The position numbers and the translations under genes are program-made. Source: a virus. Taken from it: a stretch of 41,440 nucleotides of DNA. The notes below the pieces were generated by a model that made no database searches, had not been told where the DNA came from, and worked only from the letters and a program-made list of their open reading frames with translations. The first letter of the stretch is position 1. Each line of letters opens with the position of its first letter. Positions 1-41,440 of this stretch are shown piece by piece. The stretch lies in the IMG/VR virus record IMGVR_UViG_3300002461_000793, positions 1-41,440 of that record. One strand, written 5' to 3'.

Positions 1-94
1 CCAGTCTTCCAGTCGGACACCAGCAGCACGTCGTCCTCAACATGATGGGCGCAGTCGATCTTGATCCGCACCCAGCAGTTGACCCAATCATCCC
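1..94. repeat. Terminal duplication: nt 1-94 are identical to nt 41347-41440 (overlap of a circular or circularly permuted genome)
   Basis: Direct reading: the window starts ccagtcttccagtcggacaccagcagcacg. The same string restarts at 41347 and runs to the last base. The duplication lies inside a coding gene. Confidence 0.95.
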
Positions 95-395
95 ACCTGG
101 ATTTATCCCAGTCCTTGGTGAACGCCCAGGTCTCTTCTACCGTTGGCGGCAGGATCTTCTTGCCGTACGCCTTCCGCAGAGTCTTGAACTCATCGGCGAA
201 GATCTTCAGCTCCTTCGGCAACGTCGCCACCAGACCCTTGATATACTTCTCAGCCTTCTTGTGTATCTCATCACCACGGGCCATGGCCTCATTGGGAGGC
301 TCCTTGATGCGGTCGATGAACGACAGCTTCGCCTTCAGCGGGCAAAGCTTGTAGGTCGCGTAGCGACTGAAAGACCAGCTGGTCAGCTTCTTCAT
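1..395 (-). CDS. PD-(D/E)XK Cas4/RecB-like exonuclease, N-terminal part. The gene wraps the window ends and continues at 41346..41031, about 236 aa in total.
   Basis: ATG at 395..393 overlaps the polymerase stop (ATGA). My translation is MKKLTSWSFSRYATYKLCPLKAKL...WVRIKIDCAHHVEDDVLLVSDWKTG. It runs in frame into the ORF 41031..41417 through the 94-nt duplication. Confidence 0.75.
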   Translation of the reverse strand, partial: MKKLTSWSFSRYATYKLCPLKAKLSFIDRIKEPPNEAMARGDEIHKKAEKYIKGLVATLPKELKIFADEFKTLRKAYGKKILPPTVEETWAFTKDWDKSRWDDWVNCWVRIKIDCAHHVEDDVLLVSDWKT

Positions 396-2317
396 TTGAT
401 CACCTTACCCTTCTTGTCGTAGTCCTTCAGTTCGTTCCAATTGGTAGTTGACACCGCGCCTTCGCTGAGGATCGGTACGTCAAATTCCACGCTTTCCATC
501 GTCTTACGCATCACCTCCATCTCGTCCTGCCACCCAACCCTGTTAGTGGATGCCGTCAGCTGGTCGTGCACGTTGAGAAGAATTCTGGTGGTCGGCTTCT
601 TAGCTGCGTGGAAGCGGATGATCGCCTCCTTGGTGCAGTCGGCACCAGACCCTTGAATGAGGGTGTTGACCAGCTTGTAGTCAAACGTTCTCATGCGACC
701 TTCCACCAGCTTAGGCGGCTCGCAGTAGTACTCGCGCCCTCCCCACGTGCGAATCGGCTTGTTCTCCTTGGCGACAAGCTTCATGTCGCTGTACATGTCC
801 TTCAGGCCTGGGTAGAGATCCAGGATGGCCTTCTTCAAGGCCTTCGACTCGTCAACCGGCATGTCATTCTTCATCGCCAGCTTAGCCACGCCCATCCCGT
901 AGATCAGCCCGAGGTTCGTGTTCTTCACCGGCTTGCGATCGTAGATCTTTCCTACGTTGGCCAGCTCGTCTCTCGCGTTGTCGTGGAAGTCAATCCAAGG
1001 GTTCTCAAGGTACTTGTCCATGAGGGCCCCACCCTCAAAGTGAGCCAAGATGCGAGGCTCCTGCTGAGAGTAGTCGCGGTCGATAAGGATCTGACCTGGG
1101 AACGCTGTGATGTACGACCTGACCATGGGCAGCGGCGGTAGCTTGATTGGCGGCTTTGGCAACCCAGAAGACAGGTACCTGGGAACTTCGACAAAGATGG
1201 GTTTGAACTCGTTGGCGATGTTCTGGAAGTTGGGCGTGCTGGAAAGCCTGCCCGTTCTGGTCCCAATGGTATGATCGCCAGACGGCGACTTCACCTGGTT
1301 CCACGTGGTGAAGATCAAGCCGCCAGACAACTCGGCCATCTTCAACCACGGTATCATGAACGTGTCCAGACAGGTGGCCAGCTGGGCTCTGTACTTCAGC
1401 ATCCCCAGCATCACCTTGTCGGTGACCGCCCCCATCAAGGCTTCTTTGTTGGTCTGGTACTTGCCAGAAGCCGTCAACGGCAGAAGATCCAGATCCACCT
1501 TCTTCACCCTGACCAAGGCCTCAATCAGCTGCTCGCCTGAATTCAGGTTGATGTCAGGAGACGCCTTGAGCTGCTTGATGATCCATGCATCAACGCTATG
1601 GCGAGTCTCTGAGTACATGGCCACGTCAGACCGCAGCCGCTTGAGATCCACCGGCACTCCTTGTCTCTCCATCTCAAGCAAGATGGGCATGAGCTGGCGC
1701 TCTCGGTCGTACGCCGCGTCCATACCCCTGGCCGAGATGCTGGGCCTGAGAAGCTTGAAGATCTCGTCGGTCCTGATCACGTCACCGTCGGCATAGTCTC
1801 CAACCAGGTCCCCAGGGGCATAGGCGATGTACCGGCCAAAGTAGTGGTCTGAGTTCTTGGCCTTGCTGATCTTCACCCCAGGTACAGGCTGGTTGCTCAC
1901 CAACCAGTCAGCCACCGCGTCCTGCTCATCTGGCGGCATACCGAGCAACCGCTCAGCTGCCGGCTTCAGACCCAGCTCCATCTGGTTGGGATCATCCAGA
2001 AAGATCAGGAAGAGAGTGTCGTGGATCTTTGTCCAGTGGGGAACAGGCAGCCCCATGTGCACGTCGGCCACGTCCACATCAAACTTGCCATTCTGAAAGA
2101 GGACACCGTCAGGATTCTCATAGGCCTTCCTGACAGCTTCCCGAGCTTCCCCAAATTGGCAGTTGTTCCCAGTCGGGTGGCCAAACGCATAGTACCTCGG
2201 CTTCTTCCCAGGGTACTTGATCGAGACACCGACCGGGTGCGGAGGATAGAAAGGCCGTGACTCGATCCCAAGCGTCTCAAAGTCGATGACGACTGGCTTC
2301 TCAACCCTTGATGGCAT
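392..2317 (-). CDS. Family A DNA polymerase with N-terminal 3'-5' exonuclease domain
   Basis: Exo I VIDFETLG; Pol A motif A DYSQQEPRILAH; motif B KNTNLGLIYGMG; motif C LNVHDQL. The start was moved to ATG 2317 (AAGGAG 7 nt upstream). The ORF-track start at 2338 is a GTG. Confidence 0.95.
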   Translation of the reverse strand: MPSRVEKPVVIDFETLGIESRPFYPPHPVGVSIKYPGKKPRYYAFGHPTGNNCQFGEAREAVRKAYENPDGVLFQNGKFDVDVADVHMGLPVPHWTKIHDTLFLIFLDDPNQMELGLKPAAERLLGMPPDEQDAVADWLVSNQPVPGVKISKAKNSDHYFGRYIAYAPGDLVGDYADGDVIRTDEIFKLLRPSISARGMDAAYDRERQLMPILLEMERQGVPVDLKRLRSDVAMYSETRHSVDAWIIKQLKASPDINLNSGEQLIEALVRVKKVDLDLLPLTASGKYQTNKEALMGAVTDKVMLGMLKYRAQLATCLDTFMIPWLKMAELSGGLIFTTWNQVKSPSGDHTIGTRTGRLSSTPNFQNIANEFKPIFVEVPRYLSSGLPKPPIKLPPLPMVRSYITAFPGQILIDRDYSQQEPRILAHFEGGALMDKYLENPWIDFHDNARDELANVGKIYDRKPVKNTNLGLIYGMGVAKLAMKNDMPVDESKALKKAILDLYPGLKDMYSDMKLVAKENKPIRTWGGREYYCEPPKLVEGRMRTFDYKLVNTLIQGSGADCTKEAIIRFHAAKKPTTRILLNVHDQLTASTNRVGWQDEMEVMRKTMESVEFDVPILSEGAVSTTNWNELKDYDKKGKVIK

Positions 2318-2495
2318 TGCCGATCTCCTTCCGTTCACGAGCAGCCCTGACCCTATTGAGTCGACTATGGATCCTCAGCGCGAACACCTTCCTCTTCGGC
2401 CCATCCAGCTCTACCTTGAGAAGCTGCTCACATGTCTTCTCGTCAGCCAATCTGATGATCTCGTTCAATTCCACCCATGTGCGAATTGGTTTCAC
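2301..2495 (-). CDS. Hypothetical protein (64 aa)
   Basis: GTG start with GGAGAAG 5 nt upstream, same strand as its neighbours, and a 17-nt overlap with the polymerase start. Confidence 0.5.
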   Translation of the reverse strand: MKPIRTWVELNEIIRLADEKTCEQLLKVELDGPKRKVFALRIHSRLNRVRAARERKEIGNAIKG

Positions 2496-2523
2496 GTCTT
2501 CTCCGTTGGGTCAGGGCACAAGC

Positions 2524-3339
2524 TCAGTACTTGCGGGGCTTCTTCTTGGCCGGCATCGAGTGGACAGTCCGCTTGCCCTTCACCTTCTTGTCTCCTTCTT
2601 CCGGCTCGGGGTAGGCGAACATGATGTTGGCCAGTGCTTCTTCACGCCGGTCCATGACGATCTGCATCACCTCGTCGGGGACGTTCTCCAGCGGCTCGAA
2701 CAGAACGATGAACTGGTTGTTGGGATCCGCCTGTACTTTGATCTTGGTGATCAGACCATGGGGCGGACGCTTCAGGGTGGCAGCACTGGTCTTGACGTAC
2801 CCACCGTAGGCTCGGATGGAAGTGGGCGGGATCTTCAGGTAGCCGATGCCGGCCGACTTCCAGTGCTCCAGGTCCTCGTACAGATCCAGCTTGCCGTTCT
2901 TGAACACGCCGGCGGGAATGAGGGCCAGTCGGCGGCCATTGCGGCAAGCCTTGCCCTTGCCACGCTCGGCGGTGCCGAACTCGTTGTGCTCGCACCCCTT
3001 ACAGATGTCGCTCTGAGCGTTGCCGGCCTGCACCACTTGGTCGAACGGCTTGAGCTCCTTCTCTTCGTGGGCGTACGCGTAGCACGTCGGCGCCGACGGG
3101 TTCTGCGGGTCGTACTCTTCCTGATAGTACACGTTCTCGAAGATGGCATCCAGGATCACGACGGCCATCTGGTTGTCAGGCATGGGCGAGTCATTCCAAG
3201 ACAGGATGCCTCCCTTGGTGCTGAACATCTGACCACCGCCGGAGTTCACCTCGATGGCTGCCGCGGCTTCGGCTTGACGGGCGAGTTCCTCGTCCCACTT
3301 GACGAGGGCGGTGCTCTTGCTGGGTTTCTTTGCTGCCAT
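2524..3339 (-). CDS. Hypothetical replication-module protein (271 aa); possibly ssDNA-binding
   Basis: The ORF 2524..3741 was trimmed to ATG 3339, preceded by AAGGAGAG. It has a lysine-rich basic N-terminus and C-terminus and a cysteine pair CKGCEHNEF...KACRNG. The functional guess rests only on position next to the polymerase. Confidence 0.6.
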   Translation of the reverse strand: MAAKKPSKSTALVKWDEELARQAEAAAAIEVNSGGGQMFSTKGGILSWNDSPMPDNQMAVVILDAIFENVYYQEEYDPQNPSAPTCYAYAHEEKELKPFDQVVQAGNAQSDICKGCEHNEFGTAERGKGKACRNGRRLALIPAGVFKNGKLDLYEDLEHWKSAGIGYLKIPPTSIRAYGGYVKTSAATLKRPPHGLITKIKVQADPNNQFIVLFEPLENVPDEVMQIVMDRREEALANIMFAYPEPEEGDKKVKGKRTVHSMPAKKKPRKY

Positions 3340-3341
3340 TT

Positions 3342-3596
3342 CTACTCTCCTTGGTTGACGCGGGTGTTGACATCTCTCCAGCTGTACACGACAGGGTGCC
3401 AGCCAGCCTTGATTTGCTTGCGACGACGCTCGGCTTCTCTGAAGCTGGAGACCTTCATCTCCTTCTTCTTGGCATTCGCGATGTACAGCTTCGACAGCGG
3501 ATCGCGTTCGCCTCTGTTGGGAACCAAAGCCGTTGCCGCCAGCATACCAGCCAGCACGGCAACAAGATTCGTGATGTTTTTTCCACGACCAAACAT
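3342..3596 (-). CDS. Small membrane protein (84 aa)
   Basis: ATG with TAGGAGAA upstream. One hydrophobic segment LVAVLAGMLAATALV followed by a basic tail. Confidence 0.55.
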   Translation of the reverse strand: MFGRGKNITNLVAVLAGMLAATALVPNRGERDPLSKLYIANAKKKEMKVSSFREAERRRKQIKAGWHPVVYSWRDVNTRVNQGE

Positions 3597-3605
3597 GGTG
3601 TTCTC

Positions 3606-3866
3606 CTAGAACGTAGTGGGTTGAGCGATGCCCCGCATCACGGCCATGAAGCCCTTCTGCAGGTCCGTCGCGCCGATGCTGATCCAGCGCTGGTCGAGCG
3701 CGATGCCCGGGTCTGACATGATGCTGGGGTTCAACTGACAACCCCGCAGCTTTTCAATGTACGCACCGACCAGTTCGGCAAGTGCCTTACCCTCGTTCAT
3801 CAGCTCGACTTCCTTCTCGCTGAGCTGGCGATAGCCGGTGATCTTTGGCTGCTGAAACGTTTCCAT
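3606..3866 (-). CDS. Small helical protein (86 aa); candidate Acb2/Vs.4-like cyclic-oligonucleotide sponge
   Basis: CTAGGAGAG lies upstream of the ATG. The sequence GYRQLSEKEVELMNEGK...DQRWISIGATDLQKGFMAVMRGIAQP matches my recollection of the Acb2/Vs.4 family layout. This is memory based, not searched. Confidence 0.6.
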   Translation of the reverse strand: METFQQPKITGYRQLSEKEVELMNEGKALAELVGAYIEKLRGCQLNPSIMSDPGIALDQRWISIGATDLQKGFMAVMRGIAQPTTF

Positions 3867-3875
3867 ACGGCTCTC

Positions 3876-4271
3876 CTAGACTTTGTTGATGCTCACGGAC
3901 TTGTAGTGGAACAGCTCAAGGCCCTCGATCTTCTCGCCATCGGCGATACGAAGGTTGATGGCTTCGTCAGCCAGACGACGCTGCACCATGTCGTAGGCCT
4001 TCTTCTTCACGATGTACTTCCAGACCTTGTCCCAGTCTGCTGCCCGCCACGTCGACTTCTTGTTGATGGTGACGCGGGCCAACTTCCCAGCCACTCCGCT
4101 GGCTTCAGACGCGGGGAGCTCGTTGATGATCTTCTCCTTGATGCGCTTCTCCAGCTCCTCGAGAGCCGCGACCTCGCGAGACAGGGCCAGCCGCTTCTCC
4201 TTGGTCTCGTAGAGAAGGTCGGCGCAGGCCCCAATGGTCTTGGGGATCTTCACTTCAGGTTTCTTTGGCAC
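3876..4271 (-). CDS. Hypothetical protein (131 aa)
   Basis: GTG start with GCTGAGGGAG 7 nt upstream. Charged protein predicted to be helical. Confidence 0.65.
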   Translation of the reverse strand: MPKKPEVKIPKTIGACADLLYETKEKRLALSREVAALEELEKRIKEKIINELPASEASGVAGKLARVTINKKSTWRAADWDKVWKYIVKKKAYDMVQRRLADEAINLRIADGEKIEGLELFHYKSVSINKV

Positions 4272-4311
4272 GGTATACTCCCTCAGCTGTTGGTTGATTG
4301 TACTTCAAATT

Positions 4312-4530
4312 CTAGTCCCTAACCTCCCAGCGTCTATAGAACGGGAACGGCAGGCTCCATGAGAACGCATGAGCGATGATCGGCGTCTGGATGGTAAGGT
4401 TTCCTATGAACACTCCGCTTTCCAGGTGGATAAGCTCCGACCCACCTAGGATCAGGTAGCGTCCAGAGCGCACCAGGTAGTAAGCGCATGTTGGCGGACG
4501 TAGCGGTCCAAACAGGATTCGCGTTTTCAT
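4312..4530 (-). CDS. Hypothetical protein (72 aa)
   Basis: Trimmed to ATG 4530, which forms an ATGA overlap with the upstream stop. Confidence 0.45.
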   Translation of the reverse strand: MKTRILFGPLRPPTCAYYLVRSGRYLILGGSELIHLESGVFIGNLTIQTPIIAHAFSWSLPFPFYRRWEVRD

Positions 4531-4739
4531 GGCTGGCCCTCCTTGTTTATCCACCCGTAAACAGCCGCGATGGCCGCCGCTCGCAAAGGCTCGTTGTCAG
4601 CCTCAGCTCTAGCGTAAGCGCAAACGGCGTTGACTACGACCATCGCCCGCTCAAGTTCCGCGCGGAGCATCTCAATCTGCTGATCGCGGCGCACTATTTC
4701 AGCAAAAATACTCTTGCCTCTGCGGTCGTAGGTCCGCAT
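4527..4739 (-). CDS. Hypothetical protein (70 aa)
   Basis: The ATG lies 2 nt after the upstream stop. Contains a coiled-coil-like segment QQIEMLRAELERA. Confidence 0.5.
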   Translation of the reverse strand: MRTYDRRGKSIFAEIVRRDQQIEMLRAELERAMVVVNAVCAYARAEADNEPLRAAAIAAVYGWINKEGQP

Positions 4740-4741
4740 GT

Positions 4742-4969
4742 TTACTTCCCTGCTCTCCGGTAGTAATCCACCTCCGCCTCGCAGCTCATGATCGCGTAGT
4801 GGTCCACGTACATGCCACCAATTCCCTCAGCCGCCAAGCCGCTGGACATGCCTCTCTGCTGGAGGCACTCGCCCATCGTCGGCGGCTTGAGAGTGCGCGG
4901 CTTCTGAGGCGCGCTGAGTTGGGCGCAGGCGGACAGAGAAAGAACCAGGCACAGCAGAAAGATCTTCAT
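4742..4969 (-). CDS. Predicted lipoprotein (75 aa)
   Basis: Signal peptide plus lipobox MKIFLLCLVLSLSAC. AAGGAG lies upstream. The mature part has a proline-rich segment and three further cysteines. Confidence 0.7.
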   Translation of the reverse strand: MKIFLLCLVLSLSACAQLSAPQKPRTLKPPTMGECLQQRGMSSGLAAEGIGGMYVDHYAIMSCEAEVDYYRRAGK

Positions 4970-4990
4970 GAAGACACTCCTTGAAGGAAG

Positions 4991-5009
4991 GACCCGCCGA
5001 AGCGGGCCC
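4991..5009 (-). terminator. GC-rich hairpin with UUCG tetraloop downstream of the DUF932-like gene
   Basis: The minus-strand RNA reads GGCCCGC-UUCG-GCGGGUC (7 bp including one G-U), followed by CUUCCUUC. The U-tract is poor, so it may act as a stabiliser or a partial terminator. Confidence 0.4.
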
Positions 5010-5017
5010 GTTGTTGA

Positions 5018-6004
5018 TCACACCAGAGCCAGAGCTCGTTCCAGGGCTTGGGTCTTCAGGCCGTCGCCGCGACCGAACCAGGCCGAATCCATCCGGTGGC
5101 TGGCAGTCGACGCGCGAGCGTGATGGTCGACGAACTCAGTCACCGCATTCACTACGCCCCAGGCAGTACCCTCGGTGCCGGCCAAGGTGCCGCCCATCGC
5201 AGAGCTACCGAACAGATCCATGATCTTCTGGAACTGCTTGGACTTCCGAACGTCTTCACCCAGGACCGTCTTCGTCTCGGTCAGGAGAGTCGCCACGAAC
5301 TCCGAGGCACGTTCCTGCGCCATCGAGACCGAAGCCAACTGGCGGGCAGACTTCATGAAGGTACCGAAGTTGTCGCGGGCGAGACCGAGTTGCTGCTTGA
5401 CGGACTCAGCGTCGAAGTGGCTCGTGTGGCGGATGCTGACTTCGCGCTTGGCCTTACCAGACAGAGCCATGCTGAGGGTGTTGTTGCACACCACGCGGAC
5501 AGTCGTGAAGCGAGCCGTGGTGGGCATAGTGCCGTCGCAGCTGCTGCTCAGCAGAAGGTAGCCATCCACCTTGTCCTCACCGACCACAACCGCCGACTCA
5601 CCGATGCTGGCCAGCGCCCAGAACTTCCGACCGCCGAACATGGTACCGGCCGTGTGCAGCTTGTAGCCGTTGCCGTCCACGAGGTCGCGGAAGAACTCCA
5701 GCACTTCCTTCGGCTGGACAACCTTGTACTTGGGGCTGACGATGCCCAGGGAGGCTTTCGTGTCCTCGCGGAACAGCACCAGCTGGTCGTCCATCGTCTC
5801 CATGACCGTGGAAGGATCTGCCAAGTCGCCGGTGGCGTAGCGGACCTTGGAGCGGCGGATGCGCCAGTCCATCCCTGCGGCCACCTGCCACTGCTCGAGG
5901 GTGGCGTCCTGCTCCAGCTCTTGGCCAAGCCCGTGCCACGGCGTTTCGCCGACGTAGGCCATTTCGGTGAAGCCGTTCTTGCGGATCGTGAGTGCGTGCG
6001 ACAT
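5018..6004 (-). CDS. DUF932-like (phage/plasmid-like) protein, 328 aa
   Basis: Trimmed to ATG 6004, which has AGGAG 6 nt upstream. The overall sequence recalls the DUF932/TIGR03299 family (memory based). Confidence 0.75.
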   Translation of the reverse strand: MSHALTIRKNGFTEMAYVGETPWHGLGQELEQDATLEQWQVAAGMDWRIRRSKVRYATGDLADPSTVMETMDDQLVLFREDTKASLGIVSPKYKVVQPKEVLEFFRDLVDGNGYKLHTAGTMFGGRKFWALASIGESAVVVGEDKVDGYLLLSSSCDGTMPTTARFTTVRVVCNNTLSMALSGKAKREVSIRHTSHFDAESVKQQLGLARDNFGTFMKSARQLASVSMAQERASEFVATLLTETKTVLGEDVRKSKQFQKIMDLFGSSAMGGTLAGTEGTAWGVVNAVTEFVDHHARASTASHRMDSAWFGRGDGLKTQALERALALV

Positions 6005-6048
6005 GGTCATCTCCTGGGTTGATGCGGTCGTGCGTTGACCGTGAGTAG

Positions 6049-6090
6049 ATTCTAACCAACCGCCAGGTTCTTGTACACAGTTATTTTCAT
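6049..6090 (-). promoter_or_regulatory. Conserved promoter-like element A
   Basis: Minus strand: TGAAAATAACTGTGTACAAG-N-TAGAAT. TGTACA (6077..6072), a 17-nt spacer and TAGAAT (6054..6049), about 45 nt upstream of ATG 6004. Confidence 0.6.
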
Positions 6091-6323
6091 CGCCGATCAA
6101 AAAATTTTTTCAGGTACTCTCCATTTTCAATGATCCATCTAAGTACGGTTTCGTTAGGAACGTTTTCGTAATTGACGTCGACTATTTGGTTGCCGCTTTC
6201 GTACCACTGGCAAAAATCAAGGTTGGCTTGGTGTGATTCAGCCAACTTGAGTGACGTGAATAGCGTCCCATCCGTAGCCTTGTACGACTGAACCACTTGT
6301 ACCACCGAGATCTTCTTTTTCAT
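6087..6323 (-). CDS. Hypothetical protein (78 aa) in a low-GC island
   Basis: ATG 6323 overlaps the ligase stop (TGATG). This stretch is visibly more AT-rich than its neighbours. Confidence 0.55.
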   Translation of the reverse strand: MKKKISVVQVVQSYKATDGTLFTSLKLAESHQANLDFCQWYESGNQIVDVNYENVPNETVLRWIIENGEYLKKFFDRR

Positions 6324-7231
6324 CACAAATCCTTTTCGTCCCTGAACCCAAGGAACACCGGGAACCTCGGCCGGTCCTTGGCTCCGACCAGCTGGCTCTT
6401 GTACTTGACGATGCGGTCAAGCGGAGGGTTGGCCCAGTACTCTCGGCGCTGTGTCTCGGTGAAGCCTGTCCCAATGTCGAAGATGACCCCAGTGCCCCGG
6501 TCTCTGACAGTCAACGACCCAAGCATCTCGTCAGAAGCGATCTTGCCCATCATCTTGGACGACCGTTCTTTGTGGCCCAGCGCGTTGATTGTGGCCTCGT
6601 TGATGTTGTGCTCCAACGGGTTCACCGCCATGACCACCGCCTCTCCGTCCTCAAACCTCTTCAGCTTCATGAGGTACCCCTCTTTGAGGGTAGACCTGCC
6701 GTGCTTGTACAGACCAGACGGAGACCTGACCATCGTGCCCTCGTAGCCCTGGCTCAGAGCCTGAGAATCAAACGCCAGCAGCTCCTTCTCTGACTCGATG
6801 GTGGCGTGGTGAAGAAGGTTGATGTTGATCCAGGCCGATGGTGTCCTGTTGTCCAGCATCTTCCCCAGCGCCTTGTAGCGGTAGAGGAACGGCGTGTGCA
6901 TCTGGGCTTCGGTGTAGTCGAAGACGTGGAATGTCAGTTGCCCGACTTCCTCCATGTCCAACTCCCTCTTGCTCATGACGAGGGACGAGGTCTGATTGAA
7001 CACGTCCTTGGCGTACGGCAGACCCACGATCAACTCGCCGTCCATGCCATGGAACTCCTTCCTCCCGAACATCTTCTGAACGGTCGGGTTGGGGATCGGC
7101 TTCAACGACCTGCTGAGAGCCACCCCGTCCTTGATGATGCACCGAACGCCATCCAGCTTGACGCTGGCCATGACCGGGTAGGTCAGGTTCAGGTTGTTCG
7201 GATCCAACGAAGCTGCGAGCATGGGTTTCAT
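6323..7231 (-). CDS. ATP-dependent DNA ligase
   Basis: Adenylation motif I in ASVKLDGVRC. Trimmed to ATG 7231, which forms an ATGA overlap with the upstream stop. Confidence 0.9.
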   Translation of the reverse strand: MKPMLAASLDPNNLNLTYPVMASVKLDGVRCIIKDGVALSRSLKPIPNPTVQKMFGRKEFHGMDGELIVGLPYAKDVFNQTSSLVMSKRELDMEEVGQLTFHVFDYTEAQMHTPFLYRYKALGKMLDNRTPSAWININLLHHATIESEKELLAFDSQALSQGYEGTMVRSPSGLYKHGRSTLKEGYLMKLKRFEDGEAVVMAVNPLEHNINEATINALGHKERSSKMMGKIASDEMLGSLTVRDRGTGVIFDIGTGFTETQRREYWANPPLDRIVKYKSQLVGAKDRPRFPVFLGFRDEKDL

Positions 7232-7509
7232 AGTACCCCCGATCCTTTGCATGTGGGGCAGATGGTGCTGCCCACGTAGAAGCCACCGATCACCTGACGC
7301 TTGCCTTTTCCTTGGCACATGGGACAAGGCTCAATCCTCTTGTCCGGTGCCAGCTCAAGGGCTTTCTCGTACGCCTTCCTTGCCTGATAGAAAGCGTCAG
7401 GGTCTCCACCACGGTCTGGGTGCAGCTGGCCTGCAAGCTCCCGCCACCTTGCGATCACCTCGTTCTTGGTGGCATCTTCATGCAGGCCAAGGTCACTGAA
7501 GGCGCTCAC
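7228..7509 (-). CDS. J-domain protein with DnaJ-type zinc finger (93 aa)
   Basis: HPD motif in LAGQLHPDRGGD. Two CxxCxGxG units: CPMCQGKG and CPTCKGSG. The GTG start at 7509 forms a GTGA overlap with the stop of the small ORF upstream. Confidence 0.75.
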   Translation of the reverse strand: MSAFSDLGLHEDATKNEVIARWRELAGQLHPDRGGDPDAFYQARKAYEKALELAPDKRIEPCPMCQGKGKRQVIGGFYVGSTICPTCKGSGVL

Positions 7510-7676
7510 GTGAACACCCCAGACAGTACGATCAGCTTGATGACGTACTGGCCGAAGGCGACGATGACCGCGCACCCAAGGCCCAGAAGGCCTATGAGCA
7601 GAGCTGAGAAGCAAAGCCCAGCTACGATCCAGAACGCCACGGCCAGCATGTACCCTACTGCTTTGACGTAGTCCAT
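7506..7676 (-). CDS. Small membrane protein (56 aa, below the ORF-track cutoff)
   Basis: My translation: MDYVKAVGYMLAVAFWIVAGLCFSALLIGLLGLGCAVIVAFGQYVIKLIVLSGVFT. Two hydrophobic helices. Its stop is coupled to the J-domain gene start. Confidence 0.5.
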   Translation of the reverse strand: MDYVKAVGYMLAVAFWIVAGLCFSALLIGLLGLGCAVIVAFGQYVIKLIVLSGVFT

Positions 7677-7689
7677 GTGTGTCTCCAGA

Positions 7690-7860
7690 TCAATACGGCG
7701 GGAAAGCGCTTCCGGTGAAGTAGTCGCGGAGGTTCGCCTTGTCGATAACCATCAGCACGAGCACCGCCCAGAATTGCCAGTCGTTGTACCTAATACCGGC
7801 CGTGTACAGCACGAACGCCATCGCGGCGTAGATGGCAAGCCCTACGATAGTGTTGACCAT
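7690..7860 (-). CDS. Small membrane protein (56 aa, below the ORF-track cutoff)
   Basis: My translation: MVNTIVGLAIYAAMAFVLYTAGIRYNDWQFWAVLVLMVIDKANLRDYFTGSAFPPY. GGGAGGGAGC lies immediately upstream of the ATG. Confidence 0.5.
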   Translation of the reverse strand: MVNTIVGLAIYAAMAFVLYTAGIRYNDWQFWAVLVLMVIDKANLRDYFTGSAFPPY

Positions 7861-8195
7861 GCTCCCTCCCTTTTCTCAGACTCCCACTCCAAAAGGATGG
7901 CGGCTCCAGCATACACCATAGCCCCCAGCACCTCGTTGACAAACTCCGTTCCGACCTTGGTGGACGCCGCTTCCTCCAGCTTCTTGGCGGCCTGGCCAGT
8001 GAGAAACCCGCGGCCGTGAAGCTTGCCATAGTGGTGCCACGGCTGCTCCATGAAGGGGACGGTGTTGCCTCCGTGCCTCTGCCCCTTGCCGTACATAGCC
8101 TGGTTGATGGCGGCCATGAAGACAGGATACAGCGGGTGGGACGTCATGGCTTCTGTGGCGCCGTTGACGTCTTCAATCTCTTGACTCTTCTGCAT
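7842..8195 (-). CDS. Hypothetical protein (117 aa)
   Basis: Trimmed to ATG 8195, which has GGAGG 6 nt upstream. The motif YGKGQRHGG...FLTGQAAKKLEEA recalls helical phage nucleotide-hydrolase-like proteins. I cannot assign it. Confidence 0.6.
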   Translation of the reverse strand: MQKSQEIEDVNGATEAMTSHPLYPVFMAAINQAMYGKGQRHGGNTVPFMEQPWHHYGKLHGRGFLTGQAAKKLEEAASTKVGTEFVNEVLGAMVYAGAAILLEWESEKREGAWSTLS

Positions 8196-8838
8196 AGAGC
8201 ACCTCCAAAAGAACAGGGTAAGTAGCGAGCAAGACATCTCGGCATTTCTCCGCGATTTCGCGATGCTCCTTCTGCGTACCTGGCTCGCACCGCAGTTGAA
8301 CGTAGTGGATCCAACTCCGCACGGATCCGGCCATGTACATCCTGGAAGGCGTCATGCCCTCAGGCAGAACTGCTCTGGCCACCTCCTTGGCGACCCCAAG
8401 CTCAAGGGCCTGGTTGTAGATGGAGCTGGCGAACGCGGCAACGTCGCGCTGCTTGCGTGTCCACCAGTTGCCCAGCGCTTCGTCGTCATTCTCCAGTGAC
8501 CCCTGTCGGTTCTTGGTGTCTTGTAGCCTTGCCTCCCTCACTTGGTAGGTGTCGGCCACCTTCGAGTAGCGCTGGCTGAACTCCTGAAAGCTGAAGGACC
8601 GGTGGCGAAGGATCTGTCGGGCGATGTCTCTGGTCGTCTCGATGTACATCACCATGTGAGCCATCTCGAACGGCGACCAGTGGTTGTTGCGTGACATGTA
8701 CCCCAGCAACCTTTCTGCCGTGCCGTGGTTGTCCTGGTTCTCGGGGTTGGACACGCGAGCCACGAACGCAATGAACTCGAGTGGGAGCATGTCCGTGGTG
8801 GGGGTAGTCAAGGCCACCAGCTCGACGACCGGCTTCAC
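8173..8838 (-). CDS. thyX: Flavin-dependent thymidylate synthase ThyX
   Basis: ThyX signature RHRSFSFQEFSQRYS (RHRxxSxxxxSxR). Confidence 0.95.
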   Translation of the reverse strand: MKPVVELVALTTPTTDMLPLEFIAFVARVSNPENQDNHGTAERLLGYMSRNNHWSPFEMAHMVMYIETTRDIARQILRHRSFSFQEFSQRYSKVADTYQVREARLQDTKNRQGSLENDDEALGNWWTRKQRDVAAFASSIYNQALELGVAKEVARAVLPEGMTPSRMYMAGSVRSWIHYVQLRCEPGTQKEHREIAEKCRDVLLATYPVLLEVLYAEESRD

Positions 8839-9056
8839 GAGTCCACCCTTACCAGGCCGTTGATAAACTCGAGAAGGTCGCCCTTGGCCAGCGGGATGTC
8901 GGCCTTCTCAATGTCGACCTCGCTACGCTTGAGGCTATGCTTCTCCATCCATTCCTTCTTGACGGCGGTCGCGCAGGCCTGAGTTTCGGCGTAGTGCTTC
9001 AGATGATATACGCCGTTCTCATCGCTGATGGCGGCTGTGACTTTGTAGCAACGCAT
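8835..9056 (-). CDS. Hypothetical protein (73 aa)
   Basis: Trimmed to ATG 9056, 1 nt after the upstream stop. Confidence 0.5.
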   Translation of the reverse strand: MRCYKVTAAISDENGVYHLKHYAETQACATAVKKEWMEKHSLKRSEVDIEKADIPLAKGDLLEFINGLVRVDS

Positions 9057-9057
9057 G

Positions 9058-9516
9058 TCATCCCCTCCTGCTGGCAAGTTCGTTGGCGATCTGGATCTCG
9101 TCCACCACGGCCCAATCCTCGCTGAGGATATCGGTCTGGCTGGCCAGCCATGGCACCTTGGCGCCGTTGGGGTAGGCCGGATGGTAGAGCGGGTAGACCA
9201 TGTAGATGTAGGGCAGCGTCATGTCTGACTTCGAGTCCGGCTCGCGAAGCCGCAGCCACATGTACTTGCCGTTCCACCCGGACCTTGCCACGGAACGCCC
9301 TGTCTTCAAGGCCTCCAGCGCCAGACCAAAGGTCATCTGGTCGATGGGCATGTAGGTCTCCTCAAAAAGGTCGCCCGGTAACCACGCCTCGTGTCCGTCA
9401 CCGTAGAGAACGCGGTACCCAGGAGTGGCGGTGTCGTTGCTCCCACCCTTGGTGAAGCGAATTTCGCGGTAGGCTGAGACCACCTTGATCCCGATGTACC
9501 TCTTCAACTCAGACAT
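9058..9516 (-). CDS. Two-domain protein: N4 gp49/Sf6 gp66-like N-terminus plus DUF2829 (Tad2-like) C-terminus
   Basis: N-terminal YIGIKVVSAY...GYRVLYGDGHEAWLPGDLFEETY. C-terminal MTFGLALEALKTGRSVARSGWNGKYMWL...PYIYM...VPWLASQTDILSEDWAVV, the classic DUF2829 pattern. Confidence 0.8.
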   Translation of the reverse strand: MSELKRYIGIKVVSAYREIRFTKGGSNDTATPGYRVLYGDGHEAWLPGDLFEETYMPIDQMTFGLALEALKTGRSVARSGWNGKYMWLRLREPDSKSDMTLPYIYMVYPLYHPAYPNGAKVPWLASQTDILSEDWAVVDEIQIANELASRRG

Positions 9517-9542
9517 GAAACCCTCCAGTTTTCATTGCGTGG

Positions 9543-9574
9543 AAAAAAGGGCCGAGACCACTTGATCCCAGCCC
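9543..9574 (-). terminator. Rho-independent terminator candidate
   Basis: The minus-strand RNA GGGCUGGGAUCAAGUGGUCUCGGCCC forms a stem (with G-U pairs) followed by UUUUUU. Confidence 0.55.
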
Positions 9575-9591
9575 TTGCCGCCAGCAGCCGA

Positions 9592-9801
9592 TTAGGCAGC
9601 TTCCTTGATGTCGAACACCAGGTTCTTGAAGGTTTCCTTCACGCTCTTCTTGACCAGCTTGTCTTCCAGCCGGTCCAGAATCTGCGACTCCACGTCCTTG
9701 ATCATGCTCACCACCTTCTTGGTGGCGTCCTTGACGGCCGCGGCGGTTTGCTTTTCCACGAGGGCGGCGACGGCCGGGTCTTCCAGAAGCTTCTTGCTCA
9801 T
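9592..9801 (-). CDS. Hypothetical protein (69 aa)
   Basis: Trimmed to ATG 9801, which has AGGAGA 6 nt upstream. Lysine- and glutamate-rich, predicted to be helical. Confidence 0.55.
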   Translation of the reverse strand: MSKKLLEDPAVAALVEKQTAAAVKDATKKVVSMIKDVESQILDRLEDKLVKKSVKETFKNLVFDIKEAA

Positions 9802-9885
9802 TTCACTTTCTCCTGTGTTGTCCTGCGTTCCGCTCAATTGCGTACTTACAGTCGGATGGTTTTTGCGTCGGGACGTTCCCTCAGC

Positions 9886-9915
9886 TGGGCTCGATCCTAT
9901 CTAGAACCGAGCCCA
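9886..9915. promoter_or_regulatory. 30-nt imperfect palindrome / 13-bp hairpin centred on TCTAGA
   Basis: TGGGCTCGATCCTATCTAGAACCGAGCCCA. As minus-strand RNA it forms 13 pairs (two G-U) around a 4-nt loop. No U-tract follows. It sits just downstream of the wHTH gene stop. Confidence 0.4.
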
Positions 9916-9925
9916 CTGTAAATAC

Positions 9926-10216
9926 TTACGAGTCGTATTTACTCTTTCTGTTGGGCTTCGTATGCTCCGTGTAGCCCTCGTTCTTCCAAACTCTCGTGTC
10001 AGAGTCGGGCGTGGGGAACCACCAGCCGGTCCCATCCTTCTCCACCACTACGTCTACTGCCCGGTGGGCGCGAAGGTGGTGAAGGGCTGCAGAGATCTGG
10101 GAGGAGTTTCTTCCTGTCATCTTGACCAGCTGCAGAACAGACGTGAAGTCTTCCTTCCTTTCTTGGAGGGCTTCTTCTACGAGCATGGTGGTGGTAGGTA
10201 CTTGTCTACGCTTCAT
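9926..10216 (-). CDS. Winged-helix DNA-binding protein (96 aa)
   Basis: SVLQLVKMTGRNSSQISAALHHLRAHRAVDVV has an HTH-plus-wing layout. GGGGAG lies upstream of the ATG. Confidence 0.6.
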   Translation of the reverse strand: MKRRQVPTTTMLVEEALQERKEDFTSVLQLVKMTGRNSSQISAALHHLRAHRAVDVVVEKDGTGWWFPTPDSDTRVWKNEGYTEHTKPNRKSKYDS

Positions 10217-10281
10217 GATCTTACTCCCCAGAAAACAGGAACATGGCCGTGTCGCTCGTCAGATCCGCGATTCAAGCGAGG

Positions 10282-10410
10282 TTAACTAAAAACCCAGTTG
10301 AGCATCATTATGTAGTGGTCTGAGCAACAGACGCACATTGTTTCCCAGTAGACTTCGGAATACTGGGAGGCCTCAACACACTGGTCGTAAATGAAAAGAT
10401 TGCTGTGCAT
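10282..10410 (-). CDS. Small cysteine-rich ORF (42 aa, not in the ORF track)
   Basis: AAGGAG lies 8 nt upstream of ATG 10410. My translation: MHSNLFIYDQCVEASQYSEVYWETMCVCCSDHYIMMLNWVFS. It fills an otherwise empty 206-nt low-GC gap. Confidence 0.4.
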   Translation of the reverse strand: MHSNLFIYDQCVEASQYSEVYWETMCVCCSDHYIMMLNWVFS

Positions 10411-10422
10411 AATAGGATCTCC

Positions 10423-10668
10423 TTACGCGCGAACGAGGATGTTGGCCCTGCCGAACTTGTAGACGCGGTAGGTCTGGCCGGCGGTCACGTACTGCTTGAC
10501 GAACTTCGCGTCGCCCGAGACTGTCTTCTCGGTACCGGCGTACCAGTAAGAACCCGAGAACTTGATGTTCTTGCCGTCAGCCTCGATGGAGACGTCGAAG
10601 GACAGGTGGGTGATGCGCGGGCCGCGGCTGGTCTTGATCTGCTGCGTGACGGTGTAGGTAGCTTGCAT
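10423..10668 (-). CDS. Hypothetical protein, predicted beta-rich (81 aa)
   Basis: The ATG has GCTGAGGGA upstream. It is the first gene after promoter-like element B. Confidence 0.65.
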   Translation of the reverse strand: MQATYTVTQQIKTSRGPRITHLSFDVSIEADGKNIKFSGSYWYAGTEKTVSGDAKFVKQYVTAGQTYRVYKFGRANILVRA

Positions 10669-10708
10669 TTTCGTTTCCCTCAGCGTGTTTGGTCAGTCGA
10701 TGATATAG

Positions 10709-10750
10709 ATTCTACACGCCTCCTGTGGGGTTGTACACAACTATTTTCAA
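10709..10750 (-). promoter_or_regulatory. Conserved promoter-like element B
   Basis: Minus strand: TTGAAAATAGTTGTGTACAAC-N-TAGAAT. TGTACA (10737..10732), a 17-nt spacer and TAGAAT (10714..10709). Confidence 0.65.
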
Positions 10751-12807
10751 TATTTTTTGCTTGTCTTCTGTCTGTTGTTCCATCCGTCCAAGTGCTTCAC
10801 CACCTCTTGCAAGCTGGCGTTCAGCCACTTGTCCGGCTGCCTGACCGCGTAGTACCTACCTTGGCTGCCGTCTCCCAGCCTTACTGGCCTACCACCCGAC
10901 ACCTGATGCAACCCGGCCCTTGCCAGCTCGCGGCTCAGCCCATTGGCCGTGGTCCTGCCCTTGCCCTCAGGATCATACAAGGCCAGCAGCTCAGATGACG
11001 TGAACAGGTCCTTCTGTATCTTCACGTTGCCCACCTTCAGCACGTGGTCAGGGTTCCCCATCAGGTCCCGAACCCAACTGGCAAGATCAGACCTTACGAT
11101 CGTCGTCATCCGGTCCTTGGCCAGCGTCCTGAAGGCAGGAGCCGCCGGATTGAAGTCGCCAAGGTCCAGCTGCAGAAGGTGGTGGAACACGGCAGCGGCG
11201 CCACCTGAATCCAGCCATAGGTCATACTCGACGTAGAACAACTCGGACAACGGCCCCACCTGTATCTCGTGCACAAAGTGCCTGCGGTCGTCATCCTCTA
11301 AGAAGAACGAATCCGGGTGGTTGGCGGTGAAGAAGTAGTTGATGCAGTCGGGTATCTCGTAGGTAGGGATGTACTTCTTGTTCACCCGGATCTTCTGCTG
11401 CGTGATCAGCTTCTTCAGGAAGTCGTTGTCCTGCCGCTTGTCTGACCCGGTGATGTCATCGCCCATGATGAACTGCTTGCCCTCAGCCCATTCGTTGAAG
11501 GACCCGTGCAAGTCCGCTTGGTCAATCTCCGTGAAGTTCTCGCCATAGATCCTTCCAAGCGTGTACCCCACCAGCGACTTACCAGTGCCGTGGCGCACGC
11601 CGTGGAACAGAACCGAGCTGTACATCTTCACCCCTGGGTACTGCAGCGGATACGCGCACCACCTGAGGAACCATCTCTTAGCCTCTGGCTCTGAGCCGGT
11701 GAACAGGTGGTCAATCAGCTTCGTGAAGGGATCTATGCTCCCTGCCTTCGGCTCTGCTCCCCATCCAGGCCATGTGTTGAACATGTCCAGCTTCCCATGC
11801 ACGAACTTCTCTGCCCCCGGCTTGTAGGTGATCTTATGCGCCTCAGTCCTCAGCGGCCATTTGAGCCAGTAGGCTGCGGCCGACACCGGGTTGTAGCTGA
11901 CAGATCCGTCCTTCGTCAGCTTCCTCTCTTGGTACGTGACCGGCGCCTGCAGGTGATCCTTGAAGGCTGACGGGCTTGCTTTGAACCCAGTGACTTGGTC
12001 CACCACCATCCCTGGGTCTTGCACGTACACGTACCTCTTGTTCAGTGACCACAAGGGCTTGGTCAGGCCCAGAGGTTCGGCGTCATGCAGCAGCTTGGCG
12101 AACATGTCGTTGGCTGATGGGCCTGCGAACGTGAGGAAGTCATCCAGCCCCACCTTCTTGAAACCCTCCAGCGAGGGCAGGCTGACGATGTGCGAGAACG
12201 CACCCCTACGGGCCAACTCCTCCGACAGGTCATGCAACGCCAGGCACACCAGCGGGTTGGTGACGTAGTCCGAGTCGAAGCAGATGTACACGTTCCTTCT
12301 GGCCCAGTTGATGGGTTCAAGGCTTGGCAGCCACTCCAGACCCAGCTTGTTGCTTCTCCAGTTGTACACGCCACCAAGGCCCACGGTGGGGAAGCCTTCC
12401 TTCGAGGCCTTGGCTGCCTTCAGCTCACCCTCTGTCAGGATGATGGGCCTGTCCACGTCTTCCACCAACGTCTTCCAGTTGACGGTAGCTGGGTAGTAAG
12501 CGACAGGAGCCGTGTTAGGTTCCTGCACGTACCTCACCTCCTTCTTGTCTGTCATCTGGTCGAAGCCAGCGGGCCTTTCAAGATACCGGAGACGATAGAA
12601 CGGCTTGCCGCCGGGCCAGTCCGTGATGGGCTCGCCTGTGTGGCTCATGTACTCGATCTTGAGACTGCAGAGTGGCTTGAAGGACGAATGCAGCGCCTGG
12701 GTCTTCGGACCATCCAGAGGTACCAGGTGGAGGCGCTTCCCGTCTTGCGGGGTGAGACCAGAGGAGGCAAGCTTGGCCTCGTACAGGTCTTGCAGCTTAG
12801 AGGCCAT
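10747..12807 (-). CDS. Primase-helicase (Toprim-like domain plus SF3/D5-type P-loop NTPase)
   Basis: Toprim-like VYICFDSDYV. Walker A HGVRHGTGKSLVG. Walker B-like FIMGDDITG. AGGAGG lies upstream of the ATG. Confidence 0.9.
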   Translation of the reverse strand: MASKLQDLYEAKLASSGLTPQDGKRLHLVPLDGPKTQALHSSFKPLCSLKIEYMSHTGEPITDWPGGKPFYRLRYLERPAGFDQMTDKKEVRYVQEPNTAPVAYYPATVNWKTLVEDVDRPIILTEGELKAAKASKEGFPTVGLGGVYNWRSNKLGLEWLPSLEPINWARRNVYICFDSDYVTNPLVCLALHDLSEELARRGAFSHIVSLPSLEGFKKVGLDDFLTFAGPSANDMFAKLLHDAEPLGLTKPLWSLNKRYVYVQDPGMVVDQVTGFKASPSAFKDHLQAPVTYQERKLTKDGSVSYNPVSAAAYWLKWPLRTEAHKITYKPGAEKFVHGKLDMFNTWPGWGAEPKAGSIDPFTKLIDHLFTGSEPEAKRWFLRWCAYPLQYPGVKMYSSVLFHGVRHGTGKSLVGYTLGRIYGENFTEIDQADLHGSFNEWAEGKQFIMGDDITGSDKRQDNDFLKKLITQQKIRVNKKYIPTYEIPDCINYFFTANHPDSFFLEDDDRRHFVHEIQVGPLSELFYVEYDLWLDSGGAAAVFHHLLQLDLGDFNPAAPAFRTLAKDRMTTIVRSDLASWVRDLMGNPDHVLKVGNVKIQKDLFTSSELLALYDPEGKGRTTANGLSRELARAGLHQVSGGRPVRLGDGSQGRYYAVRQPDKWLNASLQEVVKHLDGWNNRQKTSKKY

Positions 12808-12835
12808 CTGAGAACCCTCCTGAGGCCAGGAGGAG

Positions 12836-12905
12836 CCGCCCGCCAGCCACTTGCTGAGGGTGGGAACGTGCCTGGAGGCCCAGGAGGGGACCAGCTGGCA
12901 GGCGG
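12836..12905 (-). promoter_or_regulatory. Structured GC-rich leader of the primase-helicase gene
   Basis: A 12-bp long-range pairing (12905..12894 CCGCCUGCCAGC with 12847..12836 GCUGGCGGGCGG, one G-U) encloses the hairpin CCUGG-GCCU-CCAGG (12884..12871). Confidence 0.35.
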
Positions 12906-12913
12906 CAGGTAAG

Positions 12914-12942
12914 ATTATACCTCAGTTTTCCACACATGGCAC
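12914..12942 (-). promoter_or_regulatory. Sigma70-like promoter candidate for the primase-helicase gene
   Basis: Minus strand: GTGCCA (12942..12937), a 17-nt spacer and TATAAT (12919..12914). Confidence 0.35.
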
Positions 12943-13326
12943 CCTCTCGATCGTAATGATGTCGTCTCCCAAAAGAAAGGTTGCGGCCTTGCCAGTGCTG
13001 TTCGCTCTGAAGACCTTCGACGCTACAGCTTTCGGCGTTTTTCCGAGAAAACCAGCCACCTCCTCGTAGTTGTTGAAGTAGAGAGATTCCTTCATGGACC
13101 GGCTCGTTACCTTGACGAGGCCCCAGCGCTTGGCTGCCGAGACCTTCATCTTCGACCTTGCGGTTTGACTCTGCTCTTCGTTCTGCCACCACTTTCCCCT
13201 ATCAGTTTCCTTGTTTTTCTCATTGATGAAAGACATGACTTCTTCCACCTCTGTTTTGAGTTCTTCATGCTGCTGTAAGCTTAAACTCAAAATGATGCGA
13301 TGCATTGAATCGGCGATGCTTGGCAT
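12922..13326 (-). CDS. Putative regulator: RHH-like N-terminus plus HTH-like C-terminus (134 aa); first gene of the leftward arm
   Basis: MHRIILSLSLQQHEELKTEVE resembles an Arc/CopG strand-helix. FNNYEEVAGFLGKTPKAVASKV resembles a NUMOD1-type HTH. GCTGAGGGG lies upstream of the ATG. GC content is low. Confidence 0.55.
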   Translation of the reverse strand: MPSIADSMHRIILSLSLQQHEELKTEVEEVMSFINEKNKETDRGKWWQNEEQSQTARSKMKVSAAKRWGLVKVTSRSMKESLYFNNYEEVAGFLGKTPKAVASKVFRANSTGKAATFLLGDDIITIERVPCVEN

Positions 13327-13639
13327 TTTGGACTTTGCCCCTCAGCTAGAAAAAGACGTCGAAGATCGTACAACATTGCTCGCTACAGAATATACACAAC
13401 TACAGTCCCTCCTATTCTCTATAACTCTCTCTAGTAATTATATATACTTATATATCTCTTCTTTTTCCATTCTAGAAGAATATAGAAAAATCTGTAGCTG
13501 TAGCAGGACAATGATCTTGGCCTGTTCCACTATTTTGTGGAATGTCGGCCCATACTGTGGGGAAAAAAGAGTGTACCGCCGAAAGAAAAGTGTTTACGAT
13601 CTTAATTATTCGTGCTTAGCAACGTGTGGAGTGTGAGAA
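13327..13639. promoter_or_regulatory. AT-rich divergent control region (candidate promoters, operators and origin)
   Basis: The longest non-coding gap, with a core near 13430-13490 that is very AT-rich. CTACAG occurs twice (13383, 13400) and faces a tandem CTGTAGCTGTAG (13492-13503). Confidence 0.5.
13561..13600 (+). promoter_or_regulatory. Rightward promoter candidate related to elements A-D
   Basis: GGAAAAAAGAGTGTACC-N17-TACGAT. TGTACC at 13572-13577 and TACGAT at 13595-13600, 40 nt upstream of the TerS ATG. Confidence 0.45.
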
Positions 13640-14002
13640 ATGGTGGGAAAGAAGTCATCAGGGGACGGTGAGAAGAGGCCGACGTCCAAAGCCGCGCTCG
13701 CCGCTGCCAAATTGGCAAAGGACTCGGGCCTTCTTCCCCATGAATGGCTCCTCAGCGTGGCACGCGGCGAAGCTGTCAAGCACAAGCAGTGGAAGATCGT
13801 GTACGACAAGAACGGGCAGGAGAAATCGAGGGAACTGGTCGAGGTCGAGTATTACGCCGACTTCTCCACAAGGGTGGACGCCGCCAAGGCTGCGGCCCCG
13901 TACTACGCTCCGAGACTCGCGTCTCAGGTCCTGAATGTGAAGGGAGGGAATGAAGCTGTGGCCAACGCGCTCCTTGAAATCGCCAACAAGTTGCCTGTCT
14001 GA
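13640..14002 (+). CDS. Terminase small subunit
   Basis: Position immediately upstream of TerL. LPHEWLLSVARGE and RVDAAKAAAPYYAPRL are typical TerS signatures. Confidence 0.7.
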   Translation: MVGKKSSGDGEKRPTSKAALAAAKLAKDSGLLPHEWLLSVARGEAVKHKQWKIVYDKNGQEKSRELVEVEYYADFSTRVDAAKAAAPYYAPRLASQVLNVKGGNEAVANALLEIANKLPV

Positions 14003-14004
14003 GC

Positions 14005-15363
14005 ATGGCAGCAGTTGTTGATCAGGGCCTCCAACTCTCTGCCAGACCGGCGGAGATTGCCCGTTGGTACAAGCTCAAGGAGCACCCCATCCAGACGGCG
14101 TTGGTCAATGACCAGGTCCGCTTCAAGGTGGTTCCTGCCGGCCGCCGCTCAGGCAAGACAGAAAGGGCCAAGCGCTTCGTCGTCCGCGAGGCGATGCGCA
14201 CCCCAGCCCCGTACTTCGTCGCAGCTCCCACCCGAGACCAGGTCAAGCGGATCTACTGGGAAGACCTGAAGCTTCTGACGTTCTCGTCGCTGCACAAAGA
14301 GCCGCCTCGTGAGAGCACGCTCATCATCTATCTGCCCAACGGTTCCACCATCTCGCTGATTGGTCTTGACCAGCCGCAGCGGATGGAAGGTGTGTACTGG
14401 GGCGGAGGCATCGTCGACGAGATCGCAGACACCAAGGCCACCGCCTGGGAAGAGAACATCTCGCCTGCCCTCGACACCTTCAACCCCAGCGCGCCTGACT
14501 TCAGGGCGTGGTGCTGGTTGATCGGTGTGCCTGAAGGCCTGAACCACTACTACGATATCGCTGAGTACGCCAAGACGTCGGGCGATCCTCAGTGGAAGTT
14601 CTACACGTGGAAGAGCGCGGATATCCTGCCGCCTGACGTTATCGAGGCCGCCAAACGGCGCATGTCTCCCCGCCAGTACCGGCAGGAATACGAGGCCAGC
14701 TTCGAGACCGCAGCAGGTAGGATCTACGAGGACTACGGTCCCGAGAACGCGACGAACGAGGTGATCCAGAGCCATGAGCCTCTTCTTTGGTTTCATGATT
14801 TCAACTTTAGCCCTCTCAGCTCTGGTATCGGTGTACGCCGCGGCGACAACCTCTTTGTGCTGGATGAAATCATACTCTTCTCCGCCATCTCGAGGCAGTC
14901 GGCCTTCGAGTTCGTTGACAAGTTCCGCAACCATGGAAACAAGACGGTCGTGGTTTACGGCGATCCCGCAGGTCGTGCTGGTGAGAAGCACGGCCACTTC
15001 TCGGACTACACGGAGATGGAGCACGTGCTCCGTCAGAACGGATGGACAGTCGAGCGCCGTGTCAAGGCGGCGGCACCTGCGATCCGCGACAGGCAGAACG
15101 CGGTCAGGGCCAAGATTAACTCGGCCAACGGCGAGCGGTCGCTGTTTGTAAACACGACCAAGGCTCGGTACCTGCACAAAGGCCTGTCGACGGTGCAGCT
15201 CAAGGAAGGATCCTCGTTCTTGGAGGAGGTATCGGACTTCCAGCACATCACCACTGCTGTGGGGTACATGATCGACTACGAGTGGCCGGTTGTGCATCGT
15301 TCTCAGCCCGTCGAGCCTGTTATCCCCGTGCCCAACGTCAGCCCCATTGCGAGGAAGCGGTAG
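14005..15363 (+). CDS. Terminase large subunit
   Basis: Walker A-like PAGRRSGKT. Walker B-like GGIVDEIAD. C-terminal nuclease-like region. Its size and position fit TerL. Confidence 0.9.
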   Translation: MAAVVDQGLQLSARPAEIARWYKLKEHPIQTALVNDQVRFKVVPAGRRSGKTERAKRFVVREAMRTPAPYFVAAPTRDQVKRIYWEDLKLLTFSSLHKEPPRESTLIIYLPNGSTISLIGLDQPQRMEGVYWGGGIVDEIADTKATAWEENISPALDTFNPSAPDFRAWCWLIGVPEGLNHYYDIAEYAKTSGDPQWKFYTWKSADILPPDVIEAAKRRMSPRQYRQEYEASFETAAGRIYEDYGPENATNEVIQSHEPLLWFHDFNFSPLSSGIGVRRGDNLFVLDEIILFSAISRQSAFEFVDKFRNHGNKTVVVYGDPAGRAGEKHGHFSDYTEMEHVLRQNGWTVERRVKAAAPAIRDRQNAVRAKINSANGERSLFVNTTKARYLHKGLSTVQLKEGSSFLEEVSDFQHITTAVGYMIDYEWPVVHRSQPVEPVIPVPNVSPIARKR

Positions 15364-15364
15364 C

Positions 15365-17422
15365 ATGAGCAGGCCCAGCAAAGAATCAATCCTTCGTGAT
15401 GTGCACTCGAAAGCCATCACGCAGTTTGACGACATCCAATCGTCAGTCCGCGACGACCGGCTTCAGTGCTTGGACGACCGACGCTTCTACTCGATCGCAG
15501 GCGCCCAGTGGGAAGGGCCGTTCTACGAGCAGTTCCAGAACAAGCCACGCTTCGAAGTCAACAAGACTCAGCTGGCGGTTCTTCGCATCATCAACGAGTA
15601 TCGCAACAACCGCATCACGGTGGACTTCATTCCTCGCGGTGGAGAAGGTTCTGACGATCTCGCCGACCTGTGCGACGGTATGTACAGGGCGGATTACGCT
15701 GACTCCACCGGCGACGAGGCGTGCGACAACGCCTTCGAAGAAGCCACGGCCGGAGGCATCGGTGCTTGGCGTCTGTGCACAAAGTACGAGGATGAAGAGG
15801 ACGAGGAAGATGACCGTCAGCGCATCCAGTTCCTCCCCATCTTCGACGCCGACTCGTCTGTTTTCTGGGACCTGAACGCCAAGCGGCAGGACAAGTCCGA
15901 CGCCAAGTACTGCTTCGTCCTGACCGCCATGTCGAGGGAAGCGTACAAGGAAGAGTGGAACGATGATCCGGCCTCATGGCCCAAGGACATCTACCGGCTT
16001 GAGTTCGACTGGTGCACGCCTGATGTCGTGTATGTTGCCGAGTACTACGTGGTGGTGGAAAAGAAGAAGACCATCCTCGTCTACAAGGATCTGGCTGGCC
16101 AGGAGAAGAGGTACACAGAAGAAGACTTCGAAGAGGATCCTGCTCTCGAAGAGACGCTCGCCGCTGTAGGAACGCGCCTGCACAAGAAAAAGCTGGTCAC
16201 CGTCAAGCGAGTGCGGAAGTACATCATGAGTGGCAGCAAGGTGCTGAAGGACTGCGGCGAGATTGTCGGGCCCAACATCCCCATCATCATGACGTACGGC
16301 AAGCGCTGGTACATCGACAACCTGGAAAGAGCTCAGGGCCACGTGCGGTTGGCCAAGGATCCTCAGCGCCTGAAGAACATGCAGCTGTCGAAGCTGGGTG
16401 AGCTGTCCATCAAGTCGTCGGTGGAAAAGCCCATCTTCACTTCCAGACAGGTGCAAGGGTTCGCCACCATGTGGGCGGAGGATGACGTCAAGGACTACCC
16501 GTACCTGCTGGTCAACGAGCTGACAGACGTGAATGGCCAGCCGGTGGCACTTGGGCCCATCGCGTACACCAAACCACCTCAGGTGCCGCAGGCCATGGCA
16601 GCCTTGCTTCAGGTTACCGAGGAAGACATGCGTCAGATCCTTGGGGTGAACCCTGAGGCTGACAAGATGGTATCCAACATCTCTGGCGACGCCATCGAGC
16701 TGATTCAGACCAGGTTGGACATGCAGTCTTACATCTACATATCCAACATGGCCAAGGCCAAGAAGAGATGCGGCGAGGTTTGGCTGGGCATGGCGCGTGA
16801 GATCTACGTTGAGGACGACAGAGAGGTGAAGATCCTGTCATCTCAGATGGAACCGTCGACTGCCAAGCTCAACCAACCTAAAATGGGGGAGGATGGTGAG
16901 GTGATCGTGCACAACGATCTCTCCGAGGCCAAGTTTGACGTGTACGTCGACGTTGGCCCAAGCACCGTGTCACGCCGCAACTCGACCGTCAAGTCGCTGA
17001 TGACCATGCTCGCAGCCACTGACGACCCCGAGACCAAGCAGGTGCTCGGCGCCTTGATCATGATGAACATGGAAGGCGAGGGTCTGCAAGACGTGCGCAG
17101 CTACTTCAGGTGGAAGCTTCTTCGCATGGGCGCCCTCAAGCCCACAGACGAGGAAACCAAGGAGCTGGAAGCTACGAAGCAAGAGGATCCGCAGTCGACG
17201 TACCTCAAGTCGGCAGCTGAGCAAGCGCAGGCTGAAGCCGCCAAGGCTCGCAGCGGAACCGTGCTGGACATCGCCAGGGCCGAAGAACTTCAGGCCAAGA
17301 CTCTCAAGATCGCGTCCGAAATCGACGCAGCAGAACAATCTCAAGCCATCGAGGTTATGGACTGGATGGCAGGAACAACGGATACCACGGATACCACGGC
17401 CACCACTCAGCCGCGACAATGA
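15365..17422 (+). CDS. Portal protein (685 aa)
   Basis: Trimmed to ATG 15365, 1 nt after the TerL stop. LDDRRFYSIAGAQWEG is a portal N-terminal signature. Its size and position fit a portal. Confidence 0.85.
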   Translation: MSRPSKESILRDVHSKAITQFDDIQSSVRDDRLQCLDDRRFYSIAGAQWEGPFYEQFQNKPRFEVNKTQLAVLRIINEYRNNRITVDFIPRGGEGSDDLADLCDGMYRADYADSTGDEACDNAFEEATAGGIGAWRLCTKYEDEEDEEDDRQRIQFLPIFDADSSVFWDLNAKRQDKSDAKYCFVLTAMSREAYKEEWNDDPASWPKDIYRLEFDWCTPDVVYVAEYYVVVEKKKTILVYKDLAGQEKRYTEEDFEEDPALEETLAAVGTRLHKKKLVTVKRVRKYIMSGSKVLKDCGEIVGPNIPIIMTYGKRWYIDNLERAQGHVRLAKDPQRLKNMQLSKLGELSIKSSVEKPIFTSRQVQGFATMWAEDDVKDYPYLLVNELTDVNGQPVALGPIAYTKPPQVPQAMAALLQVTEEDMRQILGVNPEADKMVSNISGDAIELIQTRLDMQSYIYISNMAKAKKRCGEVWLGMAREIYVEDDREVKILSSQMEPSTAKLNQPKMGEDGEVIVHNDLSEAKFDVYVDVGPSTVSRRNSTVKSLMTMLAATDDPETKQVLGALIMMNMEGEGLQDVRSYFRWKLLRMGALKPTDEETKELEATKQEDPQSTYLKSAAEQAQAEAAKARSGTVLDIARAEELQAKTLKIASEIDAAEQSQAIEVMDWMAGTTDTTDTTATTQPRQ
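17378..17404 (+). repeat. Three tandem 9-nt units at the portal C-terminus
   Basis: ACGGATACC ACGGATACC ACGGCCACC, encoding TDT TDT TAT. Confidence 0.6.
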
Positions 17423-17447
17423 GTGAGACATCCAGAAGGAAAGAGCA

Positions 17448-18329
17448 ATGGCAGAAGCAGCAGCGAAAAGAGCAGTAGAGGTCTTCAACGAGGAACCCGA
17501 GACGGAAGTCGAGGAGACTCAGACTGAGACCACCGAAGCAGCCAACGAAGAAACGGTGGAGAACCAAACCACCGAGACTCAGCAGGCGGCCGAGGAGGAA
17601 GAGGTCGAGGAAGTCATCGTTCAGATCGGAGAGGAGTCGCTCACCTCGGCTGAACCTGCACCCCAGTGGGTGAAGGACCTGCGCAAGTCGCAGGAGGAAC
17701 TTCGCAAGCGCAACAGGGACTTGGAGGAACAACTCCAGGCCACGAAGAAGGAGCAAGAGTCTAAGACTCTGGGCAAGAAGCCGACCATCGAGGATTTCGA
17801 CTTCGACACCGAGAAGTTTGAGGCCGAGCTCATCAAGTGGCACGATCAGAGAACGAAGTTCGAGGAAGCTGCCGCCAAGAAAGCTGAGGTGGCGAAAGCT
17901 GAGGAGCAGGCCTGGCAGCAACGGCTTGCCGAGTTCGAGGAGGGCAAGAAAGCTCTCAAGGTCAAGGACTACGCGGACGCGGAGGCGGTGGTGCAAACGA
18001 CCTTCTCTGTTGTTCAGCAAGGCATCATTGTCCAAGGCGCGAAGAACCCAGCGCTTCTGAACTACGCCATCGGAAAGAGCCCCGAACGTGCGCGCCAACT
18101 GGCAGCCATCACTGACCCGGTGAAGTTTGCCTTCGCCGTGGCCCAACTGGAGAAAGACGTGAGTGTGACAAGCAAAAGGAAGTCTCCGCCGCCGCCTGAA
18201 GAGCGCCCTTCTGGGCACAGCTCGGTGGCAGCCGGGGCTGATAAGCAACTGGAAAGGCTGCGTGAAGAGGCCGCCAAGACTGGCGACTACACGAAAGTCC
18301 ACGCCTACAAACGTGAGAGACGTGGCTAG
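17448..18329 (+). CDS. Scaffolding protein
   Basis: Lies between the portal and coat genes. Highly acidic with Glu/Lys/Ala coiled-coil composition. Confidence 0.7.
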   Translation: MAEAAAKRAVEVFNEEPETEVEETQTETTEAANEETVENQTTETQQAAEEEEVEEVIVQIGEESLTSAEPAPQWVKDLRKSQEELRKRNRDLEEQLQATKKEQESKTLGKKPTIEDFDFDTEKFEAELIKWHDQRTKFEEAAAKKAEVAKAEEQAWQQRLAEFEEGKKALKVKDYADAEAVVQTTFSVVQQGIIVQGAKNPALLNYAIGKSPERARQLAAITDPVKFAFAVAQLEKDVSVTSKRKSPPPPEERPSGHSSVAAGADKQLERLREEAAKTGDYTKVHAYKRERRG

Positions 18330-18332
18330 CTT

Positions 18333-18350
18333 TTCCTCTCATTAGAGGAA
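18333..18350 (+). promoter_or_regulatory. Hairpin occluding the coat-gene Shine-Dalgarno sequence
   Basis: TTCCTCT-CATT-AGAGGAA. The 3' arm contains GAGGA, 8 nt upstream of ATG 18358. Confidence 0.3.
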
Positions 18351-18357
18351 GTAACAA

Positions 18358-19626
18358 ATGGCAAACGCATTTTCGAAAGAAGAACGGGTCGCCTTCGAGG
18401 ACATCATCGAAGGTTTCCAGGACGCCCTCGTGCTGTCCCGCAACGTCTCGGTCTTCAACACCGACCAGACGATGATGGAGCGCACGAACAACGTCATCTG
18501 GCGCCCGCAGCCGTACATCGCTCAGTCGTACGCGGGTACGAACATGACGTCGAACTTCGACGACTACACGCAGCTCTCGGTGCCGGCAACCATCGGCTTC
18601 AGCCGAGCTGTACCGTGGACCATGTCGGCCACTGAGCTTCGCGACGCCCTTCAGGAGAAGCGCCTAGGCGACGCCGCCAAGCAGAAGCTGGCGTCCGACA
18701 TCAATGTGTCGCTCATGACCGTGGCCGCCAACCAAGGTACGCTCGTTGTCAAGCGAACCGCGGCCGCGTCCGGCTTCGACGATGTCGCCCAGTGCGAAGC
18801 CATCATGAACGAAACCGGCGTGCAGACGTTCGATCGCTACCTGGCCCTGTCGACCCGTGACTACAACGGCATGGCGTCGAACCTGGCCGGTCGCCAGAAC
18901 ATGACCGACCTGCCGAAGACCGCATACCAGCGAGCCTACGTGGGCATGATCGCCTCGTTCGAGACGTTCAAGATGGACTACGCCATCTCGCTGCTGGCCC
19001 GCTCTGGCACCGGCGTGACCGTCAACGGTGCGAATCAGTTCTACACGCCCCGTGCAACGTCCACGGCCGGCACCGGTGAAACTGCCAACGTCGACAACCG
19101 GTACCAAACTCTCGCGGTCACGGTGACGTCCGGCACCATCCGCGTCGGCGACTGCTTCACGCTGGCAGGCGTCAACGCCGTTCATCTCATCACCAAGGGC
19201 GACACCGGTCAGCTGAAGACCTTCCGTGTCACGGCCATCATCTCCGGTGGCGGCGGCACGGGCAACATCCAGATCAGCCCGCCCATCATCTCCGGTCAAG
19301 GCGCCACGGACGCGGAACTGCAGTACAAGAACGTCACGGCCACGCCCGCCAACGGCGCCGTCATCACGTTCCTGAACACTGCGACTGCGAGCGTCAACCC
19401 GTTCTGGCAGAAGGACGCGCTGGAAATCCTGCCGGGTCGCTATGCGGTACCGACGGATGCCGGCGCTGCCGTGATGCGGGCCAGCACTGACCAGGGCATC
19501 GAGTTGGTGATGCAGAAGCAGTACGACATCAACACGATGGTGACCAAGTACCGTATTGATACCCTGTACGGCGTGGTCAACAAGCAGCCGGAGATGTCCG
19601 GTATCGAGCTGTTCAGCCAGCCGTAA
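18358..19626 (+). CDS. Major capsid protein, P22 gp5-like
   Basis: By-eye match to my recollection of P22 coat. [28 protein letters not shown] compares with [41 protein letters not shown] compares with NVFWADDAIRIVSQ. Confidence 0.9.
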   Translation: [422 protein letters not shown]

Positions 19627-19634
19627 CCAACGTA

Positions 19635-19662
19635 GGGAAGAGGCTTCGGCCTCTTCCTTTCT
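19635..19662 (+). terminator. Rho-independent terminator after the coat gene
   Basis: GGAAGAGGC-TTCG-GCCTCTTCC (perfect 9-bp stem) followed by TTTCT. Confidence 0.75.
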
Positions 19663-19674
19663 CAGGAGAAAGAA

Positions 19675-19899
19675 ATGGAAAACCCCAGAATGCTGTTCAA
19701 GGTGCCCGGCCCGCACAAGACTCACGAGGGCGCCTACGACTACACCATCGTGGACGAAACGAAGGTGGAAGACGCGGTGGCCGACGGATGGTTCAAAACG
19801 CTGCCTGAAGCCATCGAAGCTGCCAAGCCGGAGAAAGAACCTACCAAGCCGGCGGAAGAACCTGGCAAGGTCGAAGCCGCCAAGCCAGCCAAGAGGTAA
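19675..19899 (+). CDS. Hypothetical protein (74 aa)
   Basis: AGGAGAA lies upstream of the ATG. The C-terminus is a Pro/Glu/Lys-rich tail. Confidence 0.55.
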   Translation: MENPRMLFKVPGPHKTHEGAYDYTIVDETKVEDAVADGWFKTLPEAIEAAKPEKEPTKPAEEPGKVEAAKPAKR

Positions 19900-19905
19900 G
19901 AACAA

Positions 19906-20385
19906 ATGTCGTGGACGAAAAGAGAACTTGTTCTCCAGGCGTTTGCAGAGATCGGGCTGGCGGCGTATGTCTACGACCTGCAGCCTGAGCAACTGCAGAC
20001 GGCGTTGAACAGGTTGGATTCCATGATGGCCACGTGGAACGCCGACGGGCTGAGACTTGGGTACACCATGGCGTCCCCGTCCACGACAGACCTTGACCAA
20101 GACTCTGGTCTGCCAGACGCGGCAAATGAGGCTGTGTATCTGAATCTCGCCATCCGTCTCGCTTCCAGCGTCGGCAAGATGGTGTCAGAGGACCTGAAGA
20201 AGACGGCGAGAGACGCGTACACGGCTCTCAGCGGTAAGTTCGCACAGGTGCCAGAACGACTGAGGCCTTCTGACATACCAGCCGGAGCAGGCAACAAACC
20301 GTGGAGGGTGTTTGGTGATCCGTTCCTTCCTCCTTCGCCAGATCCTGTAACCACTGGCCTTGACGGCGACGTGGATCTTTACTGA
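19906..20385 (+). CDS. Head-to-tail adaptor, P22 gp4-like
   Basis: KRELVLQAFAEIGLAAY...LNRLDSMMATWNADGLRLGY parallels the P22 gp4 N-terminus as I recall it. Its size and position fit gp4. Confidence 0.6.
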   Translation: MSWTKRELVLQAFAEIGLAAYVYDLQPEQLQTALNRLDSMMATWNADGLRLGYTMASPSTTDLDQDSGLPDAANEAVYLNLAIRLASSVGKMVSEDLKKTARDAYTALSGKFAQVPERLRPSDIPAGAGNKPWRVFGDPFLPPSPDPVTTGLDGDVDLY

Positions 20386-20394
20386 GGGCCTCAT

Positions 20395-20847
20395 ATGGCA
20401 ACCATCAACCAGTTGTCCCAGATCGACCAGCTTCAACTGTCAGATCTGCTGGTCGTCTACGATTCGTCGAATTCCGACGCGCGTAAGGCTTCCATCACTC
20501 AGCTGAACGACCTGCTCCAGGAAAACTTGGACGTCCAGGACGATAAGCTGACTCAGTACTCGGCTCCGTCTTCCACCGGGTTCACGGTCAACGTGCAGGC
20601 TGAAGGAAGCACGTGGCTCGTGCTGACTCCGACAGGAGGCTTCGCGGCTGGCACGATTGTGTTGCCTGAAGTCTCGTCTGTACAGGACAGGCAGGAACTG
20701 CTGGTGAATTGTACTCAAGCAGTGACCACGCTCACCGTGAGCGGCAACGGCGCGACCGTGACCGGCGCTCCTACGACGCTCTCCGCAAACGCATTCTTCC
20801 GTCTTCGGTTTGACCAGCCCTCGTCGGTCTGGTACCGGGTCGGGTAA
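20395..20847 (+). CDS. Virion-associated protein (150 aa)
   Basis: The N-terminal TINQLSQIDQLQLSDLLVVYDSSNSDARKASITQL resembles the anchor motif of phage fibre and spike proteins. Confidence 0.5.
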   Translation: MATINQLSQIDQLQLSDLLVVYDSSNSDARKASITQLNDLLQENLDVQDDKLTQYSAPSSTGFTVNVQAEGSTWLVLTPTGGFAAGTIVLPEVSSVQDRQELLVNCTQAVTTLTVSGNGATVTGAPTTLSANAFFRLRFDQPSSVWYRVG

Positions 20848-20861
20848 TAGGAGAAACGACC

Positions 20862-23099
20862 ATGGCTGGCACAGTGCCCGCAAATCGCAACTTCGTGACC
20901 CCGTTGGCTGCCGGCGCGACGCTCAATGTGTCCGGGCTGGGCACTGTGCAGGTCGTGCCACGCGAACCTGCAGCAATTGATCAATCCGCCCAGATCGTGA
21001 CGTCGCCGTTCACGACCGTTGGGCCGTTTAACAAGAACGTCGACGTGTTCATGCAGGCCTTCAGCCAGCCTCTTGAATTTCTGTCCATGCAGAAGCCGTC
21101 GGCGATTCGGTGGACTGAGCTTGAGTTGTCTACGAACAAGGACGACGCGCAACTGAATATCGATATCATTCAAAGCGCGTTGGACTCCGGTGGGTACGTG
21201 GCTGTTCTCAAGCCCGGAATTTACCCCATGGACAATACCACCCTCTACATCGGAGACAACACGTTCTTCTTGTCTTCGTGGGGTGTTACGTACCGGCAAA
21301 AACAAGGCCTCAAGGCGAGAATGTTGGCGTGCCGATCCAGTCTGGCGACTCCGACACCCGTATCCCTGGCGTGGACCACGAACGACAGCATCGTGACCGT
21401 CACCTGGGCCAACCACGGCCTGACGGACGAGGACTACGTGTGCCTGCAGGGCGCGCAACTGAGTGGCGTGGTGTCGGGCGCTACTCTGGCAAACCCGTGC
21501 GTTATCACCGCCGTCGGGCATGGGATGCAGACTGGGGACCGCGCGACAATTTCCGGTGTTGGTGGTACAACGCAGCTGAACGGCAATACATACATTGTGA
21601 CGCGGCTCAGTGCAGACACCTTCAGCATTTCCAATCTTGTCGGTACTATCAACTCTTCCGCGTTTGGCGCATTTTCGTCCAACGGCACATTTACGAGCGT
21701 TCAGGGCGAGTACAACAACGTCTTTCGTGTGTTCACGGTGGTGGATGCCAACTCGTTTACGATCTCGCTGTACGAAACGCCGACTATCGCCCCGAGCGGG
21801 TCTGTCACGGCCGTCCGCTGCACCAGGACGTTTGCCGTGCAGGGTGGAACGTGGGATTACGACAGAGCCACAAACCAGGGTTCGCCGACTAACTTGAACC
21901 TGCACGCTATCACGCTGCACTACGCGGCGGACTTCAGAGCCTCAGACATCAAGTGCACCAACGTGCTCAAGTACGGCTTCAACACGATGGCCACGGCTGA
22001 CTACGTGTGCGAACGCATTGAAGGTTCAGGCGTAGCCGAGATTTTCAAGCACTACGGGCCAATCGCAAACGGCACGGTCGATGGCATCTACGGCGACTCG
22101 ATTGACGACTGCACCACTGTGCAGATGCGCGAGCCGCCGGCGTTCATCAACTACCAGCCGGCGCAGGGCGACATCATCAATCTGACGATTAAGAACGTGA
22201 ACGTTCGCAACGTTGGAGGAACGGCTTCAGGCGCCATCGTTGTGTACGCGTCGAACCACGATCGGTGCGTGAACCTGACGTATGACAAGGTTATCGCAAA
22301 AGGTACTGTGTGCCCGGGCATCCGTATTCGTAATGGAGACACGTTCACTGTTGGTCAGATTGAAGATCTGACCATCATCGACGCAGTTACTTCTGGTAAA
22401 GTGACGTCCAACTACAGCATTTTCGCTGCCGACGTGGGCATCAAGGGGTTCAAGCTCGTGCGCCCGAAGTTCGTGCCGGCCGATTTGACTTCACCGTATT
22501 TCAGCACGAACGCCAACACGAATATCGAGACCATGCAGGTTGATGGTATGCGCTTTTACAACGAGGCATGGCCAACTGGCGGCGTGGGGTTGTTTGTTCT
22601 GAACGGCGTCATGGGGCGGTTCATCGCTGAGAACTGCGACATTCGAGGTCAGAGCGGGCTTGGATTTGTGTCTGTTGGAGGCGGTCAGTTCATTGCTAAC
22701 ATCATCCTCCGGGACAGTAGATTCGAAGGGATCAGCTACGTCGTGGACTGCCGCTCGCTGGCGAACATCTACCGCGAGAACTGCGTGTTCAACAACATCC
22801 CGAACGGAGTTCTGAGAATCCAAAGCACCGCTGGGCTGGTGGCCAGAGTCTACGGTTCAGGTCGCAATACCTACGCGGTGGCGACTGAAGCTCTCGTCGT
22901 GATCGCGCCAGCTACCGCCGAGGTCTATGACTGGGACCTTCGCATCGACCCGATTGCGGTGACGCAACTGGCCACGACGCCGGGACAGTATTGCTGGAGC
23001 ACGCAAGCTGGTGCGGAAGCAGGGCCCTGCGTAAGAGTTACTGCAGGATGGGCAGCCCTTGCTGCGGGTGCGGCCTTCGCCAACCAGCAAATCACCTGA
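20862..23099 (+). CDS. Tailspike/depolymerase-like beta-helix protein (745 aa)
   Basis: Pectate-lyase-like start IIQSALDSGGYVAVLKPGIYPMDNTTLYIGDNTFF. Many short beta-helix-like repeats. An inserted pair of small beta-domains (HGLTDEDYVCLQGA.. and HGMQTGDRATISGVGG..LNGNTYIV). Confidence 0.7.
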   Translation: MAGTVPANRNFVTPLAAGATLNVSGLGTVQVVPREPAAIDQSAQIVTSPFTTVGPFNKNVDVFMQAFSQPLEFLSMQKPSAIRWTELELSTNKDDAQLNIDIIQSALDSGGYVAVLKPGIYPMDNTTLYIGDNTFFLSSWGVTYRQKQGLKARMLACRSSLATPTPVSLAWTTNDSIVTVTWANHGLTDEDYVCLQGAQLSGVVSGATLANPCVITAVGHGMQTGDRATISGVGGTTQLNGNTYIVTRLSADTFSISNLVGTINSSAFGAFSSNGTFTSVQGEYNNVFRVFTVVDANSFTISLYETPTIAPSGSVTAVRCTRTFAVQGGTWDYDRATNQGSPTNLNLHAITLHYAADFRASDIKCTNVLKYGFNTMATADYVCERIEGSGVAEIFKHYGPIANGTVDGIYGDSIDDCTTVQMREPPAFINYQPAQGDIINLTIKNVNVRNVGGTASGAIVVYASNHDRCVNLTYDKVIAKGTVCPGIRIRNGDTFTVGQIEDLTIIDAVTSGKVTSNYSIFAADVGIKGFKLVRPKFVPADLTSPYFSTNANTNIETMQVDGMRFYNEAWPTGGVGLFVLNGVMGRFIAENCDIRGQSGLGFVSVGGGQFIANIILRDSRFEGISYVVDCRSLANIYRENCVFNNIPNGVLRIQSTAGLVARVYGSGRNTYAVATEALVVIAPATAEVYDWDLRIDPIAVTQLATTPGQYCWSTQAGAEAGPCVRVTAGWAALAAGAAFANQQIT

Positions 23100-23100
23100 C

Positions 23101-24498
23101 ATGCAGATCCCCATCCTCAACGGCATTTGTACCGACGCGGCGCCAGACGTCCGGACGGCGTACCCGGTCAATCTCGTGCCCGTCCCAAAGGCGAGCGGCG
23201 TGAGCAACGGGTATCTCCGGCCAGCTGATGGCATCGTGTCGTTCGCTACCGGACAGGGCGGGGATCGCGGAGCCATCAACTGGAATGGCCAGTGCTACCG
23301 AGTGAGTGGCACCAAGCTCGTGCGGGTTAACGCGAACGGGACGGTCGATGTTCTGGGAGATGTTGGCCCAGGAGCGCCCGTCAAGTTTGACTATTCATTC
23401 GACCGGTTGGCAGTCGCCTCAGCTGGAAACTTGTACTACTGGAACGGGTCGCTTCTGCAGCAGGTTACCGATCCAGATCTGGGAACGTGTGTCGATGTCG
23501 TCTGGGTGGACGGGTATTTCATGACGACCGATGGTGAGTTTCTCATCGTTACCCAGCTGAATGACCCGTTCAGCATCGACCCGCTGAAGTATGGGTCGTC
23601 TGAAGTGGATCCGGACCCAGTCGTGGCACTGCTCAAGGTGCGCAATGAGGTACACGCGCTCAACCGGTACACCATAGAAGTCTTTGAGAACATTGGAGGC
23701 GATAACTTTCCGTTCCAGCGCATCGACGGAGCGCAAATTCAAAAGGGCGCTGTTGGTACACGGGCCGCGTGCGTGTTTGCAGAAGCTATCGCGTTTCTGG
23801 GTTCTGGGCGGAACGAAGGTATCAGCATCTATCTCGGAGCCAACGGCAATGCCCAACCTCTGGCAACTCGTGAGATCGACCAGGTTCTTGAGCAGTATTC
23901 TGAGGCGACGCTGTCAACTGTCGTCTTGGAATCGCGGTTGGACAAGGGGCACCAGCATCTCTGGGTTCGTTTGCCTGACCGGACGCTGGTCTATGATCTG
24001 GCGGCATCCCAGGTAGTTGAAGAGCCGGTATGGTTCACTCTGTCTGGTGGACTGGAAAGCCTGTCAGCTCCTCCGGCCGCGTTCCTTGTGCGGTGCTACG
24101 ACAAGTGGTTGGTAGGCGATCCTGCTTCCACCCGCATCGGCTATCTTGACGACAACACGTCCAATCACTACGGAGAGGCGGTACAGTGGGAATTTTCCAC
24201 CGCTATCATCTACAACGACGGTGAGTCGGCGCTCATTCATGAGCTGGAACTTGTGGCTCTCACCGGCTCGGTTGCCGAGGGCGAGGACCCGGCCATCTCG
24301 ACGTCGTTCTCAGTCGACGGCCAGACTTGGAGTCAGGACAGATACATCAAGGCAGGAGCCCGTGGAGTCAGGGCGAAGCGGCTTGTCTGGCTGCAGCAAG
24401 GTTGGATGGAGCATTGGAGAATCCAGAGGTTCCGCAGCGATTCTCGCGCCCATCTGTCGTTTCTGCGGCTTGAAGCCCGCATAGAGCCGCTGACGTAA
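23101..24498 (+). CDS. Tail accessory factor, P22 gp10-like
   Basis: Trimmed to ATG 23101. MQIPILNGICTDAAPDVRTAYPVNLVPVPKASGVSNGYLRP parallels the P22 gp10 N-terminus as I recall it. Confidence 0.7.
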   Translation: MQIPILNGICTDAAPDVRTAYPVNLVPVPKASGVSNGYLRPADGIVSFATGQGGDRGAINWNGQCYRVSGTKLVRVNANGTVDVLGDVGPGAPVKFDYSFDRLAVASAGNLYYWNGSLLQQVTDPDLGTCVDVVWVDGYFMTTDGEFLIVTQLNDPFSIDPLKYGSSEVDPDPVVALLKVRNEVHALNRYTIEVFENIGGDNFPFQRIDGAQIQKGAVGTRAACVFAEAIAFLGSGRNEGISIYLGANGNAQPLATREIDQVLEQYSEATLSTVVLESRLDKGHQHLWVRLPDRTLVYDLAASQVVEEPVWFTLSGGLESLSAPPAAFLVRCYDKWLVGDPASTRIGYLDDNTSNHYGEAVQWEFSTAIIYNDGESALIHELELVALTGSVAEGEDPAISTSFSVDGQTWSQDRYIKAGARGVRAKRLVWLQQGWMEHWRIQRFRSDSRAHLSFLRLEARIEPLT

Positions 24499-24499
24499 C

Positions 24500-25198
24500 A
24501 TGGCCACTAACAGGCTTAAGCTAAGTCGTGCACAGCTTGCAGCGTTCCTGAAAGATCCGGAGTCGATCAGGCAGTTCGAAAGGCTATTCGCGGTTGCGGA
24601 CGAAGACGTCTCGAGCATCACGATTTTGGTTGAGGAGGCGTCGACGGCTGCTTTGTCAGCGATGGCGGCCGCAGTGCAAGCGCTTGACGCGTTGAACGCA
24701 ATTCGCGATGATCTGGAGTTTGTTGCGCTGTCGCCACCAGTGCCTGAAAGTGGAGCTCCGACAGATGCAACTTACGTTGTTCTGTCAGCAAATACCGCTC
24801 TTACGCAGGAGCGTGTATTGACCGCCGGGGCGAACATTACGCTCACAGATGGCGGCCCTGGTGGTGCACTGACAATTGCAGCCTCGGGCGGGGGTAGTTC
24901 CGCGGTGAGCGCGTGGGTCAACTTCAACGGAACTGGCGTAGTTTCAATCCGCGATTCTTTCAACGTGACCTCTATCACTGACAACGGCATTGCAGACTAC
25001 ACGGTGAACTTTACCGCGGCTTTGACGGCCGATTACTCTTGGTCGGTTTCTTCTGGAGATGCTTCACCTGGCAATGCGTTTGCCATTACCGCCCCAGCAG
25101 TATCGGCGCCAACTACTACTGCGTTCAGATTGAAAATTTACGACGTCGCGCTGGGCGTCACCGACATGCCTTACGTGTCAGCTCAGTTTTACAGTTGA
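24500..25198 (+). CDS. Tail needle/fibre protein with C-terminal knob domain
   Basis: Occupies the position of P22 gp26. It has a predicted helical N-terminus and the fibre motif DATYVVLSANTALTQERVLTAG. Its C-terminal 95 aa are homologous to the end of the 30266..31579 protein. Confidence 0.55.
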   Translation: MATNRLKLSRAQLAAFLKDPESIRQFERLFAVADEDVSSITILVEEASTAALSAMAAAVQALDALNAIRDDLEFVALSPPVPESGAPTDATYVVLSANTALTQERVLTAGANITLTDGGPGGALTIAASGGGSSAVSAWVNFNGTGVVSIRDSFNVTSITDNGIADYTVNFTAALTADYSWSVSSGDASPGNAFAITAPAVSAPTTTAFRLKIYDVALGVTDMPYVSAQFYS

Positions 25199-25208
25199 GA
25201 GACGATAA

Positions 25209-25544
25209 ATGACTATCACCGTCAAGACTCTGGTTCCCCGCAAGCAGGCTGAAGCTTCACAGACAGCCCAGTACACAGCCGTGAACTGCAGGACGATCAT
25301 TGACAAGTTCACCGCCACGAATACCAGCGGTTCGAACGTCACGTTCTCCGCGAACCTGATTGCAAATGGTGACAGCGCGGGGAACCAGAACCTGGTCCTC
25401 AAGACCAGGACAATCGTTCCGAACGAGACGTATCTGTGTCCTGAGCTGGTAGGTCAGACGCTGGAGCCTGGTGGGTTCATCTCAACTCTGGCAGGTACCG
25501 CGTCTGCGCTCACCATCTCAGCTGCGGGGAGGGAGATCACGTGA
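25209..25544 (+). CDS. Hypothetical protein (111 aa)
   Basis: Good coding context. Predicted beta-rich and rich in Thr/Ser/Asn. Confidence 0.55.
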   Translation: MTITVKTLVPRKQAEASQTAQYTAVNCRTIIDKFTATNTSGSNVTFSANLIANGDSAGNQNLVLKTRTIVPNETYLCPELVGQTLEPGGFISTLAGTASALTISAAGREIT

Positions 25545-26389
25545 CACAGGTTGTAATCAGCATCCCGCACCTTGAGCAGGAGATGCTTGCTATGCCACAA
25601 GCTGAGGTGCCAGTTGTACATCGGTTCGGACCTGGTATCTATATCCGCGAGGTAACTCTGAGGGCAGGCACCATCGCCATCGGGCACGCTCAGAAACACG
25701 AGCACACCAACCTGATGCTGACTGGGGCTGTCGCCATGCTGAAGGACGACGGAAGTGTACAAGTCTTGCGGGGCCCGTTGTTTTTTGTGGGTCAACCCGG
25801 GCGTAAGGTAGGCTACGTGATTGAGGATACCGTTTGGCAGAACATCTATGCCACCGACGAGAAAGATATCGACAAGCTGGAAGAGATGTTCCTCGACAAG
25901 TCTGAGCAGTGGAAGTCTGATCATGAAGCTCAGGTCAACGCAGACAGGCTTGAGAACAACTGGGTCAGAAACGACTTCTTGGAGGTGATTTCCTACGCCG
26001 GCTTCTCTCCAGAGGTGGTCAGGGCGCAGTCTGAGTGCGCAGATGATCAGATCCCGATGCCGACCGCCTTTGAAGGCGTGGTGACTGTCAGACCGTCAGC
26101 AATCGAGGGACGAGGGGTGTTTGCTTCGTATCCGTTTGAGGCGGGGCACGTTATCGGGCCAGCAGCCATCGGTGGCAAGAGGACTCCTTTGGGCAGGTAC
26201 ACCAACCACCACCCTGTTCCGAACGCCGTCATGACCAAAGACGAGCATGGAAACGTATGGGCGGTGGCGGTGCGAAGAATCGCAGGGTGCTCCGGAGGAA
26301 ACCAAGGAGAAGAGGTAACAATCGACTACAGGCAGGTGCTGTGCATGCACGGTCTGTGGCCGAATAAAGGTCAAGGAGTGACACAATGA
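25541..26389 (+). CDS. Cupin-like domain fused to a SET domain (282 aa)
   Basis: GTG start with GGGGAGGGAG upstream and a GTGA overlap. N-terminal HxH cupin-like motif IGHAQKHEHTNLMLTG. C-terminal SET signatures IEGRGVFA, RYTNHHPVPNA (NHSCxPN-like) and GEEVTIDY. Confidence 0.75.
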   Translation: MTQVVISIPHLEQEMLAMPQAEVPVVHRFGPGIYIREVTLRAGTIAIGHAQKHEHTNLMLTGAVAMLKDDGSVQVLRGPLFFVGQPGRKVGYVIEDTVWQNIYATDEKDIDKLEEMFLDKSEQWKSDHEAQVNADRLENNWVRNDFLEVISYAGFSPEVVRAQSECADDQIPMPTAFEGVVTVRPSAIEGRGVFASYPFEAGHVIGPAAIGGKRTPLGRYTNHHPVPNAVMTKDEHGNVWAVAVRRIAGCSGGNQGEEVTIDYRQVLCMHGLWPNKGQGVTQ

Positions 26390-27030
26390 GTGGAGTCGCA
26401 ACGGCTATCGTGGCAGGAACTGTTGCCACCGGGTATTTGTCAAGCAGAGCCCAGGGTCGAGCCGCGGATTCAGCGGCGGCATCGGAGATTCAGGGCACCG
26501 CGATGTCCATCGAGGAGCAGCGCCGTCAGTTTGACGAGGTTCAGAAGCTTCTGAAGCCTTACATCGACGCTGGCTCCGGCGCGCTCGGAGCTCAGCAAGG
26601 CCTTATCGGCCTGAAAGGAGACGAAGCTCAAGCTGCGGCCATCGAAGATCTGAAGAGCTCTCCTGAGTTTGCGGCGATGGTAGGCGAAGGAGAGAACGCC
26701 ATCCTGCAGAACGCGTCGGCCACTGGAGGACTGCGCGGTGGGAACACCCAGCTGGCTCTCAGCAGGTTCCGACCTTCGGTGTTGTCGCAGCTGATTCAGC
26801 AGCAGTACGAGCGCCTCGGTGGAATCACCTCCATGGGCCAGGCTTCTGCAACCGGCCAAGCTGCCGCCGCCCAGCAGACAGGCGCCAACGTGTCGTCGCT
26901 GTTCCAAAACCAAGGAACCGCCTTGGCCAATGCGGCTCTTGCAAAAGGCAACGCCCAGTCTCAGTTCATCAGTGGTATCGGTGGAACTGCCGGCACCCTT
27001 GGAACCCTCAAGCTCTTGAAGGCATTCTGA
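26386..27030 (+). CDS. Internal virion/ejection protein (P22 gp7-sized)
   Basis: 214 aa. Rich in Ala, Gly and Gln. The order and size match the gp7 slot. Confidence 0.55.
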   Translation: MSGVATAIVAGTVATGYLSSRAQGRAADSAAASEIQGTAMSIEEQRRQFDEVQKLLKPYIDAGSGALGAQQGLIGLKGDEAQAAAIEDLKSSPEFAAMVGEGENAILQNASATGGLRGGNTQLALSRFRPSVLSQLIQQQYERLGGITSMGQASATGQAAAAQQTGANVSSLFQNQGTALANAALAKGNAQSQFISGIGGTAGTLGTLKLLKAF

Positions 27031-27031
27031 C

Positions 27032-28390
27032 ATGGCCCAACTCAGTAGCTACATCACCAACGTGCGAAGCCCGTTCGAGCAATCTATGGCCGGGGTGCAG
27101 CAAGCCCTGCAAATTTCCGGCGCCGTGCGTGAACGTGACTTCATGGACCAACGTGGTAAGCTGATGCAGGCTCAAGAGGCTGCCGCCGGTGCAGAAGCTG
27201 ATGCCAAGACCGCTGAGCTCAATCGACAGAAGGCGTTCCAAGCTGACGTCGGTACCATCGCCGCAAATCCAACACCGTCGGCAGTCGCGTCGCTGATGAT
27301 CAAGTACCCGGACGTGGCAGAAAAGCTGAAGGTGTCGTACACCTCACTCACTGAAGAGCAGCGCAACGCAAAGGTGGGGCAGGCGTCTCAGGTTTACGCA
27401 GCTCTCAGGGCCGGAAAGCCGGACATCGCTCAGAACTTGTTGGCGACTCAAATCGAGGCCATGAAGAACTCGGGCATGGACCAAGATGCCAAGAACCTGC
27501 AGACCTTGTCTGACCTGATCAAGGTGAGCCCAGAGACTGCGACCACCTCGACTGGGCTTTTCCTTGCGTCAGCCATGGGGCCTGACAAGTTCACCGAAAA
27601 CTTCTCGAAGCTGGAAACTGAGCGTCGGGCAGTTGCCAAGGAAGGTGCTGAGCTCACTGAAGCGCAGGCCAAAGCCAACAAGGCTGCGACTGAGGCCAAG
27701 TTCGCTGAGTCAAACGCGATCATGGATATCACCAAGAAGGGTTGGGATATCACGAAGCTGCAAGAAGACATCGCCATCAACAAGGAGAACGCCCGCATCG
27801 CTGCAGCCCAGATGGCGATCTCTCGCGAGGGCAACGCTCTCAAGAAGCGTGAGCTGGAGATGAAGGTCGAAGACATGAAGCGCGAGCGCGAAGACAAAGT
27901 GCGCACCAAGGTGGCCGATATCGAGTCCGCGAGGACCAACATCGACAACATGCTGAACACGGCCGACCGCATTCTTGCCACGCCGCTCAGCGTGGTTTCG
28001 TCAGCCGCCGGTCCTGTGTCGTCCAAACTTCCGACCATCTCGGCTGACACAGCTAACTTTGAGGAGCTGCTAGAGACATTGAAGTCGCAGTCGTTTCTGG
28101 CCCAGATTCCTAACATCAAGGGCATGGGCGCGTTGTCCAACGCCGAGGGCGAGAAGCTTCAGGCGGCGCTTCAGAATCTTTCTCTGCGCCAGTCGCCGGA
28201 CCGCCTCATCGCGAACATCAAAGAGGCGCAGCGTCTCGTCCTGAAAGCCAGGAAGACGTTGTCCACTCGCTATGGCATGCCAGAAACTGTTCCGGACACC
28301 CCTGCCGCGGCCTCTCAAGGTGGCGCTGGAAGTCCTGACATCGATGCCATCGTCAACAAGTACCGCGGTGGAGCCACGGGGAACTATTAA
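27032..28390 (+). CDS. Internal virion/ejection protein (P22 gp20-sized)
   Basis: 452 aa. Predicted helical, rich in Ala, Lys and Glu. Its position fits the gp20 slot. Confidence 0.55.
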   Translation: MAQLSSYITNVRSPFEQSMAGVQQALQISGAVRERDFMDQRGKLMQAQEAAAGAEADAKTAELNRQKAFQADVGTIAANPTPSAVASLMIKYPDVAEKLKVSYTSLTEEQRNAKVGQASQVYAALRAGKPDIAQNLLATQIEAMKNSGMDQDAKNLQTLSDLIKVSPETATTSTGLFLASAMGPDKFTENFSKLETERRAVAKEGAELTEAQAKANKAATEAKFAESNAIMDITKKGWDITKLQEDIAINKENARIAAAQMAISREGNALKKRELEMKVEDMKREREDKVRTKVADIESARTNIDNMLNTADRILATPLSVVSSAAGPVSSKLPTISADTANFEELLETLKSQSFLAQIPNIKGMGALSNAEGEKLQAALQNLSLRQSPDRLIANIKEAQRLVLKARKTLSTRYGMPETVPDTPAAASQGGAGSPDIDAIVNKYRGGATGNY

Positions 28391-28392
28391 CT

Positions 28393-30264
28393 ATGGCAAC
28401 TCTACAGGAACTTGAACAGGCCCTGGTAGCAGCGGACAAGGCGGGTGCGTCCAACGACGCCCGTATTCTTGCCGCCGCCATCATCGAGGCCCGCAAGAGT
28501 CGGGCCAATGAGATTCCAGGGGTGCAGGTGCCGGGGACAATTCCTCAGGCTCCGGCTCCAGGAATCATGGACAAGGCGATAGGCGCTGGAGAGACTGCGC
28601 TTACCGTCACCACCGGAGCCACAGGAGGAACTCTTGGCGCCTTGGGTGGAACCCTGAAGGGCCTTGCTGAGCAAATCCTGTCTGGCAAGTTCGGAACTCT
28701 TGAGGCCAACAGAGCCGTGGAAGAAGCGGCGATGAAAGGGGCTGAGGCTCTTACCTACGCGCCGAGGACTGAGGCCGGTAAAGAGATGACCGCCGCAGTA
28801 GGTGACGCAGCTCAGAGTCTCGTGCCTCTCACTGGCCTCACTGGTGAGATGGCCGCCGTAGCTGCAGCGTCCAAGCCTGCGACGCAAGCCATCAAGCCAG
28901 CTGTGTCGGCAGCCAAGGAAAAGGTTTCTACCGCCGCCAAGGCGGCCGCGGAAGCCGTGACTCCTGAGTCGATGAAATCGAGAGCGCCAGGTCTGGGCAC
29001 CATGGGGTCGGCAGGTTCTGCCGGTGTAGAAGCTGCCACAATCCGCCAGATGCGGGCAGACGAGTTGCCTGTCCCGATGAAGCTCACTGAGGGACAGAAG
29101 ACCCGGGACTTCCAAGCTCAGAGGTTTGAAGGCGAGACAGCCAAAGATCCTGCTCTTGGTGAGCCCATCCGTGAGCGCTTCCGCCAGCAGCGCCAGCAAC
29201 TGGTTCAGAACATGGACGCGTTCATCGACTCTACTGGGGCCGAGGCGTTTGACGTGACGTCCATCGGCGCCTCTGTAGACAAGGCGCTGCGTCAGAGAGC
29301 GGCCCGCGACAAGGCGCGTATTCGCACCCTGTACAAAGAAGCGGAGAAGGCGGGCGAGATGGAAGCGCCTGTGCAGATGGATGACCTTGCCAAATTCATC
29401 GTTGATAACCAGCCAGAAGCTGAGGTGGCCAACGTGCTCAAGGCGGCGAAGGCCAAGGCAATCCAGCTCGGCGCCCTGGTGGAACTTCCTGATGGTACCT
29501 TGGCAGCGGCCCCTACGTCCTTGAAGAACGTTGAGCTGCTTCGCAGGTCCATCAGCAACGCCACGAACGCTGAGCCGACGAACATCAAGTTCGCCACTGA
29601 TTTGAAGCGGCTCATCGACACCGCCACCGAGGGACTTGGTGGTAACCTGTACAAGCAGGCAAGGTCGGCAAGAGCCCGGTACGCCAACAACTACGAGAAC
29701 ATCGGGCTCATCAAGAACTTGCTTGGCACGAAGCGCACCTCAGCTGACAGAGCCATTGCAGTTGAGGATGTGCTTCGTAAGTCTGTCATGGAGCCGTCAA
29801 CGTCGCTTGACACTGTGCGGCAGGTTCGCCGGCTACTACAGACTGAGGGCGACACCGGCAAGCAGGCATGGAAAGACATCCAAGGCGGTGTTTTGGCGGA
29901 GATCAAGGACGCTGCGACAAGAGGTGTCGTCAGAGACGAGGCAGGCAACCCAGTCGTGAACGTCGGCAGGATGAACCAGATCATCACACAGCTGGACAAG
30001 ACAGGGAAACTGGACTTCGTGTTCGGCAAGAAAGGCGCCGAACAAATCCGTACGCTGAATGAGGTGGCCAAGGACGTGCTGGCTCCGGTGCCAAACGCCG
30101 TGAACACGTCAAACACCGCCAGCGTGATTCTAGCCGCCATGGACATGGCCATCAGCGGAACTGCTGGGATGCCGGCTCCTGTTCTCAGCAGCATGAGACT
30201 GGTCGCCAACGGAGTGAAGAACAACCGAACCAGAGCCAGGGTCAGAAAAGCCCTAGGAGAGTGA
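28393..30264 (+). CDS. Internal virion/ejection protein (P22 gp16-sized)
   Basis: 623 aa. Its position fits the gp16 slot. Confidence 0.55.
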   Translation: MATLQELEQALVAADKAGASNDARILAAAIIEARKSRANEIPGVQVPGTIPQAPAPGIMDKAIGAGETALTVTTGATGGTLGALGGTLKGLAEQILSGKFGTLEANRAVEEAAMKGAEALTYAPRTEAGKEMTAAVGDAAQSLVPLTGLTGEMAAVAAASKPATQAIKPAVSAAKEKVSTAAKAAAEAVTPESMKSRAPGLGTMGSAGSAGVEAATIRQMRADELPVPMKLTEGQKTRDFQAQRFEGETAKDPALGEPIRERFRQQRQQLVQNMDAFIDSTGAEAFDVTSIGASVDKALRQRAARDKARIRTLYKEAEKAGEMEAPVQMDDLAKFIVDNQPEAEVANVLKAAKAKAIQLGALVELPDGTLAAAPTSLKNVELLRRSISNATNAEPTNIKFATDLKRLIDTATEGLGGNLYKQARSARARYANNYENIGLIKNLLGTKRTSADRAIAVEDVLRKSVMEPSTSLDTVRQVRRLLQTEGDTGKQAWKDIQGGVLAEIKDAATRGVVRDEAGNPVVNVGRMNQIITQLDKTGKLDFVFGKKGAEQIRTLNEVAKDVLAPVPNAVNTSNTASVILAAMDMAISGTAGMPAPVLSSMRLVANGVKNNRTRARVRKALGE

Positions 30265-30265
30265 G

Positions 30266-31579
30266 ATGCAGTCAATTCAATCGCCCCTTCCGCAGTTCTT
30301 TGATCTTGACGGCTCAGCGCTCGACGCTGGGTACGTCTACATCGGCATCGCCGGAAGTAACCCTGAGACCACCCCTGCCGACGTCTTCTGGGACATGGCT
30401 GGCACGCAACCTGCTGCCCAACCACTCCGCACTGTCGATGGCTACGTTTCAAGGACCGGTAAGCCGGCTCTTGTTTTCACGACTGAGTTGAACTATTCTA
30501 TCTCGGTTCGTGATCGCAAAGGGCGCCTCATCTACTCGACGCTGAGCATCATCCCAACAGAGTCGACAACGTCTGCCGTTGTGTCGGCGCTGTACTTCTT
30601 GGGTGACCTTGACACTGGTTTTGAGCACCCATCTGATGGCACGATCGTCGTGAAGACGAACGGGCTTGAGGCGTTTCGCTTCAACTCGTCAGGGGTAATC
30701 ACTCAGTCGCTGCCATCAGGTGGTGAGTTTGCCGTCCTTGGAAGCTCGGCAGCTGGGTCAGAGTCGGGGATGCGCCTGAATCAATCGAGCGCGACGTCCG
30801 GTATCGCCCTGCGCCTGTCGAACTCTGGTCTCAACGTACAAGCTACGCTGCGAGGCCGTGGTGATGGTGGACTGACGGCGTATGTAGGACAAACGTCTGG
30901 GGCGGCCAACACCAGCGGTATTCAGGCCTTCGATATTCAACCTGATGGTAACATTGTCGTCGGCAACAGTGGCGTGAATAGTGGCCGTATCGTCACATCT
31001 TACAACGTCGATACAGGGGCTTCGGCTTACGCGCGCTTCACGGCGCAGTCAGACGGTGGGCAGGCGCATTTTCAGGTGAACTCGATTGCCGGCGGTCGTG
31101 CCACGTCGCTGTACTCGAACGTTGGTGGAAACTTTAACATTTACACCCAAGGGGCGAACGTCCTTCAGTTGGGCACCAACAACATCCCGAACCGCATCGT
31201 CATCGGCGCAACCGGTGGAATCACCTTCAACGATAGCCTTACGTTCGCTGGCGGCGCAGGAGTTACCGCCAAGAACATCGCCAAGGCCTGGGTCAACTTC
31301 AACGGTTCGGGCGTGGTCGCCATTCGTGACTCGTTCAACGTAACGTCAATCACTGACAACGGCGTGGGTGATTACACCGTAAACTTCACCGCCGCGCTGA
31401 CAACTGGGTACGCTTGGAGTGTTTCTTCAGGACGTGGCGGCGCGCTGAAAGGGCTGACTCAGGAATCCCCTTATCAGGCTGCACCAACGACGACCACGTT
31501 CCGGCTCGTTGCCGGCTACGATATTGCCGGAGGCGACAACGACCCCGCCTACGTGTCTGCCATTTTCTACGGAGCGTAA
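30266..31579 (+). CDS. Tail fibre/spike protein (437 aa)
   Basis: N-terminal LPQFFDLDGSALDAGYVYIGIAGSNPETTPADVFWD is typical of podoviral fibre/spike N-termini. The C-terminal knob is shared with the 24500..25198 protein. Confidence 0.7.
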   Translation: MQSIQSPLPQFFDLDGSALDAGYVYIGIAGSNPETTPADVFWDMAGTQPAAQPLRTVDGYVSRTGKPALVFTTELNYSISVRDRKGRLIYSTLSIIPTESTTSAVVSALYFLGDLDTGFEHPSDGTIVVKTNGLEAFRFNSSGVITQSLPSGGEFAVLGSSAAGSESGMRLNQSSATSGIALRLSNSGLNVQATLRGRGDGGLTAYVGQTSGAANTSGIQAFDIQPDGNIVVGNSGVNSGRIVTSYNVDTGASAYARFTAQSDGGQAHFQVNSIAGGRATSLYSNVGGNFNIYTQGANVLQLGTNNIPNRIVIGATGGITFNDSLTFAGGAGVTAKNIAKAWVNFNGSGVVAIRDSFNVTSITDNGVGDYTVNFTAALTTGYAWSVSSGRGGALKGLTQESPYQAAPTTTTFRLVAGYDIAGGDNDPAYVSAIFYGA

Positions 31580-31580
31580 A

Positions 31581-32183
31581 ATGAACAAGGTGATCATCTA
31601 CAATAATGGTGCCGGCATCTCGGTTGTCTATCCAGCCCCTAACGCGCGGAGACGGATTATTGTCTCAGAGGCGGTGACCCAGCAAGTAGAAGAGCAGGTC
31701 ACGACCTACGTTCAGGAGACGGACGAAGAGACTGGGGTTACCACGTACACACCAAGAACTCAAACCGTCAGCCGCACGGTTGAGGTGACGCCCGCCGTCT
31801 ATCGCGATCAGACAGACGAGGAGTTCCTTGTCATGGTGGCAACCCAGTCTGTACCTGCAGGAGTCTCCCACCAAGTTGTGGACATCGACGCCATCCCGCA
31901 GGATCGCACCTTCAGAAACGCATGGAAAGCTGACGGAGACAGAGTCGTTGAGGACGTGGAGAAGGCCAAGGAGGTGGCCAAGGATATTCTGAGAGCGAAA
32001 CGCGCCCCGGTTATGAACGATCTCGACGTGCAGTTCATGAGGGCTTTGGAAGAGGGTAAGCCCACCGCGTCAATTACCGCTGAAAAGCAACGGCTTCGCG
32101 ACATCACCAAGATTGTTGACGGCGTCTCCTCACTCAGCGAGCTGAAGGAGATCGCAGCCAGCGCCGTTCAAGCGTCGAGGTAA
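31581..32183 (+). CDS. Hypothetical protein (200 aa), possibly a fibre assembly factor
   Basis: Trimmed to ATG 31581, 1 nt after the upstream stop. The C-terminal region resembles DUF4376-type fibre-associated proteins (memory based). Confidence 0.5.
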   Translation: MNKVIIYNNGAGISVVYPAPNARRRIIVSEAVTQQVEEQVTTYVQETDEETGVTTYTPRTQTVSRTVEVTPAVYRDQTDEEFLVMVATQSVPAGVSHQVVDIDAIPQDRTFRNAWKADGDRVVEDVEKAKEVAKDILRAKRAPVMNDLDVQFMRALEEGKPTASITAEKQRLRDITKIVDGVSSLSELKEIAASAVQASR

Positions 32184-32554
32184 TGGTGAACGAGCAGCCT
32201 CCACCCACTATCACCACCGCTCTCATTCTTCAACTCATCGCCAGCATCAACAACAACACGGCAGAACTTCATGAGCTCAAGAAAGAGGTGGAAAGTCTGG
32301 CCAAGGAAAAGAGATCTCTGGCAGTCGACGTTGGTTGTATGAGCAAAGGCATTAACGAGTTCAAGGCTAAGTTTGAACCGTATCTCATCGACGCGGTTGA
32401 CAACAAGAAACTCTGGCTGGGATGGAGGCGCGACTGGATCAAGATGTCCATCGGAGCCGCCATCGTTTGTGCCGGAGGTTTCGCCATGTACGTTGTAGGA
32501 GAGATGGTCATAACTTGGGTTGCCCAAGGTCTGGCTGCAAGAGCGCATAAGTGA
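32183..32554 (+). CDS. Membrane protein (123 aa), possibly lysis-associated
   Basis: Coiled-coil segment plus C-terminal TM helix MSIGAAIVCAGGFAMYVVGEMVITWV. Confidence 0.5.
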   Translation: MVNEQPPPTITTALILQLIASINNNTAELHELKKEVESLAKEKRSLAVDVGCMSKGINEFKAKFEPYLIDAVDNKKLWLGWRRDWIKMSIGAAIVCAGGFAMYVVGEMVITWVAQGLAARAHK

Positions 32555-32871
32555 TTTCTGAATACCTGAGAACTCAACTTAGGATCATCGCTGGTCAGGT
32601 GCCTGACGGTGACGAAGACTCGGACGAGCCGCTGGTGGCCCAGTTCGGGTTTCCTAGGGTGAGCTCTCAGGACGCGGACGAGATTCTGGCGTACGAGGAT
32701 CTTGTTGAGTGGGTTGCAAGTCTTCTCAACGAGCATGGCTCAGAGAAGACTGAGCGGCTCTTGATGATCTACGCCAAGCTGTTAAAGACTCCATCAGCGA
32801 TGGAGACACTCCAACTCGTACAAAGGAAAATGGCCGATGCCTCTGCCACTACTGATAGCGCCGCTTCTTAA
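32551..32871 (+). CDS. Hypothetical acidic protein (106 aa)
   Basis: GTG start in a GTGA overlap with the upstream stop. Confidence 0.45.
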   Translation: MISEYLRTQLRIIAGQVPDGDEDSDEPLVAQFGFPRVSSQDADEILAYEDLVEWVASLLNEHGSEKTERLLMIYAKLLKTPSAMETLQLVQRKMADASATTDSAAS

Positions 32872-33364
32872 GGCGGGACTCGGCCTGGTCGCCAACGCGG
32901 CCCTTGCCAAAGGCAAGGAGTGGGTCGAAGAAAAGACCGGAGTTGAGCTGGACAAGCCTCTGTCAGAAGAGTCGATCGTCAAGCTTCGGCAGTTCGAACT
33001 TGAGAACGAGCAGGAACTGCGTCGGTTGGCCATCGAAGAAAACAAGTTGGACATCGAGGTGTTCAAGGCCGAGGTGGCAGACAAGGGTGACGCCAGGAAG
33101 CGTGACGTCGAGTTCCTCAGGTCTGGGAGAAAGAACTACCGCGCCGACTTCATGTTTTTCCTCGCCGTGCTGATGATCGCCGGCATGGTCTGGATCGTGT
33201 GGAAAGATCCTTCCATCAACGAGTACGTGAAAGGCATCTTCACCCTCGTTCTCGGCCGATTCCTAGGGTACCTCGACAACATCTACAACTTCGAGTTCGG
33301 AACCACCAGAGGCTCCAAGGACAAGGACGACACCATCAAGCAACTGAGTGGAGGTTCAAAATGA
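32837..33364 (+). CDS. Holin candidate (three hydrophobic segments)
   Basis: LPLLIAPLLKAGLGLVANAAL, FMFFLAVLMIAGMVWIVW and IFTLVLGRFLGYL. ATGA overlap with the endolysin start. The layout recalls GTA-type 3TM holins. Confidence 0.55.
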   Translation: MPLPLLIAPLLKAGLGLVANAALAKGKEWVEEKTGVELDKPLSEESIVKLRQFELENEQELRRLAIEENKLDIEVFKAEVADKGDARKRDVEFLRSGRKNYRADFMFFLAVLMIAGMVWIVWKDPSINEYVKGIFTLVLGRFLGYLDNIYNFEFGTTRGSKDKDDTIKQLSGGSK

Positions 33365-33729
33365 GCCCACTGATTCGAGCCCAGCACAAATTCCTCATCG
33401 ACGTCAGCAAACTCATCATCTGGGCCAACACCAGAGACTGGGTTCTGACCGGAGGAGAGTTGTTCAGAACCGTGGAGCAGCAGCGGATCCACGTCAAGGC
33501 CGGCAGATCCAGAACCATGAACAGTCAGCACGGCATGAGGCTGGCCATTGACTTCAACATCTTTGTTGACGGTCAGCTCTGCTACGACAAGAAAGTGCTG
33601 GCACCGATGGGGGCGTTCTGGGAGAGCATGGATCCACTGAACTCTTGGGGAGGTAATGGGATCAAGCTCGTCGACACCCCTCACTTCTCAAGGGGCATCG
33701 ACAAGCCTGAGTTTCGCAGGGTCACCTAG
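33361..33729 (+). CDS. Endolysin, peptidase M15 (VanY/L-Ala-D-Glu peptidase-like)
   Basis: Trimmed to ATG 33361. Zinc ligands in SQHGMRLAIDF and VDTPHF. Confidence 0.8.
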   Translation: MSPLIRAQHKFLIDVSKLIIWANTRDWVLTGGELFRTVEQQRIHVKAGRSRTMNSQHGMRLAIDFNIFVDGQLCYDKKVLAPMGAFWESMDPLNSWGGNGIKLVDTPHFSRGIDKPEFRRVT

Positions 33730-34184
33730 TCAGGATACTTCTGCCAGAACCGGCCTGCGGTCTGCCACAACTCTCTTGCCGGGTGCGGGTACTCCTCCTT
33801 GAAGATGATGTAGTGGCAGGAGGTGTTCAGGAGAAGCTTCGTGCAGGTCATGCAGGGCGACGTGGTAACGTAGCACGCGGTAATCTGAGAGACATCCCTG
33901 CATTGCAGGAGCGCGTTCTGCTCAGCATGGATCGCCTGGCACATGTCAAGGTTGGTGCCGCTTGGAGATTGAGCTCCTGGACAAGCCCACCGATAATGGT
34001 CGTCGATGACTCCAGGTTCGTTGCAGTGCGCTAGACCAGCGGCCACGCCGTTGTACCCGGTCGACAGGATGTGCCCCTTCTCGTTGATCAGAACCGCCCC
34101 CACCTGACGCCTGAGGCATGTGGACCTCAAAGCGCAGATTTCGGCGATCCTCATCGCCCAGTCGTTGATGTGTATCCTGCTCAT
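33726..34184 (-). CDS. dCMP deaminase
   Basis: HAEQNAL and PCMTCTKLL zinc motifs. ATG 34184 forms an ATGA overlap with the ThyA-like stop. Confidence 0.9.
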   Translation of the reverse strand: MSRIHINDWAMRIAEICALRSTCLRRQVGAVLINEKGHILSTGYNGVAAGLAHCNEPGVIDDHYRWACPGAQSPSGTNLDMCQAIHAEQNALLQCRDVSQITACYVTTSPCMTCTKLLLNTSCHYIIFKEEYPHPARELWQTAGRFWQKYPD

Positions 34185-34975
34185 GCCAGGCTCCACCAGC
34201 GGAGACTGACAGACCCGTCCTTGATCTCTCTGAGGGTCTTGAAAAGCTCGTGCTCGCTCTCCCAGAGAACGTCAGGGGTTTGCGGGTAGCCTTCACCGAT
34301 GGCCTTGTTGTGGTATTCGACGCATCTTCCAGCATCCACCTTGTTGGGCTCGTACAGGTGGCTGTTGGCCATGGTCAGGTAGAGACTACCAGGCTCCACG
34401 GTTTGATCAAACCGGGAATCGTGGTTCAGCCTGCAGCAGACCAGATGCGCCAGCATGCTGAAGTTGAACACATCGTACGGAAAACCCAGCCACGCGTCTG
34501 ACGACCGCATGAACACATGTGCGTTCAGGTAGTTGTCTCTGACAGAGAAGAAGATGCTCACCGTGCACGGAACATCCTTTGTCTCAGGCGGGTTCTCTCG
34601 CCAGATGTTGATGCCGGCCTGACGCGAGTAGGGATCAGCGCAAAGCTTGCTGATAACATAATCCAGCTGCCCAACGATCTTGGGCCCGTACGCGCCGAAG
34701 AAGGTCTGGCCGTCGTCGGAGAAGTTGGCCATCCGACTGTTGTACGGCGCGATTGTCTCCACTCGATCATCACCAGTGAGGATCCAATGCGCCTCGGCCG
34801 CCATGAACCTGTAGTTCAGGCTCCTCAGCTGGTTGACTACCACCGGGTACCGCATGTTCATGACTACGGTATGGTGAAGAAGCTCCGTGCACGAAAAGCC
34901 CCTGGGGCGGGATGGAAGCCCCATCATCAGGATGGTGTTGAGAAGGTTTGCCCACACGTTGTTTGCTGTTCTCAT
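34181..34975 (-). CDS. ThyA-superfamily pyrimidine C5 transferase; predicted dCMP hydroxymethylase-like
   Basis: DVPCTVSIFFSVRDNYLNAHVFMRSSDAWLGFPYDVFNF aligns with T4 gp42 FMCTNTVQYLIRDKKINAVVNMRSNDVVFGFRNDYAW. Both have Cys-Thr, and both have Asp at the position that is Asn177 in ThyA. Confidence 0.8.
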   Translation of the reverse strand: MRTANNVWANLLNTILMMGLPSRPRGFSCTELLHHTVVMNMRYPVVVNQLRSLNYRFMAAEAHWILTGDDRVETIAPYNSRMANFSDDGQTFFGAYGPKIVGQLDYVISKLCADPYSRQAGINIWRENPPETKDVPCTVSIFFSVRDNYLNAHVFMRSSDAWLGFPYDVFNFSMLAHLVCCRLNHDSRFDQTVEPGSLYLTMANSHLYEPNKVDAGRCVEYHNKAIGEGYPQTPDVLWESEHELFKTLREIKDGSVSLRWWSLA

Positions 34976-34984
34976 GATTCTCTC

Positions 34985-35881
34985 CTAGATCATAGATATC
35001 AGTCTGTAAGGCCTGTCGAAGTGGAATCTCTTCCACGCCTGCGGGTGCGGCACCAGATCATGCTTGACCATCCTCTCAGTCAGCCTAGAGGAGGCGACAC
35101 GGCCCAGAGCGATGATGCGTCGAGTGCTGCCGTCGCCCAGCATCGACAGATCTTGATCCGAGTTCACCCAGAGAAGATCTTGCTCCTTCACGTTGGCAGA
35201 GGCCAGTTGCCTGGTGAGCCACCTGCTGCAACCAGCGTCGCCAAACGAGGCAAACGGCCACTGGTAGAAGGTGTCGTTGTCCTTGTGGTGTGCAAACTCG
35301 TCACCTACAAGAACCACGTTGGCCGCCAGGTTGCCAGCCGACCTGGTATGAAGAGGATGGCACGACCAGGATACCGCCGACAGTAGGTCTCCGTCCAACT
35401 CGCCTGTCTCGTAATCGTACAGCATCGTGGGAAGTTCTGACTTCACCTCGGCGTTGTAGATGTCGTAGACCTTAGACAGCTGAATGTCGTCATCCAGCAT
35501 CTCAGTGGCTCGCCTTGCCATGAAGTTGGCAATGCACACCTCCTTGTCAGGCAGGCACAACACCACCGAGGCCCCGCATCTCATGGCCAACCTCTCCAAC
35601 ATCCTGACGTCTGCCGGATCCAGCCTGTTGGCGCCACCACGGAACACGCGGCCGTAGGGAATCTCCGACAACCAGCATCGGTCAAGGACCACGTCCTGAT
35701 AGCCCATGAGAGCAGGCAGCATGGCCTCTACGTACATCCTGGCCAGCCCGAACGTAACACGCGGCATGGCTGGGAAGTGCACGTAGAGGGCGTTGTGCTT
35801 TACCCTCAGCTGATGGGCCAGTGTGGTCTTGCCAGCTCCATCAGGTCCTTCCACGATGTAGACTCTCTTGCAGGTCTCCAT
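34985..35881 (-). CDS. dNMP (thymidylate-like) kinase fused to a UDG-superfamily domain
   Basis: P-loop EGPDGAGKTTLA and DR motif VVLDRCWLSEIPYG. The C-terminal part, VVLVGDEFAHH..WPF..GDAGCSRWL..LLWVN..RIIALGRVA..VPHPQAW, follows family 4 UDG motif order (GEAPG..PF..G.AG..L..N..LG..HPS). Confidence 0.8.
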   Translation of the reverse strand: METCKRVYIVEGPDGAGKTTLAHQLRVKHNALYVHFPAMPRVTFGLARMYVEAMLPALMGYQDVVLDRCWLSEIPYGRVFRGGANRLDPADVRMLERLAMRCGASVVLCLPDKEVCIANFMARRATEMLDDDIQLSKVYDIYNAEVKSELPTMLYDYETGELDGDLLSAVSWSCHPLHTRSAGNLAANVVLVGDEFAHHKDNDTFYQWPFASFGDAGCSRWLTRQLASANVKEQDLLWVNSDQDLSMLGDGSTRRIIALGRVASSRLTERMVKHDLVPHPQAWKRFHFDRPYRLISMI

Positions 35882-35883
35882 GG

Positions 35884-36282
35884 CTACTCTCCAAGGATCT
35901 GGCGGATCTTGTGCTCAGGAGGAACGAAGCCCGGAGGCTTGACCACGTCAAACGAGGAACCTCGCTTCGAGGCATCGGCACTGGGCGTTCGCATCTTGCT
36001 CATGTTGGCGTTGTGCACCGCTGCAAACGCCTCATTCCACTGACCTGGGAAGACCCCCATGAAGAGAGCCGTCCCCATGGCGACGTAGGTCAGGTCAATG
36101 AGGGCATCGAGGGCCTTCACCTTGTCTCCAGCTTCGCAGGCTTCCTTGAACTCGGCCAGCTCCTCTTCGAGGAACCCAGTCCTGTACTTAAGAACCTCAG
36201 GATCGGAGAACAGAAGGTTGTCGTGGCCCAGAGGAAGGCAGAAAACCAAGTGAAACTCGTACACCTTGTCCATCTCAGTCAT
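35884..36282 (-). CDS. All-alpha MazG/HisE-like NTP pyrophosphohydrolase
   Basis: FLEEELAEFKEA...ALDALIDLTYVAMG...VHNANMSK (EExxE...D metal motif). ATG 36282 forms an ATGA overlap with the methyltransferase stop. Confidence 0.8.
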   Translation of the reverse strand: MTEMDKVYEFHLVFCLPLGHDNLLFSDPEVLKYRTGFLEEELAEFKEACEAGDKVKALDALIDLTYVAMGTALFMGVFPGQWNEAFAAVHNANMSKMRTPSADASKRGSSFDVVKPPGFVPPEHKIRQILGE

Positions 36283-37040
36283 TTCAGTCTCCTGCAAACC
36301 CAGAGATTGTTCCTGGAGTGGTCGGGGTACAACGGAGCGAAGATGCAGCTGATCGCGTCGTTGTCATAGTACTTGGCCAGTCGGTCCTTCACGGCTTTGA
36401 TGGCGGTCTCAATCTCCAAGTTATCATAGACCTTTCCAATGTGCTTGATGTCCATGAAGGTGCCGTGCCGCTGCTCCACCGTAAGCCCAGCCTTGAGCAC
36501 CGCCTTGTACAACTCATCCACCGTGTACTCGTGGATGTGGTTGGCGGCGTGGCGCTTGCCGTCGTAGCACGGGGTGGACATGAGCATGATACCACCAGGC
36601 TTCAGGCAGTTGAAGCAGGCCTTTAGCAACTTGGCACCGTGTTCCACCTTCATGTGCTCGATGACTTCATAGTGGACCACCACGTCGAAGCCCTTGGCGT
36701 TGTCTCCAGTCAGAAGATTCTTCCAGTTCTCGACGAAGTTGAACTCACCGTGGAACGTCAGGCGCTGGCTGTTGGAGGGCTTCAGCTTATTCAGATCCAC
36801 CCCGGTGTAGTGGCCAACGTGCGGAGCAGCGCCACCGGTCAGGATCTTGCTGAGAGGCCTGTCTTCGCCGCAGCCGATCTCCAGGACATTGTCCTTGGCG
36901 GTGATGAACCGGCGGGCGAAGCTCCAGCGGAAGAAATGGGCGGAGTAGTCCCGGTGCAGGGTACGCCCATGACCTGCCTCCCTCAGTTGAGTGGTGTCGT
37001 ATTCGCGAACGTCGCGTTGAACCTCACGTGTCTTTGGCAT
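36279..37040 (-). CDS. Class I SAM-dependent methyltransferase fold (small-molecule/O-MTase-like, not a classical DNA MTase)
   Basis: Motif I VLEIGCGEDRP preceded by HRDYSAHFFRWSFARRF. Post-motif GGIMLMSTP. No DPPY/NPPY or PCQ/ENV motifs. Confidence 0.85.
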   Translation of the reverse strand: MPKTREVQRDVREYDTTQLREAGHGRTLHRDYSAHFFRWSFARRFITAKDNVLEIGCGEDRPLSKILTGGAAPHVGHYTGVDLNKLKPSNSQRLTFHGEFNFVENWKNLLTGDNAKGFDVVVHYEVIEHMKVEHGAKLLKACFNCLKPGGIMLMSTPCYDGKRHAANHIHEYTVDELYKAVLKAGLTVEQRHGTFMDIKHIGKVYDNLEIETAIKAVKDRLAKYYDNDAISCIFAPLYPDHSRNNLWVCRRLK

Positions 37041-37053
37041 CGTAGTGTCCTCC

Positions 37054-37677
37054 TTAGGCCTTGGCTTCGGGAGGGTTCTTGCCCATCTTCTTCAGATGGT
37101 TGCGGTACCACTTGACGTAACCCTTCTTCTTGTCATCGAGGCCGAACTTCTCCTGGACCTTGGCGAAGATCTGGTCATCGGTCAGCTTGCCGGCCATGAT
37201 CAGGTCTTGGAACATCTGGGCAGCGGTGTCACGAGGCGCCTTGGTCTGGTTGTCGGACTTGGGCTGCTTGGCTGCCGGCTTCTCCTTGACTTCCTTCTTG
37301 GCCGGCGCGGGCTTCTTGGACGCCGTCTTGCTGGAGGCCTTCTTCTCTTCGGCCGCTTTGGCCACGTCCTTCTTCTTTGCAACTGCCATGTCAATCTCCT
37401 TCTGACTCAGTTTAACTACGGATGAAAGAAAGCCGATGGCTTCCTCTGTGGCACCGATGGTTCTGGCGTACGAAGCGTAGAGCTCTGCCGCCTTCTCGAT
37501 CGGGTACTCGAGCATCGGTCGATACCGACTGTCGAATTCTTCAACGGGCATTGATAGTACCACGAGGCCACTCTCAATGTCCAAAGGGATGTACTTCACG
37601 TCGTCAGACCTGTCTACCGCGATGCAGGTCCTGCGCTCCCTGTCCATACAGGGGATGGGGTTCCACTTCTTCACCAC
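37054..37677 (-). CDS. Lysine/alanine-rich (H1-like linker) protein with a conserved C-terminal domain (207 aa)
   Basis: AKKKDVAKAAEEKKASSKTASKKPAPAKKEVKEKPAAKQPK. The C-terminus MFQDLIMAGKLTDDQIFAKVQEKFGLDDKKKGYVKWYRNHLKKMG is paralogous to the end of the 37891..38358 protein. GTG start with GGGAGAG upstream. Confidence 0.65.
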   Translation of the reverse strand: MVKKWNPIPCMDRERRTCIAVDRSDDVKYIPLDIESGLVVLSMPVEEFDSRYRPMLEYPIEKAAELYASYARTIGATEEAIGFLSSVVKLSQKEIDMAVAKKKDVAKAAEEKKASSKTASKKPAPAKKEVKEKPAAKQPKSDNQTKAPRDTAAQMFQDLIMAGKLTDDQIFAKVQEKFGLDDKKKGYVKWYRNHLKKMGKNPPEAKA

Positions 37678-37898
37678 TCTGACTCTCCCGATAGTTGGTC
37701 GGCGATGACAGACAGGTCCAACAGGCCCTGCATCAAGGCCTTACCGTGGTCCGGCCAGTAGGTAGGCCCGTAGATCTGCCAGTTGATTTCAACCAAACCG
37801 CCCTTCTTGGTAACTCGGCCCTTGGGCTCACCATCCACTAGTAGCTGAAAGATGGCGACCCCATCGCGGCTAAGATCCTCAATCTGGATCTCAGCCAT
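37671..37898 (-). CDS. Hypothetical protein (75 aa)
   Basis: The ATG overlaps the upstream gene end by 8 nt. Same-strand coupling. Confidence 0.5.
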   Translation of the reverse strand: MAEIQIEDLSRDGVAIFQLLVDGEPKGRVTKKGGLVEINWQIYGPTYWPDHGKALMQGLLDLSVIADQLSGESEW

Positions 37899-38358
37899 TG
37901 GCCGACCCCTGGCGCTTCAGGAAGCCGCGGTACCAGGCGGGGTAGCCGCGCTTCTTGTTGTCCTGAAGGTTGAACTTCTCCTTGATGTGCTCCCAGATCT
38001 CCTTGTTGGTCTTGCCGGCAAGGATCATGGACTTGCAGATCTCGCCGATGCCTTCGCACGAGCGCACGGTCTTGTTCCGGGGACGGTCGTAGTTGCGGCC
38101 ACCGCCGGCGGACTTCTTCTCTTGCGCTTGGCCAGCCAGCGTGAGCAAGTCGTCGAAGGTGCCGACCACCTTCTTGGTAGCAGGCGCTTGGAGAGAGGCC
38201 AGGTGGGCCTCGGCGCGCGCGACTTGGCACGCGAAGGTACCATCAGTCAGCTTCTCGATAAAGAAGTTGTAGTCACGGGGCTTGATCCCGATCTTGCGCA
38301 GCACGGAGGTGGCAGAGTCGCGGGACTTGAAGATACGGACGGCGTCAGCAGATTTCAT
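37891..38358 (-). CDS. Basic protein sharing a C-terminal domain with the 37054..37677 protein (155 aa)
   Basis: Trimmed to ATG 38358 (GCTGAGGGT upstream). C-terminus: ICKSMILAGKTNKEIWEHIKEKFNLQDNKKRGYPAWYRGFLKRQG. Confidence 0.65.
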   Translation of the reverse strand: MKSADAVRIFKSRDSATSVLRKIGIKPRDYNFFIEKLTDGTFACQVARAEAHLASLQAPATKKVVGTFDDLLTLAGQAQEKKSAGGGRNYDRPRNKTVRSCEGIGEICKSMILAGKTNKEIWEHIKEKFNLQDNKKRGYPAWYRGFLKRQGSANG

Positions 38359-38394
38359 TTGGTTACCCTCAGCAAGGTAGTTGATTACGGGGTC

Positions 38395-38440
38395 ATTGTA
38401 GTGTGCAATGATCCCGTCGTACACAGTTACGCAACAACAT
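38395..38440 (-). promoter_or_regulatory. Conserved promoter-like element D
   Basis: Minus strand: GCGTAACTGTGTACGAC-N-TACAAT. TGTACG (38423..38418), a 17-nt spacer and TACAAT (38400..38395). It shares TAACTGTGTAC with element A. Confidence 0.55.
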
Positions 38441-38633
38441 TGAACCTGAAGTGCACCATCGCTTGGACGGCGCGCTCGCCAACGAACACGGGGAAGAACC
38501 GACCATCTTCGCCAGTCATGATGAAGTACTCAAGACCGTTGACGTTGGCCCAGGAGGATTCCTCAACCGCCTTGACGGCGTTCTTGCGGGTTGCGTAGGT
38601 CTTGACACCTTGAAGATTCAGAAGCTTTGCCAT
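38427..38633 (-). CDS. Hypothetical protein (68 aa)
   Basis: Trimmed to ATG 38633 (GCTGAGGGA upstream). It is the first gene after element C. Confidence 0.6.
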   Translation of the reverse strand: MAKLLNLQGVKTYATRKNAVKAVEESSWANVNGLEYFIMTGEDGRFFPVFVGERAVQAMVHFRFNVVA

Positions 38634-38681
38634 GATCGTATCCCTCAGCATCCCCGAGCAGAATTGCTCGAGCGTGAGTAC

Positions 38682-38722
38682 ATTATAGTGAGGTTCACAG
38701 CTGTTGTACACAACTATTTTCA
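38682..38722 (-). promoter_or_regulatory. Conserved promoter-like element C
   Basis: Minus strand: TTGAAAATAGTTGTGTACAAC-N-TATAAT. The first 21 nt are identical to element B. TGTACA (38710..38705), a 17-nt spacer and TATAAT (38687..38682). Confidence 0.65.
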
Positions 38723-40219
38723 ACTTCTGCGCAACTTTTTGAGGGCATCAAACAATGCCCTCTGCCCTTTGCTCTTCGACTTCAGCGCCGCATAGATGGC
38801 TGAATCAATGGTGTCTGCCGCCATCAGATAGTGAACAAACACCTTCGAGTGGTTGTTGCCCTGTCGCCACACGCGCCCAATGAACTGGTCGTGCATCTCC
38901 AGATCCCATGTGAGACTGTACCAGCAGATGTGATTGGCCGCGCCCTGAAGATTCAGTCCCCACCCAATGGACTGAGGCTGACCCAGAAGCAGAGGGATCT
39001 TGCCCTCGTTCCAGAGATCCTGCAGCTCCTTGGCTCGCTTGTGGCTGACACCGCCGCCGATGAACGGAACCCCTGGGAAAGCCTTGGTGATCCTCTCAAG
39101 GTCGTGGCCGAACTCGTACGCCACCAGCAGAGGGGAGCCTTGCAGCTCATCCACTAGCTCCTCCAACGCGGCGGTCTTGGCGTCGTGGACGTTCAGCCAC
39201 TCCTTCTTAGACGACGGAAGCTTGAACAGGGTCTTCACCTCCTCATCGACGTACACGCCGCCATTGGCCATCTGCCGGCACTTGGACGAGGCGGCGGCTG
39301 CGGTAGCTGCCGACACCCTACGATCCAAGATCCTGGTCACCAGGTCATCCTGCACCTCGGTGTAATATCTCATTACATCTCCAGGAAGCTCGACCTTGAT
39401 CTTGTTCTCAATCAGGTCTGGCATGTCAAGATAATCTTCTGACGACATCCTCAGAGCCAGAGGAGCCACCCTGTCGTAGATGATCTTGTCGTGCCCTTCC
39501 TTCAAGGTCCAGGAGAATCCGTCCCAACCCTGGTCGAAGTGCTCCTGCCTGAACTTGGTGATGAACCTGCCAAGAGCCTTGCCGCCGTCCAAGATATAGC
39601 ACTGAGCAAACAGGTTGATAAGTCCGTTGGCTGCCGGCGACCCAGTCAGGCCCCATCGACGAGGTATGTACTTGATGGCCTCCTTCATGAGGGAGAACCT
39701 GCCGGTGTTGGTGTTCTTGAACTTGGAGAGTTCATCAATGATCAGAAGGTCGATGCCGAGGTCCCTGACTCTCTTGGCGTCAATCTCGTACACCGTCTTC
39801 TCTTTACCAGCTCGATTGGTGAACTTGGTCTTCTTGACGTTGAACAGCCACTCGAGGCCCTCGGGGTTTATGACGAAGATGTCAGCATCCTCGGCAAGGA
39901 GCGCGTCTTTCTTGGGCCCATGCAAAACCACCAGCTTCAGTCCGGCGAAATCCTTCCACTTCTTCACCTCAGCCGGCCACACGCTGTGACAGACTCGGAC
40001 CGGAGCGATGACAAAGATCCGACGAATGATCTTCTTTTTCTTGAGTATGAGGGCCGCACCCAGCGAGATGCTAGTCTTTCCCAGACCTGGATCTAAGAAG
40101 AGCGCAGACGCGGCTCGCTCGATCAAGAACTTCATTGCTTTCTTTTGGTACCCGGCGGGCACCCACTGCAAGCCTTCTTCTACAGGCTTCGATAACGGCT
40201 TGGAACGCGTCAGCGACAT
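38720..40219 (-). CDS. SNF2-family helicase/translocase
   Basis: Motif I DPGLGKTS, motif II LLIIDELSKF, motif VI QFIGRVWRQGN. ATG 40219 is preferred (GGAGG 9 nt upstream). An alternative ATG lies at 40240. Confidence 0.9.
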   Translation of the reverse strand: MSLTRSKPLSKPVEEGLQWVPAGYQKKAMKFLIERAASALFLDPGLGKTSISLGAALILKKKKIIRRIFVIAPVRVCHSVWPAEVKKWKDFAGLKLVVLHGPKKDALLAEDADIFVINPEGLEWLFNVKKTKFTNRAGKEKTVYEIDAKRVRDLGIDLLIIDELSKFKNTNTGRFSLMKEAIKYIPRRWGLTGSPAANGLINLFAQCYILDGGKALGRFITKFRQEHFDQGWDGFSWTLKEGHDKIIYDRVAPLALRMSSEDYLDMPDLIENKIKVELPGDVMRYYTEVQDDLVTRILDRRVSAATAAAASSKCRQMANGGVYVDEEVKTLFKLPSSKKEWLNVHDAKTAALEELVDELQGSPLLVAYEFGHDLERITKAFPGVPFIGGGVSHKRAKELQDLWNEGKIPLLLGQPQSIGWGLNLQGAANHICWYSLTWDLEMHDQFIGRVWRQGNNHSKVFVHYLMAADTIDSAIYAALKSKSKGQRALFDALKKLRRS

Positions 40220-40460
40220 TGTCGTGAACCTCCACCTCATATCCCAGCGATGTTAGGAACTCATGGATCTCTTTCTGCTTTGGCCGCGGGAGTTCGCCAA
40301 GCCTCTTGAATTCTACCAAGAACGGACTCCCATTAGGGAGCCAAAATATCCTGTCAGGGAATCCGTTCTCAAAAAACCTGACCTTTGAATTCTTCACGCC
40401 GAGATGCTTCCAACAAAGATAGCAGGTTGTCTCTTCAACGTAGGCTTCCTTGTGCTTCAC
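40071..40460 (-). CDS. VRR-NUC nuclease
   Basis: GFPDRIFWLPNGSPFLVEFKRLG (D...ExK). GTG start in a GTGA overlap with the exonuclease stop. The Arg-rich C-terminal ~50 aa overlap the SNF2 start in another frame. Confidence 0.75.
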   Translation of the reverse strand: MKHKEAYVEETTCYLCWKHLGVKNSKVRFFENGFPDRIFWLPNGSPFLVEFKRLGELPRPKQKEIHEFLTSLGYEVEVHDNVADAFQAVIEACRRRLAVGARRVPKESNEVLDRASRVCALLRSRSGKD

Positions 40461-41023
40461 GGAGTCGGCTTGAAGCCCGCAAAGATCTTGCTGGCCACCT
40501 GCGCCTGATAGATGGCGTCATCCAGAGCGTTGTGGTGGGTGCCTTCCCTCTTGATGTCTGCTCCTATGTCGGGGTGTAGCGCCTTCAAGGTGCGGAAGCA
40601 CCGGTTGCGGTAGAACTTCCACGCTGGCGTGATACCGCAGGCCTTGTAAGCCGCCGCCAGAATGGTGTTGTCGAAGTCAGAGCCGTTGCCCCACAATTTG
40701 ACGGCGTGGAACTTGTTGAGGTACTCGTTGAAATCAGTGAGAGCCGTGTAGATGCTGACCCCTCCTTCTGTCGCCTCAATCAATGCTTCTCGCGCGTCCA
40801 ACGACTGGCGACCCCACCAGGCGAGAGTGTCGCTGTCTTCTTCCAGACCCACTGTGCGGCACGAGTTCCTGTCCACCACCACGTAGAAGCTTTCCTTGCT
40901 CACCTCGCTTGAGGTGAAGGCTACAGCTCCTATGGAGACGATGCCGCAACCAGCGGCAGTGCCGTACGTCTCCAGGTCCACCATCACGTTGCCGATATCA
41001 TACACCGTCATCAGTTTTTCCAT
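40457..41023 (-). CDS. DEDDh (DnaQ-like) 3'-5' exonuclease
   Basis: Exo I MVDLETYG, Exo II NGSDFD, Exo III HHNALDDA. Confidence 0.85.
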   Translation of the reverse strand: MEKLMTVYDIGNVMVDLETYGTAAGCGIVSIGAVAFTSSEVSKESFYVVVDRNSCRTVGLEEDSDTLAWWGRQSLDAREALIEATEGGVSIYTALTDFNEYLNKFHAVKLWGNGSDFDNTILAAAYKACGITPAWKFYRNRCFRTLKALHPDIGADIKREGTHHNALDDAIYQAQVASKIFAGFKPTP

Positions 41024-41030
41024 GCTCGCC

Positions 41031-41440
41031 TCAGTATTTGCACTGGCCGCCGCCGGCAGCCTTGTTGGACGCCCGGTAGAAACACCACTGGCACTTCGTG
41101 TTTGGCGTCGGCTTGAACGAAGTGTCCTTCATCATCTTACGAACCCGAAGATCCCACGTCTTCTTGAGGCGGACCAAGTCTTCTCTGGTGTAGGAGAAGT
41201 AGCCGCGCAGCGGATGCACAACGCCGTAGTCGACGTAGACGAGTCTGGTCCGAACCTCCTTGATGTGCGAGTACAGAAGCAGGGCCGCCAAGGCGTACAA
41301 CTCCAACTGCTCCTCGTAGTCGGACACCATGTCATCCCTGTACTTGCCAGTCTTCCAGTCGGACACCAGCAGCACGTCGTCCTCAACATGATGGGCGCAG
41401 TCGATCTTGATCCGCACCCAGCAGTTGACCCAATCATCCC
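41031..41440 (-). CDS. PD-(D/E)XK Cas4/RecB-like exonuclease, C-terminal part (the last 94 nt duplicate nt 1-94)
   Basis: IDC...VSDWKTGK (D...DxK), QLELYALA (QxxxY), and C-terminal cysteines CQWC...C. Together with Cys18 in the N-terminal part these give a Cas4-type four-Cys pattern. Confidence 0.8.
   Translation of the reverse strand, partial: DDWVNCWVRIKIDCAHHVEDDVLLVSDWKTGKYRDDMVSDYEEQLELYALAALLLYSHIKEVRTRLVYVDYGVVHPLRGYFSYTREDLVRLKKTWDLRVRKMMKDTSFKPTPNTKCQWCFYRASNKAAGGGQCKY
41347..41440. repeat. Second copy of the terminal duplication (identical to nt 1-94)
   Basis: Direct reading, as for the first copy. Confidence 0.95.

Follow-up and report, generated by a model that had tools for sequence, protein, structure and literature searches.

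A small gene in the early arm of this phage genome raises the question of whether its product is a sponge for an immune signal of the host and, if so, what the short domain fused in front of the sponge domain contributes. A preliminary description had read the gene as a DUF2829 (Tad2-like) domain joined to an N4 gp49/Sf6 gp66-like domain, and as a candidate immune-signal sponge that may be regulated separately from its neighbors. The window, by which we mean the whole stretch of DNA analyzed, is a complete virus record of 41,440 bp that carries direct terminal repeats. Its portal protein is P22-like, and since the nearest isolated relatives, which share 44-46% portal identity, infect Pseudomonas and Ralstonia, the host is probably a proteobacterium.

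The gene encodes a two-domain protein of a very large known kind

The open reading frame described earlier is indeed present. It lies on the minus strand at positions 9058 to 9516, begins with ATG and, by the list of open reading frames and the sequence itself, is a complete coding sequence for a two-domain Tad2-like protein of 152 aa plus the stop. A ribosome-binding site, GGAGGG, can be read off the sequence 4 nt before the ATG (9521 to 9526, minus strand). PHROG 872 matches residues 3-139 with an E value of 1.3e-29, and a homolog of equal length and 82% identity (P0002) is encoded on a 41.8-kb related phage contig. The protein ends in a 14-residue C-terminal tail (residues 139-152; 9061 to 9102, minus strand), in which the AF2 model places a helix at residues 140-150. 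Only the 82% relative shares the tail, which is missing from the other 75 aligned homologs. The gene is one ordinary example of a known and very large group, the N4 gp49-type Tad2 genes of PHROG 872.

The Tad2 gene sits in the leftward early arm of the genome. On its 5' side, on the same strand, are a primase-helicase gene (10747-12807) and four small orphan genes; on its 3' side, a 73-aa orphan begins 2 nt past the Tad2 stop and is followed by ThyX in the same direction. A megablast search of the region 8000-12000 against isolated phages gave no match.

The C-terminal domain belongs to the Tad2 family

The Tad2-like domain occupies residues 61-138 (9103 to 9336, minus strand) and was recognized by Pfam, by PDB matches and by its predicted fold. 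The DUF2829 pattern that had been claimed for the C-terminal part proved to be far beyond chance, with Pfam PF11195 (formerly DUF2829) matching over profile positions 1-73 of 73 at an E value of 5.4e-21 and 75.4 bits against a cut-off of 25. In a six-frame profile search of the genome, the Tad2-like domain scored 76.5 bits. When the full protein was searched against the sequences of the PDB, Tad2 proteins were the only matches, and five characterized Tad2 structures were among them: HgmTad2, also known as AcrIIA7 (2e-12, the best match), SPO1 Tad2 (8e-12), SptTad2, and ModTad2 in two entries.

We also predicted the structure with AF2 from an alignment of 77 homologs, which gave a pLDDT of 88.9 for the whole protein. 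The predicted model has the Tad2 fold, in which an antiparallel sheet follows an N-terminal helix. Its Tad2 half superposed on ModTad2 (9EIB) with a VIA Z score of 10.9 and an rmsd of 1.9 Å over 71 residues, and on HgmTad2 (8KBI) with a VIA Z score of 10.6, while the comparison of the model with SPO1 Tad2 gave a Foldseek probability of 1.00 and a target TM of 0.82-0.84.

Among the characterized proteins, SPO1 Tad2 (Gp34.65; 8SME/8SMF/8SMG, 8WJE), the founding gcADPR sponge, has the same family and fold, with approximately 40% identity at an E value of 8e-12. Like SPO1 Tad2, the protein of this phage has a short insertion between the two pocket motifs, with a tryptophan-to-tryptophan spacing of 42 here and 48 in SPO1. 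However, SPO1 Tad2 is a single 89-aa domain, whereas this protein adds an N-terminal module of 59 aa. HgmTad2 (8KBI-8KBM) has identical gcADPR-pocket residues, and SptTad2 (8WJD) is likewise a dual sponge; the insertion of HgmTad2 is 41 residues long, compared to approximately 17 in this protein.

The closest likeness in layout is to gp49 of phage N4 (YP_950527), which has the same two domains from end to end, its N-terminal 80 residues included (hhalign probability 99.9%, E value 3e-36, residues 4-137 here against 7-159 there). The two proteins differ in the form of the N-terminal module, which is long (approximately 72 aa) in N4 gp49 and short here, and in the C-terminal tail, which N4 gp49 does not have. 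Their neighborhoods differ as well, as N4 gp49 adjoins the PF13876 gene gp48 and the copy in this phage is without such a neighbor. In N4-like phages, this type of gene lies in an anti-signaling hotspot (10.64898/2026.06.04.730250).

The gcADPR-pocket residues are kept and the HgmTad2-type dinucleotide pocket is absent

The roles of individual residues in SPO1 Tad2 and HgmTad2 have been described (preprints 10.1101/2023.11.15.567273 and 10.1101/2023.05.01.538930). The key pocket residues are W25, N26, W73, S76, T78, and D79 in SPO1 Tad2 and W21, N22, G23, W87, L88, S90, T92, and D93 in HgmTad2, and the HgmTad2 mutants W21A/N22A and S90A/T92A/D93A lose gcADPR binding. In our alignments, all of the core pocket residues are kept, namely, W81, N82, G83, W123, L124, S126, T128, and D129. 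They fall into two stretches on the minus strand. The pocket loop S79-G-W81-N82-G83-K84 (9265 to 9282) corresponds to W21/N22/G23 of HgmTad2 and W25/N26 of SPO1 Tad2, and the pocket motif W123-L-A-S126-Q-T128-D129 (9130 to 9150) corresponds to W87/L88/S90/T92/D93 and W73/S76/T78/D79, respectively. Among the 77 two-domain homologs, G80, W81, and N82 are invariant and G83 is found in at least 90%, and the motif from W123 to D129 is invariant or nearly so. D67 and H71, which coordinate water in SPO1 Tad2, have no counterpart in this protein. Together, the profile match, the matches to solved structures, the predicted fold, and the pocket residues back the reading of this gene product as a candidate immune-signal sponge of the Tad2/DUF2829 family, which is well supported by sequence and predicted structure.

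HgmTad2 and SptTad2 have a second pocket, for cyclic dinucleotides, which is built from an insertion of 35-41 residues between β2 and β5 with K46, S47, and F70, and from N85. In this protein, the corresponding insertion is approximately 17 residues long, and the spacing from W81 to W123 is 42 residues versus 66 in HgmTad2. HgmTad2 N85 is replaced by V121 and L36 by K96, and R31 and D34 alone are retained (here R91 and D94). Binding of cyclic dinucleotides in the manner of HgmTad2 is not expected from this comparison. Since the insertion that forms the dinucleotide pocket is missing, we predict that the gene product would be a sponge for TIR-derived ADP-ribose signals only. Inhibition of CBASS by the Tad2-like protein, which had been raised earlier alongside Thoeris, is not favored, as the HgmTad2-type dinucleotide pocket is absent. 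As a family, Tad2 proteins can bind His-ADPR, N7-cADPR, or cUMP/cCMP as well (2025 preprint), and since the ligand range varies among Tad2 proteins, the exact ligand here is not readable from sequence.

The N-terminal module is related to RyR Tad rather than to PF13876

The preliminary description had assigned the N-terminal part of the protein to the gp49/gp66 family (PF13876). The fusion of two domains that it described is real, and the N-terminal motif that it quoted is present at residues 33-55, but the partner domain was misnamed. The module covers residues 4-58 (9343 to 9507, minus strand), consists of three or four β strands and one helix, and belongs to no Pfam family. The 59-aa fragment gave no match to PF13876 even at E values of up to 10. 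In the same Pfam scan, two positive controls, N4 gp48 and the PF13876 protein of locus L002, matched PF13876 at 9e-35 and 7e-23, respectively. Comparison of the profile of the homolog alignment by hhalign gave probabilities of 0.4% with Sf6 gp66 and 0.1% with the PF13876 protein of N4, and we rejected this assignment.

The misnaming likely arose from a mismatch in numbering. Pfam calls PF13876 "N4 Gp49/Sf6 gene 66," while the RefSeq record of N4 gives the name "gp48" to the PF13876 protein and "gp49" to a 160-aa "DUF2829 domain-containing protein" with two domains. PF13876 (N4 gp48, Sf6 gp66) is a small phage domain that is found as a partner or neighbor of Tad2, with no kinship to any part of this protein detected in our sequence comparisons, and the mismatch in its name can mislead annotation. 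In N4 (NC_008720, 7633-8486), the gp48 and gp49 genes abut, with the stop of one and the start of the other sharing a base.

We found a better counterpart in RyR Tad, gp68 of the Pectobacterium phage vB_PatP_CB1. The N-terminal module aligned with the N-terminal domain of gp68 (residues 4-70) with an hhalign probability of 96.2% and an E value of 2e-9, and phrog_9467 and phrog_872 were matched by both proteins. By these profile comparisons, the N-terminal portion is an unnamed module common to RefSeq gp49 of N4 and gp68 of CB1, which adds a new link from this module to a domain that has been studied experimentally. RyR Tad follows the same logic as the protein described here, a homologous N-terminal module followed by a C-terminal gcADPR-binding domain. 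Its sponge domain, on the other hand, is an all-helical RyR repeat (PF02026) that is unrelated to the Tad2 domain. The gene settings also resemble each other, in that the RyR Tad gene adjoins a DNA primase gene and the gene of this phage lies approximately 1.2 kb downstream of the primase-helicase. The C-terminal RyR-like domain of gp68 binds gcADPR and suffices for anti-Thoeris activity, whereas the N-terminal domain alone has no anti-Thoeris activity and is dispensable; in the crystal, the N-terminal domain forms a dimer in which strand β1 is swapped, with a five-stranded sheet (10.64898/2026.06.04.730250).

The predicted structure of the module has a pLDDT of 92.6 when modeled in isolation. 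In the isolated model, three strands and a helix are formed and residues 1-13 are left unpacked, whereas in the full-length model, residues 5-8 are packed as a strand. The unpacked residues are compatible with a swappable first strand, which we take as a weak hint and not as evidence. Of the positions in the module, 12 are nearly invariant and many of these are aromatic; this protein differs at two of the 12 (Y42H and S44A). The best VIA matches of the module were Tudor, chromo, and CarD-like domains, including the RID of Mfd, at Z scores of 4.6-6.0 that lie below the tool's meaningful level, and we regard them as a generic resemblance among small barrels only. A Foldseek search with the isolated model found no match at E values of up to 0.001, and a PDB sequence search with the module profile found nothing meaningful (best E value, 0.67). 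The label "Dec protein, OB-fold" was also considered for the module and rejected: its top look-up score was 0.85, below the usable level, and there was no Dec chain among the top 50 fold matches. A tblastn search of phages with the 59-aa module returned 4 weak matches only, the query being too short for tblastn.

The module is widespread and recurs beside several sponge folds

The two-domain layout (PHROG 872) is common to thousands of proteins. A length-restricted search with the full protein found 1,257 relatives at E values of up to 0.001, many of them with 89% coverage. A search for related loci with the single protein as the query found none; querying with the alignment gave the relatives, which are encoded in at least 576 IMG/VR stretches and at least 569 stretches of species-representative genomes that span many phyla. 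The two-domain form is also found among isolated phages, for example in N4-like coliphages, Klebsiella phages, vibriophages, and P22-like phages.

The module occurs with several partners, and domain positions were verified on representatives of its fusions. Among the candidates scored, the module profile matched 3,781 proteins longer than 130 aa, and the best 120 of these carried PF11195 in 114 cases, PF21825 in 3, and PF24729 and PF13876 in 1 each. A single-sequence search of 1.8 billion representatives recovered the same set of partners along with many free-standing copies of the module of 56-99 aa. By these counts, this unnamed module is very common, and where it has a partner, the two-domain Tad2 form predominates. 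In addition, we scanned 80 viral loci from IMG/VR (L005-L084, some of which are near-duplicates) with rough home-built HMMs. The module and Tad2 occurred together in 50 of the 80 (49 fused, 1 split), and Tad2 occurred alone in the other 30. A PF13876-like gene was fused in 2 of the 80 loci and immediately adjacent in approximately 15 (again with some near-duplicates), and an Acb2-like gene adjoined Tad2 in 4. PF13876 was fused to Tad2 in the protein P0069 and in one viral locus, and to the N-terminal module in two proteins (P0339 and P0140).

In L002 (2639-3471), a PF13876-like gene lies beside the Tad2 gene. In L036 (3053-3538), the module and Tad2 are in adjacent reading frames split by a stop, which is either a natural split or a sequencing frameshift. 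Three proteins (P0280, P0308, and P0330) have the module fused to PF21825, which is related to crAss001_48, and one of their clusters comprises 103 member sequences. Finally, a 160-aa metagenomic protein (P0202) consists of the module, a stretch like the first Tad2 helix, and then an Acb2/Tad1-hairpin domain (E value, 1e-16) that is 44% identical to the Acb2-like protein of this phage itself; judging by this arrangement, it seems to have arisen by recombination of two sponge genes.

The sponge domains seen with the module are thus Tad2, RyR Tad, and the Acb2/Tad1 hairpin, and at the level of sequence matches, the module recurs with at least three sponge folds that are unrelated to one another. 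Since PF13876-like and Acb2-like genes lie beside Tad2, these findings suggest small anti-signaling gene clusters and PF13876 as a candidate anti-defense family. We can also imagine, with more doubt than confidence, that the module is a portable adaptor specific to sponges. If it were, its partners PF13876 and PF21825 would be undescribed anti-signaling or sponge families, and the free-standing copies would serve in anti-defense as well. By association, then, both PF13876 and PF21825 are flagged as candidate anti-defense families.

A terminator-like hairpin precedes the gene

The preliminary description had noted a terminator-like hairpin on the 5' side of the gene and proposed separate regulation. 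The hairpin itself is backed by our fold calculation, but no promoter-like site that would give the gene a separate promoter was found. The hairpin spans 9543 to 9576 on the minus strand, directly after the stop of an upstream 81-aa gene, with a 13-bp stem (9576-9547), a 4-nt AAGU loop, and a U-run that extends to 9543. A 76-nt stretch containing it folds with a ΔG of -32.7 kcal/mol (z score, -3.2), and 0 of 200 shuffled sequences folded as well. It is absent from the list of a consensus terminator scanner. Between the U-run and the ATG there are only 26 nt, and a promoter scan from 9894 to the gene found no promoter-like site. Since none was detected in this 26-nt gap and needed genes such as ThyX lie farther along the same strand, expression by read-through is no less likely than separate regulation. 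The hairpin would then serve as an attenuator or stabilize the 3' end of the upstream transcript. Being directly upstream, the hairpin could limit expression of the gene.

Proposed mechanism and alternatives

We consider it probable, from the sequence comparisons and the predicted structure, that the gene encodes an N4 gp49-type Tad2 sponge for a Thoeris-type signal, with the N-terminal module as a dimerization or accessory domain. The Tad2 domain would most likely form a homotetramer, like the solved Tad2 proteins, and the GWNG loop and the WLASQTD motif would bury a TIR-derived ADP-ribose signal between protomers. This signal may be 1''-3' gcADPR or possibly His-ADPR or N7-cADPR. With the signal sequestered, the effector of a Thoeris-type defense would stay off during phage replication. 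The N-terminal 59 residues would be a separate, portable module, and because of their homology with RyR Tad gp68, we propose that they most likely serve as a β-strand-swapped dimerization domain or as an accessory domain and do not bind the ligand. The structure of the RyR Tad N-domain thus offers an idea for what the module may bring to a Tad2 protein, which is assembly or avidity. Cover against CBASS would come more plausibly from the separate Acb2-like gene of this phage, which is described below.

An alternative that we think unlikely is a double-function anti-defense protein in which the N-terminal module would act on its own target, whether a second signal molecule or a protein of the host. 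The strong conservation of the module, with its 12 nearly invariant and often aromatic positions, would fit such a target, as would its frequent occurrence as a lone ORF of 56-99 aa and its fusion to domains as different as Tad2, RyR, the Acb2/Tad1 hairpin, PF13876, and PF21825. Its nearest folds are Tudor, chromo, and CarD-like barrels that bind ligands or proteins, but these matches are weak (Z scores of 4.6-6.0), below the meaningful level, and no ligand pocket was identified. Moreover, the N-domain of RyR Tad is inactive against Thoeris when alone, and the C-domain alone is sufficient. To a non-immune role we assign a low probability: the protein would bind nucleotides or NAD metabolites in phage metabolism, or dock to RNA polymerase through its Tudor-like N-domain. 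In the early arm, which holds other nucleotide-metabolism genes too, the gene is found between the primase-helicase and ThyX, and the top folds of the N-domain include the RNA-polymerase-interacting domains of Mfd, CarD, CdnL, and UvrD. However, with Z scores of at most 6, these are generic small barrels, this type of gene occupies quite different genome positions in other phages, and all characterized PF11195 proteins are immune-signal sponges.

AcrIIA7 is a DUF2829 protein and, as HgmTad2, the best PDB sequence match (2e-12), so that an anti-CRISPR of the AcrIIA7 type has to be considered, but we give it hardly any weight. The group that solved the HgmTad2 structures failed to reproduce the inhibition of Cas9, both in vitro and in vivo, and saw sponge activity instead, and nothing points to a Cas9-type host for this P22-like phage, whose hosts are probably proteobacteria. 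It is also very improbable that this is a copy in decay or with weak expression that now does little. The terminator-like hairpin 26 nt upstream, with no promoter detected after it, and the change of two nearly invariant N-domain residues would point in that direction, but the frame is intact, the ribosome-binding site is strong, and the pocket residues are all in place. A full-length ortholog with 82% identity is present in the related 41.8-kb phage contig. Transcription must also read through the hairpin, as ThyX and other genes that look essential lie farther on in the same orientation. The sponge for a Thoeris-type signal is the reading that we prefer over all of these.

A second predicted sponge and small early genes

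An 86-aa gene at 3609-3866 (minus strand) had earlier been described as Acb2-like, and our searches agree. The PF24729 Acb2/Tad1 hairpin profile matched its product at an E value of 1e-14, above the cut-off, and the protein matched a solved 93-residue chain labeled p26 (8H2J), which we take to be the Acb2 of a Pseudomonas phage, over its whole length at 4e-12. Judging from these matches, the phage probably carries two sponges for different classes of signals. Two predicted sponges, one of the Tad2 type and one of the Acb2 type, suggest a host with both TIR-based and cGAS-like signaling defenses.

Four small early ORFs lie around the Tad2 gene at 8838-9056, 9595-9837, 9929-10216, and 10426-10668, all on the minus strand. 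These flanking ORFs have no significant Pfam or PHROG match, and they are candidates for further accessory or anti-defense functions.

Follow-up and report, generated by a model that had tools for sequence, protein, structure and literature searches.

The five-gene operon on the minus strand of IMGVR_UViG_3300002461_000793 very probably replaces the cytosine of the phage DNA with 5-hydroxymethylcytosine (5hmC), and a conserved methyltransferase (MTase) in the position of a decorating enzyme suggests a still-undescribed methylated derivative of 5hmC. The stretch analysed (the window, 41,440 nt) is the complete 41-kb genome of a virulent P22-like podovirus; a portal, a major capsid protein, a gp10-like closure protein and gp7- and gp20-like ejection proteins were matched, in agreement with the P22-type virion genes recognised in an earlier, sequence-only reading. 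That reading also proposed that the operon follows the T-even logic and that virion DNA carries 5hmC or an undescribed derivative of it. Indeed, pyrophosphatase, hydroxymethylase, kinase, deaminase and separate thymidylate synthase are all mirrored, so that the interpretation is supported, and its derivative part gains from the variable tailoring slot described below.

All five minus-strand ORFs were recovered where they had been placed (Table), and the two reported ATGA overlaps were read in the sequence, at 36279-36282 (MTase stop, MazG start) and 34181-34184 (ThyA-like stop, deaminase start). The other junctions are gaps of 2 nt (MazG/kinase) and 9 nt (kinase/ThyA-like), a GGAG-type ribosome-binding site (RBS) lies 5-8 nt 5' of each start codon, and the five genes are translationally coupled. 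The RBS positions favour the ATG starts picked originally over those of the maximum-length mechanical ORFs, which begin at TTG 36297 and GTG 34196. Tight coupling was thereby borne out, while the limit to five genes was not: the transcription unit takes in a conserved gene at 37054-37677, which stops 13 nt short of the MTase start, with an AGGAGG RBS in this gap and no terminator or convincing promoter breaking up the unit. Its product joins a Lys/Ala/Pro-rich linker to a portable C-terminal motif of ~45 aa, also found at 37891-38424, in PaMx28 gp56 and on C5-MTase homologs of relatives. Nearly every related locus has a homologue upstream of the MTase, and the gene is a candidate, not an established, member of the pathway.

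Table. Predicted genes and domains of the cytosine-modification module, with the separate thymidylate synthase
Feature	Coordinates	Strand	Remarks
Conserved gene upstream of MTase	37054..37677	-	207 aa; tightly packed with operon
Class-I SAM-dependent methyltransferase, small-molecule/nucleotide type, Hen1-like metal-ligand tetrad	36279..37040	-	253 aa
All-alpha MazG/HisE-type NTP pyrophosphohydrolase	35884..36282	-	132 aa; PRA-PH, phrog_671
P-loop dNMP/dN-kinase domain, fusion N-terminus (residues 1 to ~165)	35387..35881	-	phrog_761, PDB, Foldseek
Fusion C-terminal domain (residues ~175-298 + stop codon)	34985..35359	-	Sub-threshold UDG matches
ThyA-family predicted dCMP hydroxymethylase, T4 gp42-type active site	34181..34975	-	264 aa; Thymidylat_synt
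dCMP deaminase, HAE...PCxxC zinc site; proposed dUMP source for ThyX	33726..34184	-	152 aa
ThyX flavin-dependent thymidylate synthase	8173..8838	-	PF02511 1.2e-40; phrog_85 3.5e-68

The protein read as a MazG/HisE-like pyrophosphatase does match Pfam PRA-PH (8.9e-13) and phrog_671 (9e-27), and shares 42% identity with its counterpart, a pyrophosphohydrolase, in the 5-methylcytosine (5mC) phage PaMx28; in some relatives a dimeric-dUTPase-type all-alpha enzyme (PF08761, 8e-10) takes its place. We propose that it is a dCTPase, the analogue of T4 gp56. For the claimed fusion of a dNMP kinase with a UDG fold, the kinase half stood: residues 7-148 match phrog_761 'thymidylate kinase' (1.4e-18), the PDB profile match is SPbeta YorR (6.9e-6), the best Foldseek matches of an AF2 model (pLDDT 91.6) are thymidylate kinases, YorR and deoxynucleoside kinases (4e-7), and the Walker A (GPDGAGKT) and DR motifs are invariant. 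We propose that this domain phosphorylates 5hm-dCMP in the role of T4 gp1; it is lacking in about a third of MTase-bearing cassettes, indicating that the kinase step is not universal. The UDG half is weakly supported, by convergent matches below threshold: Pfam UDG in 2/20 members (best E 0.01), NCBIfam Arch_udg, UdgX and UDG_fam4 (best E 0.0034) and, with a diverse profile, type-4 UDG or UdgX in ~26/38 weak PDB matches (E about 0.3), with motif A, PF, N and LG..A all in register. The domain, present in 1,246 representative proteins, nearly always as the C-terminal part of ~300 aa in all, is probably a divergent family-4/UdgX-like UDG-fold domain.

The SAM-MTase fold of non-DNA type was likewise recovered (Methyltransf_23, 1.6e-15, and no match to a DNA-MTase family in Pfam). 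PDB profile matches were the C-terminal domain of bacterial Hen1 (5.7e-5), UbiG and phosphoethanolamine MTases, and Foldseek returned generic class-I MTases (cap-N7 MTase, CmoM, FPP MTases; TM 0.5-0.58). Similarity to Hen1 amounts to 26 bits only, and E125, E128, H129 and H168, all invariant, align with its four metal ligands. Over 825 homologs share about 75% identity with the protein, which has the highest conservation in the module (median 72%). We propose O-methylation of 5hmC because of this conservation and the retained metal ligands, which would make the MTase a tailoring enzyme for the 5-hydroxymethyl group; it could instead methylate cytosine at N4 or N3, or act on RNA or on a host target. 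Our literature search found no report of 5-methoxymethylcytosine in nature.

The cassette is widespread, mostly among uncultured phages, and not special to this genome: over 100 viral contigs and two cultured phages, AXL3 and PW916, have its genes in identical order. In addition, contigs selected experimentally for modified cytosine are most enriched in the Pfams of the window's early-gene set. Upstream of the pyrophosphatase lies a variable slot, most often filled by the SAM MTase; in single loci (n = 3 alternatives) it holds a carbamoyltransferase (Xp15; PF02543 + PF16861), of the family that converts 5hmC to 5-carbamoyloxymethylcytosine (PMC8670742), a 5-hmdU-DNA-kinase helical-domain protein (HMUDK_hel, 1e-43; L036) or a PLP enzyme (L031).

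It is unlikely, with an appreciable chance nonetheless, that virion DNA contains plain 5hmC and that the MTase, unrelated to DNA, is kept with the module by descent alone and might serve Hen1-like RNA 2'-O-methylation or act on the host or a small molecule. In support of cytosine replacement as such, the DNA of AXL3 is refractory to 35/37 restriction enzymes, being cut at the A/T-only sites AATT and TTAA alone, and resists every tested enzyme with G or C in its site (PMC7504290). T4gt DNA, which carries plain 5hmC, resists AhdI, KpnI, EcoRI, ClaI, BglII and HaeIII; plain 5hmC blocks nearly all enzymes of the AXL3 panel, and the phenotype needs no derivative. Also in favour of the plain-5hmC reading, true RNA 2'-O-MTases are among the closest sequence relatives of the MTase, one locus (L026) keeps the core genes with the slot empty, a 43%-identical homolog lies in an unrelated context (L138), and adjacency in one syntenic replication module can stem from common descent without a functional requirement. 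Against that reading stand the linkage of MTase and hydroxymethylase, the latter being downstream in each MTase-seeded locus with enough room, and the slots of sister lineages, which hold proven or probable hydroxymethyl-pyrimidine tailoring enzymes, never together with the MTase in related loci. Moreover, the MTase stop is overlapped by the start of the next gene, the protein lacks the Hen1 N-terminal domain and a Pnkp partner, and, as a weak indication, XbaI leaves AXL3 DNA uncut and partially cuts that of T4gt.

Hydroxymethylation itself is indicated by the ThyA homolog (Thymidylat_synt, 4.2e-19). A PDB profile search ranks MilA, a CMP hydroxymethylase, first among solved structures (2.9e-16), above all thymidylate synthases, and thus did not place the ThyA homolog with ordinary dUMP-specific enzymes. 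As claimed earlier, its residues are those of T4 gp42 (C146, D143, T147, M165, D169 and D177 at E. coli positions), and the signature D143/T147/M165/D169/D177 is kept in 46/47 related loci and in Xp15 gp36. Since gp42 residues occupy every position for which ThyA-family specificity rules are published (PMC13326640 sections 24, 28), conversion of dCMP to 5hm-dCMP is predicted, and not formation of 5mC or 5-hydroxycytosine. The ThyX recognised earlier was verified; it supplies dTMP, leaving the ThyA homolog free for cytosine chemistry. Profile searches found no DHFR in the window, and ThyX without DHFR is expected of non-reductive hydroxymethylation. The deaminase assignment also held (dCMP_cyt_deam_1, 2.9e-16; phrog_174, 1e-30; motifs CQAIHAEQNA and SPCMTC; 50% identity to the Xp15 deaminase).

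An XP12-type reading, in which the ThyA homolog acts as a dCMP methyltransferase giving 5mC DNA and the deaminase turns 5m-dCTP into dTTP, is highly improbable. PaMx28, a 5mC Pamexvirus, does have the same backbone order (PolA, helicase, pyrophosphatase, ThyA, deaminase), a deaminase encoded in cis with a ThyA homolog can be selective for 5mC (bioRxiv 2024.12.05.627091), and N177D alone occurs in dCMP methylases too. However, position 143 is Asp as in gp42, not hydrophobic, and positions 147/165 are Thr/Met, whereas the one methylase-type ThyA among the loci (n = 1; L045, L143/H147) occurs without the MTase. DHFR, carried by all 5mC Pamexviruses (PMC9206674), is absent, and with ThyX present the bypass from 5m-dCTP to dTTP is not needed. 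KpnI and AhdI fully cut the 5mC DNA of XP12 (PMC7653180); in the published profiles KpnI and Eam1105I (an AhdI isoschizomer) cut XP12 and AXL1 DNA and AXL3 DNA resists both, which is evidence against 5mC.

Less probable again is an RB69-type flavin-dependent 5-hydroxy-dCMP synthase, with 5-hydroxycytosine or its O-methyl ether 5-methoxycytosine as the base. RB69-type enzymes also have N177D and an acidic residue at 143 (PMC13326640), and a 5-OH group is a possible O-methyltransferase substrate, but the diagnostic D169N is absent (Asp169 in the window and in 47/47 loci), and searches of the window gave no glycosyltransferase, as the sequence-only reading had stated, no T4 beta-GT homolog and no NDP-sugar genes. 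Least probable of all is ordinary salvage (dCMP to dUMP to dTMP to dTDP, a redundant ThyA and canonical DNA), the annotation in the AXL3 and PW916 papers and the one implied by the database names thymidylate synthase, thymidylate kinase and dCMP deaminase, since Asp177 disfavours dUMP (PMC8670742), dTMP already comes from ThyX and AXL3 DNA resists restriction at all sites with G or C.

The preferred reading, T-even-type pre-replicative cytosine replacement with MTase tailoring, is on balance probable with all its steps taken jointly. Gene identities, active-site residues, synteny, the variable slot and the resistance of AXL3 DNA to restriction are shown directly; we infer the enzymatic steps, the fifth above all, as follows. 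The MazG/HisE-type enzyme would cut dCTP, and probably dCDP and dUTP too, to the monophosphate, and dCTP hydrolysis would keep ordinary cytosine out of phage DNA. The ThyA homolog would convert dCMP to 5hm-dCMP. The P-loop kinase domain would phosphorylate this product, host NDP kinase would finish the triphosphate, and the phage family-A polymerase would build 5hm-dCTP into DNA. Fourth, the deaminase would turn part of the dCMP into dUMP for ThyX. Finally, the MTase may use its Hen1-like metal site to O-methylate the 5-CH2OH of either the nucleotide or the DNA, the product being 5-methoxymethylcytosine; this group is suggested because sister lineages hold 5-CH2OH-acting enzymes at the same position. 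The UDG-like domain may be an accessory pyrimidine- or DNA-binding module.

The roles match those of T4 one to one (gp56 dCTPase, gp42 dCMP hydroxymethylase, gp1 dNMP kinase, Cd deaminase, Td), including a ThyA homolog with all gp42 specificity residues and a separate thymidylate synthase beside a dCMP deaminase. The proteins, however, are not orthologous: the PDB search puts the ThyA homolog (264 aa vs 246 aa) closer to MilA than to gp42, a TMPK/YorR-like kinase carries the UDG-like domain as a fusion, ThyX is used instead of Td, and a SAM methyltransferase is present without glucosyltransferases, in a 41-kb genome with a podovirus virion. In AXL3 (Stenotrophomonas, gp27-gp31) and PW916 (Pseudoxanthomonas) the same five genes stand in the same order, with identities to the window of 75% (MTase), 52% (ThyA homolog) and 43-44% (fusion), and AXL3 encodes ThyX too; unlike our phage, both are siphoviruses of Xanthomonadaceae, and their virion modules are unrelated. 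Their published annotation is a thymidylate pathway and does not name the modification (PMC7504290, PMC9414467).

Xanthomonas phage Xp15 (gp35-gp39) shares the series tailoring enzyme, PRA-PH pyrophosphatase, small kinase, gp42-type ThyA and deaminase, together with ThyX. It differs in tailoring by an ATP/carbamoyl-phosphate carbamoyltransferase of the MetaGPA type (PMC8670742) rather than a SAM methyltransferase, and its kinase lacks the added UDG-like domain. The XP12/Pamexvirus pathway (pyrophosphohydrolase, dCMP methyltransferase, 5m-dCTP deaminase, DHFR) shares the replication-module backbone, the pyrophosphohydrolase and a homolog of the small conserved upstream protein. By contrast, the ThyA of PaMx28 has N143/P147/I165 where the window has D/T/M, PaMx28 has DHFR and, in this region, no SAM MTase, kinase fusion or annotated ThyX, and the restriction profile of XP12 and AXL1 differs from that of the AXL3-type cassette. 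Thymidine hypermodification systems reportedly (Lee et al. 2018) employ a 5-hmdU DNA kinase, aGPT-type enzymes and PLP enzymes. There too a ThyA homolog makes a hydroxymethylpyrimidine that is then tailored, and two relatives of our cassette carry an HMUDK helical-domain protein (L036) or a PLP enzyme (L031) in the slot; the window lacks those tailoring enzymes, and its predicted base is cytosine (D177), not uracil.

We placed the substrate and product of the ThyA homolog, the proposed dCMP hydroxymethylase of the operon, by its specificity residues. The protein matches Pfam Thymidylat_synt (PF00303, 4.2e-19), and in alignment with E. coli ThyA it keeps the catalytic Cys (C146) together with R166, Y94, H207 and Y209. 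Its best relative of solved structure is the CMP 5-hydroxymethylase MilA (2.9e-16), with thymidylate synthases following at 5e-11 or weaker. According to published residue rules, Asp in place of E. coli N177 makes the enzyme act on dCMP instead of dUMP, and the change of L143 to Asp or Glu accompanies hydroxymethyl or hydroxyl, not methyl, products, the acidic residue admitting water and hence giving the hydroxymethyl product (PMC8670742; PMC13326640); a D169 to Asn change is the mark of flavin-dependent 5-hydroxy-dCMP synthases (PMC13326640). The sequence-only reading had assigned T4 gp42-type residues to this gene, and an alignment of the window protein, E. coli ThyA, T4 gp42, the ThyA of PaMx28 (a 5mC-group phage) and the homologs of 47 related loci bears this out: C146, D143, T147, M165, D169 and D177 are each identical to T4 gp42. 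D143 lies within a DVPC motif, with Asp at this position also in T4 gp42 and MilA. The gp42 pattern recurs in 46 of the 47 related loci, and D177 in the window and all 47. Since the specificity residues are those of gp42, the predicted reaction is dCMP to 5hm-dCMP, and not the formation of dTMP, 5m-dCMP or 5ho-dCMP.

This gene had been described as part of a translationally coupled five-gene operon. All five minus-strand ORFs are present as described, and the junctions, read directly, contain both ATGA overlaps that had been claimed; at the remaining two junctions, 2 nt and 9 nt separate the genes. A ribosome-binding site of GGAG type lies ahead of each operon start codon, and AGGAGG precedes the methyltransferase ATG. 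What did not hold is the position of the methyltransferase as first gene, since a further conserved gene ends 13 nt upstream of it. Consensus scans placed no terminator inside the transcription unit, and promoter and terminator scans gave no signal above that of shuffled sequence. Because the terminal repeat of 94 bp is exact and direct, the genome is complete (~41.3 kb), nothing is hidden past the contig ends, and the minus-strand early region is continuous across them. When the region was compared by megablast with 50,697 phage records, the only match was 87 bp long, which leaves the phage without a close sequenced relative.

Two further observations concern the borders of the operon. At its downstream end, the deaminase (-) and the endolysin (+) share their stop codons in a CTAG palindrome; here the early transcription unit meets the late one without a spacer, and no terminator is detectable. 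Upstream, two adjacent proteins carry, behind Lys/Ala/Pro-rich linkers, a portable C-terminal motif of ~45 aa (…AGKLTDDQIFxxVxxxFxLxDxKKxYVxWYRNxLKKxG…), which is also found in PaMx28 gp56 (locus L050) and at the C-terminus of C5-DNA-methyltransferase homologs beside the SAM methyltransferase in relatives (L023, L024 and L032). This motif may be a DNA or replisome tether.

Features of the window and of related loci, with coordinates on the record named
Record	Feature	Coordinates	Strand	Remarks
Window	SAM methyltransferase	36279-37040	-	
Window	Pyrophosphatase	35884-36282	-	
Window	Kinase fusion	34985-35881	-	
Window	ThyA homolog	34181-34975	-	
Window	dCMP deaminase	33726-34184	-	
Window	ATGA overlap	36279-36282	-	methyltransferase stop/pyrophosphatase start
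Window	ATGA overlap	34181-34184	-	ThyA-like stop/deaminase start
Window	Conserved gene upstream of the methyltransferase	37054-37677	-	carries the ~45-aa motif
Window	Adjacent motif protein	37891-38424	-	carries the ~45-aa motif
Window	CTAG palindrome	33726-33729		
Window	Terminal repeat	1-94 and 41347-41440		
Window	405-aa ORF	2524-3741	-	early
Window	Tad2-like protein	9058-9516	-	152 aa
Window	Replication genes			family-A DNA polymerase, separate exonuclease, helicase, primase, ATP-dependent ligase
Window	Further genes with the replication set			DUF932, PD-(D/E)XK and VRR-NUC proteins
Xanthomonas phage Xp15 (L139, NC_007024)	gp35-gp39	29563-33499		deaminase, ThyA homolog, small kinase, PRA-PH, carbamoyltransferase
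Related locus L036	Slot gene	5792-6625		
Related locus L031	Slot genes	3069-6120		
Related locus L045 (IMGVR_UViG_3300049569_000086)	ThyA homolog	7860-8750		W80/L143/H147/D177
Related locus L060	~140-aa protein	7133-7564		also in 25 other locus records
L138 (635-kb MAG contig CAVSAZ010000011.1)	Methyltransferase homolog	4863-6701		N-terminal part of a 612-aa protein

The enzymes around the ThyA homolog were then compared with curated families. The MazG/HisE-type pyrophosphatase is recognized by PRA-PH (8.9e-13, above the curated threshold) and by phrog_671 'nucleotide pyrophosphohydrolase' (9e-27); from its context we infer a specificity for dCTP/dCDP, as in a gp56-like role. The assignment of the dCMP deaminase stands likewise (dCMP_cyt_deam_1, PF00383, 2.9e-16, 59.6 bits versus a cut-off of 25), with the zinc ligands HAE and PCxxC visible in its translation as IHAEQNA and SPCMTC. 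The separate ThyX is confirmed by PF02511 (Thy1, 1.2e-40). A DHFR homolog was not detectable in the complete genome, and ThyX without DHFR is consistent with a folate cycle where dihydrofolate arises neither from hydroxymethylation by the ThyA homolog nor from ThyX. The P22-type virion module is also as reported, with portal, capsid, gp10-like closure protein and gp7- and gp20-like ejection proteins. In agreement with the sequence-only reading, no glycosyltransferase was found among the identifiable window genes, and no T4-type glucosyltransferase homolog was detectable. The early 405-aa ORF that adjoins the DNA polymerase has no Pfam or PDB matches and only unknown-function PHROG matches; it is the sole sizeable early gene that could hide a modification enzyme. 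Elsewhere, a Tad2-like Thoeris anti-defence domain (PF11195, 5.4e-21) was recognized, and by this match the phage would pair DNA modification with a dedicated anti-Thoeris factor.

The fusion of a dNMP kinase with a UDG fold had been proposed for the third gene, and its kinase part is well supported. Residues 7-148 match phrog_761 'thymidylate kinase' (1.4e-18), Pfam Thymidylate_kin scores 21.8 bits, below its threshold of 27, and in the AF2 model (pLDDT 91.6, pTM 0.90) the N-terminal ~165 residues form a thymidylate-kinase/YorR/dNK-like P-loop kinase, with Foldseek matches from 4e-7. G12, G15, G17 and K18 of Walker A and D67 and R68 of the DR motif are invariant. The C-terminal ~125 residues gave no significant match, and the UDG signals are all sub-threshold: Pfam UDG matches 2 of 20 fusion members (best E 0.01), and the NCBIfam type-4 UDG, UdgX and UDG_fam4 models match at best at 0.0034. 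When a diverse profile of the domain was compared with PDB, ~26 of 38 weak matches were UdgX or type-4 UDG (E ~0.3), in register over motif A, the PF motif, the strand-2 Asn and the LG..A strand; a family-only profile found nothing relevant in PDB. In the AF2 model, the order of secondary-structure elements is compatible with a UDG fold, and Foldseek of the fusion (PDB, BFVD) returned kinase-domain matches that fill both lists among the matches listed. The four Fe-S Cys of family-4 UDG are not in the domain, in which C218 is the sole invariant Cys. Every weak profile signal for the domain points to the UDG superfamily.

The UDG-like domain was found in 1,246 representative proteins; almost all of these are ~300 aa long and have it at their C-terminus, and the best 150 HMMER matches to it all belong to the fusion family. 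Kinase-only versions exist in two related loci (L048 and L052) and as Xp15 gp37, which makes the domain dispensable in evolution. An Xp15 'DNA polymerase subunit', followed as a UDG lead, turned out to be this same kinase-only homolog of the phage. Possible roles of the UDG-like domain are binding of the modified pyrimidine nucleotide, anchoring of the kinase on DNA, and removal of pyrimidines that are unmodified or deaminated. About one third of the methyltransferase-bearing cassettes have no kinase at this place; between pyrophosphatase and ThyA homolog they carry instead a protein of ~140 aa that matches DUF1599/Nmad1 faintly (E 0.046), contains …RGGHPGALA…DIINYAGFF and is mutually exclusive with the kinase fusion. 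Among distant phages, gp315 of Bacillus phage G (JN638751) is a full-length structural match to the fusion (Foldseek 9e-13), and gp319, few genes away, is a ThyA homolog 35% identical to the window protein.

The SAM methyltransferase, METHYLTRANSFERASE, is the most conserved gene of the module. By median identity to the window it reaches 72%, compared with polymerase 60%, helicase 56%, ThyA homolog 53% and kinase fusion 50%. In 107 of 114 loci its identity is higher than that of the ThyA homolog. Its fold had been called of non-DNA type, and the Pfam matches agree: Methyltransf_23 (1.6e-15) and related small-molecule methyltransferase families are found, with no DNA-methyltransferase family (C5, N4/N6; DNA_methylase, N6_N4_Mtase) among them. 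The AF2 model (pLDDT 77.6) is a class-I Rossmann methyltransferase, whose first ~32 residues are predicted to be disordered, yet are rich in invariant Arg, Asp and His. Foldseek returned generic class-I enzymes only (mRNA cap N7-methyltransferase, CmoM, FPP methyltransferases and phosphoethanolamine methyltransferases, TM 0.5-0.58), which do not discriminate between functions.

A more specific lead came from the family profile, whose top match is the bacterial Hen1 methyltransferase domain (5.7e-5), followed by UbiG and others. In the alignment with CthHen1, E125, E128 and H129, which belong to an EVIEH motif, and H168 further downstream coincide with the Mn/Mg ligands of Hen1 at the 48-residue spacing expected, and all four are invariant in 39 homologs. 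In Hen1, the metal holds the ribose hydroxyls for O-methylation. The window protein is a single 253-aa domain with no Hen1 N-terminal domain, and no Pnkp partner is found among the annotated genes of the window, so that it is not placed in the Hen1 family proper. On the strength of the metal-ligand tetrad we read it as a putative metal-dependent O-methyltransferase for a small or nucleotide-like substrate. That it acts on the hydroxymethylcytosine moiety at all is close to an even call, leaning slightly against; that its product is an O-methylated 5-hydroxymethyl group, giving 5-methoxymethylcytosine, is more doubtful. Neither methoxymethylcytosine nor a methyltransferase of this type in a 5hmC context was found in the literature searched. 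The sole occurrence outside a phage cassette is a homolog 43% identical to the window protein, on a MAG contig, where it adjoins an integrase and a D5_N primase.

Comparison of the loci revealed a constant core, made of the all-alpha NTP pyrophosphatase, the gp42-type ThyA homolog and usually the deaminase, and a variable slot just upstream of the pyrophosphatase. The SAM methyltransferase occupies this slot in most loci, and a gp42-type ThyA homolog lies downstream of it in every methyltransferase-seeded locus with enough downstream sequence. In Xp15 the order is carbamoyltransferase (PF02543 and PF16861), PRA-PH, small kinase, ThyA homolog of gp42 signature and deaminase, the last 50% identical to that of the window, and the phage also has ThyX. 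Experiments have shown that carbamoyltransferases of exactly such neighbourhoods turn 5hmC into 5-carbamoyloxymethylcytosine, with both 5hm-dCTP and DNA as substrates (PMC8670742). We predict from gene content that the DNA of cultured Xp15 contains this base, so far shown with a metagenomic enzyme only. In L036 the slot is taken by a helical-domain protein of 5-hmdU-DNA-kinase type (PF18723, 1.1e-43), in L031 by a PLP-dependent enzyme (its Pfam match lying below threshold) together with two unknown-function proteins, and in L026 it is empty; L036 and L031 are candidates for other, different cytosine hypermodifications. The carbamoyltransferase, the helical-domain protein and the PLP enzyme, found in one locus each, never co-occur with the SAM methyltransferase. 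Twelve locus records have an extra C5-cytosine DNA-methyltransferase homolog adjoining the SAM methyltransferase (five contigs identified), which in L023 matches PF00145. One locus, L045, is the only one with a dCMP-methylase-like ThyA homolog (5mC type); it has kinase fusion, pyrophosphatase and deaminase, and no SAM methyltransferase.

Two cultured phages, AXL3 of Stenotrophomonas (gp31-gp27) and PW916 of Pseudoxanthomonas, have these five genes in identical order, and so does a Manatee Spring siphovirus. In IMG/VR the cassette was found on 45 contigs through the fusion protein and on 80 through the methyltransferase, in partly overlapping sets, and among database proteins there are at least 759 full-length homologs of the fusion and at least 825 of the methyltransferase. 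Across 185,579 species genomes the methyltransferase was found on eight MAG contigs, seven of them phage-sized and binned to unrelated phyla, which points to binned virulent-phage contigs and not prophages and makes host inference impossible. In the listed rows of the MetaGPA enrichment, the most enriched Pfams after experimental selection for modified cytosine are Thymidylat_synt, dCMP_cyt_deam_1, DNA ligase domains, PRA-PH, DNA_pol_A and Thy1, with DUF932 enriched too; as far as these rows go, this is the early-gene repertoire of the window.

Taken together, the pathway would run as follows. The pyrophosphatase would clear dCTP, the ThyA homolog would make 5hm-dCMP, and phosphorylation by the kinase domain, or by a host kinase in cassettes without one, would ready it for insertion into DNA by the phage polymerase; the deaminase would feed dUMP to ThyX, and the methyltransferase would methylate the 5-CH2OH oxygen to give 5-methoxymethylcytosine. 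The 5hmC core of this scheme is very probably correct. The main rival keeps this core and proposes plain 5hmC, with the methyltransferase in an unrelated role. AXL3 DNA resisted 35 of 37 restriction enzymes and was cut by TasI (AATT) and Tru1I (TTAA) alone (PMC7504290). Plain 5hmC in T4gt DNA blocks nearly the whole of this panel, XbaI alone cutting, and partially, so that the AXL3 phenotype agrees equally with 5hmC and with any bulkier base and cannot tell this rival from methylation of the hydroxymethyl group. Against this rival stands the presence of a gp42-type ThyA homolog behind the methyltransferase in every methyltransferase-seeded locus with enough downstream sequence.

The other readings are each contradicted by an active-site residue or by gene content. 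XP12-type 5mC shares D177 with the window, as the PaMx28 ThyA (N143/P147/I165/D177) illustrates; at position 143 the window has Asp and not a bulky hydrophobic residue, and its DHFR companion, encoded by all 5mC-making Pamexviruses (PMC9206674), is missing. Moreover, KpnI and AhdI cut XP12 5mC DNA completely (PMC7653180), and KpnI and the AhdI isoschizomer Eam1105I cut AXL1, a phage of 5mC type (PMC9206674); AXL3 resists KpnI and Eam1105I and is thus without plain 5mC. RB69-type 5-hydroxycytosine would agree with an acidic residue 143, but Asp169 is kept in the window (RSSD) and the D169N change is not present. Ordinary thymidylate salvage is how the AXL3 authors took these genes, although they suspected modified G/C (PMC7504290), and D177 and D143 speak for dCMP and a hydroxymethyl product. 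Thymidine hypermodification was rejected on active-site residues and gene content.

Our preferred reading, O-methylated hydroxymethylcytosine, is less likely than not in its full form, in which phages of AXL3/PW916 type would have all cytosine as 5-methoxymethylcytosine and the UDG-like domain fused to the kinase would put a base-flipping fold to a new purpose, handling modified or policing unmodified pyrimidines. If true, a large and environmentally widespread phage family (public data contain over 800 methyltransferase clusters, formed at 90% identity, and over 1,200 representative fusion proteins with the UDG-like domain) would have fully substituted cytosine, SAM-dependent methylation of a hydroxymethyl group would be a new enzyme activity, and 5-methoxymethylcytosine, as yet undescribed in nature, would join the natural DNA bases. 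Such enzymes could serve in 5hmC-selective derivatisation for epigenetic sequencing and in making nuclease-resistant DNA, and the modification would account for restriction evasion by phage-therapy candidates such as AXL3. A conserved core with a swappable tailoring slot, whose enzymes would act on the 5-hydroxymethyl group, also offers a simple genomic rule for finding more cytosine hypermodifications.

In the literature searched, the SAM methyltransferase as slot enzyme, the kinase::UDG-like fusion and the chemical identity of the AXL3-type base are not described; sequence and comparative evidence support this variant of the pathway. Its core is already known: it corresponds to the T-even pathway, and likewise matches the ThyA/deaminase/PRA-PH neighbourhoods of the modified-cytosine phages of the MetaGPA studies.

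Follow-up and report, generated by a model that had tools for sequence, protein, structure and literature searches.

The base modifications of phage DNA determine the restriction systems and other nuclease defences that a phage can evade, and epigenetic sequencing draws enzymes from them. In T4, the dCMP hydroxymethylase gp42 is accompanied by the dCTPase gp56, the dNMP kinase gp1, the dCMP deaminase cd and td, a pathway logic that combines removal of dCTP by a pyrophosphatase with a dedicated kinase, a dCMP deaminase and a separate thymidylate synthase. The phages of the Xp12 family (Pamexvirus/Bosavirus) are siphoviruses of Xanthomonadales with restriction-resistant DNA, and the thymidylate synthase (TS) homolog of Xanthomonas phage Xp12 is a verified 5-methyl-dCMP (5mdCMP) synthase. 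SPO1 gp29 and M6 gp58 are dUMP hydroxymethylases, and MilA (PDB 5b6d, 5jnh, 5jp9) hydroxymethylates CMP at C5 in the biosynthesis of mildiomycin, which belongs to bacterial secondary metabolism and not to phage DNA metabolism. Positions 147 and 177 (E. coli ThyA numbering, used for all reference positions below) have been found to be the most diagnostic for TS homologs on cytosine-modified metavirome contigs (MetaGPA; eLife 2021) and N177D shifts ThyA towards dCMP (eLife 2021). Additionally, an acidic residue at 143 with Asp169 retained has been given as the rule for hydroxymethylases, and D169N as the signature of the flavin-type 5-hydroxy-dCMP synthases (NAR 2026). As this enzyme class is established, a ThyA signature by itself would be no surprise to specialists.

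We analyzed a stretch of viral DNA of 41,440 nucleotides (IMG/VR record IMGVR_UViG_3300002461_000793, hereafter the window), in which the ORF at 34181..34975 on the minus strand had been proposed to encode a ThyA homolog. This ORF starts at ATG 34975, has an AGGAGAG Shine-Dalgarno sequence upstream and codes for 264 aa, and its translation contains the string quoted in the original prediction, DVPCTVSIFFSVRDNYLNAHVFMRSSDAWLGFPYDVFNF; the T4 gp42 string quoted there was also correct when compared with NC_000866. The protein (the TS homolog from here on) matched PF00303 Thymidylat_synt in Pfam with 69.2 bits (E 4.2e-19) against a curated cut-off of 24.3 bits, whereas it scored 39-52 bits with the NCBIfam ThyA equivalog models, all far short of their cut-offs of 108-405. 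Its AF2 model had a pLDDT of 92. In Foldseek the best seven PDB fold matches were MilA (TMq 0.75-0.80), and the best 50 of the 396 PDB matches at E<=0.001 were all TS-family, with T4 CH absent among these 50; fold matches in BFVD carried generic names only. The TS homolog is a further member of the established enzyme type, and we predict it to be a ThyA-family dCMP C5-hydroxymethylase (5hm-dCMP synthase). The ranking of its relatives depends on the method, since MilA was the closest solved protein by sequence in HMMER (E 3e-16) as it was first in Foldseek, whereas BLASTP put the Xp12 5mdCMP synthase (30% identity, E 5e-18) over T4 gp42 (E 5e-8). Because the Xp12 enzyme beats T4 gp42 in this pairwise comparison, overall similarity gives the hydroxymethylase class no support and, with the rankings in disagreement, we dropped it as a guide to the product.

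The active site was compared in a MAFFT alignment of the TS homolog with E. coli ThyA, T4 gp42, Xp12 TS and SPO1 gp29, which was rerun with 134 sequences. The catalytic and nucleotide-binding set (Glu58, Tyr94, Arg126', Cys146, Arg166, Ser167, Asp169, His207 and Tyr209) is complete in the TS homolog, as E61, Y96, R118, C137, R157, S158, D160, H206 and Y208, and its equivalents are invariant in 80/80 IMG/VR relatives. The specificity residues are D134 at L143, T138 at H147 and D168 at N177. The original prediction, aligned by eye, had described a catalytic Cys followed by Thr as in gp42, where ThyA has His, an Asp at the Asn177 site, and a pairing of AAEAHW with gp42 RELEWY; in a proper alignment C137-T138 indeed falls at Cys146-His147, D168 and not Asn occupies the 177 site, and E61 falls at Glu58. 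C146, T147, D143, D169 and D177 are invariant in the 80 relatives as well as in AXL3 and PW916, two phages, so this signature is not due to chance. Furthermore, no gaps separate the specificity positions from the invariant anchors (P-C; R-S-x-D-x3-G-x3-[N/D]), which makes the placement of the residues unambiguous, and the register was identical to that of MAFFT when HMMER aligned the protein with MilA and the L. casei N229D mutant. The TS homolog also has a gap at Trp80, lacks the C-terminal tail or lid of ThyA and ends in RWW.

The TS homolog shares with T4 gp42 the superfamily, the catalytic residues, D143/T147/D177 and the absence of the ThyA C-terminal lid, but gp42 keeps Trp80, and with about 30% identity over 115 residues (E 5e-8) the two do not form one ortholog clade; membership in the gp42 ortholog group was rejected on this ground and because the window holds no glycosyltransferase. 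MilA has the IDVAC/KDVPC motif with Asp143, and Asp177, in common with it but exceeds it by about 55 residues and owes its preference for ribo-CMP to Lys133' and Ala176, whereas the TS homolog has R118 and S158, matching the Arg and Ser seen in deoxy-specific enzymes, which would indicate deoxyribose as the sugar of its substrate. SPO1 gp29 and M6 gp58 (28-29% identity) also lack Trp80 and the ThyA tail and have Asp143 and Gln127, but they keep Asn177 and Asn147 for a uracil substrate, their C-terminus is about 100 residues longer, and the genes that come after gp58 in M6 code for a 5-hmU DNA kinase, a glycosylase-like transferase, a PLP enzyme and a radical-SAM enzyme group. A dUMP hydroxymethylase of this type was rejected because the TS homolog has Asp at 177, Asp143 being common to both. 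The Xp12 family shares N177D, but N143, P147, W80 and a ThyA-like tail are found in 18/18 of its loci, where the TS homolog has D134, T138, a gap and the RWW end, and it was rejected as the type for this reason and for the lack of a DHFR gene next to the TS homolog. T4 gp42, MilA, SPO1 gp29 and M6 gp58 all have Asp at position 143, where ThyA has Leu and the verified Xp12 5mdCMP synthase has Asn; the rule drawn from this position is a correlation based on a small number of verified enzymes, and the Asn of the Xp12 methylase is polar and not bulky hydrophobic.

The TS homolog lies in a five-gene operon that is best read as T4-like. On one side, a dCMP/dCTP-type deaminase (33726..34196, minus strand; Pfam dCMP_cyt_deam_1, E 3e-16; PHROG 174 dCMP deaminase, E 5e-31) has HAE and PCxxC zinc motifs and adjoins the TS homolog in 79/80 related loci; as read from the sequence, its true start is probably ATG 34184, which overlaps the TS stop codon (ATGA). 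On the other side is a fusion protein of 298 aa, full-length in most of its 736 homologs, whose N-terminal part (aa 1 to about 170; 35372..35881, minus strand) is a P-loop dNMP/deoxynucleoside-kinase domain (PHROG 761 thymidylate kinase, E 1e-18) with SPbeta YorR (2axp, E 1e-7) as the best profile match in PDB. Foldseek of the fusion found YorR, thymidylate kinases and deoxynucleoside kinases, the kinase domain dominating the whole-protein search. A 5-HMUDK/5hmC DNA kinase was unsupported, since hhalign with the 5-hmU DNA kinase M6 gp54 aligned 26 P-loop columns only. The C-terminal part (34985..35371, minus strand) is a putative UDG-superfamily (family-4-like) domain, an assignment that comes solely from the hhalign comparison of its profile with T. 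thermophilus UDG 1UI0 (probability 94%, E 1.3e-7, 106 columns from motif A to motif B); the Pfam, PHROG, PDB sequence and PDB profile searches gave no match for it. Next come a MazG-like nucleoside triphosphate pyrophosphohydrolase (35884..36297, minus strand; Pfam PRA-PH, E 1e-12; PHROG 671, E 3e-27), which by analogy with T4 gp56 could be a dCTPase, and a class I SAM-dependent methyltransferase (36279..37040, minus strand; Pfam Methyltransf_23, E 2e-15). The MazG-like gene was found in 72/80 related loci, and a homologous MazG domain is located upstream of the Xp12-family TS in 17/18 loci; that family also has a deaminase downstream, as in the window.

The pathway logic of this operon matches that of T4, with several differences. 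The dCTPase would be MazG-type in the window and is dUTPase-type in T4, the separate thymidylate synthase is ThyX instead of a ThyA with DHFR, and the window genes stand in one operon with a SAM methyltransferase but no glucosyltransferases. Linkage to a dCMP deaminase, PRA-PH (MazG) and DNA_pol_A, together with the diagnostic positions 147 and 177, has also been described for the MetaGPA TS homologs (Yang et al. 2021; mSCD preprint 2024); compared by their published description, these studies do not report a linked SAM methyltransferase or a kinase-UDG fusion, and their biochemical assays dealt mainly with Xp12-like methylases or with hydroxymethylases linked to a carbamoyltransferase. AXL3, PW916, MW202621 and 80 IMG/VR loci all keep the order methyltransferase-MazG-(kinase)-TS-deaminase. 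A family A DNA polymerase (PolA; 392..2338, minus strand; Pfam DNA_pol_A, E 7e-48) lies in the minus-strand early region with the TS operon, is syntenic in 56/80 loci and is presumably the enzyme that incorporates the modified dCTP.

ThyX, the flavin-dependent thymidylate synthase, converts dUMP to dTMP without producing dihydrofolate. It is encoded at 8173..8838 (minus strand; Pfam Thy1, E 1.2e-40), away from the TS homolog as had been noted, and is also found in AXL3 (gp50) and PW916 (ORF18). The argument that ThyX makes a second dUMP methylase needless holds for this genome, AXL3 and PW916; it does not extend to the family as a whole, because ThyX was within reach at only 5/29 informative TS-positive loci in a PolA-anchored scan, and we rejected it as a conserved family-wide partner. 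An IMG/VR scan anchored on ThyX returned mostly unrelated ThyX genes and one overlapping contig, and a scan anchored on a neighbouring 405-aa ORF gave no result. Relatives with no ThyX nearby could in principle obtain dTMP through deamination of 5-methyl-dC nucleotides. A DHFR gene was found neither in the window nor at 80 TS-anchored and 80 PolA-anchored family loci (0/160), whereas in the Xp12 family it directly follows the deaminase in 14/18 loci.

Restriction data are available for AXL3, whose TS is 52% identical to the TS homolog and which has the operon and ThyX in common with the window. AXL3 DNA resisted 35/37 restriction enzymes in short FastDigest reactions and was cleaved only at AATT and TTAA; all 35 enzymes resisted have G/C in their sites, and the modified base could be G instead of C. 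A cytosine modification is the likely explanation for this resistance. KpnI and Eam1105I (AhdI) fail on AXL3 DNA; they cut the fully 5mC DNA of Xp12 to completion, leave 5hmC T4gt DNA uncut and partially digested the DNA of the Xp12-like phage AXL1 in AXL3's laboratory. 5hmU DNA resists about 8% of enzymes and is cut by about 90%. The window contained neither glycosyltransferase nor NDP-sugar genes, and its early-region ORFs included no 7-deazaguanine or glycosylation genes, all other minus-strand ORFs from 3.7 to 13.6 kb being <100 aa; these modifications were thus unsupported as the cause of the AXL3 phenotype. In our literature search no member of this TS family had an enzyme assay or a nucleoside analysis.

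Every test applied supports a cytosine-directed C5 one-carbon transferase and not a second dUMP methylase, in line with the original prediction: the TS homolog has D177 and T147, misses the ThyA equivalog models and has a cytidylate hydroxymethylase as its nearest structure. We consider it reasonably probable that the enzyme is a folate-dependent deoxycytidylate C5-hydroxymethylase that makes 5-hydroxymethyl-dCMP within the T4-like operon. The prediction had also held that the sequence could not separate a methyl from a hydroxymethyl product, a view from which our results depart, since Asp134 together with the absence of Trp80 and of the ThyA tail, as in SPO1-type hydroxymethylases, as well as the lack of DHFR and the resistance of AXL3 DNA to KpnI and Eam1105I, lean towards hydroxymethyl. 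In the proposed mechanism Cys137 would attack dCMP at C6, Asp168 (ThyA Asn177) and Thr138 (His147) would pair with the N3/N4 face of the cytosine, and the methylene of 5,10-CH2-THF would be transferred to C5. With Asp134 in place of Leu143 and with neither Trp80 nor the C-terminal lid, the exocyclic methylene would take water and not the hydride of THF, giving 5-hydroxymethyl-dCMP and unoxidised THF. The operon, translationally coupled, could work as the T4 gp56/gp42/gp1/cd set, in which the MazG-like pyrophosphohydrolase would turn dCTP into dCMP, clearing the normal nucleotide and feeding the TS homolog, the P-loop kinase would phosphorylate the modified dCMP, and host NDP kinase and phage PolA would bring the modified nucleotide into DNA. 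The dCMP deaminase and ThyX would supply dTMP, also without dihydrofolate, and the modified nucleotide or base is probably processed further by the co-occurring SAM methyltransferase.

An Xp12-like 5-methyl-dCMP synthase, which would yield DNA with 5-methylcytosine and 5-methyl-dC nucleotides that the deaminase turns into thymidine nucleotides, appears unlikely to us. Such an enzyme would agree with the Asp at N177, with the top pairwise similarity of the Xp12 TS among verified phage enzymes, with the MazG-TS-deaminase layout and tight TS-deaminase adjacency that are also typical of the Xp12 family, and with the fact that ThyX is not seen near the replication module in most relatives; in addition, 5/7 deaminase-linked TS homologs tested made 5mdCMP (mSCD preprint 2024). 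However, the Asp at 143 (not Asn or Leu), the Thr at 147 (not Pro) and the missing Trp80 and ThyA-like tail are invariant differences between the two families, DHFR is found at 0/160 loci against 14/18, and AXL3 DNA withstands KpnI and Eam1105I, which digest 5mC Xp12 DNA fully and AXL1 DNA partly. The ThyX of this genome would also be redundant, and the same point bears on an ordinary dUMP to dTMP thymidylate synthase, the name under which the protein is annotated in AXL3 and many metagenomes. Although database names and the Pfam family speak for it, that reading is barely credible, as Asn177, His147 and Leu143 are replaced, Trp80 and the C-terminal lid are gone, and the scores of 39-52 bits lie below the ThyA equivalog cut-offs; the TS homolog was rejected as a canonical ThyA for these reasons.

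The adjacency of the TS homolog and the deaminase in 79/80 loci could also mean that 5hm-dCMP is an intermediate only, which the deaminase turns into a 5hm-dU nucleotide so that the modification ends at thymine positions. Many phage deaminases of modified contigs favour 5-substituted dCTP and can give 5hmdU in vivo (mSCD preprint 2024), and cleavage at AATT by enzymes of the TasI/MluCI type is compatible with 5hmU. This route is nonetheless improbable, because about 90% of enzymes cut 5hmU DNA and AXL3 DNA withstands all 35 with G/C sites, ThyX in this genome, AXL3 and PW916 points to ordinary dTMP synthesis, 5hmU phages use N177 enzymes directly on dUMP (SPO1 gp29, M6 gp58), and all seven 5hmdU-producing deaminases were linked to predicted methylases (mSCD preprint 2024). 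The original prediction had named 5-hm-dCMP and 5-methyl-dCMP as the two possible products, and a third class, 5-hydroxy-dCMP, now exists. A flavin-dependent 5-hydroxy-dCMP synthase of the RB69 gp48/DLP3 gp80 type would share N177D and the acidic residue at 143, and a UbiG-like methyltransferase could O-methylate its phenol-like 5-hydroxyl, phenolic hydroxyls being typical targets of such enzymes. We regard it as very improbable, as the diagnostic D169N is missing and Asp160, invariant in 80/80, excludes this class, and as the window showed no glycosyltransferase or NDP-sugar genes.

The reading of the TS homolog as a deoxycytidylate C5-hydroxymethylase would place a large and mostly uncultured group of siphovirus-like contigs (36-64 kb) among the cytosine-replacing phages. 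This group, with >400 IMG/VR contigs and no fewer than 2000 protein clusters, counts AXL3 (Stenotrophomonas) and PW916 (Pseudoxanthomonas), both candidates for phage therapy, among its members. Our analysis adds a set of rules that parts this TS family from the Xp12 methylases, namely position 143, Trp80, the C-terminal tail and the linkage to DHFR, and two tightly linked and uncharacterised components, the SAM methyltransferase and the dNMP-kinase/UDG-like fusion, that could define a new pathway of cytosine hypermodification.

Among the proteins of the module the methyltransferase shows the strongest conservation, with a mean identity across loci of 69% versus 53% for the TS. The TS homolog is present at 69/69 methyltransferase-anchored loci and the methyltransferase at 58/67 TS-anchored loci, whereas it is found at 0/18 loci of the Xp12 family, which has no kinase-UDG fusion either. 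Relatives that lack it have a PLP-fold ORF or a C5 DNA methylase in its slot, and their UDG motif tends to be degenerate. NCBIfam and PDB sequence and profile searches gave weak profile matches to the bacterial Hen1 methyltransferase domain, PEAMT and UbiG, and the (D/N/S)PP(Y/F) motif of amino-methyltransferases was not visible in the sequence. A tentative possibility is that the family makes an undescribed cytosine hypermodification, in which the linked methyltransferase would methylate 5-hydroxymethyl-dC, as nucleotide or in DNA, to give for example 5-methoxymethylcytosine; our literature search found no report of methoxymethyl cytosine in phages. The UDG-like domain fused to the kinase may contribute by flipping or binding bases. 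This hypermodification would account for the conservation of the methyltransferase and its linkage to the TS at 69/69 loci, and for the other enzymes in its slot together with the degenerate UDG motif. Lastly, it would account for the resistance of AXL3 DNA to XbaI and XmnI (PdmI), which leave it uncut and partially cut plain 5hmC DNA.

The ORF at 34181-34975 (-), predicted to encode a ThyA homolog, starts with an ATG preceded by AGGAGAG and codes for a protein of 264 aa that matched Pfam PF00303 (thymidylate synthase / dCMP hydroxymethylase family, E 4e-19). It was aligned with T4 gp42, the Xp12 TS homolog, SPO1 gp29 and M6 gp58, obtained from public records, and with E. coli ThyA, which agrees with the family anchors on the alignment. 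Glu58, Tyr94, Arg126, Leu143, Cys146, His147, Arg166, Ser167, Asp169, Asn177, His207 and Tyr209 of E. coli ThyA correspond to E61, Y96, R118, D134, C137, T138, R157, S158, D160, D168, H206 and Y208 of the window protein, respectively. The alignment is gap-free from the diagnostic positions to the invariant anchors, and the register was identical when HMMER aligned the protein to MilA (the cytidylate hydroxymethylase of mildiomycin biosynthesis) or to the L. casei mutant N229D. A ThyX is encoded at 8173-8838 (-) (Pfam Thy1, E 1e-40). Therefore, all elements of the original prediction were correct: a ThyA homolog, with Thr after the catalytic Cys (C137-T138 for Cys146-His147) and Asp, not Asn, at the uracil/cytosine specificity position (D168), in a genome with ThyX elsewhere.

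The original interpretation was supported and sharpened: residues 177 and 147 and MilA as the closest structure support the cytosine-directed reading of this protein. Changing Asn177 to Asp shifts ThyA-type enzymes to cytosine nucleotides, and positions 177 and 147 best discriminate TS homologs of cytosine-modified from those of unmodified metavirome contigs (eLife 2021); the window protein shares Asp and Thr at these positions with T4 gp42. A PDB sequence search placed MilA first (E 3e-16; first TS, E 5e-11). Furthermore, the seven top PDB fold matches of a confident AlphaFold model (pLDDT 92, pTM 0.91), built from an input of 38 homologs, were all MilA (TMq 0.75-0.80, E about 4e-17), with true thymidylate synthases ranking after it (TMq <=0.7). 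MilA owes its ribo-CMP preference to Lys133' and Ala176, whereas the window protein has the Arg and Ser of deoxy-specific enzymes, which makes dCMP the most likely substrate. Canonical ThyA was rejected, as all NCBIfam ThyA equivalog models scored 39-52 bits against cut-offs of 108-405.

Methylation and hydroxymethylation had been considered inseparable by sequence. The product is still a prediction, but published signatures at positions 143 and 169 and our family comparison lean towards hydroxymethylation. At position 143, hydroxymethylating enzymes have been associated with an acidic residue and methylating ones with a bulky Leu, and Asn at position 169 marks flavin-dependent 5-hydroxy-dCMP synthases (NAR 2026). 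Three IMG/VR locus sets were compared together with references: the window family (80 loci and the cultured phages AXL3 and PW916), the Xp12 family (18 loci), whose prototype makes 5-methyl-dCMP (mSCD preprint), and known or presumed dUMP hydroxymethylases (38 aligned SPO1 gp29-like TS ORFs and M6 gp58). In this order, position 143 is D, N and D, position 147 is T, P and N and position 177 is D, D and N, position 169 being D throughout. Trp80 is kept in the Xp12 family and absent from the other two sets; the C-terminus is RWW in the window family and ThyA-like (..P.P.V(V/I)x) in the Xp12 family, and the dUMP hydroxymethylases have no ThyA-like tail. All these values are invariant within the window family and within the Xp12 family. 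In ThyA, the C-terminal tail shuts the active site for hydride transfer. Thus, judged by its residues (D143, no Trp80, no ThyA-like tail, D177), the window family is a hydroxymethylase-type scaffold with a cytosine switch. The SPO1 gp29-like ORFs are the alignable ones from 39 further IMG/VR loci (L105-L143) recruited by the Xp12 TS query; all 38 carry D143, N147, N177 and a long C-terminal extension and are presumed dUMP hydroxymethylases, and MazG, deaminase and methyltransferase neighbours are all missing from these loci.

Gene context agrees with a hydroxymethylase, because THF is oxidised to DHF in ThyA-type methylation and not in hydroxymethylation or the ThyX reaction. In the Xp12-family loci (L087-L104), the 5mdCMP synthases with Trp80 and a ThyA-like tail are followed by a deaminase and then DHFR in 14/18 cases, whereas DHFR is absent from all window-family loci, TS-anchored (0/80) or PolA-anchored (0/80), and from the whole window. 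Overall, we consider it probable that ORF 34181-34975 (-) encodes a dCMP hydroxymethylase. An Xp12-type methylase, the main rival, is unlikely; the main contextual point remaining for it is that ThyX is rarely near window-family relatives. The argument that ThyX makes a second dUMP methylase redundant holds for the window genome, AXL3 and PW916, which all encode ThyX, and is weakened family-wide, since ThyX was found in the corresponding region of only 5/29 loci (PolA-anchored, with the TS homolog and enough flank) and is not a conserved partner.

Restriction data from Stenotrophomonas phage AXL3, which has a TS homolog 52% identical to the window's, the same operon and ThyX, also oppose the methylase. 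AXL3 DNA resists 35 of 37 enzymes and is cut only by TasI (AATT) and Tru1I (TTAA). Set against the tables of Flodman et al. 2020, KpnI and AhdI (= Eam1105I) cut Xp12 DNA (5mC) completely and leave T4gt (5hmC) and AXL3 DNA uncut (glucosylated T4 was not retested); XbaI and XmnI (= PdmI) cut T4gt partially, with Xp12, glucosylated T4 and AXL3 resistant. In the laboratory that digested AXL3, KpnI and Eam1105I gave partial cleavage of DNA from the Xp12-like phage AXL1, and SP8 DNA (5hmU) withstands only about 8% of enzymes (Flodman et al. 2020). These comparisons make 5mC or a thymine derivative unlikely in AXL3, whose base behaves like 5hmC or a bulkier one; no identification of it was found in the literature searched.

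The predicted hydroxymethylase gene comes fourth in a run of five minus-strand genes that overlap or lie close together: a SAM methyltransferase (MTase, 36279-37040), a MazG-like pyrophosphohydrolase (35884-36297), a fusion protein with a P-loop kinase (34985-35881), the TS homolog and a dCMP deaminase (33726-34196; likely ATG at 34184, overlapping the TS stop codon). Besides the 80 IMG/VR loci, AXL3, PW916 and a Manatee Spring siphovirus share this order. The set parallels T4 gp56 (dCTPase), gp1 (kinase), gp42 and cd, although T4 has td and DHFR where the window phage has ThyX. MazG would convert dCTP to dCMP, the TS homolog dCMP to 5hm-dCMP, the phage kinase and host NDK would form the diphosphate and triphosphate, respectively, and phage PolA (392-2338) would incorporate the latter; in a side branch, the deaminase would yield dUMP and ThyX dTMP. 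All deaminases yielding 5hmdU (7/7) were linked to predicted methylases (mSCD preprint), which would fit a window deaminase specific for dCMP. Additionally, an Xp12 protein annotated as HAD hydrolase (L005:14378-16981) includes a MazG-like segment that shares 47% identity with MazG of the window.

Earlier publications already describe the residue signature and the deaminase/MazG neighbourhood, and the enzyme is of an established type; the MTase and kinase-UDG partners, with cultured members existing, make the locus a good, not extraordinary, lead. The MTase is the most conserved module protein (mean identity 69% versus 53% for TS; 73-93% in the best 120 database matches, with ~120 invariant columns). 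It occurs in 58/67 TS loci with enough flank and in none of the 18 Xp12-family loci, and was seen only alongside the D143/T147/D177 TS homolog (69/69 MTase-anchored loci). By fold class it groups with O- and N-methyltransferases of small molecules or ribose, with weak matches to Hen1, PEAMT and UbiG. This linkage, together with that of the kinase-UDG protein, makes further methylation of 5hmC plausible. Rare relatives without the MTase have other enzymes in its slot, which looks like a variable tailoring position: two ORFs of unknown function (333 and 380 aa) and one with a weak PLP-dependent-enzyme match (L075:3069-6120), or a C5 cytosine DNA methylase immediately upstream of the TS homolog (L071:8544-9995).

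The 298-aa kinase has a dNMP/deoxynucleoside-kinase fold; a relationship to 5-hmU DNA kinase was rejected, the shared region being the P-loop only. Fused to it is a conserved C-terminal domain of ~125 aa (34985-35371 (-); VG[DE]xFAxxKDxD..YQWPFASF...ALG...HPQxWKRF), UDG family-4-like by profile comparison (hhalign versus 1UI0, probability 94%, E 1.3e-7) and without the Fe-S cysteines, an unusual fusion beside a base-modifying enzyme. Its motif B (HPQ) is intact in about two dozen MTase-positive sequences aligned and degenerate in relatives without the MTase (L073, L077, L078 and L069; e.g. kinase ORF L073:9046-9984), so the two may be functionally linked, although these sequences are phylogenetically non-independent.

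Lastly, the window encodes a candidate early-region anti-defence protein (9058-9516 (-), 152 aa; Thoeris anti-defence 2, Tad2-like, PF11195, E 5e-21) and, within the replication module, a DUF932 protein (5018-6100 (-), E 6e-62; PHROG 1221, unknown function) present in some relatives only. An Rv2179c-like 3'-5' exoribonuclease-family protein (40457-41023 (-), E 4e-50) adjoins a fragment of a PD-(D/E)XK nuclease (Cas4/RecB-like; 41031-41417 (-)) that lies at the end of the window. The minus-strand early region seems to run on from one window end to the other, suggesting that the genome is circularly permuted and probably complete. The neighbouring ORFs 37054-37677 (-) (207 aa) and 37891-38424 (-) (177 aa) are probably paralogs, because both have a C-terminal match to PHROG 17205 (unknown); the former is kept just upstream of the MTase in 66/80 loci.

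Follow-up and report, generated by a model that had tools for sequence, protein, structure and literature searches.

The open reading frame at positions 34,985 to 35,881 of the window (the whole 41,440-nucleotide stretch of viral DNA that was analyzed) encodes a dNMP kinase joined to a divergent uracil-DNA glycosylase (UDG)-fold domain, resembling family 4 UDGs and lacking an Fe–S cluster. It belongs to an operon with the order SAM-dependent methyltransferase, MazG, kinase::UDG-like fusion, ThyA homologue and dCMP deaminase. The window also encodes ThyX and a phage ligase and PolA. The features considered here, all on the minus strand, are as follows.

8173 to 8838, minus strand: ThyX, FAD-dependent thymidylate synthase (149 bits with TIGR02170, whose cut-off is 87.9)
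33726 to 34196, minus strand: dCMP deaminase (PF00383, E=3e-16; phrog_174)
34181 to 34975, minus strand: ThyA homologue of the cytosine type, probable dCMP 5-hydroxymethylase (PF00303, E=4e-19; MilA match)
34985 to 35881, minus strand: whole ORF of the dNMP kinase::UDG-like fusion (298 amino acids plus stop, ATG start, uninterrupted)
34988 to 35359, minus strand: C-terminal minimal family-4-like UDG-fold domain without Fe–S, residues 175–298 (Foldseek against PDB and BFVD, hhalign)
35027 to 35047, minus strand: motif B equivalent HPQAWKR, residues 279–285 (H279 99%, P280 100%, R285 97%)
35162 to 35170, minus strand: WVN, residues 238–240 (N240 at 97%)
35252 to 35260, minus strand: WPF, residues 208–210 (P209 and F210 at 99%)
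35291 to 35308, minus strand: altered motif A VGDEFA, residues 192–197 (G193 99%; position 194 acidic in 92%)
35360 to 35401, minus strand: variable linker, residues 161–174 (alignment columns poorly conserved and indel-rich)
35402 to 35881, minus strand: N-terminal YorR/thymidylate-kinase-like dNMP kinase domain, residues 1–160 (phrog_761, YorR, Foldseek)
35672 to 35683, minus strand: DRCW, residues 67–70 (D67, R68 and W70 at 100%)
35822 to 35848, minus strand: P-loop GPDGAGKTT, residues 12–20 (G12, D14, G17 and K18 at 100%)
35884 to 36297, minus strand: MazG/PRA-PH-type NTP pyrophosphohydrolase, candidate dCTPase (PF01503, E=1e-12; phrog_671)
36279 to 37040, minus strand: SAM-dependent methyltransferase (PF13489, E=1.6e-15; weak UbiG/Hen1 similarity)

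The motifs quoted in the original prediction lie at these residues, together with ALG at 258–260. The fusion was confirmed to be real. Separate adjoining genes for the kinase and the UDG-like protein do occur in a distant relative (L015), as would be expected had two genes been joined here by a sequencing or assembly frameshift, but such an artefact is vanishingly improbable and was rejected: the ORF is continuous in the window, and independent assemblies yielded more than 120 full-length homologues, every one of them fused, as are those of AXL3 (gp29), PW916 and MW202621. A protein identical to that of the window, P0001, is recorded for a contig of 41,440 bp. Moreover, nearly all of the 150 listed cluster representatives are 290–350 amino acids long with the UDG-like domain at the C-terminus. 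The single-gene architecture originally predicted thus recurs, conserved, across hundreds of independent contigs as well as in AXL3 and PW916, which are cultured phages. An AF2 model of the full-length fusion reached a pLDDT of 91.7 and a pTM of 0.90.

Consistent with the prediction of a thymidylate-kinase-like N-terminal half, phrog_761 ('thymidylate kinase') matched residues 7–148 (E=1.4e-18), the family profile matched YorR (PDB 2axp, E=7.5e-6), and Foldseek searches with the full-length model returned YorR, deoxyadenosine kinase and thymidylate kinases (TMK) with E values of 1e-7 to 1e-5, the entries 3kb2 (YorR), 2jaq (deoxyadenosine kinase) and 5xbh (TMK) lying at 1e-7 to 1e-6. The kinase fold, with P-loop and DRx motif, is present and its catalytic positions are 95–100% conserved (ca. 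240–260 sequences); we take DRCW to be the DR(Y/H/C) motif of thymidylate kinases. Matches to curated families stayed under their cut-offs, namely PF02223 (21.8 bits against 27) and TIGR00041 (24.6 against 83.25), and were confined to the P-loop region. The substrate would be modified dCMP, as suggested by the adjoining ThyA homologue with Asp in its specificity position.

Sequence searches with the UDG-like half of the window protein produced no match in Pfam or PHROGs, only sub-threshold matches to PF03167 for two relatives (E=0.0019 and 0.11), and no UDG among PDB sequences by phmmer or hmmsearch, the profile included. Foldseek with the full-length model returned kinases only and no UDG, so a domain-only model was needed. 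This AF2 model (pLDDT 83.9) showed an alpha/beta fold with a central four-stranded parallel sheet (strands 189–193, 236–240, 255–259 and 275–277), its least confident part being the loop from motif A to PF (pLDDT 54–66). In the PDB, family 4 UDGs and UdgX accounted for all of its top 36 Foldseek matches (E=1e-4 to 3e-3, probability 1.00, TMq 0.50–0.60), the next ones having E>0.1. Alignment of the family profile with four family 4/UdgX sequences by hhalign gave a probability of 90.6% (E=1.3e-6), rising to 97.4% (E=4.2e-11, 118 columns) with divergent members added. Both significant matches support membership of the C-terminal domain in the UDG superfamily at the fold and profile level, and the family 4 motif order read from the bare sequence was recovered with the same pairing in the hhalign alignment. 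The UdgX–dUMP entry 6ajp is among the Foldseek matches of the domain.

Conservation of the pocket was assessed in 270 relatives, taken as sequences from 50%-identity clusters. In the hhalign alignment, G193-D194 correspond to G40-E41 of the Thermus thermophilus motif GEGPG, and H279-P280 and R285 to H155-P156 and R161 of HPAYLLR. P209-F210 align with P53-F54 of the T. thermophilus enzyme, the Phe being the base-stacking residue of family 4, for which the equivalent F55 of Sulfolobus tokodaii UDG has been described as stacking the base (PMC11078745). N240 aligns with N80 (T. thermophilus) or N82 (S. tokodaii), the reader of the Watson–Crick face of the base, a role documented for N82 (PMC11078745). 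Motif A Gly-acid, Pro-Phe, Asn, His-Pro and the Arg at +6 are each 92–100% conserved. The alteration of motif A that had been pointed out is real in that GE(A/G)PG is not kept: the Gly-acid pair is retained and Pro-Gly is replaced by F196 (86%) and Ala or Gly at 197. The Fe–S ligands are likewise missing, as predicted, C174 and C218 being the only Cys in the UDG-like half; the family 4 segments bearing C13/C16/C83/C100 (T. thermophilus numbering) are deleted. Residues D203, Q207, E233, W221, W238, D242 and Q281 are invariant and family-specific. The mean net charge of the domain, a crude proxy for surface electrostatics, is −3.5 compared with +5 for T. thermophilus UDG, and three basic residues are conserved. 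Combined, the alignments suggest that an intact pyrimidine pocket is kept, made up of Gly-acid, stacking Phe, Asn, His-Pro and Arg +6.

The loss of motif A Pro-Gly, the Fe–S module and about 60 residues could point instead to a UDG-derived structural or protein-interaction scaffold, without base chemistry, tethering the kinase to the replisome or to pathway enzymes, for which inactivated UDG domains on phage replication proteins such as N4-like DNA polymerases offer a precedent. We consider this rather improbable, since the near-invariant positions are exactly those of the base pocket, and in a pure scaffold there would be no need for Phe, Asn, His-Pro and Arg to match the register of active UDGs.

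The genes flanking the fusion were analyzed for the pathway that it might serve. The five-gene order is kept in the window, AXL3, L003/L004, L005, the P0119 contig, L009, L010 and L012, and its most conserved member is the SAM-methyltransferase, with 69–77% identity in L009–L012. The best PDB match of the ThyA homologue is the CMP hydroxymethylase MilA (E=2.9e-16), and the protein scores far under the NCBIfam cut-offs for thymidylate synthases. It retains the catalytic Cys and contains the motifs GFPYD and DVPCT, with Thr at the position of Ec H147 and Asp at that of Ec N177. This Asp indicates action on dCMP, an argument on specificity into which the ThyA-like protein of L014 does not enter, its specificity residue ('GCYGAN') being ambiguous; sequence comparison thus makes the homologue a probable enzyme of the dCMP hydroxymethylase type, either a hydroxymethylase or a methyltransferase. 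ThyX supplies dTMP, leaving the ThyA homologue free for another role. The MazG-type protein would act on dCTP. The co-occurrence with ThyA-like genes that had been sought is found here within the conserved gene order, and the Asp-bearing, MilA-like nature of the adjoining homologue supports the modified-dCMP pathway of the original prediction. DNA of AXL3 resists 35 of 37 restriction enzymes, including all those tested with G/C-containing sites, and is cut only by AT-only cutters; in MetaGPA, Thymidylat_synt, PRA-PH, dCMP deaminase and ligase domains are linked to cytosine-modified contigs. The cassette very probably makes a modified cytosine.

Such a modification would render phage DNA immune to a glycosylase retargeted to unmodified cytosine, which could wreck host DNA or purge cytosine from phage DNA, a purpose that T4 achieves with cytosine-specific nucleases. 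This had been one of the functions first proposed for the domain, and two observations agree with it: modification of a G/C base through a cytosine-type ThyA homologue is evident in the phage group, and the UDG fold lends itself to retargeting towards cytosine derivatives, Brig1 being an example. It is nonetheless quite improbable. Asn240, at the Watson–Crick face, is found in 97% of members, whereas Brig1 depends on Glu; engineered cytosine-DNA glycosylases require replacement of Asn by Asp, which also speaks against it; and the domain is acidic.

A second proposal was joint action on DNA, in which the UDG-like domain would flip out 5-hydroxymethylcytosine and the kinase would phosphorylate its hydroxymethyl group in a post-replicative hypermodification, as 5-HMUDK does. 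In its favour, a base-flipping fold is covalently attached to a P-loop kinase in an apparently rigid packing, judging from the model, the cassette includes a conserved tailoring-type methyltransferase and unassigned ORFs, and the modification of AXL3 DNA could be of such a kind. We regard it as highly unlikely, because the dNMP motifs of thymidylate kinases are kept and the nearest structures are dNMP or dN kinases, because the kinase-only orthologue of HTVC200P adjoins the same ThyA type, and because split and kinase-less variants exist. Furthermore, the downstream pyrophosphorylase/transferase homologue was not found in the ORFs scanned, and modified dCMP requires a dNMP kinase in any case. 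Improbable, too, is a novel 5-hydroxymethyl-pyrimidine enzyme or reader acting together with the fused kinase in place of a repair glycosylase, either a base-flipping DNA 5-hmC kinase initiating a cytosine hypermodification that the strictly co-conserved O-methyltransferase-like enzyme might complete, or a nucleotide N-glycosidase or gatekeeper editing the pool of modified dNMPs; if true, it would constitute a new UDG-fold activity and define the AXL3-like G/C modification.

The distribution of the fusion and its variants was then considered. Matches were obtained for 1,200 cluster representatives (50% clustering), all restricted to phages, so the same architecture sought in other phages does exist, and no earlier description of a kinase–UDG fusion was found in literature searches; it is common in uncultured phages and apparently undescribed. 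The earlier remark that this fold is not known fused to a kinase has to be qualified, for the architecture is common and gp315 of phage G, a more canonical version, is already included in phrog_761. Kinase and UDG-like protein are split into two genes in L015, L014 carries the UDG-like module without a P-loop and with a degenerate N-terminal half, and RsoM2USA encodes a standalone UDG-like protein, RsoM2USA_394, among whose neighbours no kinase or nucleotide-metabolism context was found. HTVC200P has a kinase-only orthologue adjoining the same ThyA type, and lacks both the UDG-like module and the deaminase. When only the C-terminal half was used as query in a word-indexed protein search, a single match, P0121, was obtained; this and other short 'standalone' matches were rejected as true standalones, being 5'-truncated fusions. 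The split, kinase-less and kinase-only variants indicate that the UDG-like module is autonomous and has a function of its own. HTVC200P, phage G and the main clade conform to a correlation between deaminase and UDG-like module, but no deaminase was matched in the stretches of L014 and L015 that were retrieved, making the link imperfect.

These variants also tell against the proposal that the domain confers on the kinase its specificity for the modified dNMP, since the UDG-like part survives free of the kinase (L014, L015, RsoM2USA) and the HTVC200P kinase exists without it. A non-catalytic module that binds a pyrimidine nucleotide (dUMP, dCMP, hm-dCMP or a corresponding triphosphate) and has a regulatory, gating or substrate-channelling role towards the kinase or the neighbouring enzymes of a nucleotide-synthesizing complex is unlikely but has several points in its favour. 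The UDG-like domain is almost always kinase-fused, the pTM of 0.90 suggests a rigid two-domain packing in the model, its acidity is unusual for a DNA-binding protein, mononucleotide binding by UDG folds is possible (UdgX–dUMP, 6ajp), and the additional polar residues that are invariant might make contact with a sugar-phosphate. Against these stand the occurrence of the module alone or with a degenerate N-terminal half, its absence from HTVC200P, where kinase and the same ThyA type are paired, and the 97% conservation of the motif B Arg at +6, the aligned counterpart of the HPxxLLR Arg in the DNA-acting family 4 and UdgX enzymes.

The explanation that we tentatively favour is that the UDG-like domain acts as a glycosylase on uracil-type bases and so keeps phage DNA clean. 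The phage pathway would swap cytosine for a 5-substituted cytosine, probably 5-hydroxymethylcytosine, perhaps further tailored. MazG would convert dCTP to dCMP, deaminase and ThyX would provide dTMP, and module 1 (residues 1–160) would phosphorylate the modified dCMP made by the adjoining Asp-type ThyA homologue, like gp1 of T4. Module 2 (residues 175–298) would flip out and excise a uracil-type base from DNA, the target being uracil, or 5-hydroxymethyluracil arising from phage deaminase and kinase acting on dCMP or hm-dCMP, and repair of the abasic sites left behind would fall to phage PolA and ligase or to the base excision repair of the host. Conceivably, the two modules are joined for the sake of co-expression and co-localization and not of a joint chemical step.

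Several lines of evidence are in agreement with a uracil-type glycosylase. The domain is homologous in fold and motifs to family 4 UDG, and its pocket is conserved, unlike in the N4-like polymerase UDG domains, which have lost catalytic residues. The Watson–Crick-face position holds Asn as in uracil enzymes, in contrast to the Glu needed by cytosine-directed Brig1. The module persists when split from the kinase or without it (L015, L014, RsoM2USA), and HTVC200P, with the kinase only, lacks deaminase and UDG-like module alike. The five-gene order, cytosine-type ThyA, ThyX and the restriction resistance of AXL3 fit the scheme, as do the ligase and PolA encoded in the window and the MetaGPA domain links; a precedent is given by the active UDG–PolA fusions, which clear dU in phages encoding both a deaminase and a ThyA homologue. 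On the other side, motif A has lost Pro-Gly (F196, A197), about 60 family 4 residues are deleted, Fe–S module included, the loop from motif A to PF is the least confident in the model, and 8% of members have another residue in place of the acid at 194. The domain is acidic with three conserved basic residues, whereas polymerase-fused UDG domains are positively charged; the deaminase link is imperfect, given the retrieved stretches of L014 and L015; many invariant, family-specific residues, such as those listed above, have no role in the scheme; and the rationale for joining a repair glycosylase to a kinase is conjectural.

Members of this family are annotated as 'thymidylate kinase' or 'hypothetical', the UDG-fold module being missed by Pfam, NCBIfam and most PHROG matches. 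The cassette, with the fusion at its centre, occurs in siphoviruses that are abundant in the environment and in AXL3 and PW916, two phages in culture that have been considered for therapy. If the glycosylase is active, precursor synthesis would have DNA sanitation built into it, a complement to the recently described UDG–polymerase fusions; if inactive, the UDG fold would have gained a new ligand or activity. Cultures of AXL3 and its host exist, which puts the question within direct experimental reach. A cluster-free UDG core of 130 residues may also interest protein engineers.

In comparison with known systems, the domain shares with family 4 UDG (UDGa; 1ui0 of T. thermophilus, 1l9g/1vk2 of T. 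maritima, 4zby of S. tokodaii) and UdgX the fold with its four-stranded core and the motif order and register, including Asn after beta2 and Leu-Gly after beta3. By contrast, it spans ca. 130 amino acids instead of ca. 190–205 and, since each of the four segments bearing a Cys is missing, has no 4Fe-4S cluster. Its motif A is GE.FA instead of GE(A/G)PG, its motif B, HPQxWKRF, also differs, and a 3-residue insertion contains the invariant D203, Y206 and Q207. Unlike family 4, it is acidic, missed by PF03167 and kinase-fused.

UDG domains are also found on phage A-family DNA polymerases, active in SPO1-like and SP15-like and inactive in N4-like ones (Missoury et al., bioRxiv 10.1101/2025.03.26.645540), and the Foldseek BFVD matches of the domain include the SP-15, Colly_1 and RHph_Y65 polymerases. 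In both cases a UDG fold sits on a replication or nucleotide enzyme where pyrimidine metabolism is rewired with a deaminase and a ThyA homologue. The partner is, however, a polymerase there and a dNMP kinase here, where the domain is C-terminal. Polymerase-fused domains are positively charged and the kinase-fused one acidic; the former phages modify thymidine, whereas the present cassette is of the cytosine type; and UDG activity has been demonstrated for polymerase fusions, while the kinase-fused domain is known from sequence and model.

Anti-phage glycosylases with a UDG fold include Brig1 (PMC11078745; bioRxiv 10.1101/2025.10.29.685425), a host-encoded, standalone enzyme that removes glucosyl-hmC and requires a Glu at the Watson–Crick face (PMC11078745). 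Brig1 is likewise a divergent UDG fold with S. tokodaii family 4 as best structural match and a modified-pyrimidine context, but the window domain is phage-encoded, kinase-fused and keeps Asn. 5-HMUDK is likewise a P-loop kinase of a phage base-modification cluster, whereas the window kinase has dNMP motifs. No UDG-fold domain is known on 5-HMUDK. When 50,697 phage records were searched by tblastn with the fusion, no match was listed under the classic 5-HMUDK phage genera, so that no similarity was detected by this indirect route.

The closest counterpart in architecture is gp315 of Bacillus phage G (phrog_761), annotated merely as thymidylate kinase, with the same YorR-like kinase and C-terminal UDG-like domain, adjoining a dCMP deaminase and an Asp-type ThyA homologue; phage G is the only cultured phage with this subtype. 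Gp315 is ca. 21% identical, its UDG half is more canonical (AQNPGG, FTNLVPYP, HPAYVKRF), and the cluster carries an alpha-glucosyltransferase in place of the SAM-methyltransferase and MazG. In T4, hm-dCTP is produced with gp56 dCTPase, gp42 dCMP hydroxymethylase, gp1 dNMP kinase and Cd deaminase (PMC8670742). The same logic of an NTP pyrophosphatase, a ThyA-family dCMP-modifying enzyme, a dNMP kinase and a dCMP deaminase would underlie the present cassette, with the differences that T4 gp1 belongs to another kinase lineage and has no UDG-like domain, and that the window cassette has ThyX and a SAM-methyltransferase.

The kinase::UDG-like fusion is encoded by an uninterrupted frame with an ATG start, tightly packed with its neighbours: the stop of the MazG-type gene lies 2 nt upstream of its ATG, and the ThyA-like gene starts 9 nt downstream of its stop codon. 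All the motifs quoted for the fusion in the original prediction were found, each at the residue given. An identical protein is recorded from a contig of 41,440 bp, so the window seems to span a complete phage contig; its structural genes form a plus-strand module, and its minus strand encodes replication and nucleotide metabolism (PolA, ligase, primase, helicase, exonuclease, ThyX). The replication module also contains a 360-aa DUF932 protein (5018..6100, minus strand; PF06067, E=6e-62; phrog_1221), and a 152-aa ORF (9058..9516, minus strand) carries a Tad2-like (Thoeris anti-defence 2) domain (PF11195, E=5e-21). The genes considered here are:

8173..8838, minus strand, ThyX (TIGR02170, above the curated cut-off)
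34181..34975, minus strand, ThyA homologue (Asp at E. coli TS N177, Thr at H147)
34985..35881, minus strand, kinase::UDG-like fusion (298 codons)
36279..37040, minus strand, SAM-dependent methyltransferase (Methyltransf_23; weak likeness to the O-methyltransferases UbiG and Hen1)

Residues 7-148 of the fusion were matched by phrog_761, 'thymidylate kinase' (E=1.4e-18), and a profile of 48 homologues retrieved the SPbeta prophage kinase YorR (PDB 2axp, E=7.5e-6). Foldseek searches with the full-length AF2 model (pLDDT 91.7, pTM 0.90) yielded YorR, deoxyadenosine kinase and thymidylate kinases. Curated thymidylate-kinase models matched the fusion at the P-loop only, with scores under their cut-offs. 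Combined, these results place the N-terminal half among dNMP/dN-kinase-fold enzymes, in the YorR lineage, and its identification as a cellular Tmk orthologue was rejected. The P-loop, D67-R68, R97, R123 and E127 are kept in 95-100% of about 240-260 relatives.

The C-terminal half gave no match in Pfam, PHROGs or PDB sequence searches and was swamped by kinase matches in Foldseek searches with the whole model, so residues 165-298 were modelled alone (pLDDT 83.9). The best 36 PDB matches of this model were all family 4 uracil-DNA glycosylases (UDGs; Thermotoga maritima, Thermus thermophilus, S. tokodaii) or UdgX (E=1e-4 to 3e-3, probability 1.00, TMq 0.50-0.60), later ones having E>0.1. Alignment by hhalign of the C-terminal family profile with four family 4 sequences taken from the PDB (the T. 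thermophilus query being identical to 1ui0) gave 90.6% probability (E=1.3e-6), rising to 97.4% (E=4.2e-11, 118 columns) when divergent members were added. It paired V-G193-D194 with G40-E41 of GEGPG, P209-F210 with P53-F54, N240 with N80, L259-G260 with L120-G121, and H279-P280-x4-R285 with H155-P156-x4-R161. Pfam UDG matched two standalone relatives below threshold (E=0.0019 and 0.11). Three family 4 segments are deleted, precisely those bearing the four Fe-S cysteines, and the C-terminal half contains only two Cys. The initial structural reading, a divergent family-4-like UDG fold devoid of Fe-S cysteines, was therefore correct. At the fold level the module belongs to the UDG superfamily; since it lacks two family 4 hallmarks, the Fe-S cluster and GE(A/G)PG, it is best placed in a new, minimal subfamily akin to family 4.

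The same fusion proved widespread, being present in the cultured phages AXL3 and PW916 and in the complete metagenomic genome MW202621. A word-indexed protein search found 759 relatives, the best 120 of which were all full length (295-317 aa). When the C-terminal domain alone was used as a profile, an exhaustive search yielded 1,200 cluster representatives (569 at E<=1e-10, 107 at E<=1e-30); among the 150 listed, nearly all were of 290-350 aa with the domain C-terminal, and shorter ones began mid-kinase, being truncated. Full-length relatives, the number of representatives and the cultured phages rule out a joining of two genes by frameshift or assembly. The fusion's sole occurrences in bacterial genome collections were on contigs of phage size that had been binned into MAGs. 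In PW916 (OL960029 44495-45415) and MW202621 (16321-17196) the gene is unannotated in the deposits and was located by tblastn in an annotation gap.

UDG domains on phage polymerases are already known (bioRxiv 10.1101/2025.03.26.645540). The searchable literature, the AXL3 paper (PMC7504290), the PW916 paper and MetaGPA (PMC8670742) yielded no description of a UDG fold joined to a dNMP kinase; the architecture was nonetheless already present, silently, within phrog_761, to which the 331-aa gp315 of Bacillus phage G aligns over its full length (E=3e-67). The family merits attention for its size, its conserved pocket and the testing that cultured AXL3 and PW916 allow.

The gene order SAM-methyltransferase, MazG/PRA-PH, kinase::UDG-like, ThyA homologue, dCMP deaminase is the same in the window, AXL3 and three more metagenomic contigs, and also in the MAG-binned contigs L009, L010 and L012. 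A Thiobacillus-binned MAG contig (L011, JBEQCG010000013, 5200-7400) carries methyltransferase, MazG, fusion and deaminase; no ThyA homologue was detectable there, the fusion-deaminase gap being only ~590 nt. The ThyA homologue of the window scores far under thymidylate synthase equivalog cut-offs, lacks the 'IWDEW' tryptophans, and best matches in the PDB the CMP 5-hydroxymethylase MilA (E=2.9e-16, versus ~5e-11 for true thymidylate synthases). Given also its Asp at N177, a thymidylate synthase identity was rejected. N177 and H147 are the two positions that MetaGPA highlights in comparing cytosine-modified with unmodified contigs of phages (PMC8670742). Its counterparts are annotated 'thymidylate synthase' (AXL3) and 'deoxyuridylate hydroxymethyltransferase' (PW916), probably wrongly as to substrate. 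As a ThyX is encoded in addition, dTMP synthesis and cytosine modification are served by separate enzymes.

Of 37 restriction enzymes, 35 fail to cut AXL3 DNA, the exceptions being the AT-only cutters TasI and Tru1I (PMC7504290); in MetaGPA, joint occurrence of the Thymidylat_synt, PRA-PH, dCMP deaminase and ligase domains is reported as specific to cytosine-modified contigs (PMC8670742). Together with the ThyA type and ThyX, this makes a 5-substituted dCTP the most probable product of the cassette. Phage G gp313-gp319 (NC_023719 227484-240143) comprise an alpha-glucosyltransferase, the gp315 fusion, a dCMP deaminase (gp317) and an Asp-type ThyA homologue (gp319), which suggests glucosylated 5-hydroxymethylcytosine. 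This context and the similarity to MilA favour hydroxymethyl as the substituent, methyl being the alternative. The fusion kinase would have a role equivalent to T4 gp1; that it serves as a base-flipping kinase of hmC in DNA seems very improbable. The SAM-methyltransferase, the most conserved cassette protein (69-77% identity where the fusion shows 52-58%), occupies the slot of the glucosyltransferase in T4 and phage G and of the 5hmC carbamoyltransferase in MetaGPA contigs, and by this analogy may tailor the hydroxymethyl group, e.g. by O-methylation.

Variant arrangements show the two modules to be separable; each would be functional alone, and both are tied to the ThyA-type pathway. Phage G gp315, itself among the Foldseek matches of the domain model, has more canonical C-terminal motifs (AQNPGG, FTNLVPYP, HPAYVKRF). 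In locus L015 kinase and UDG-like protein are two genes side by side; L014 retains an intact UDG-like half, its N-terminal half lacking the P-loop and detectable kinase similarity. A standalone UDG-like protein, of 152 aa, occurs in the Ralstonia jumbo phage RsoM2USA. In Pelagibacter phage HTVC200P the kinase stands alone, adjoining an Asp-type ThyA homologue, and the whole genome lacks UDG-like module, deaminase, MazG and methyltransferase. L014 (CALMOR010000062, 3524..6369) encodes, with its P-loop-less UDG-like protein, a ThyA-like protein of 349 aa, whose specificity site is unusual ('GCYGAN'), and HD-domain-like and MazG-like proteins.

Across 270 sequences, G193, P209, F210 and H279 are 99% conserved, P280 100%, N240 and R285 97%, and position 194 is acidic in 92%; the family-specific D203, Q207, W221, E233, W238, D242, Q281, F286 and Y292 are likewise strongly conserved. 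From this pattern we infer a working base pocket rather than a decayed scaffold, which is what the UDG domain of N4-like polymerases has become (bioRxiv 10.1101/2025.03.26.645540); a scaffolding role is accordingly improbable here. The cytosine-directed UDG-fold protein Brig1 needs Glu at the Watson-Crick-face position (PMC11078745), whereas the kinase-fused module keeps Asn, which points to a uracil-type base as its target and leaves an anti-cytosine glycosylase with rather little credence.

The module may, tentatively, be a sanitising glycosylase: U or 5hmU generated by the phage deaminase/kinase route would be excised from DNA, and the sites repaired by phage PolA and ligase. Against this, motif A is altered and its loop modelled at low confidence, ~60 residues are lost, the net charge is acidic (mean -3.5) versus basic polymerase-fused domains, the family-specific invariant residues are unexplained, and a repair enzyme is joined to a kinase for no obvious reason. 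A nucleotide-binding regulator is an unlikely alternative. The sanitising glycosylase is favoured by the conserved pocket, by the Asn and by its best-documented analogue, the catalytically active UDG domain that A-family polymerases of hypermodified-pyrimidine phages carry, which clears dU derived from residual dUTP; these genomes also encode a deaminase and a ThyA homologue (bioRxiv 10.1101/2025.03.26.645540).
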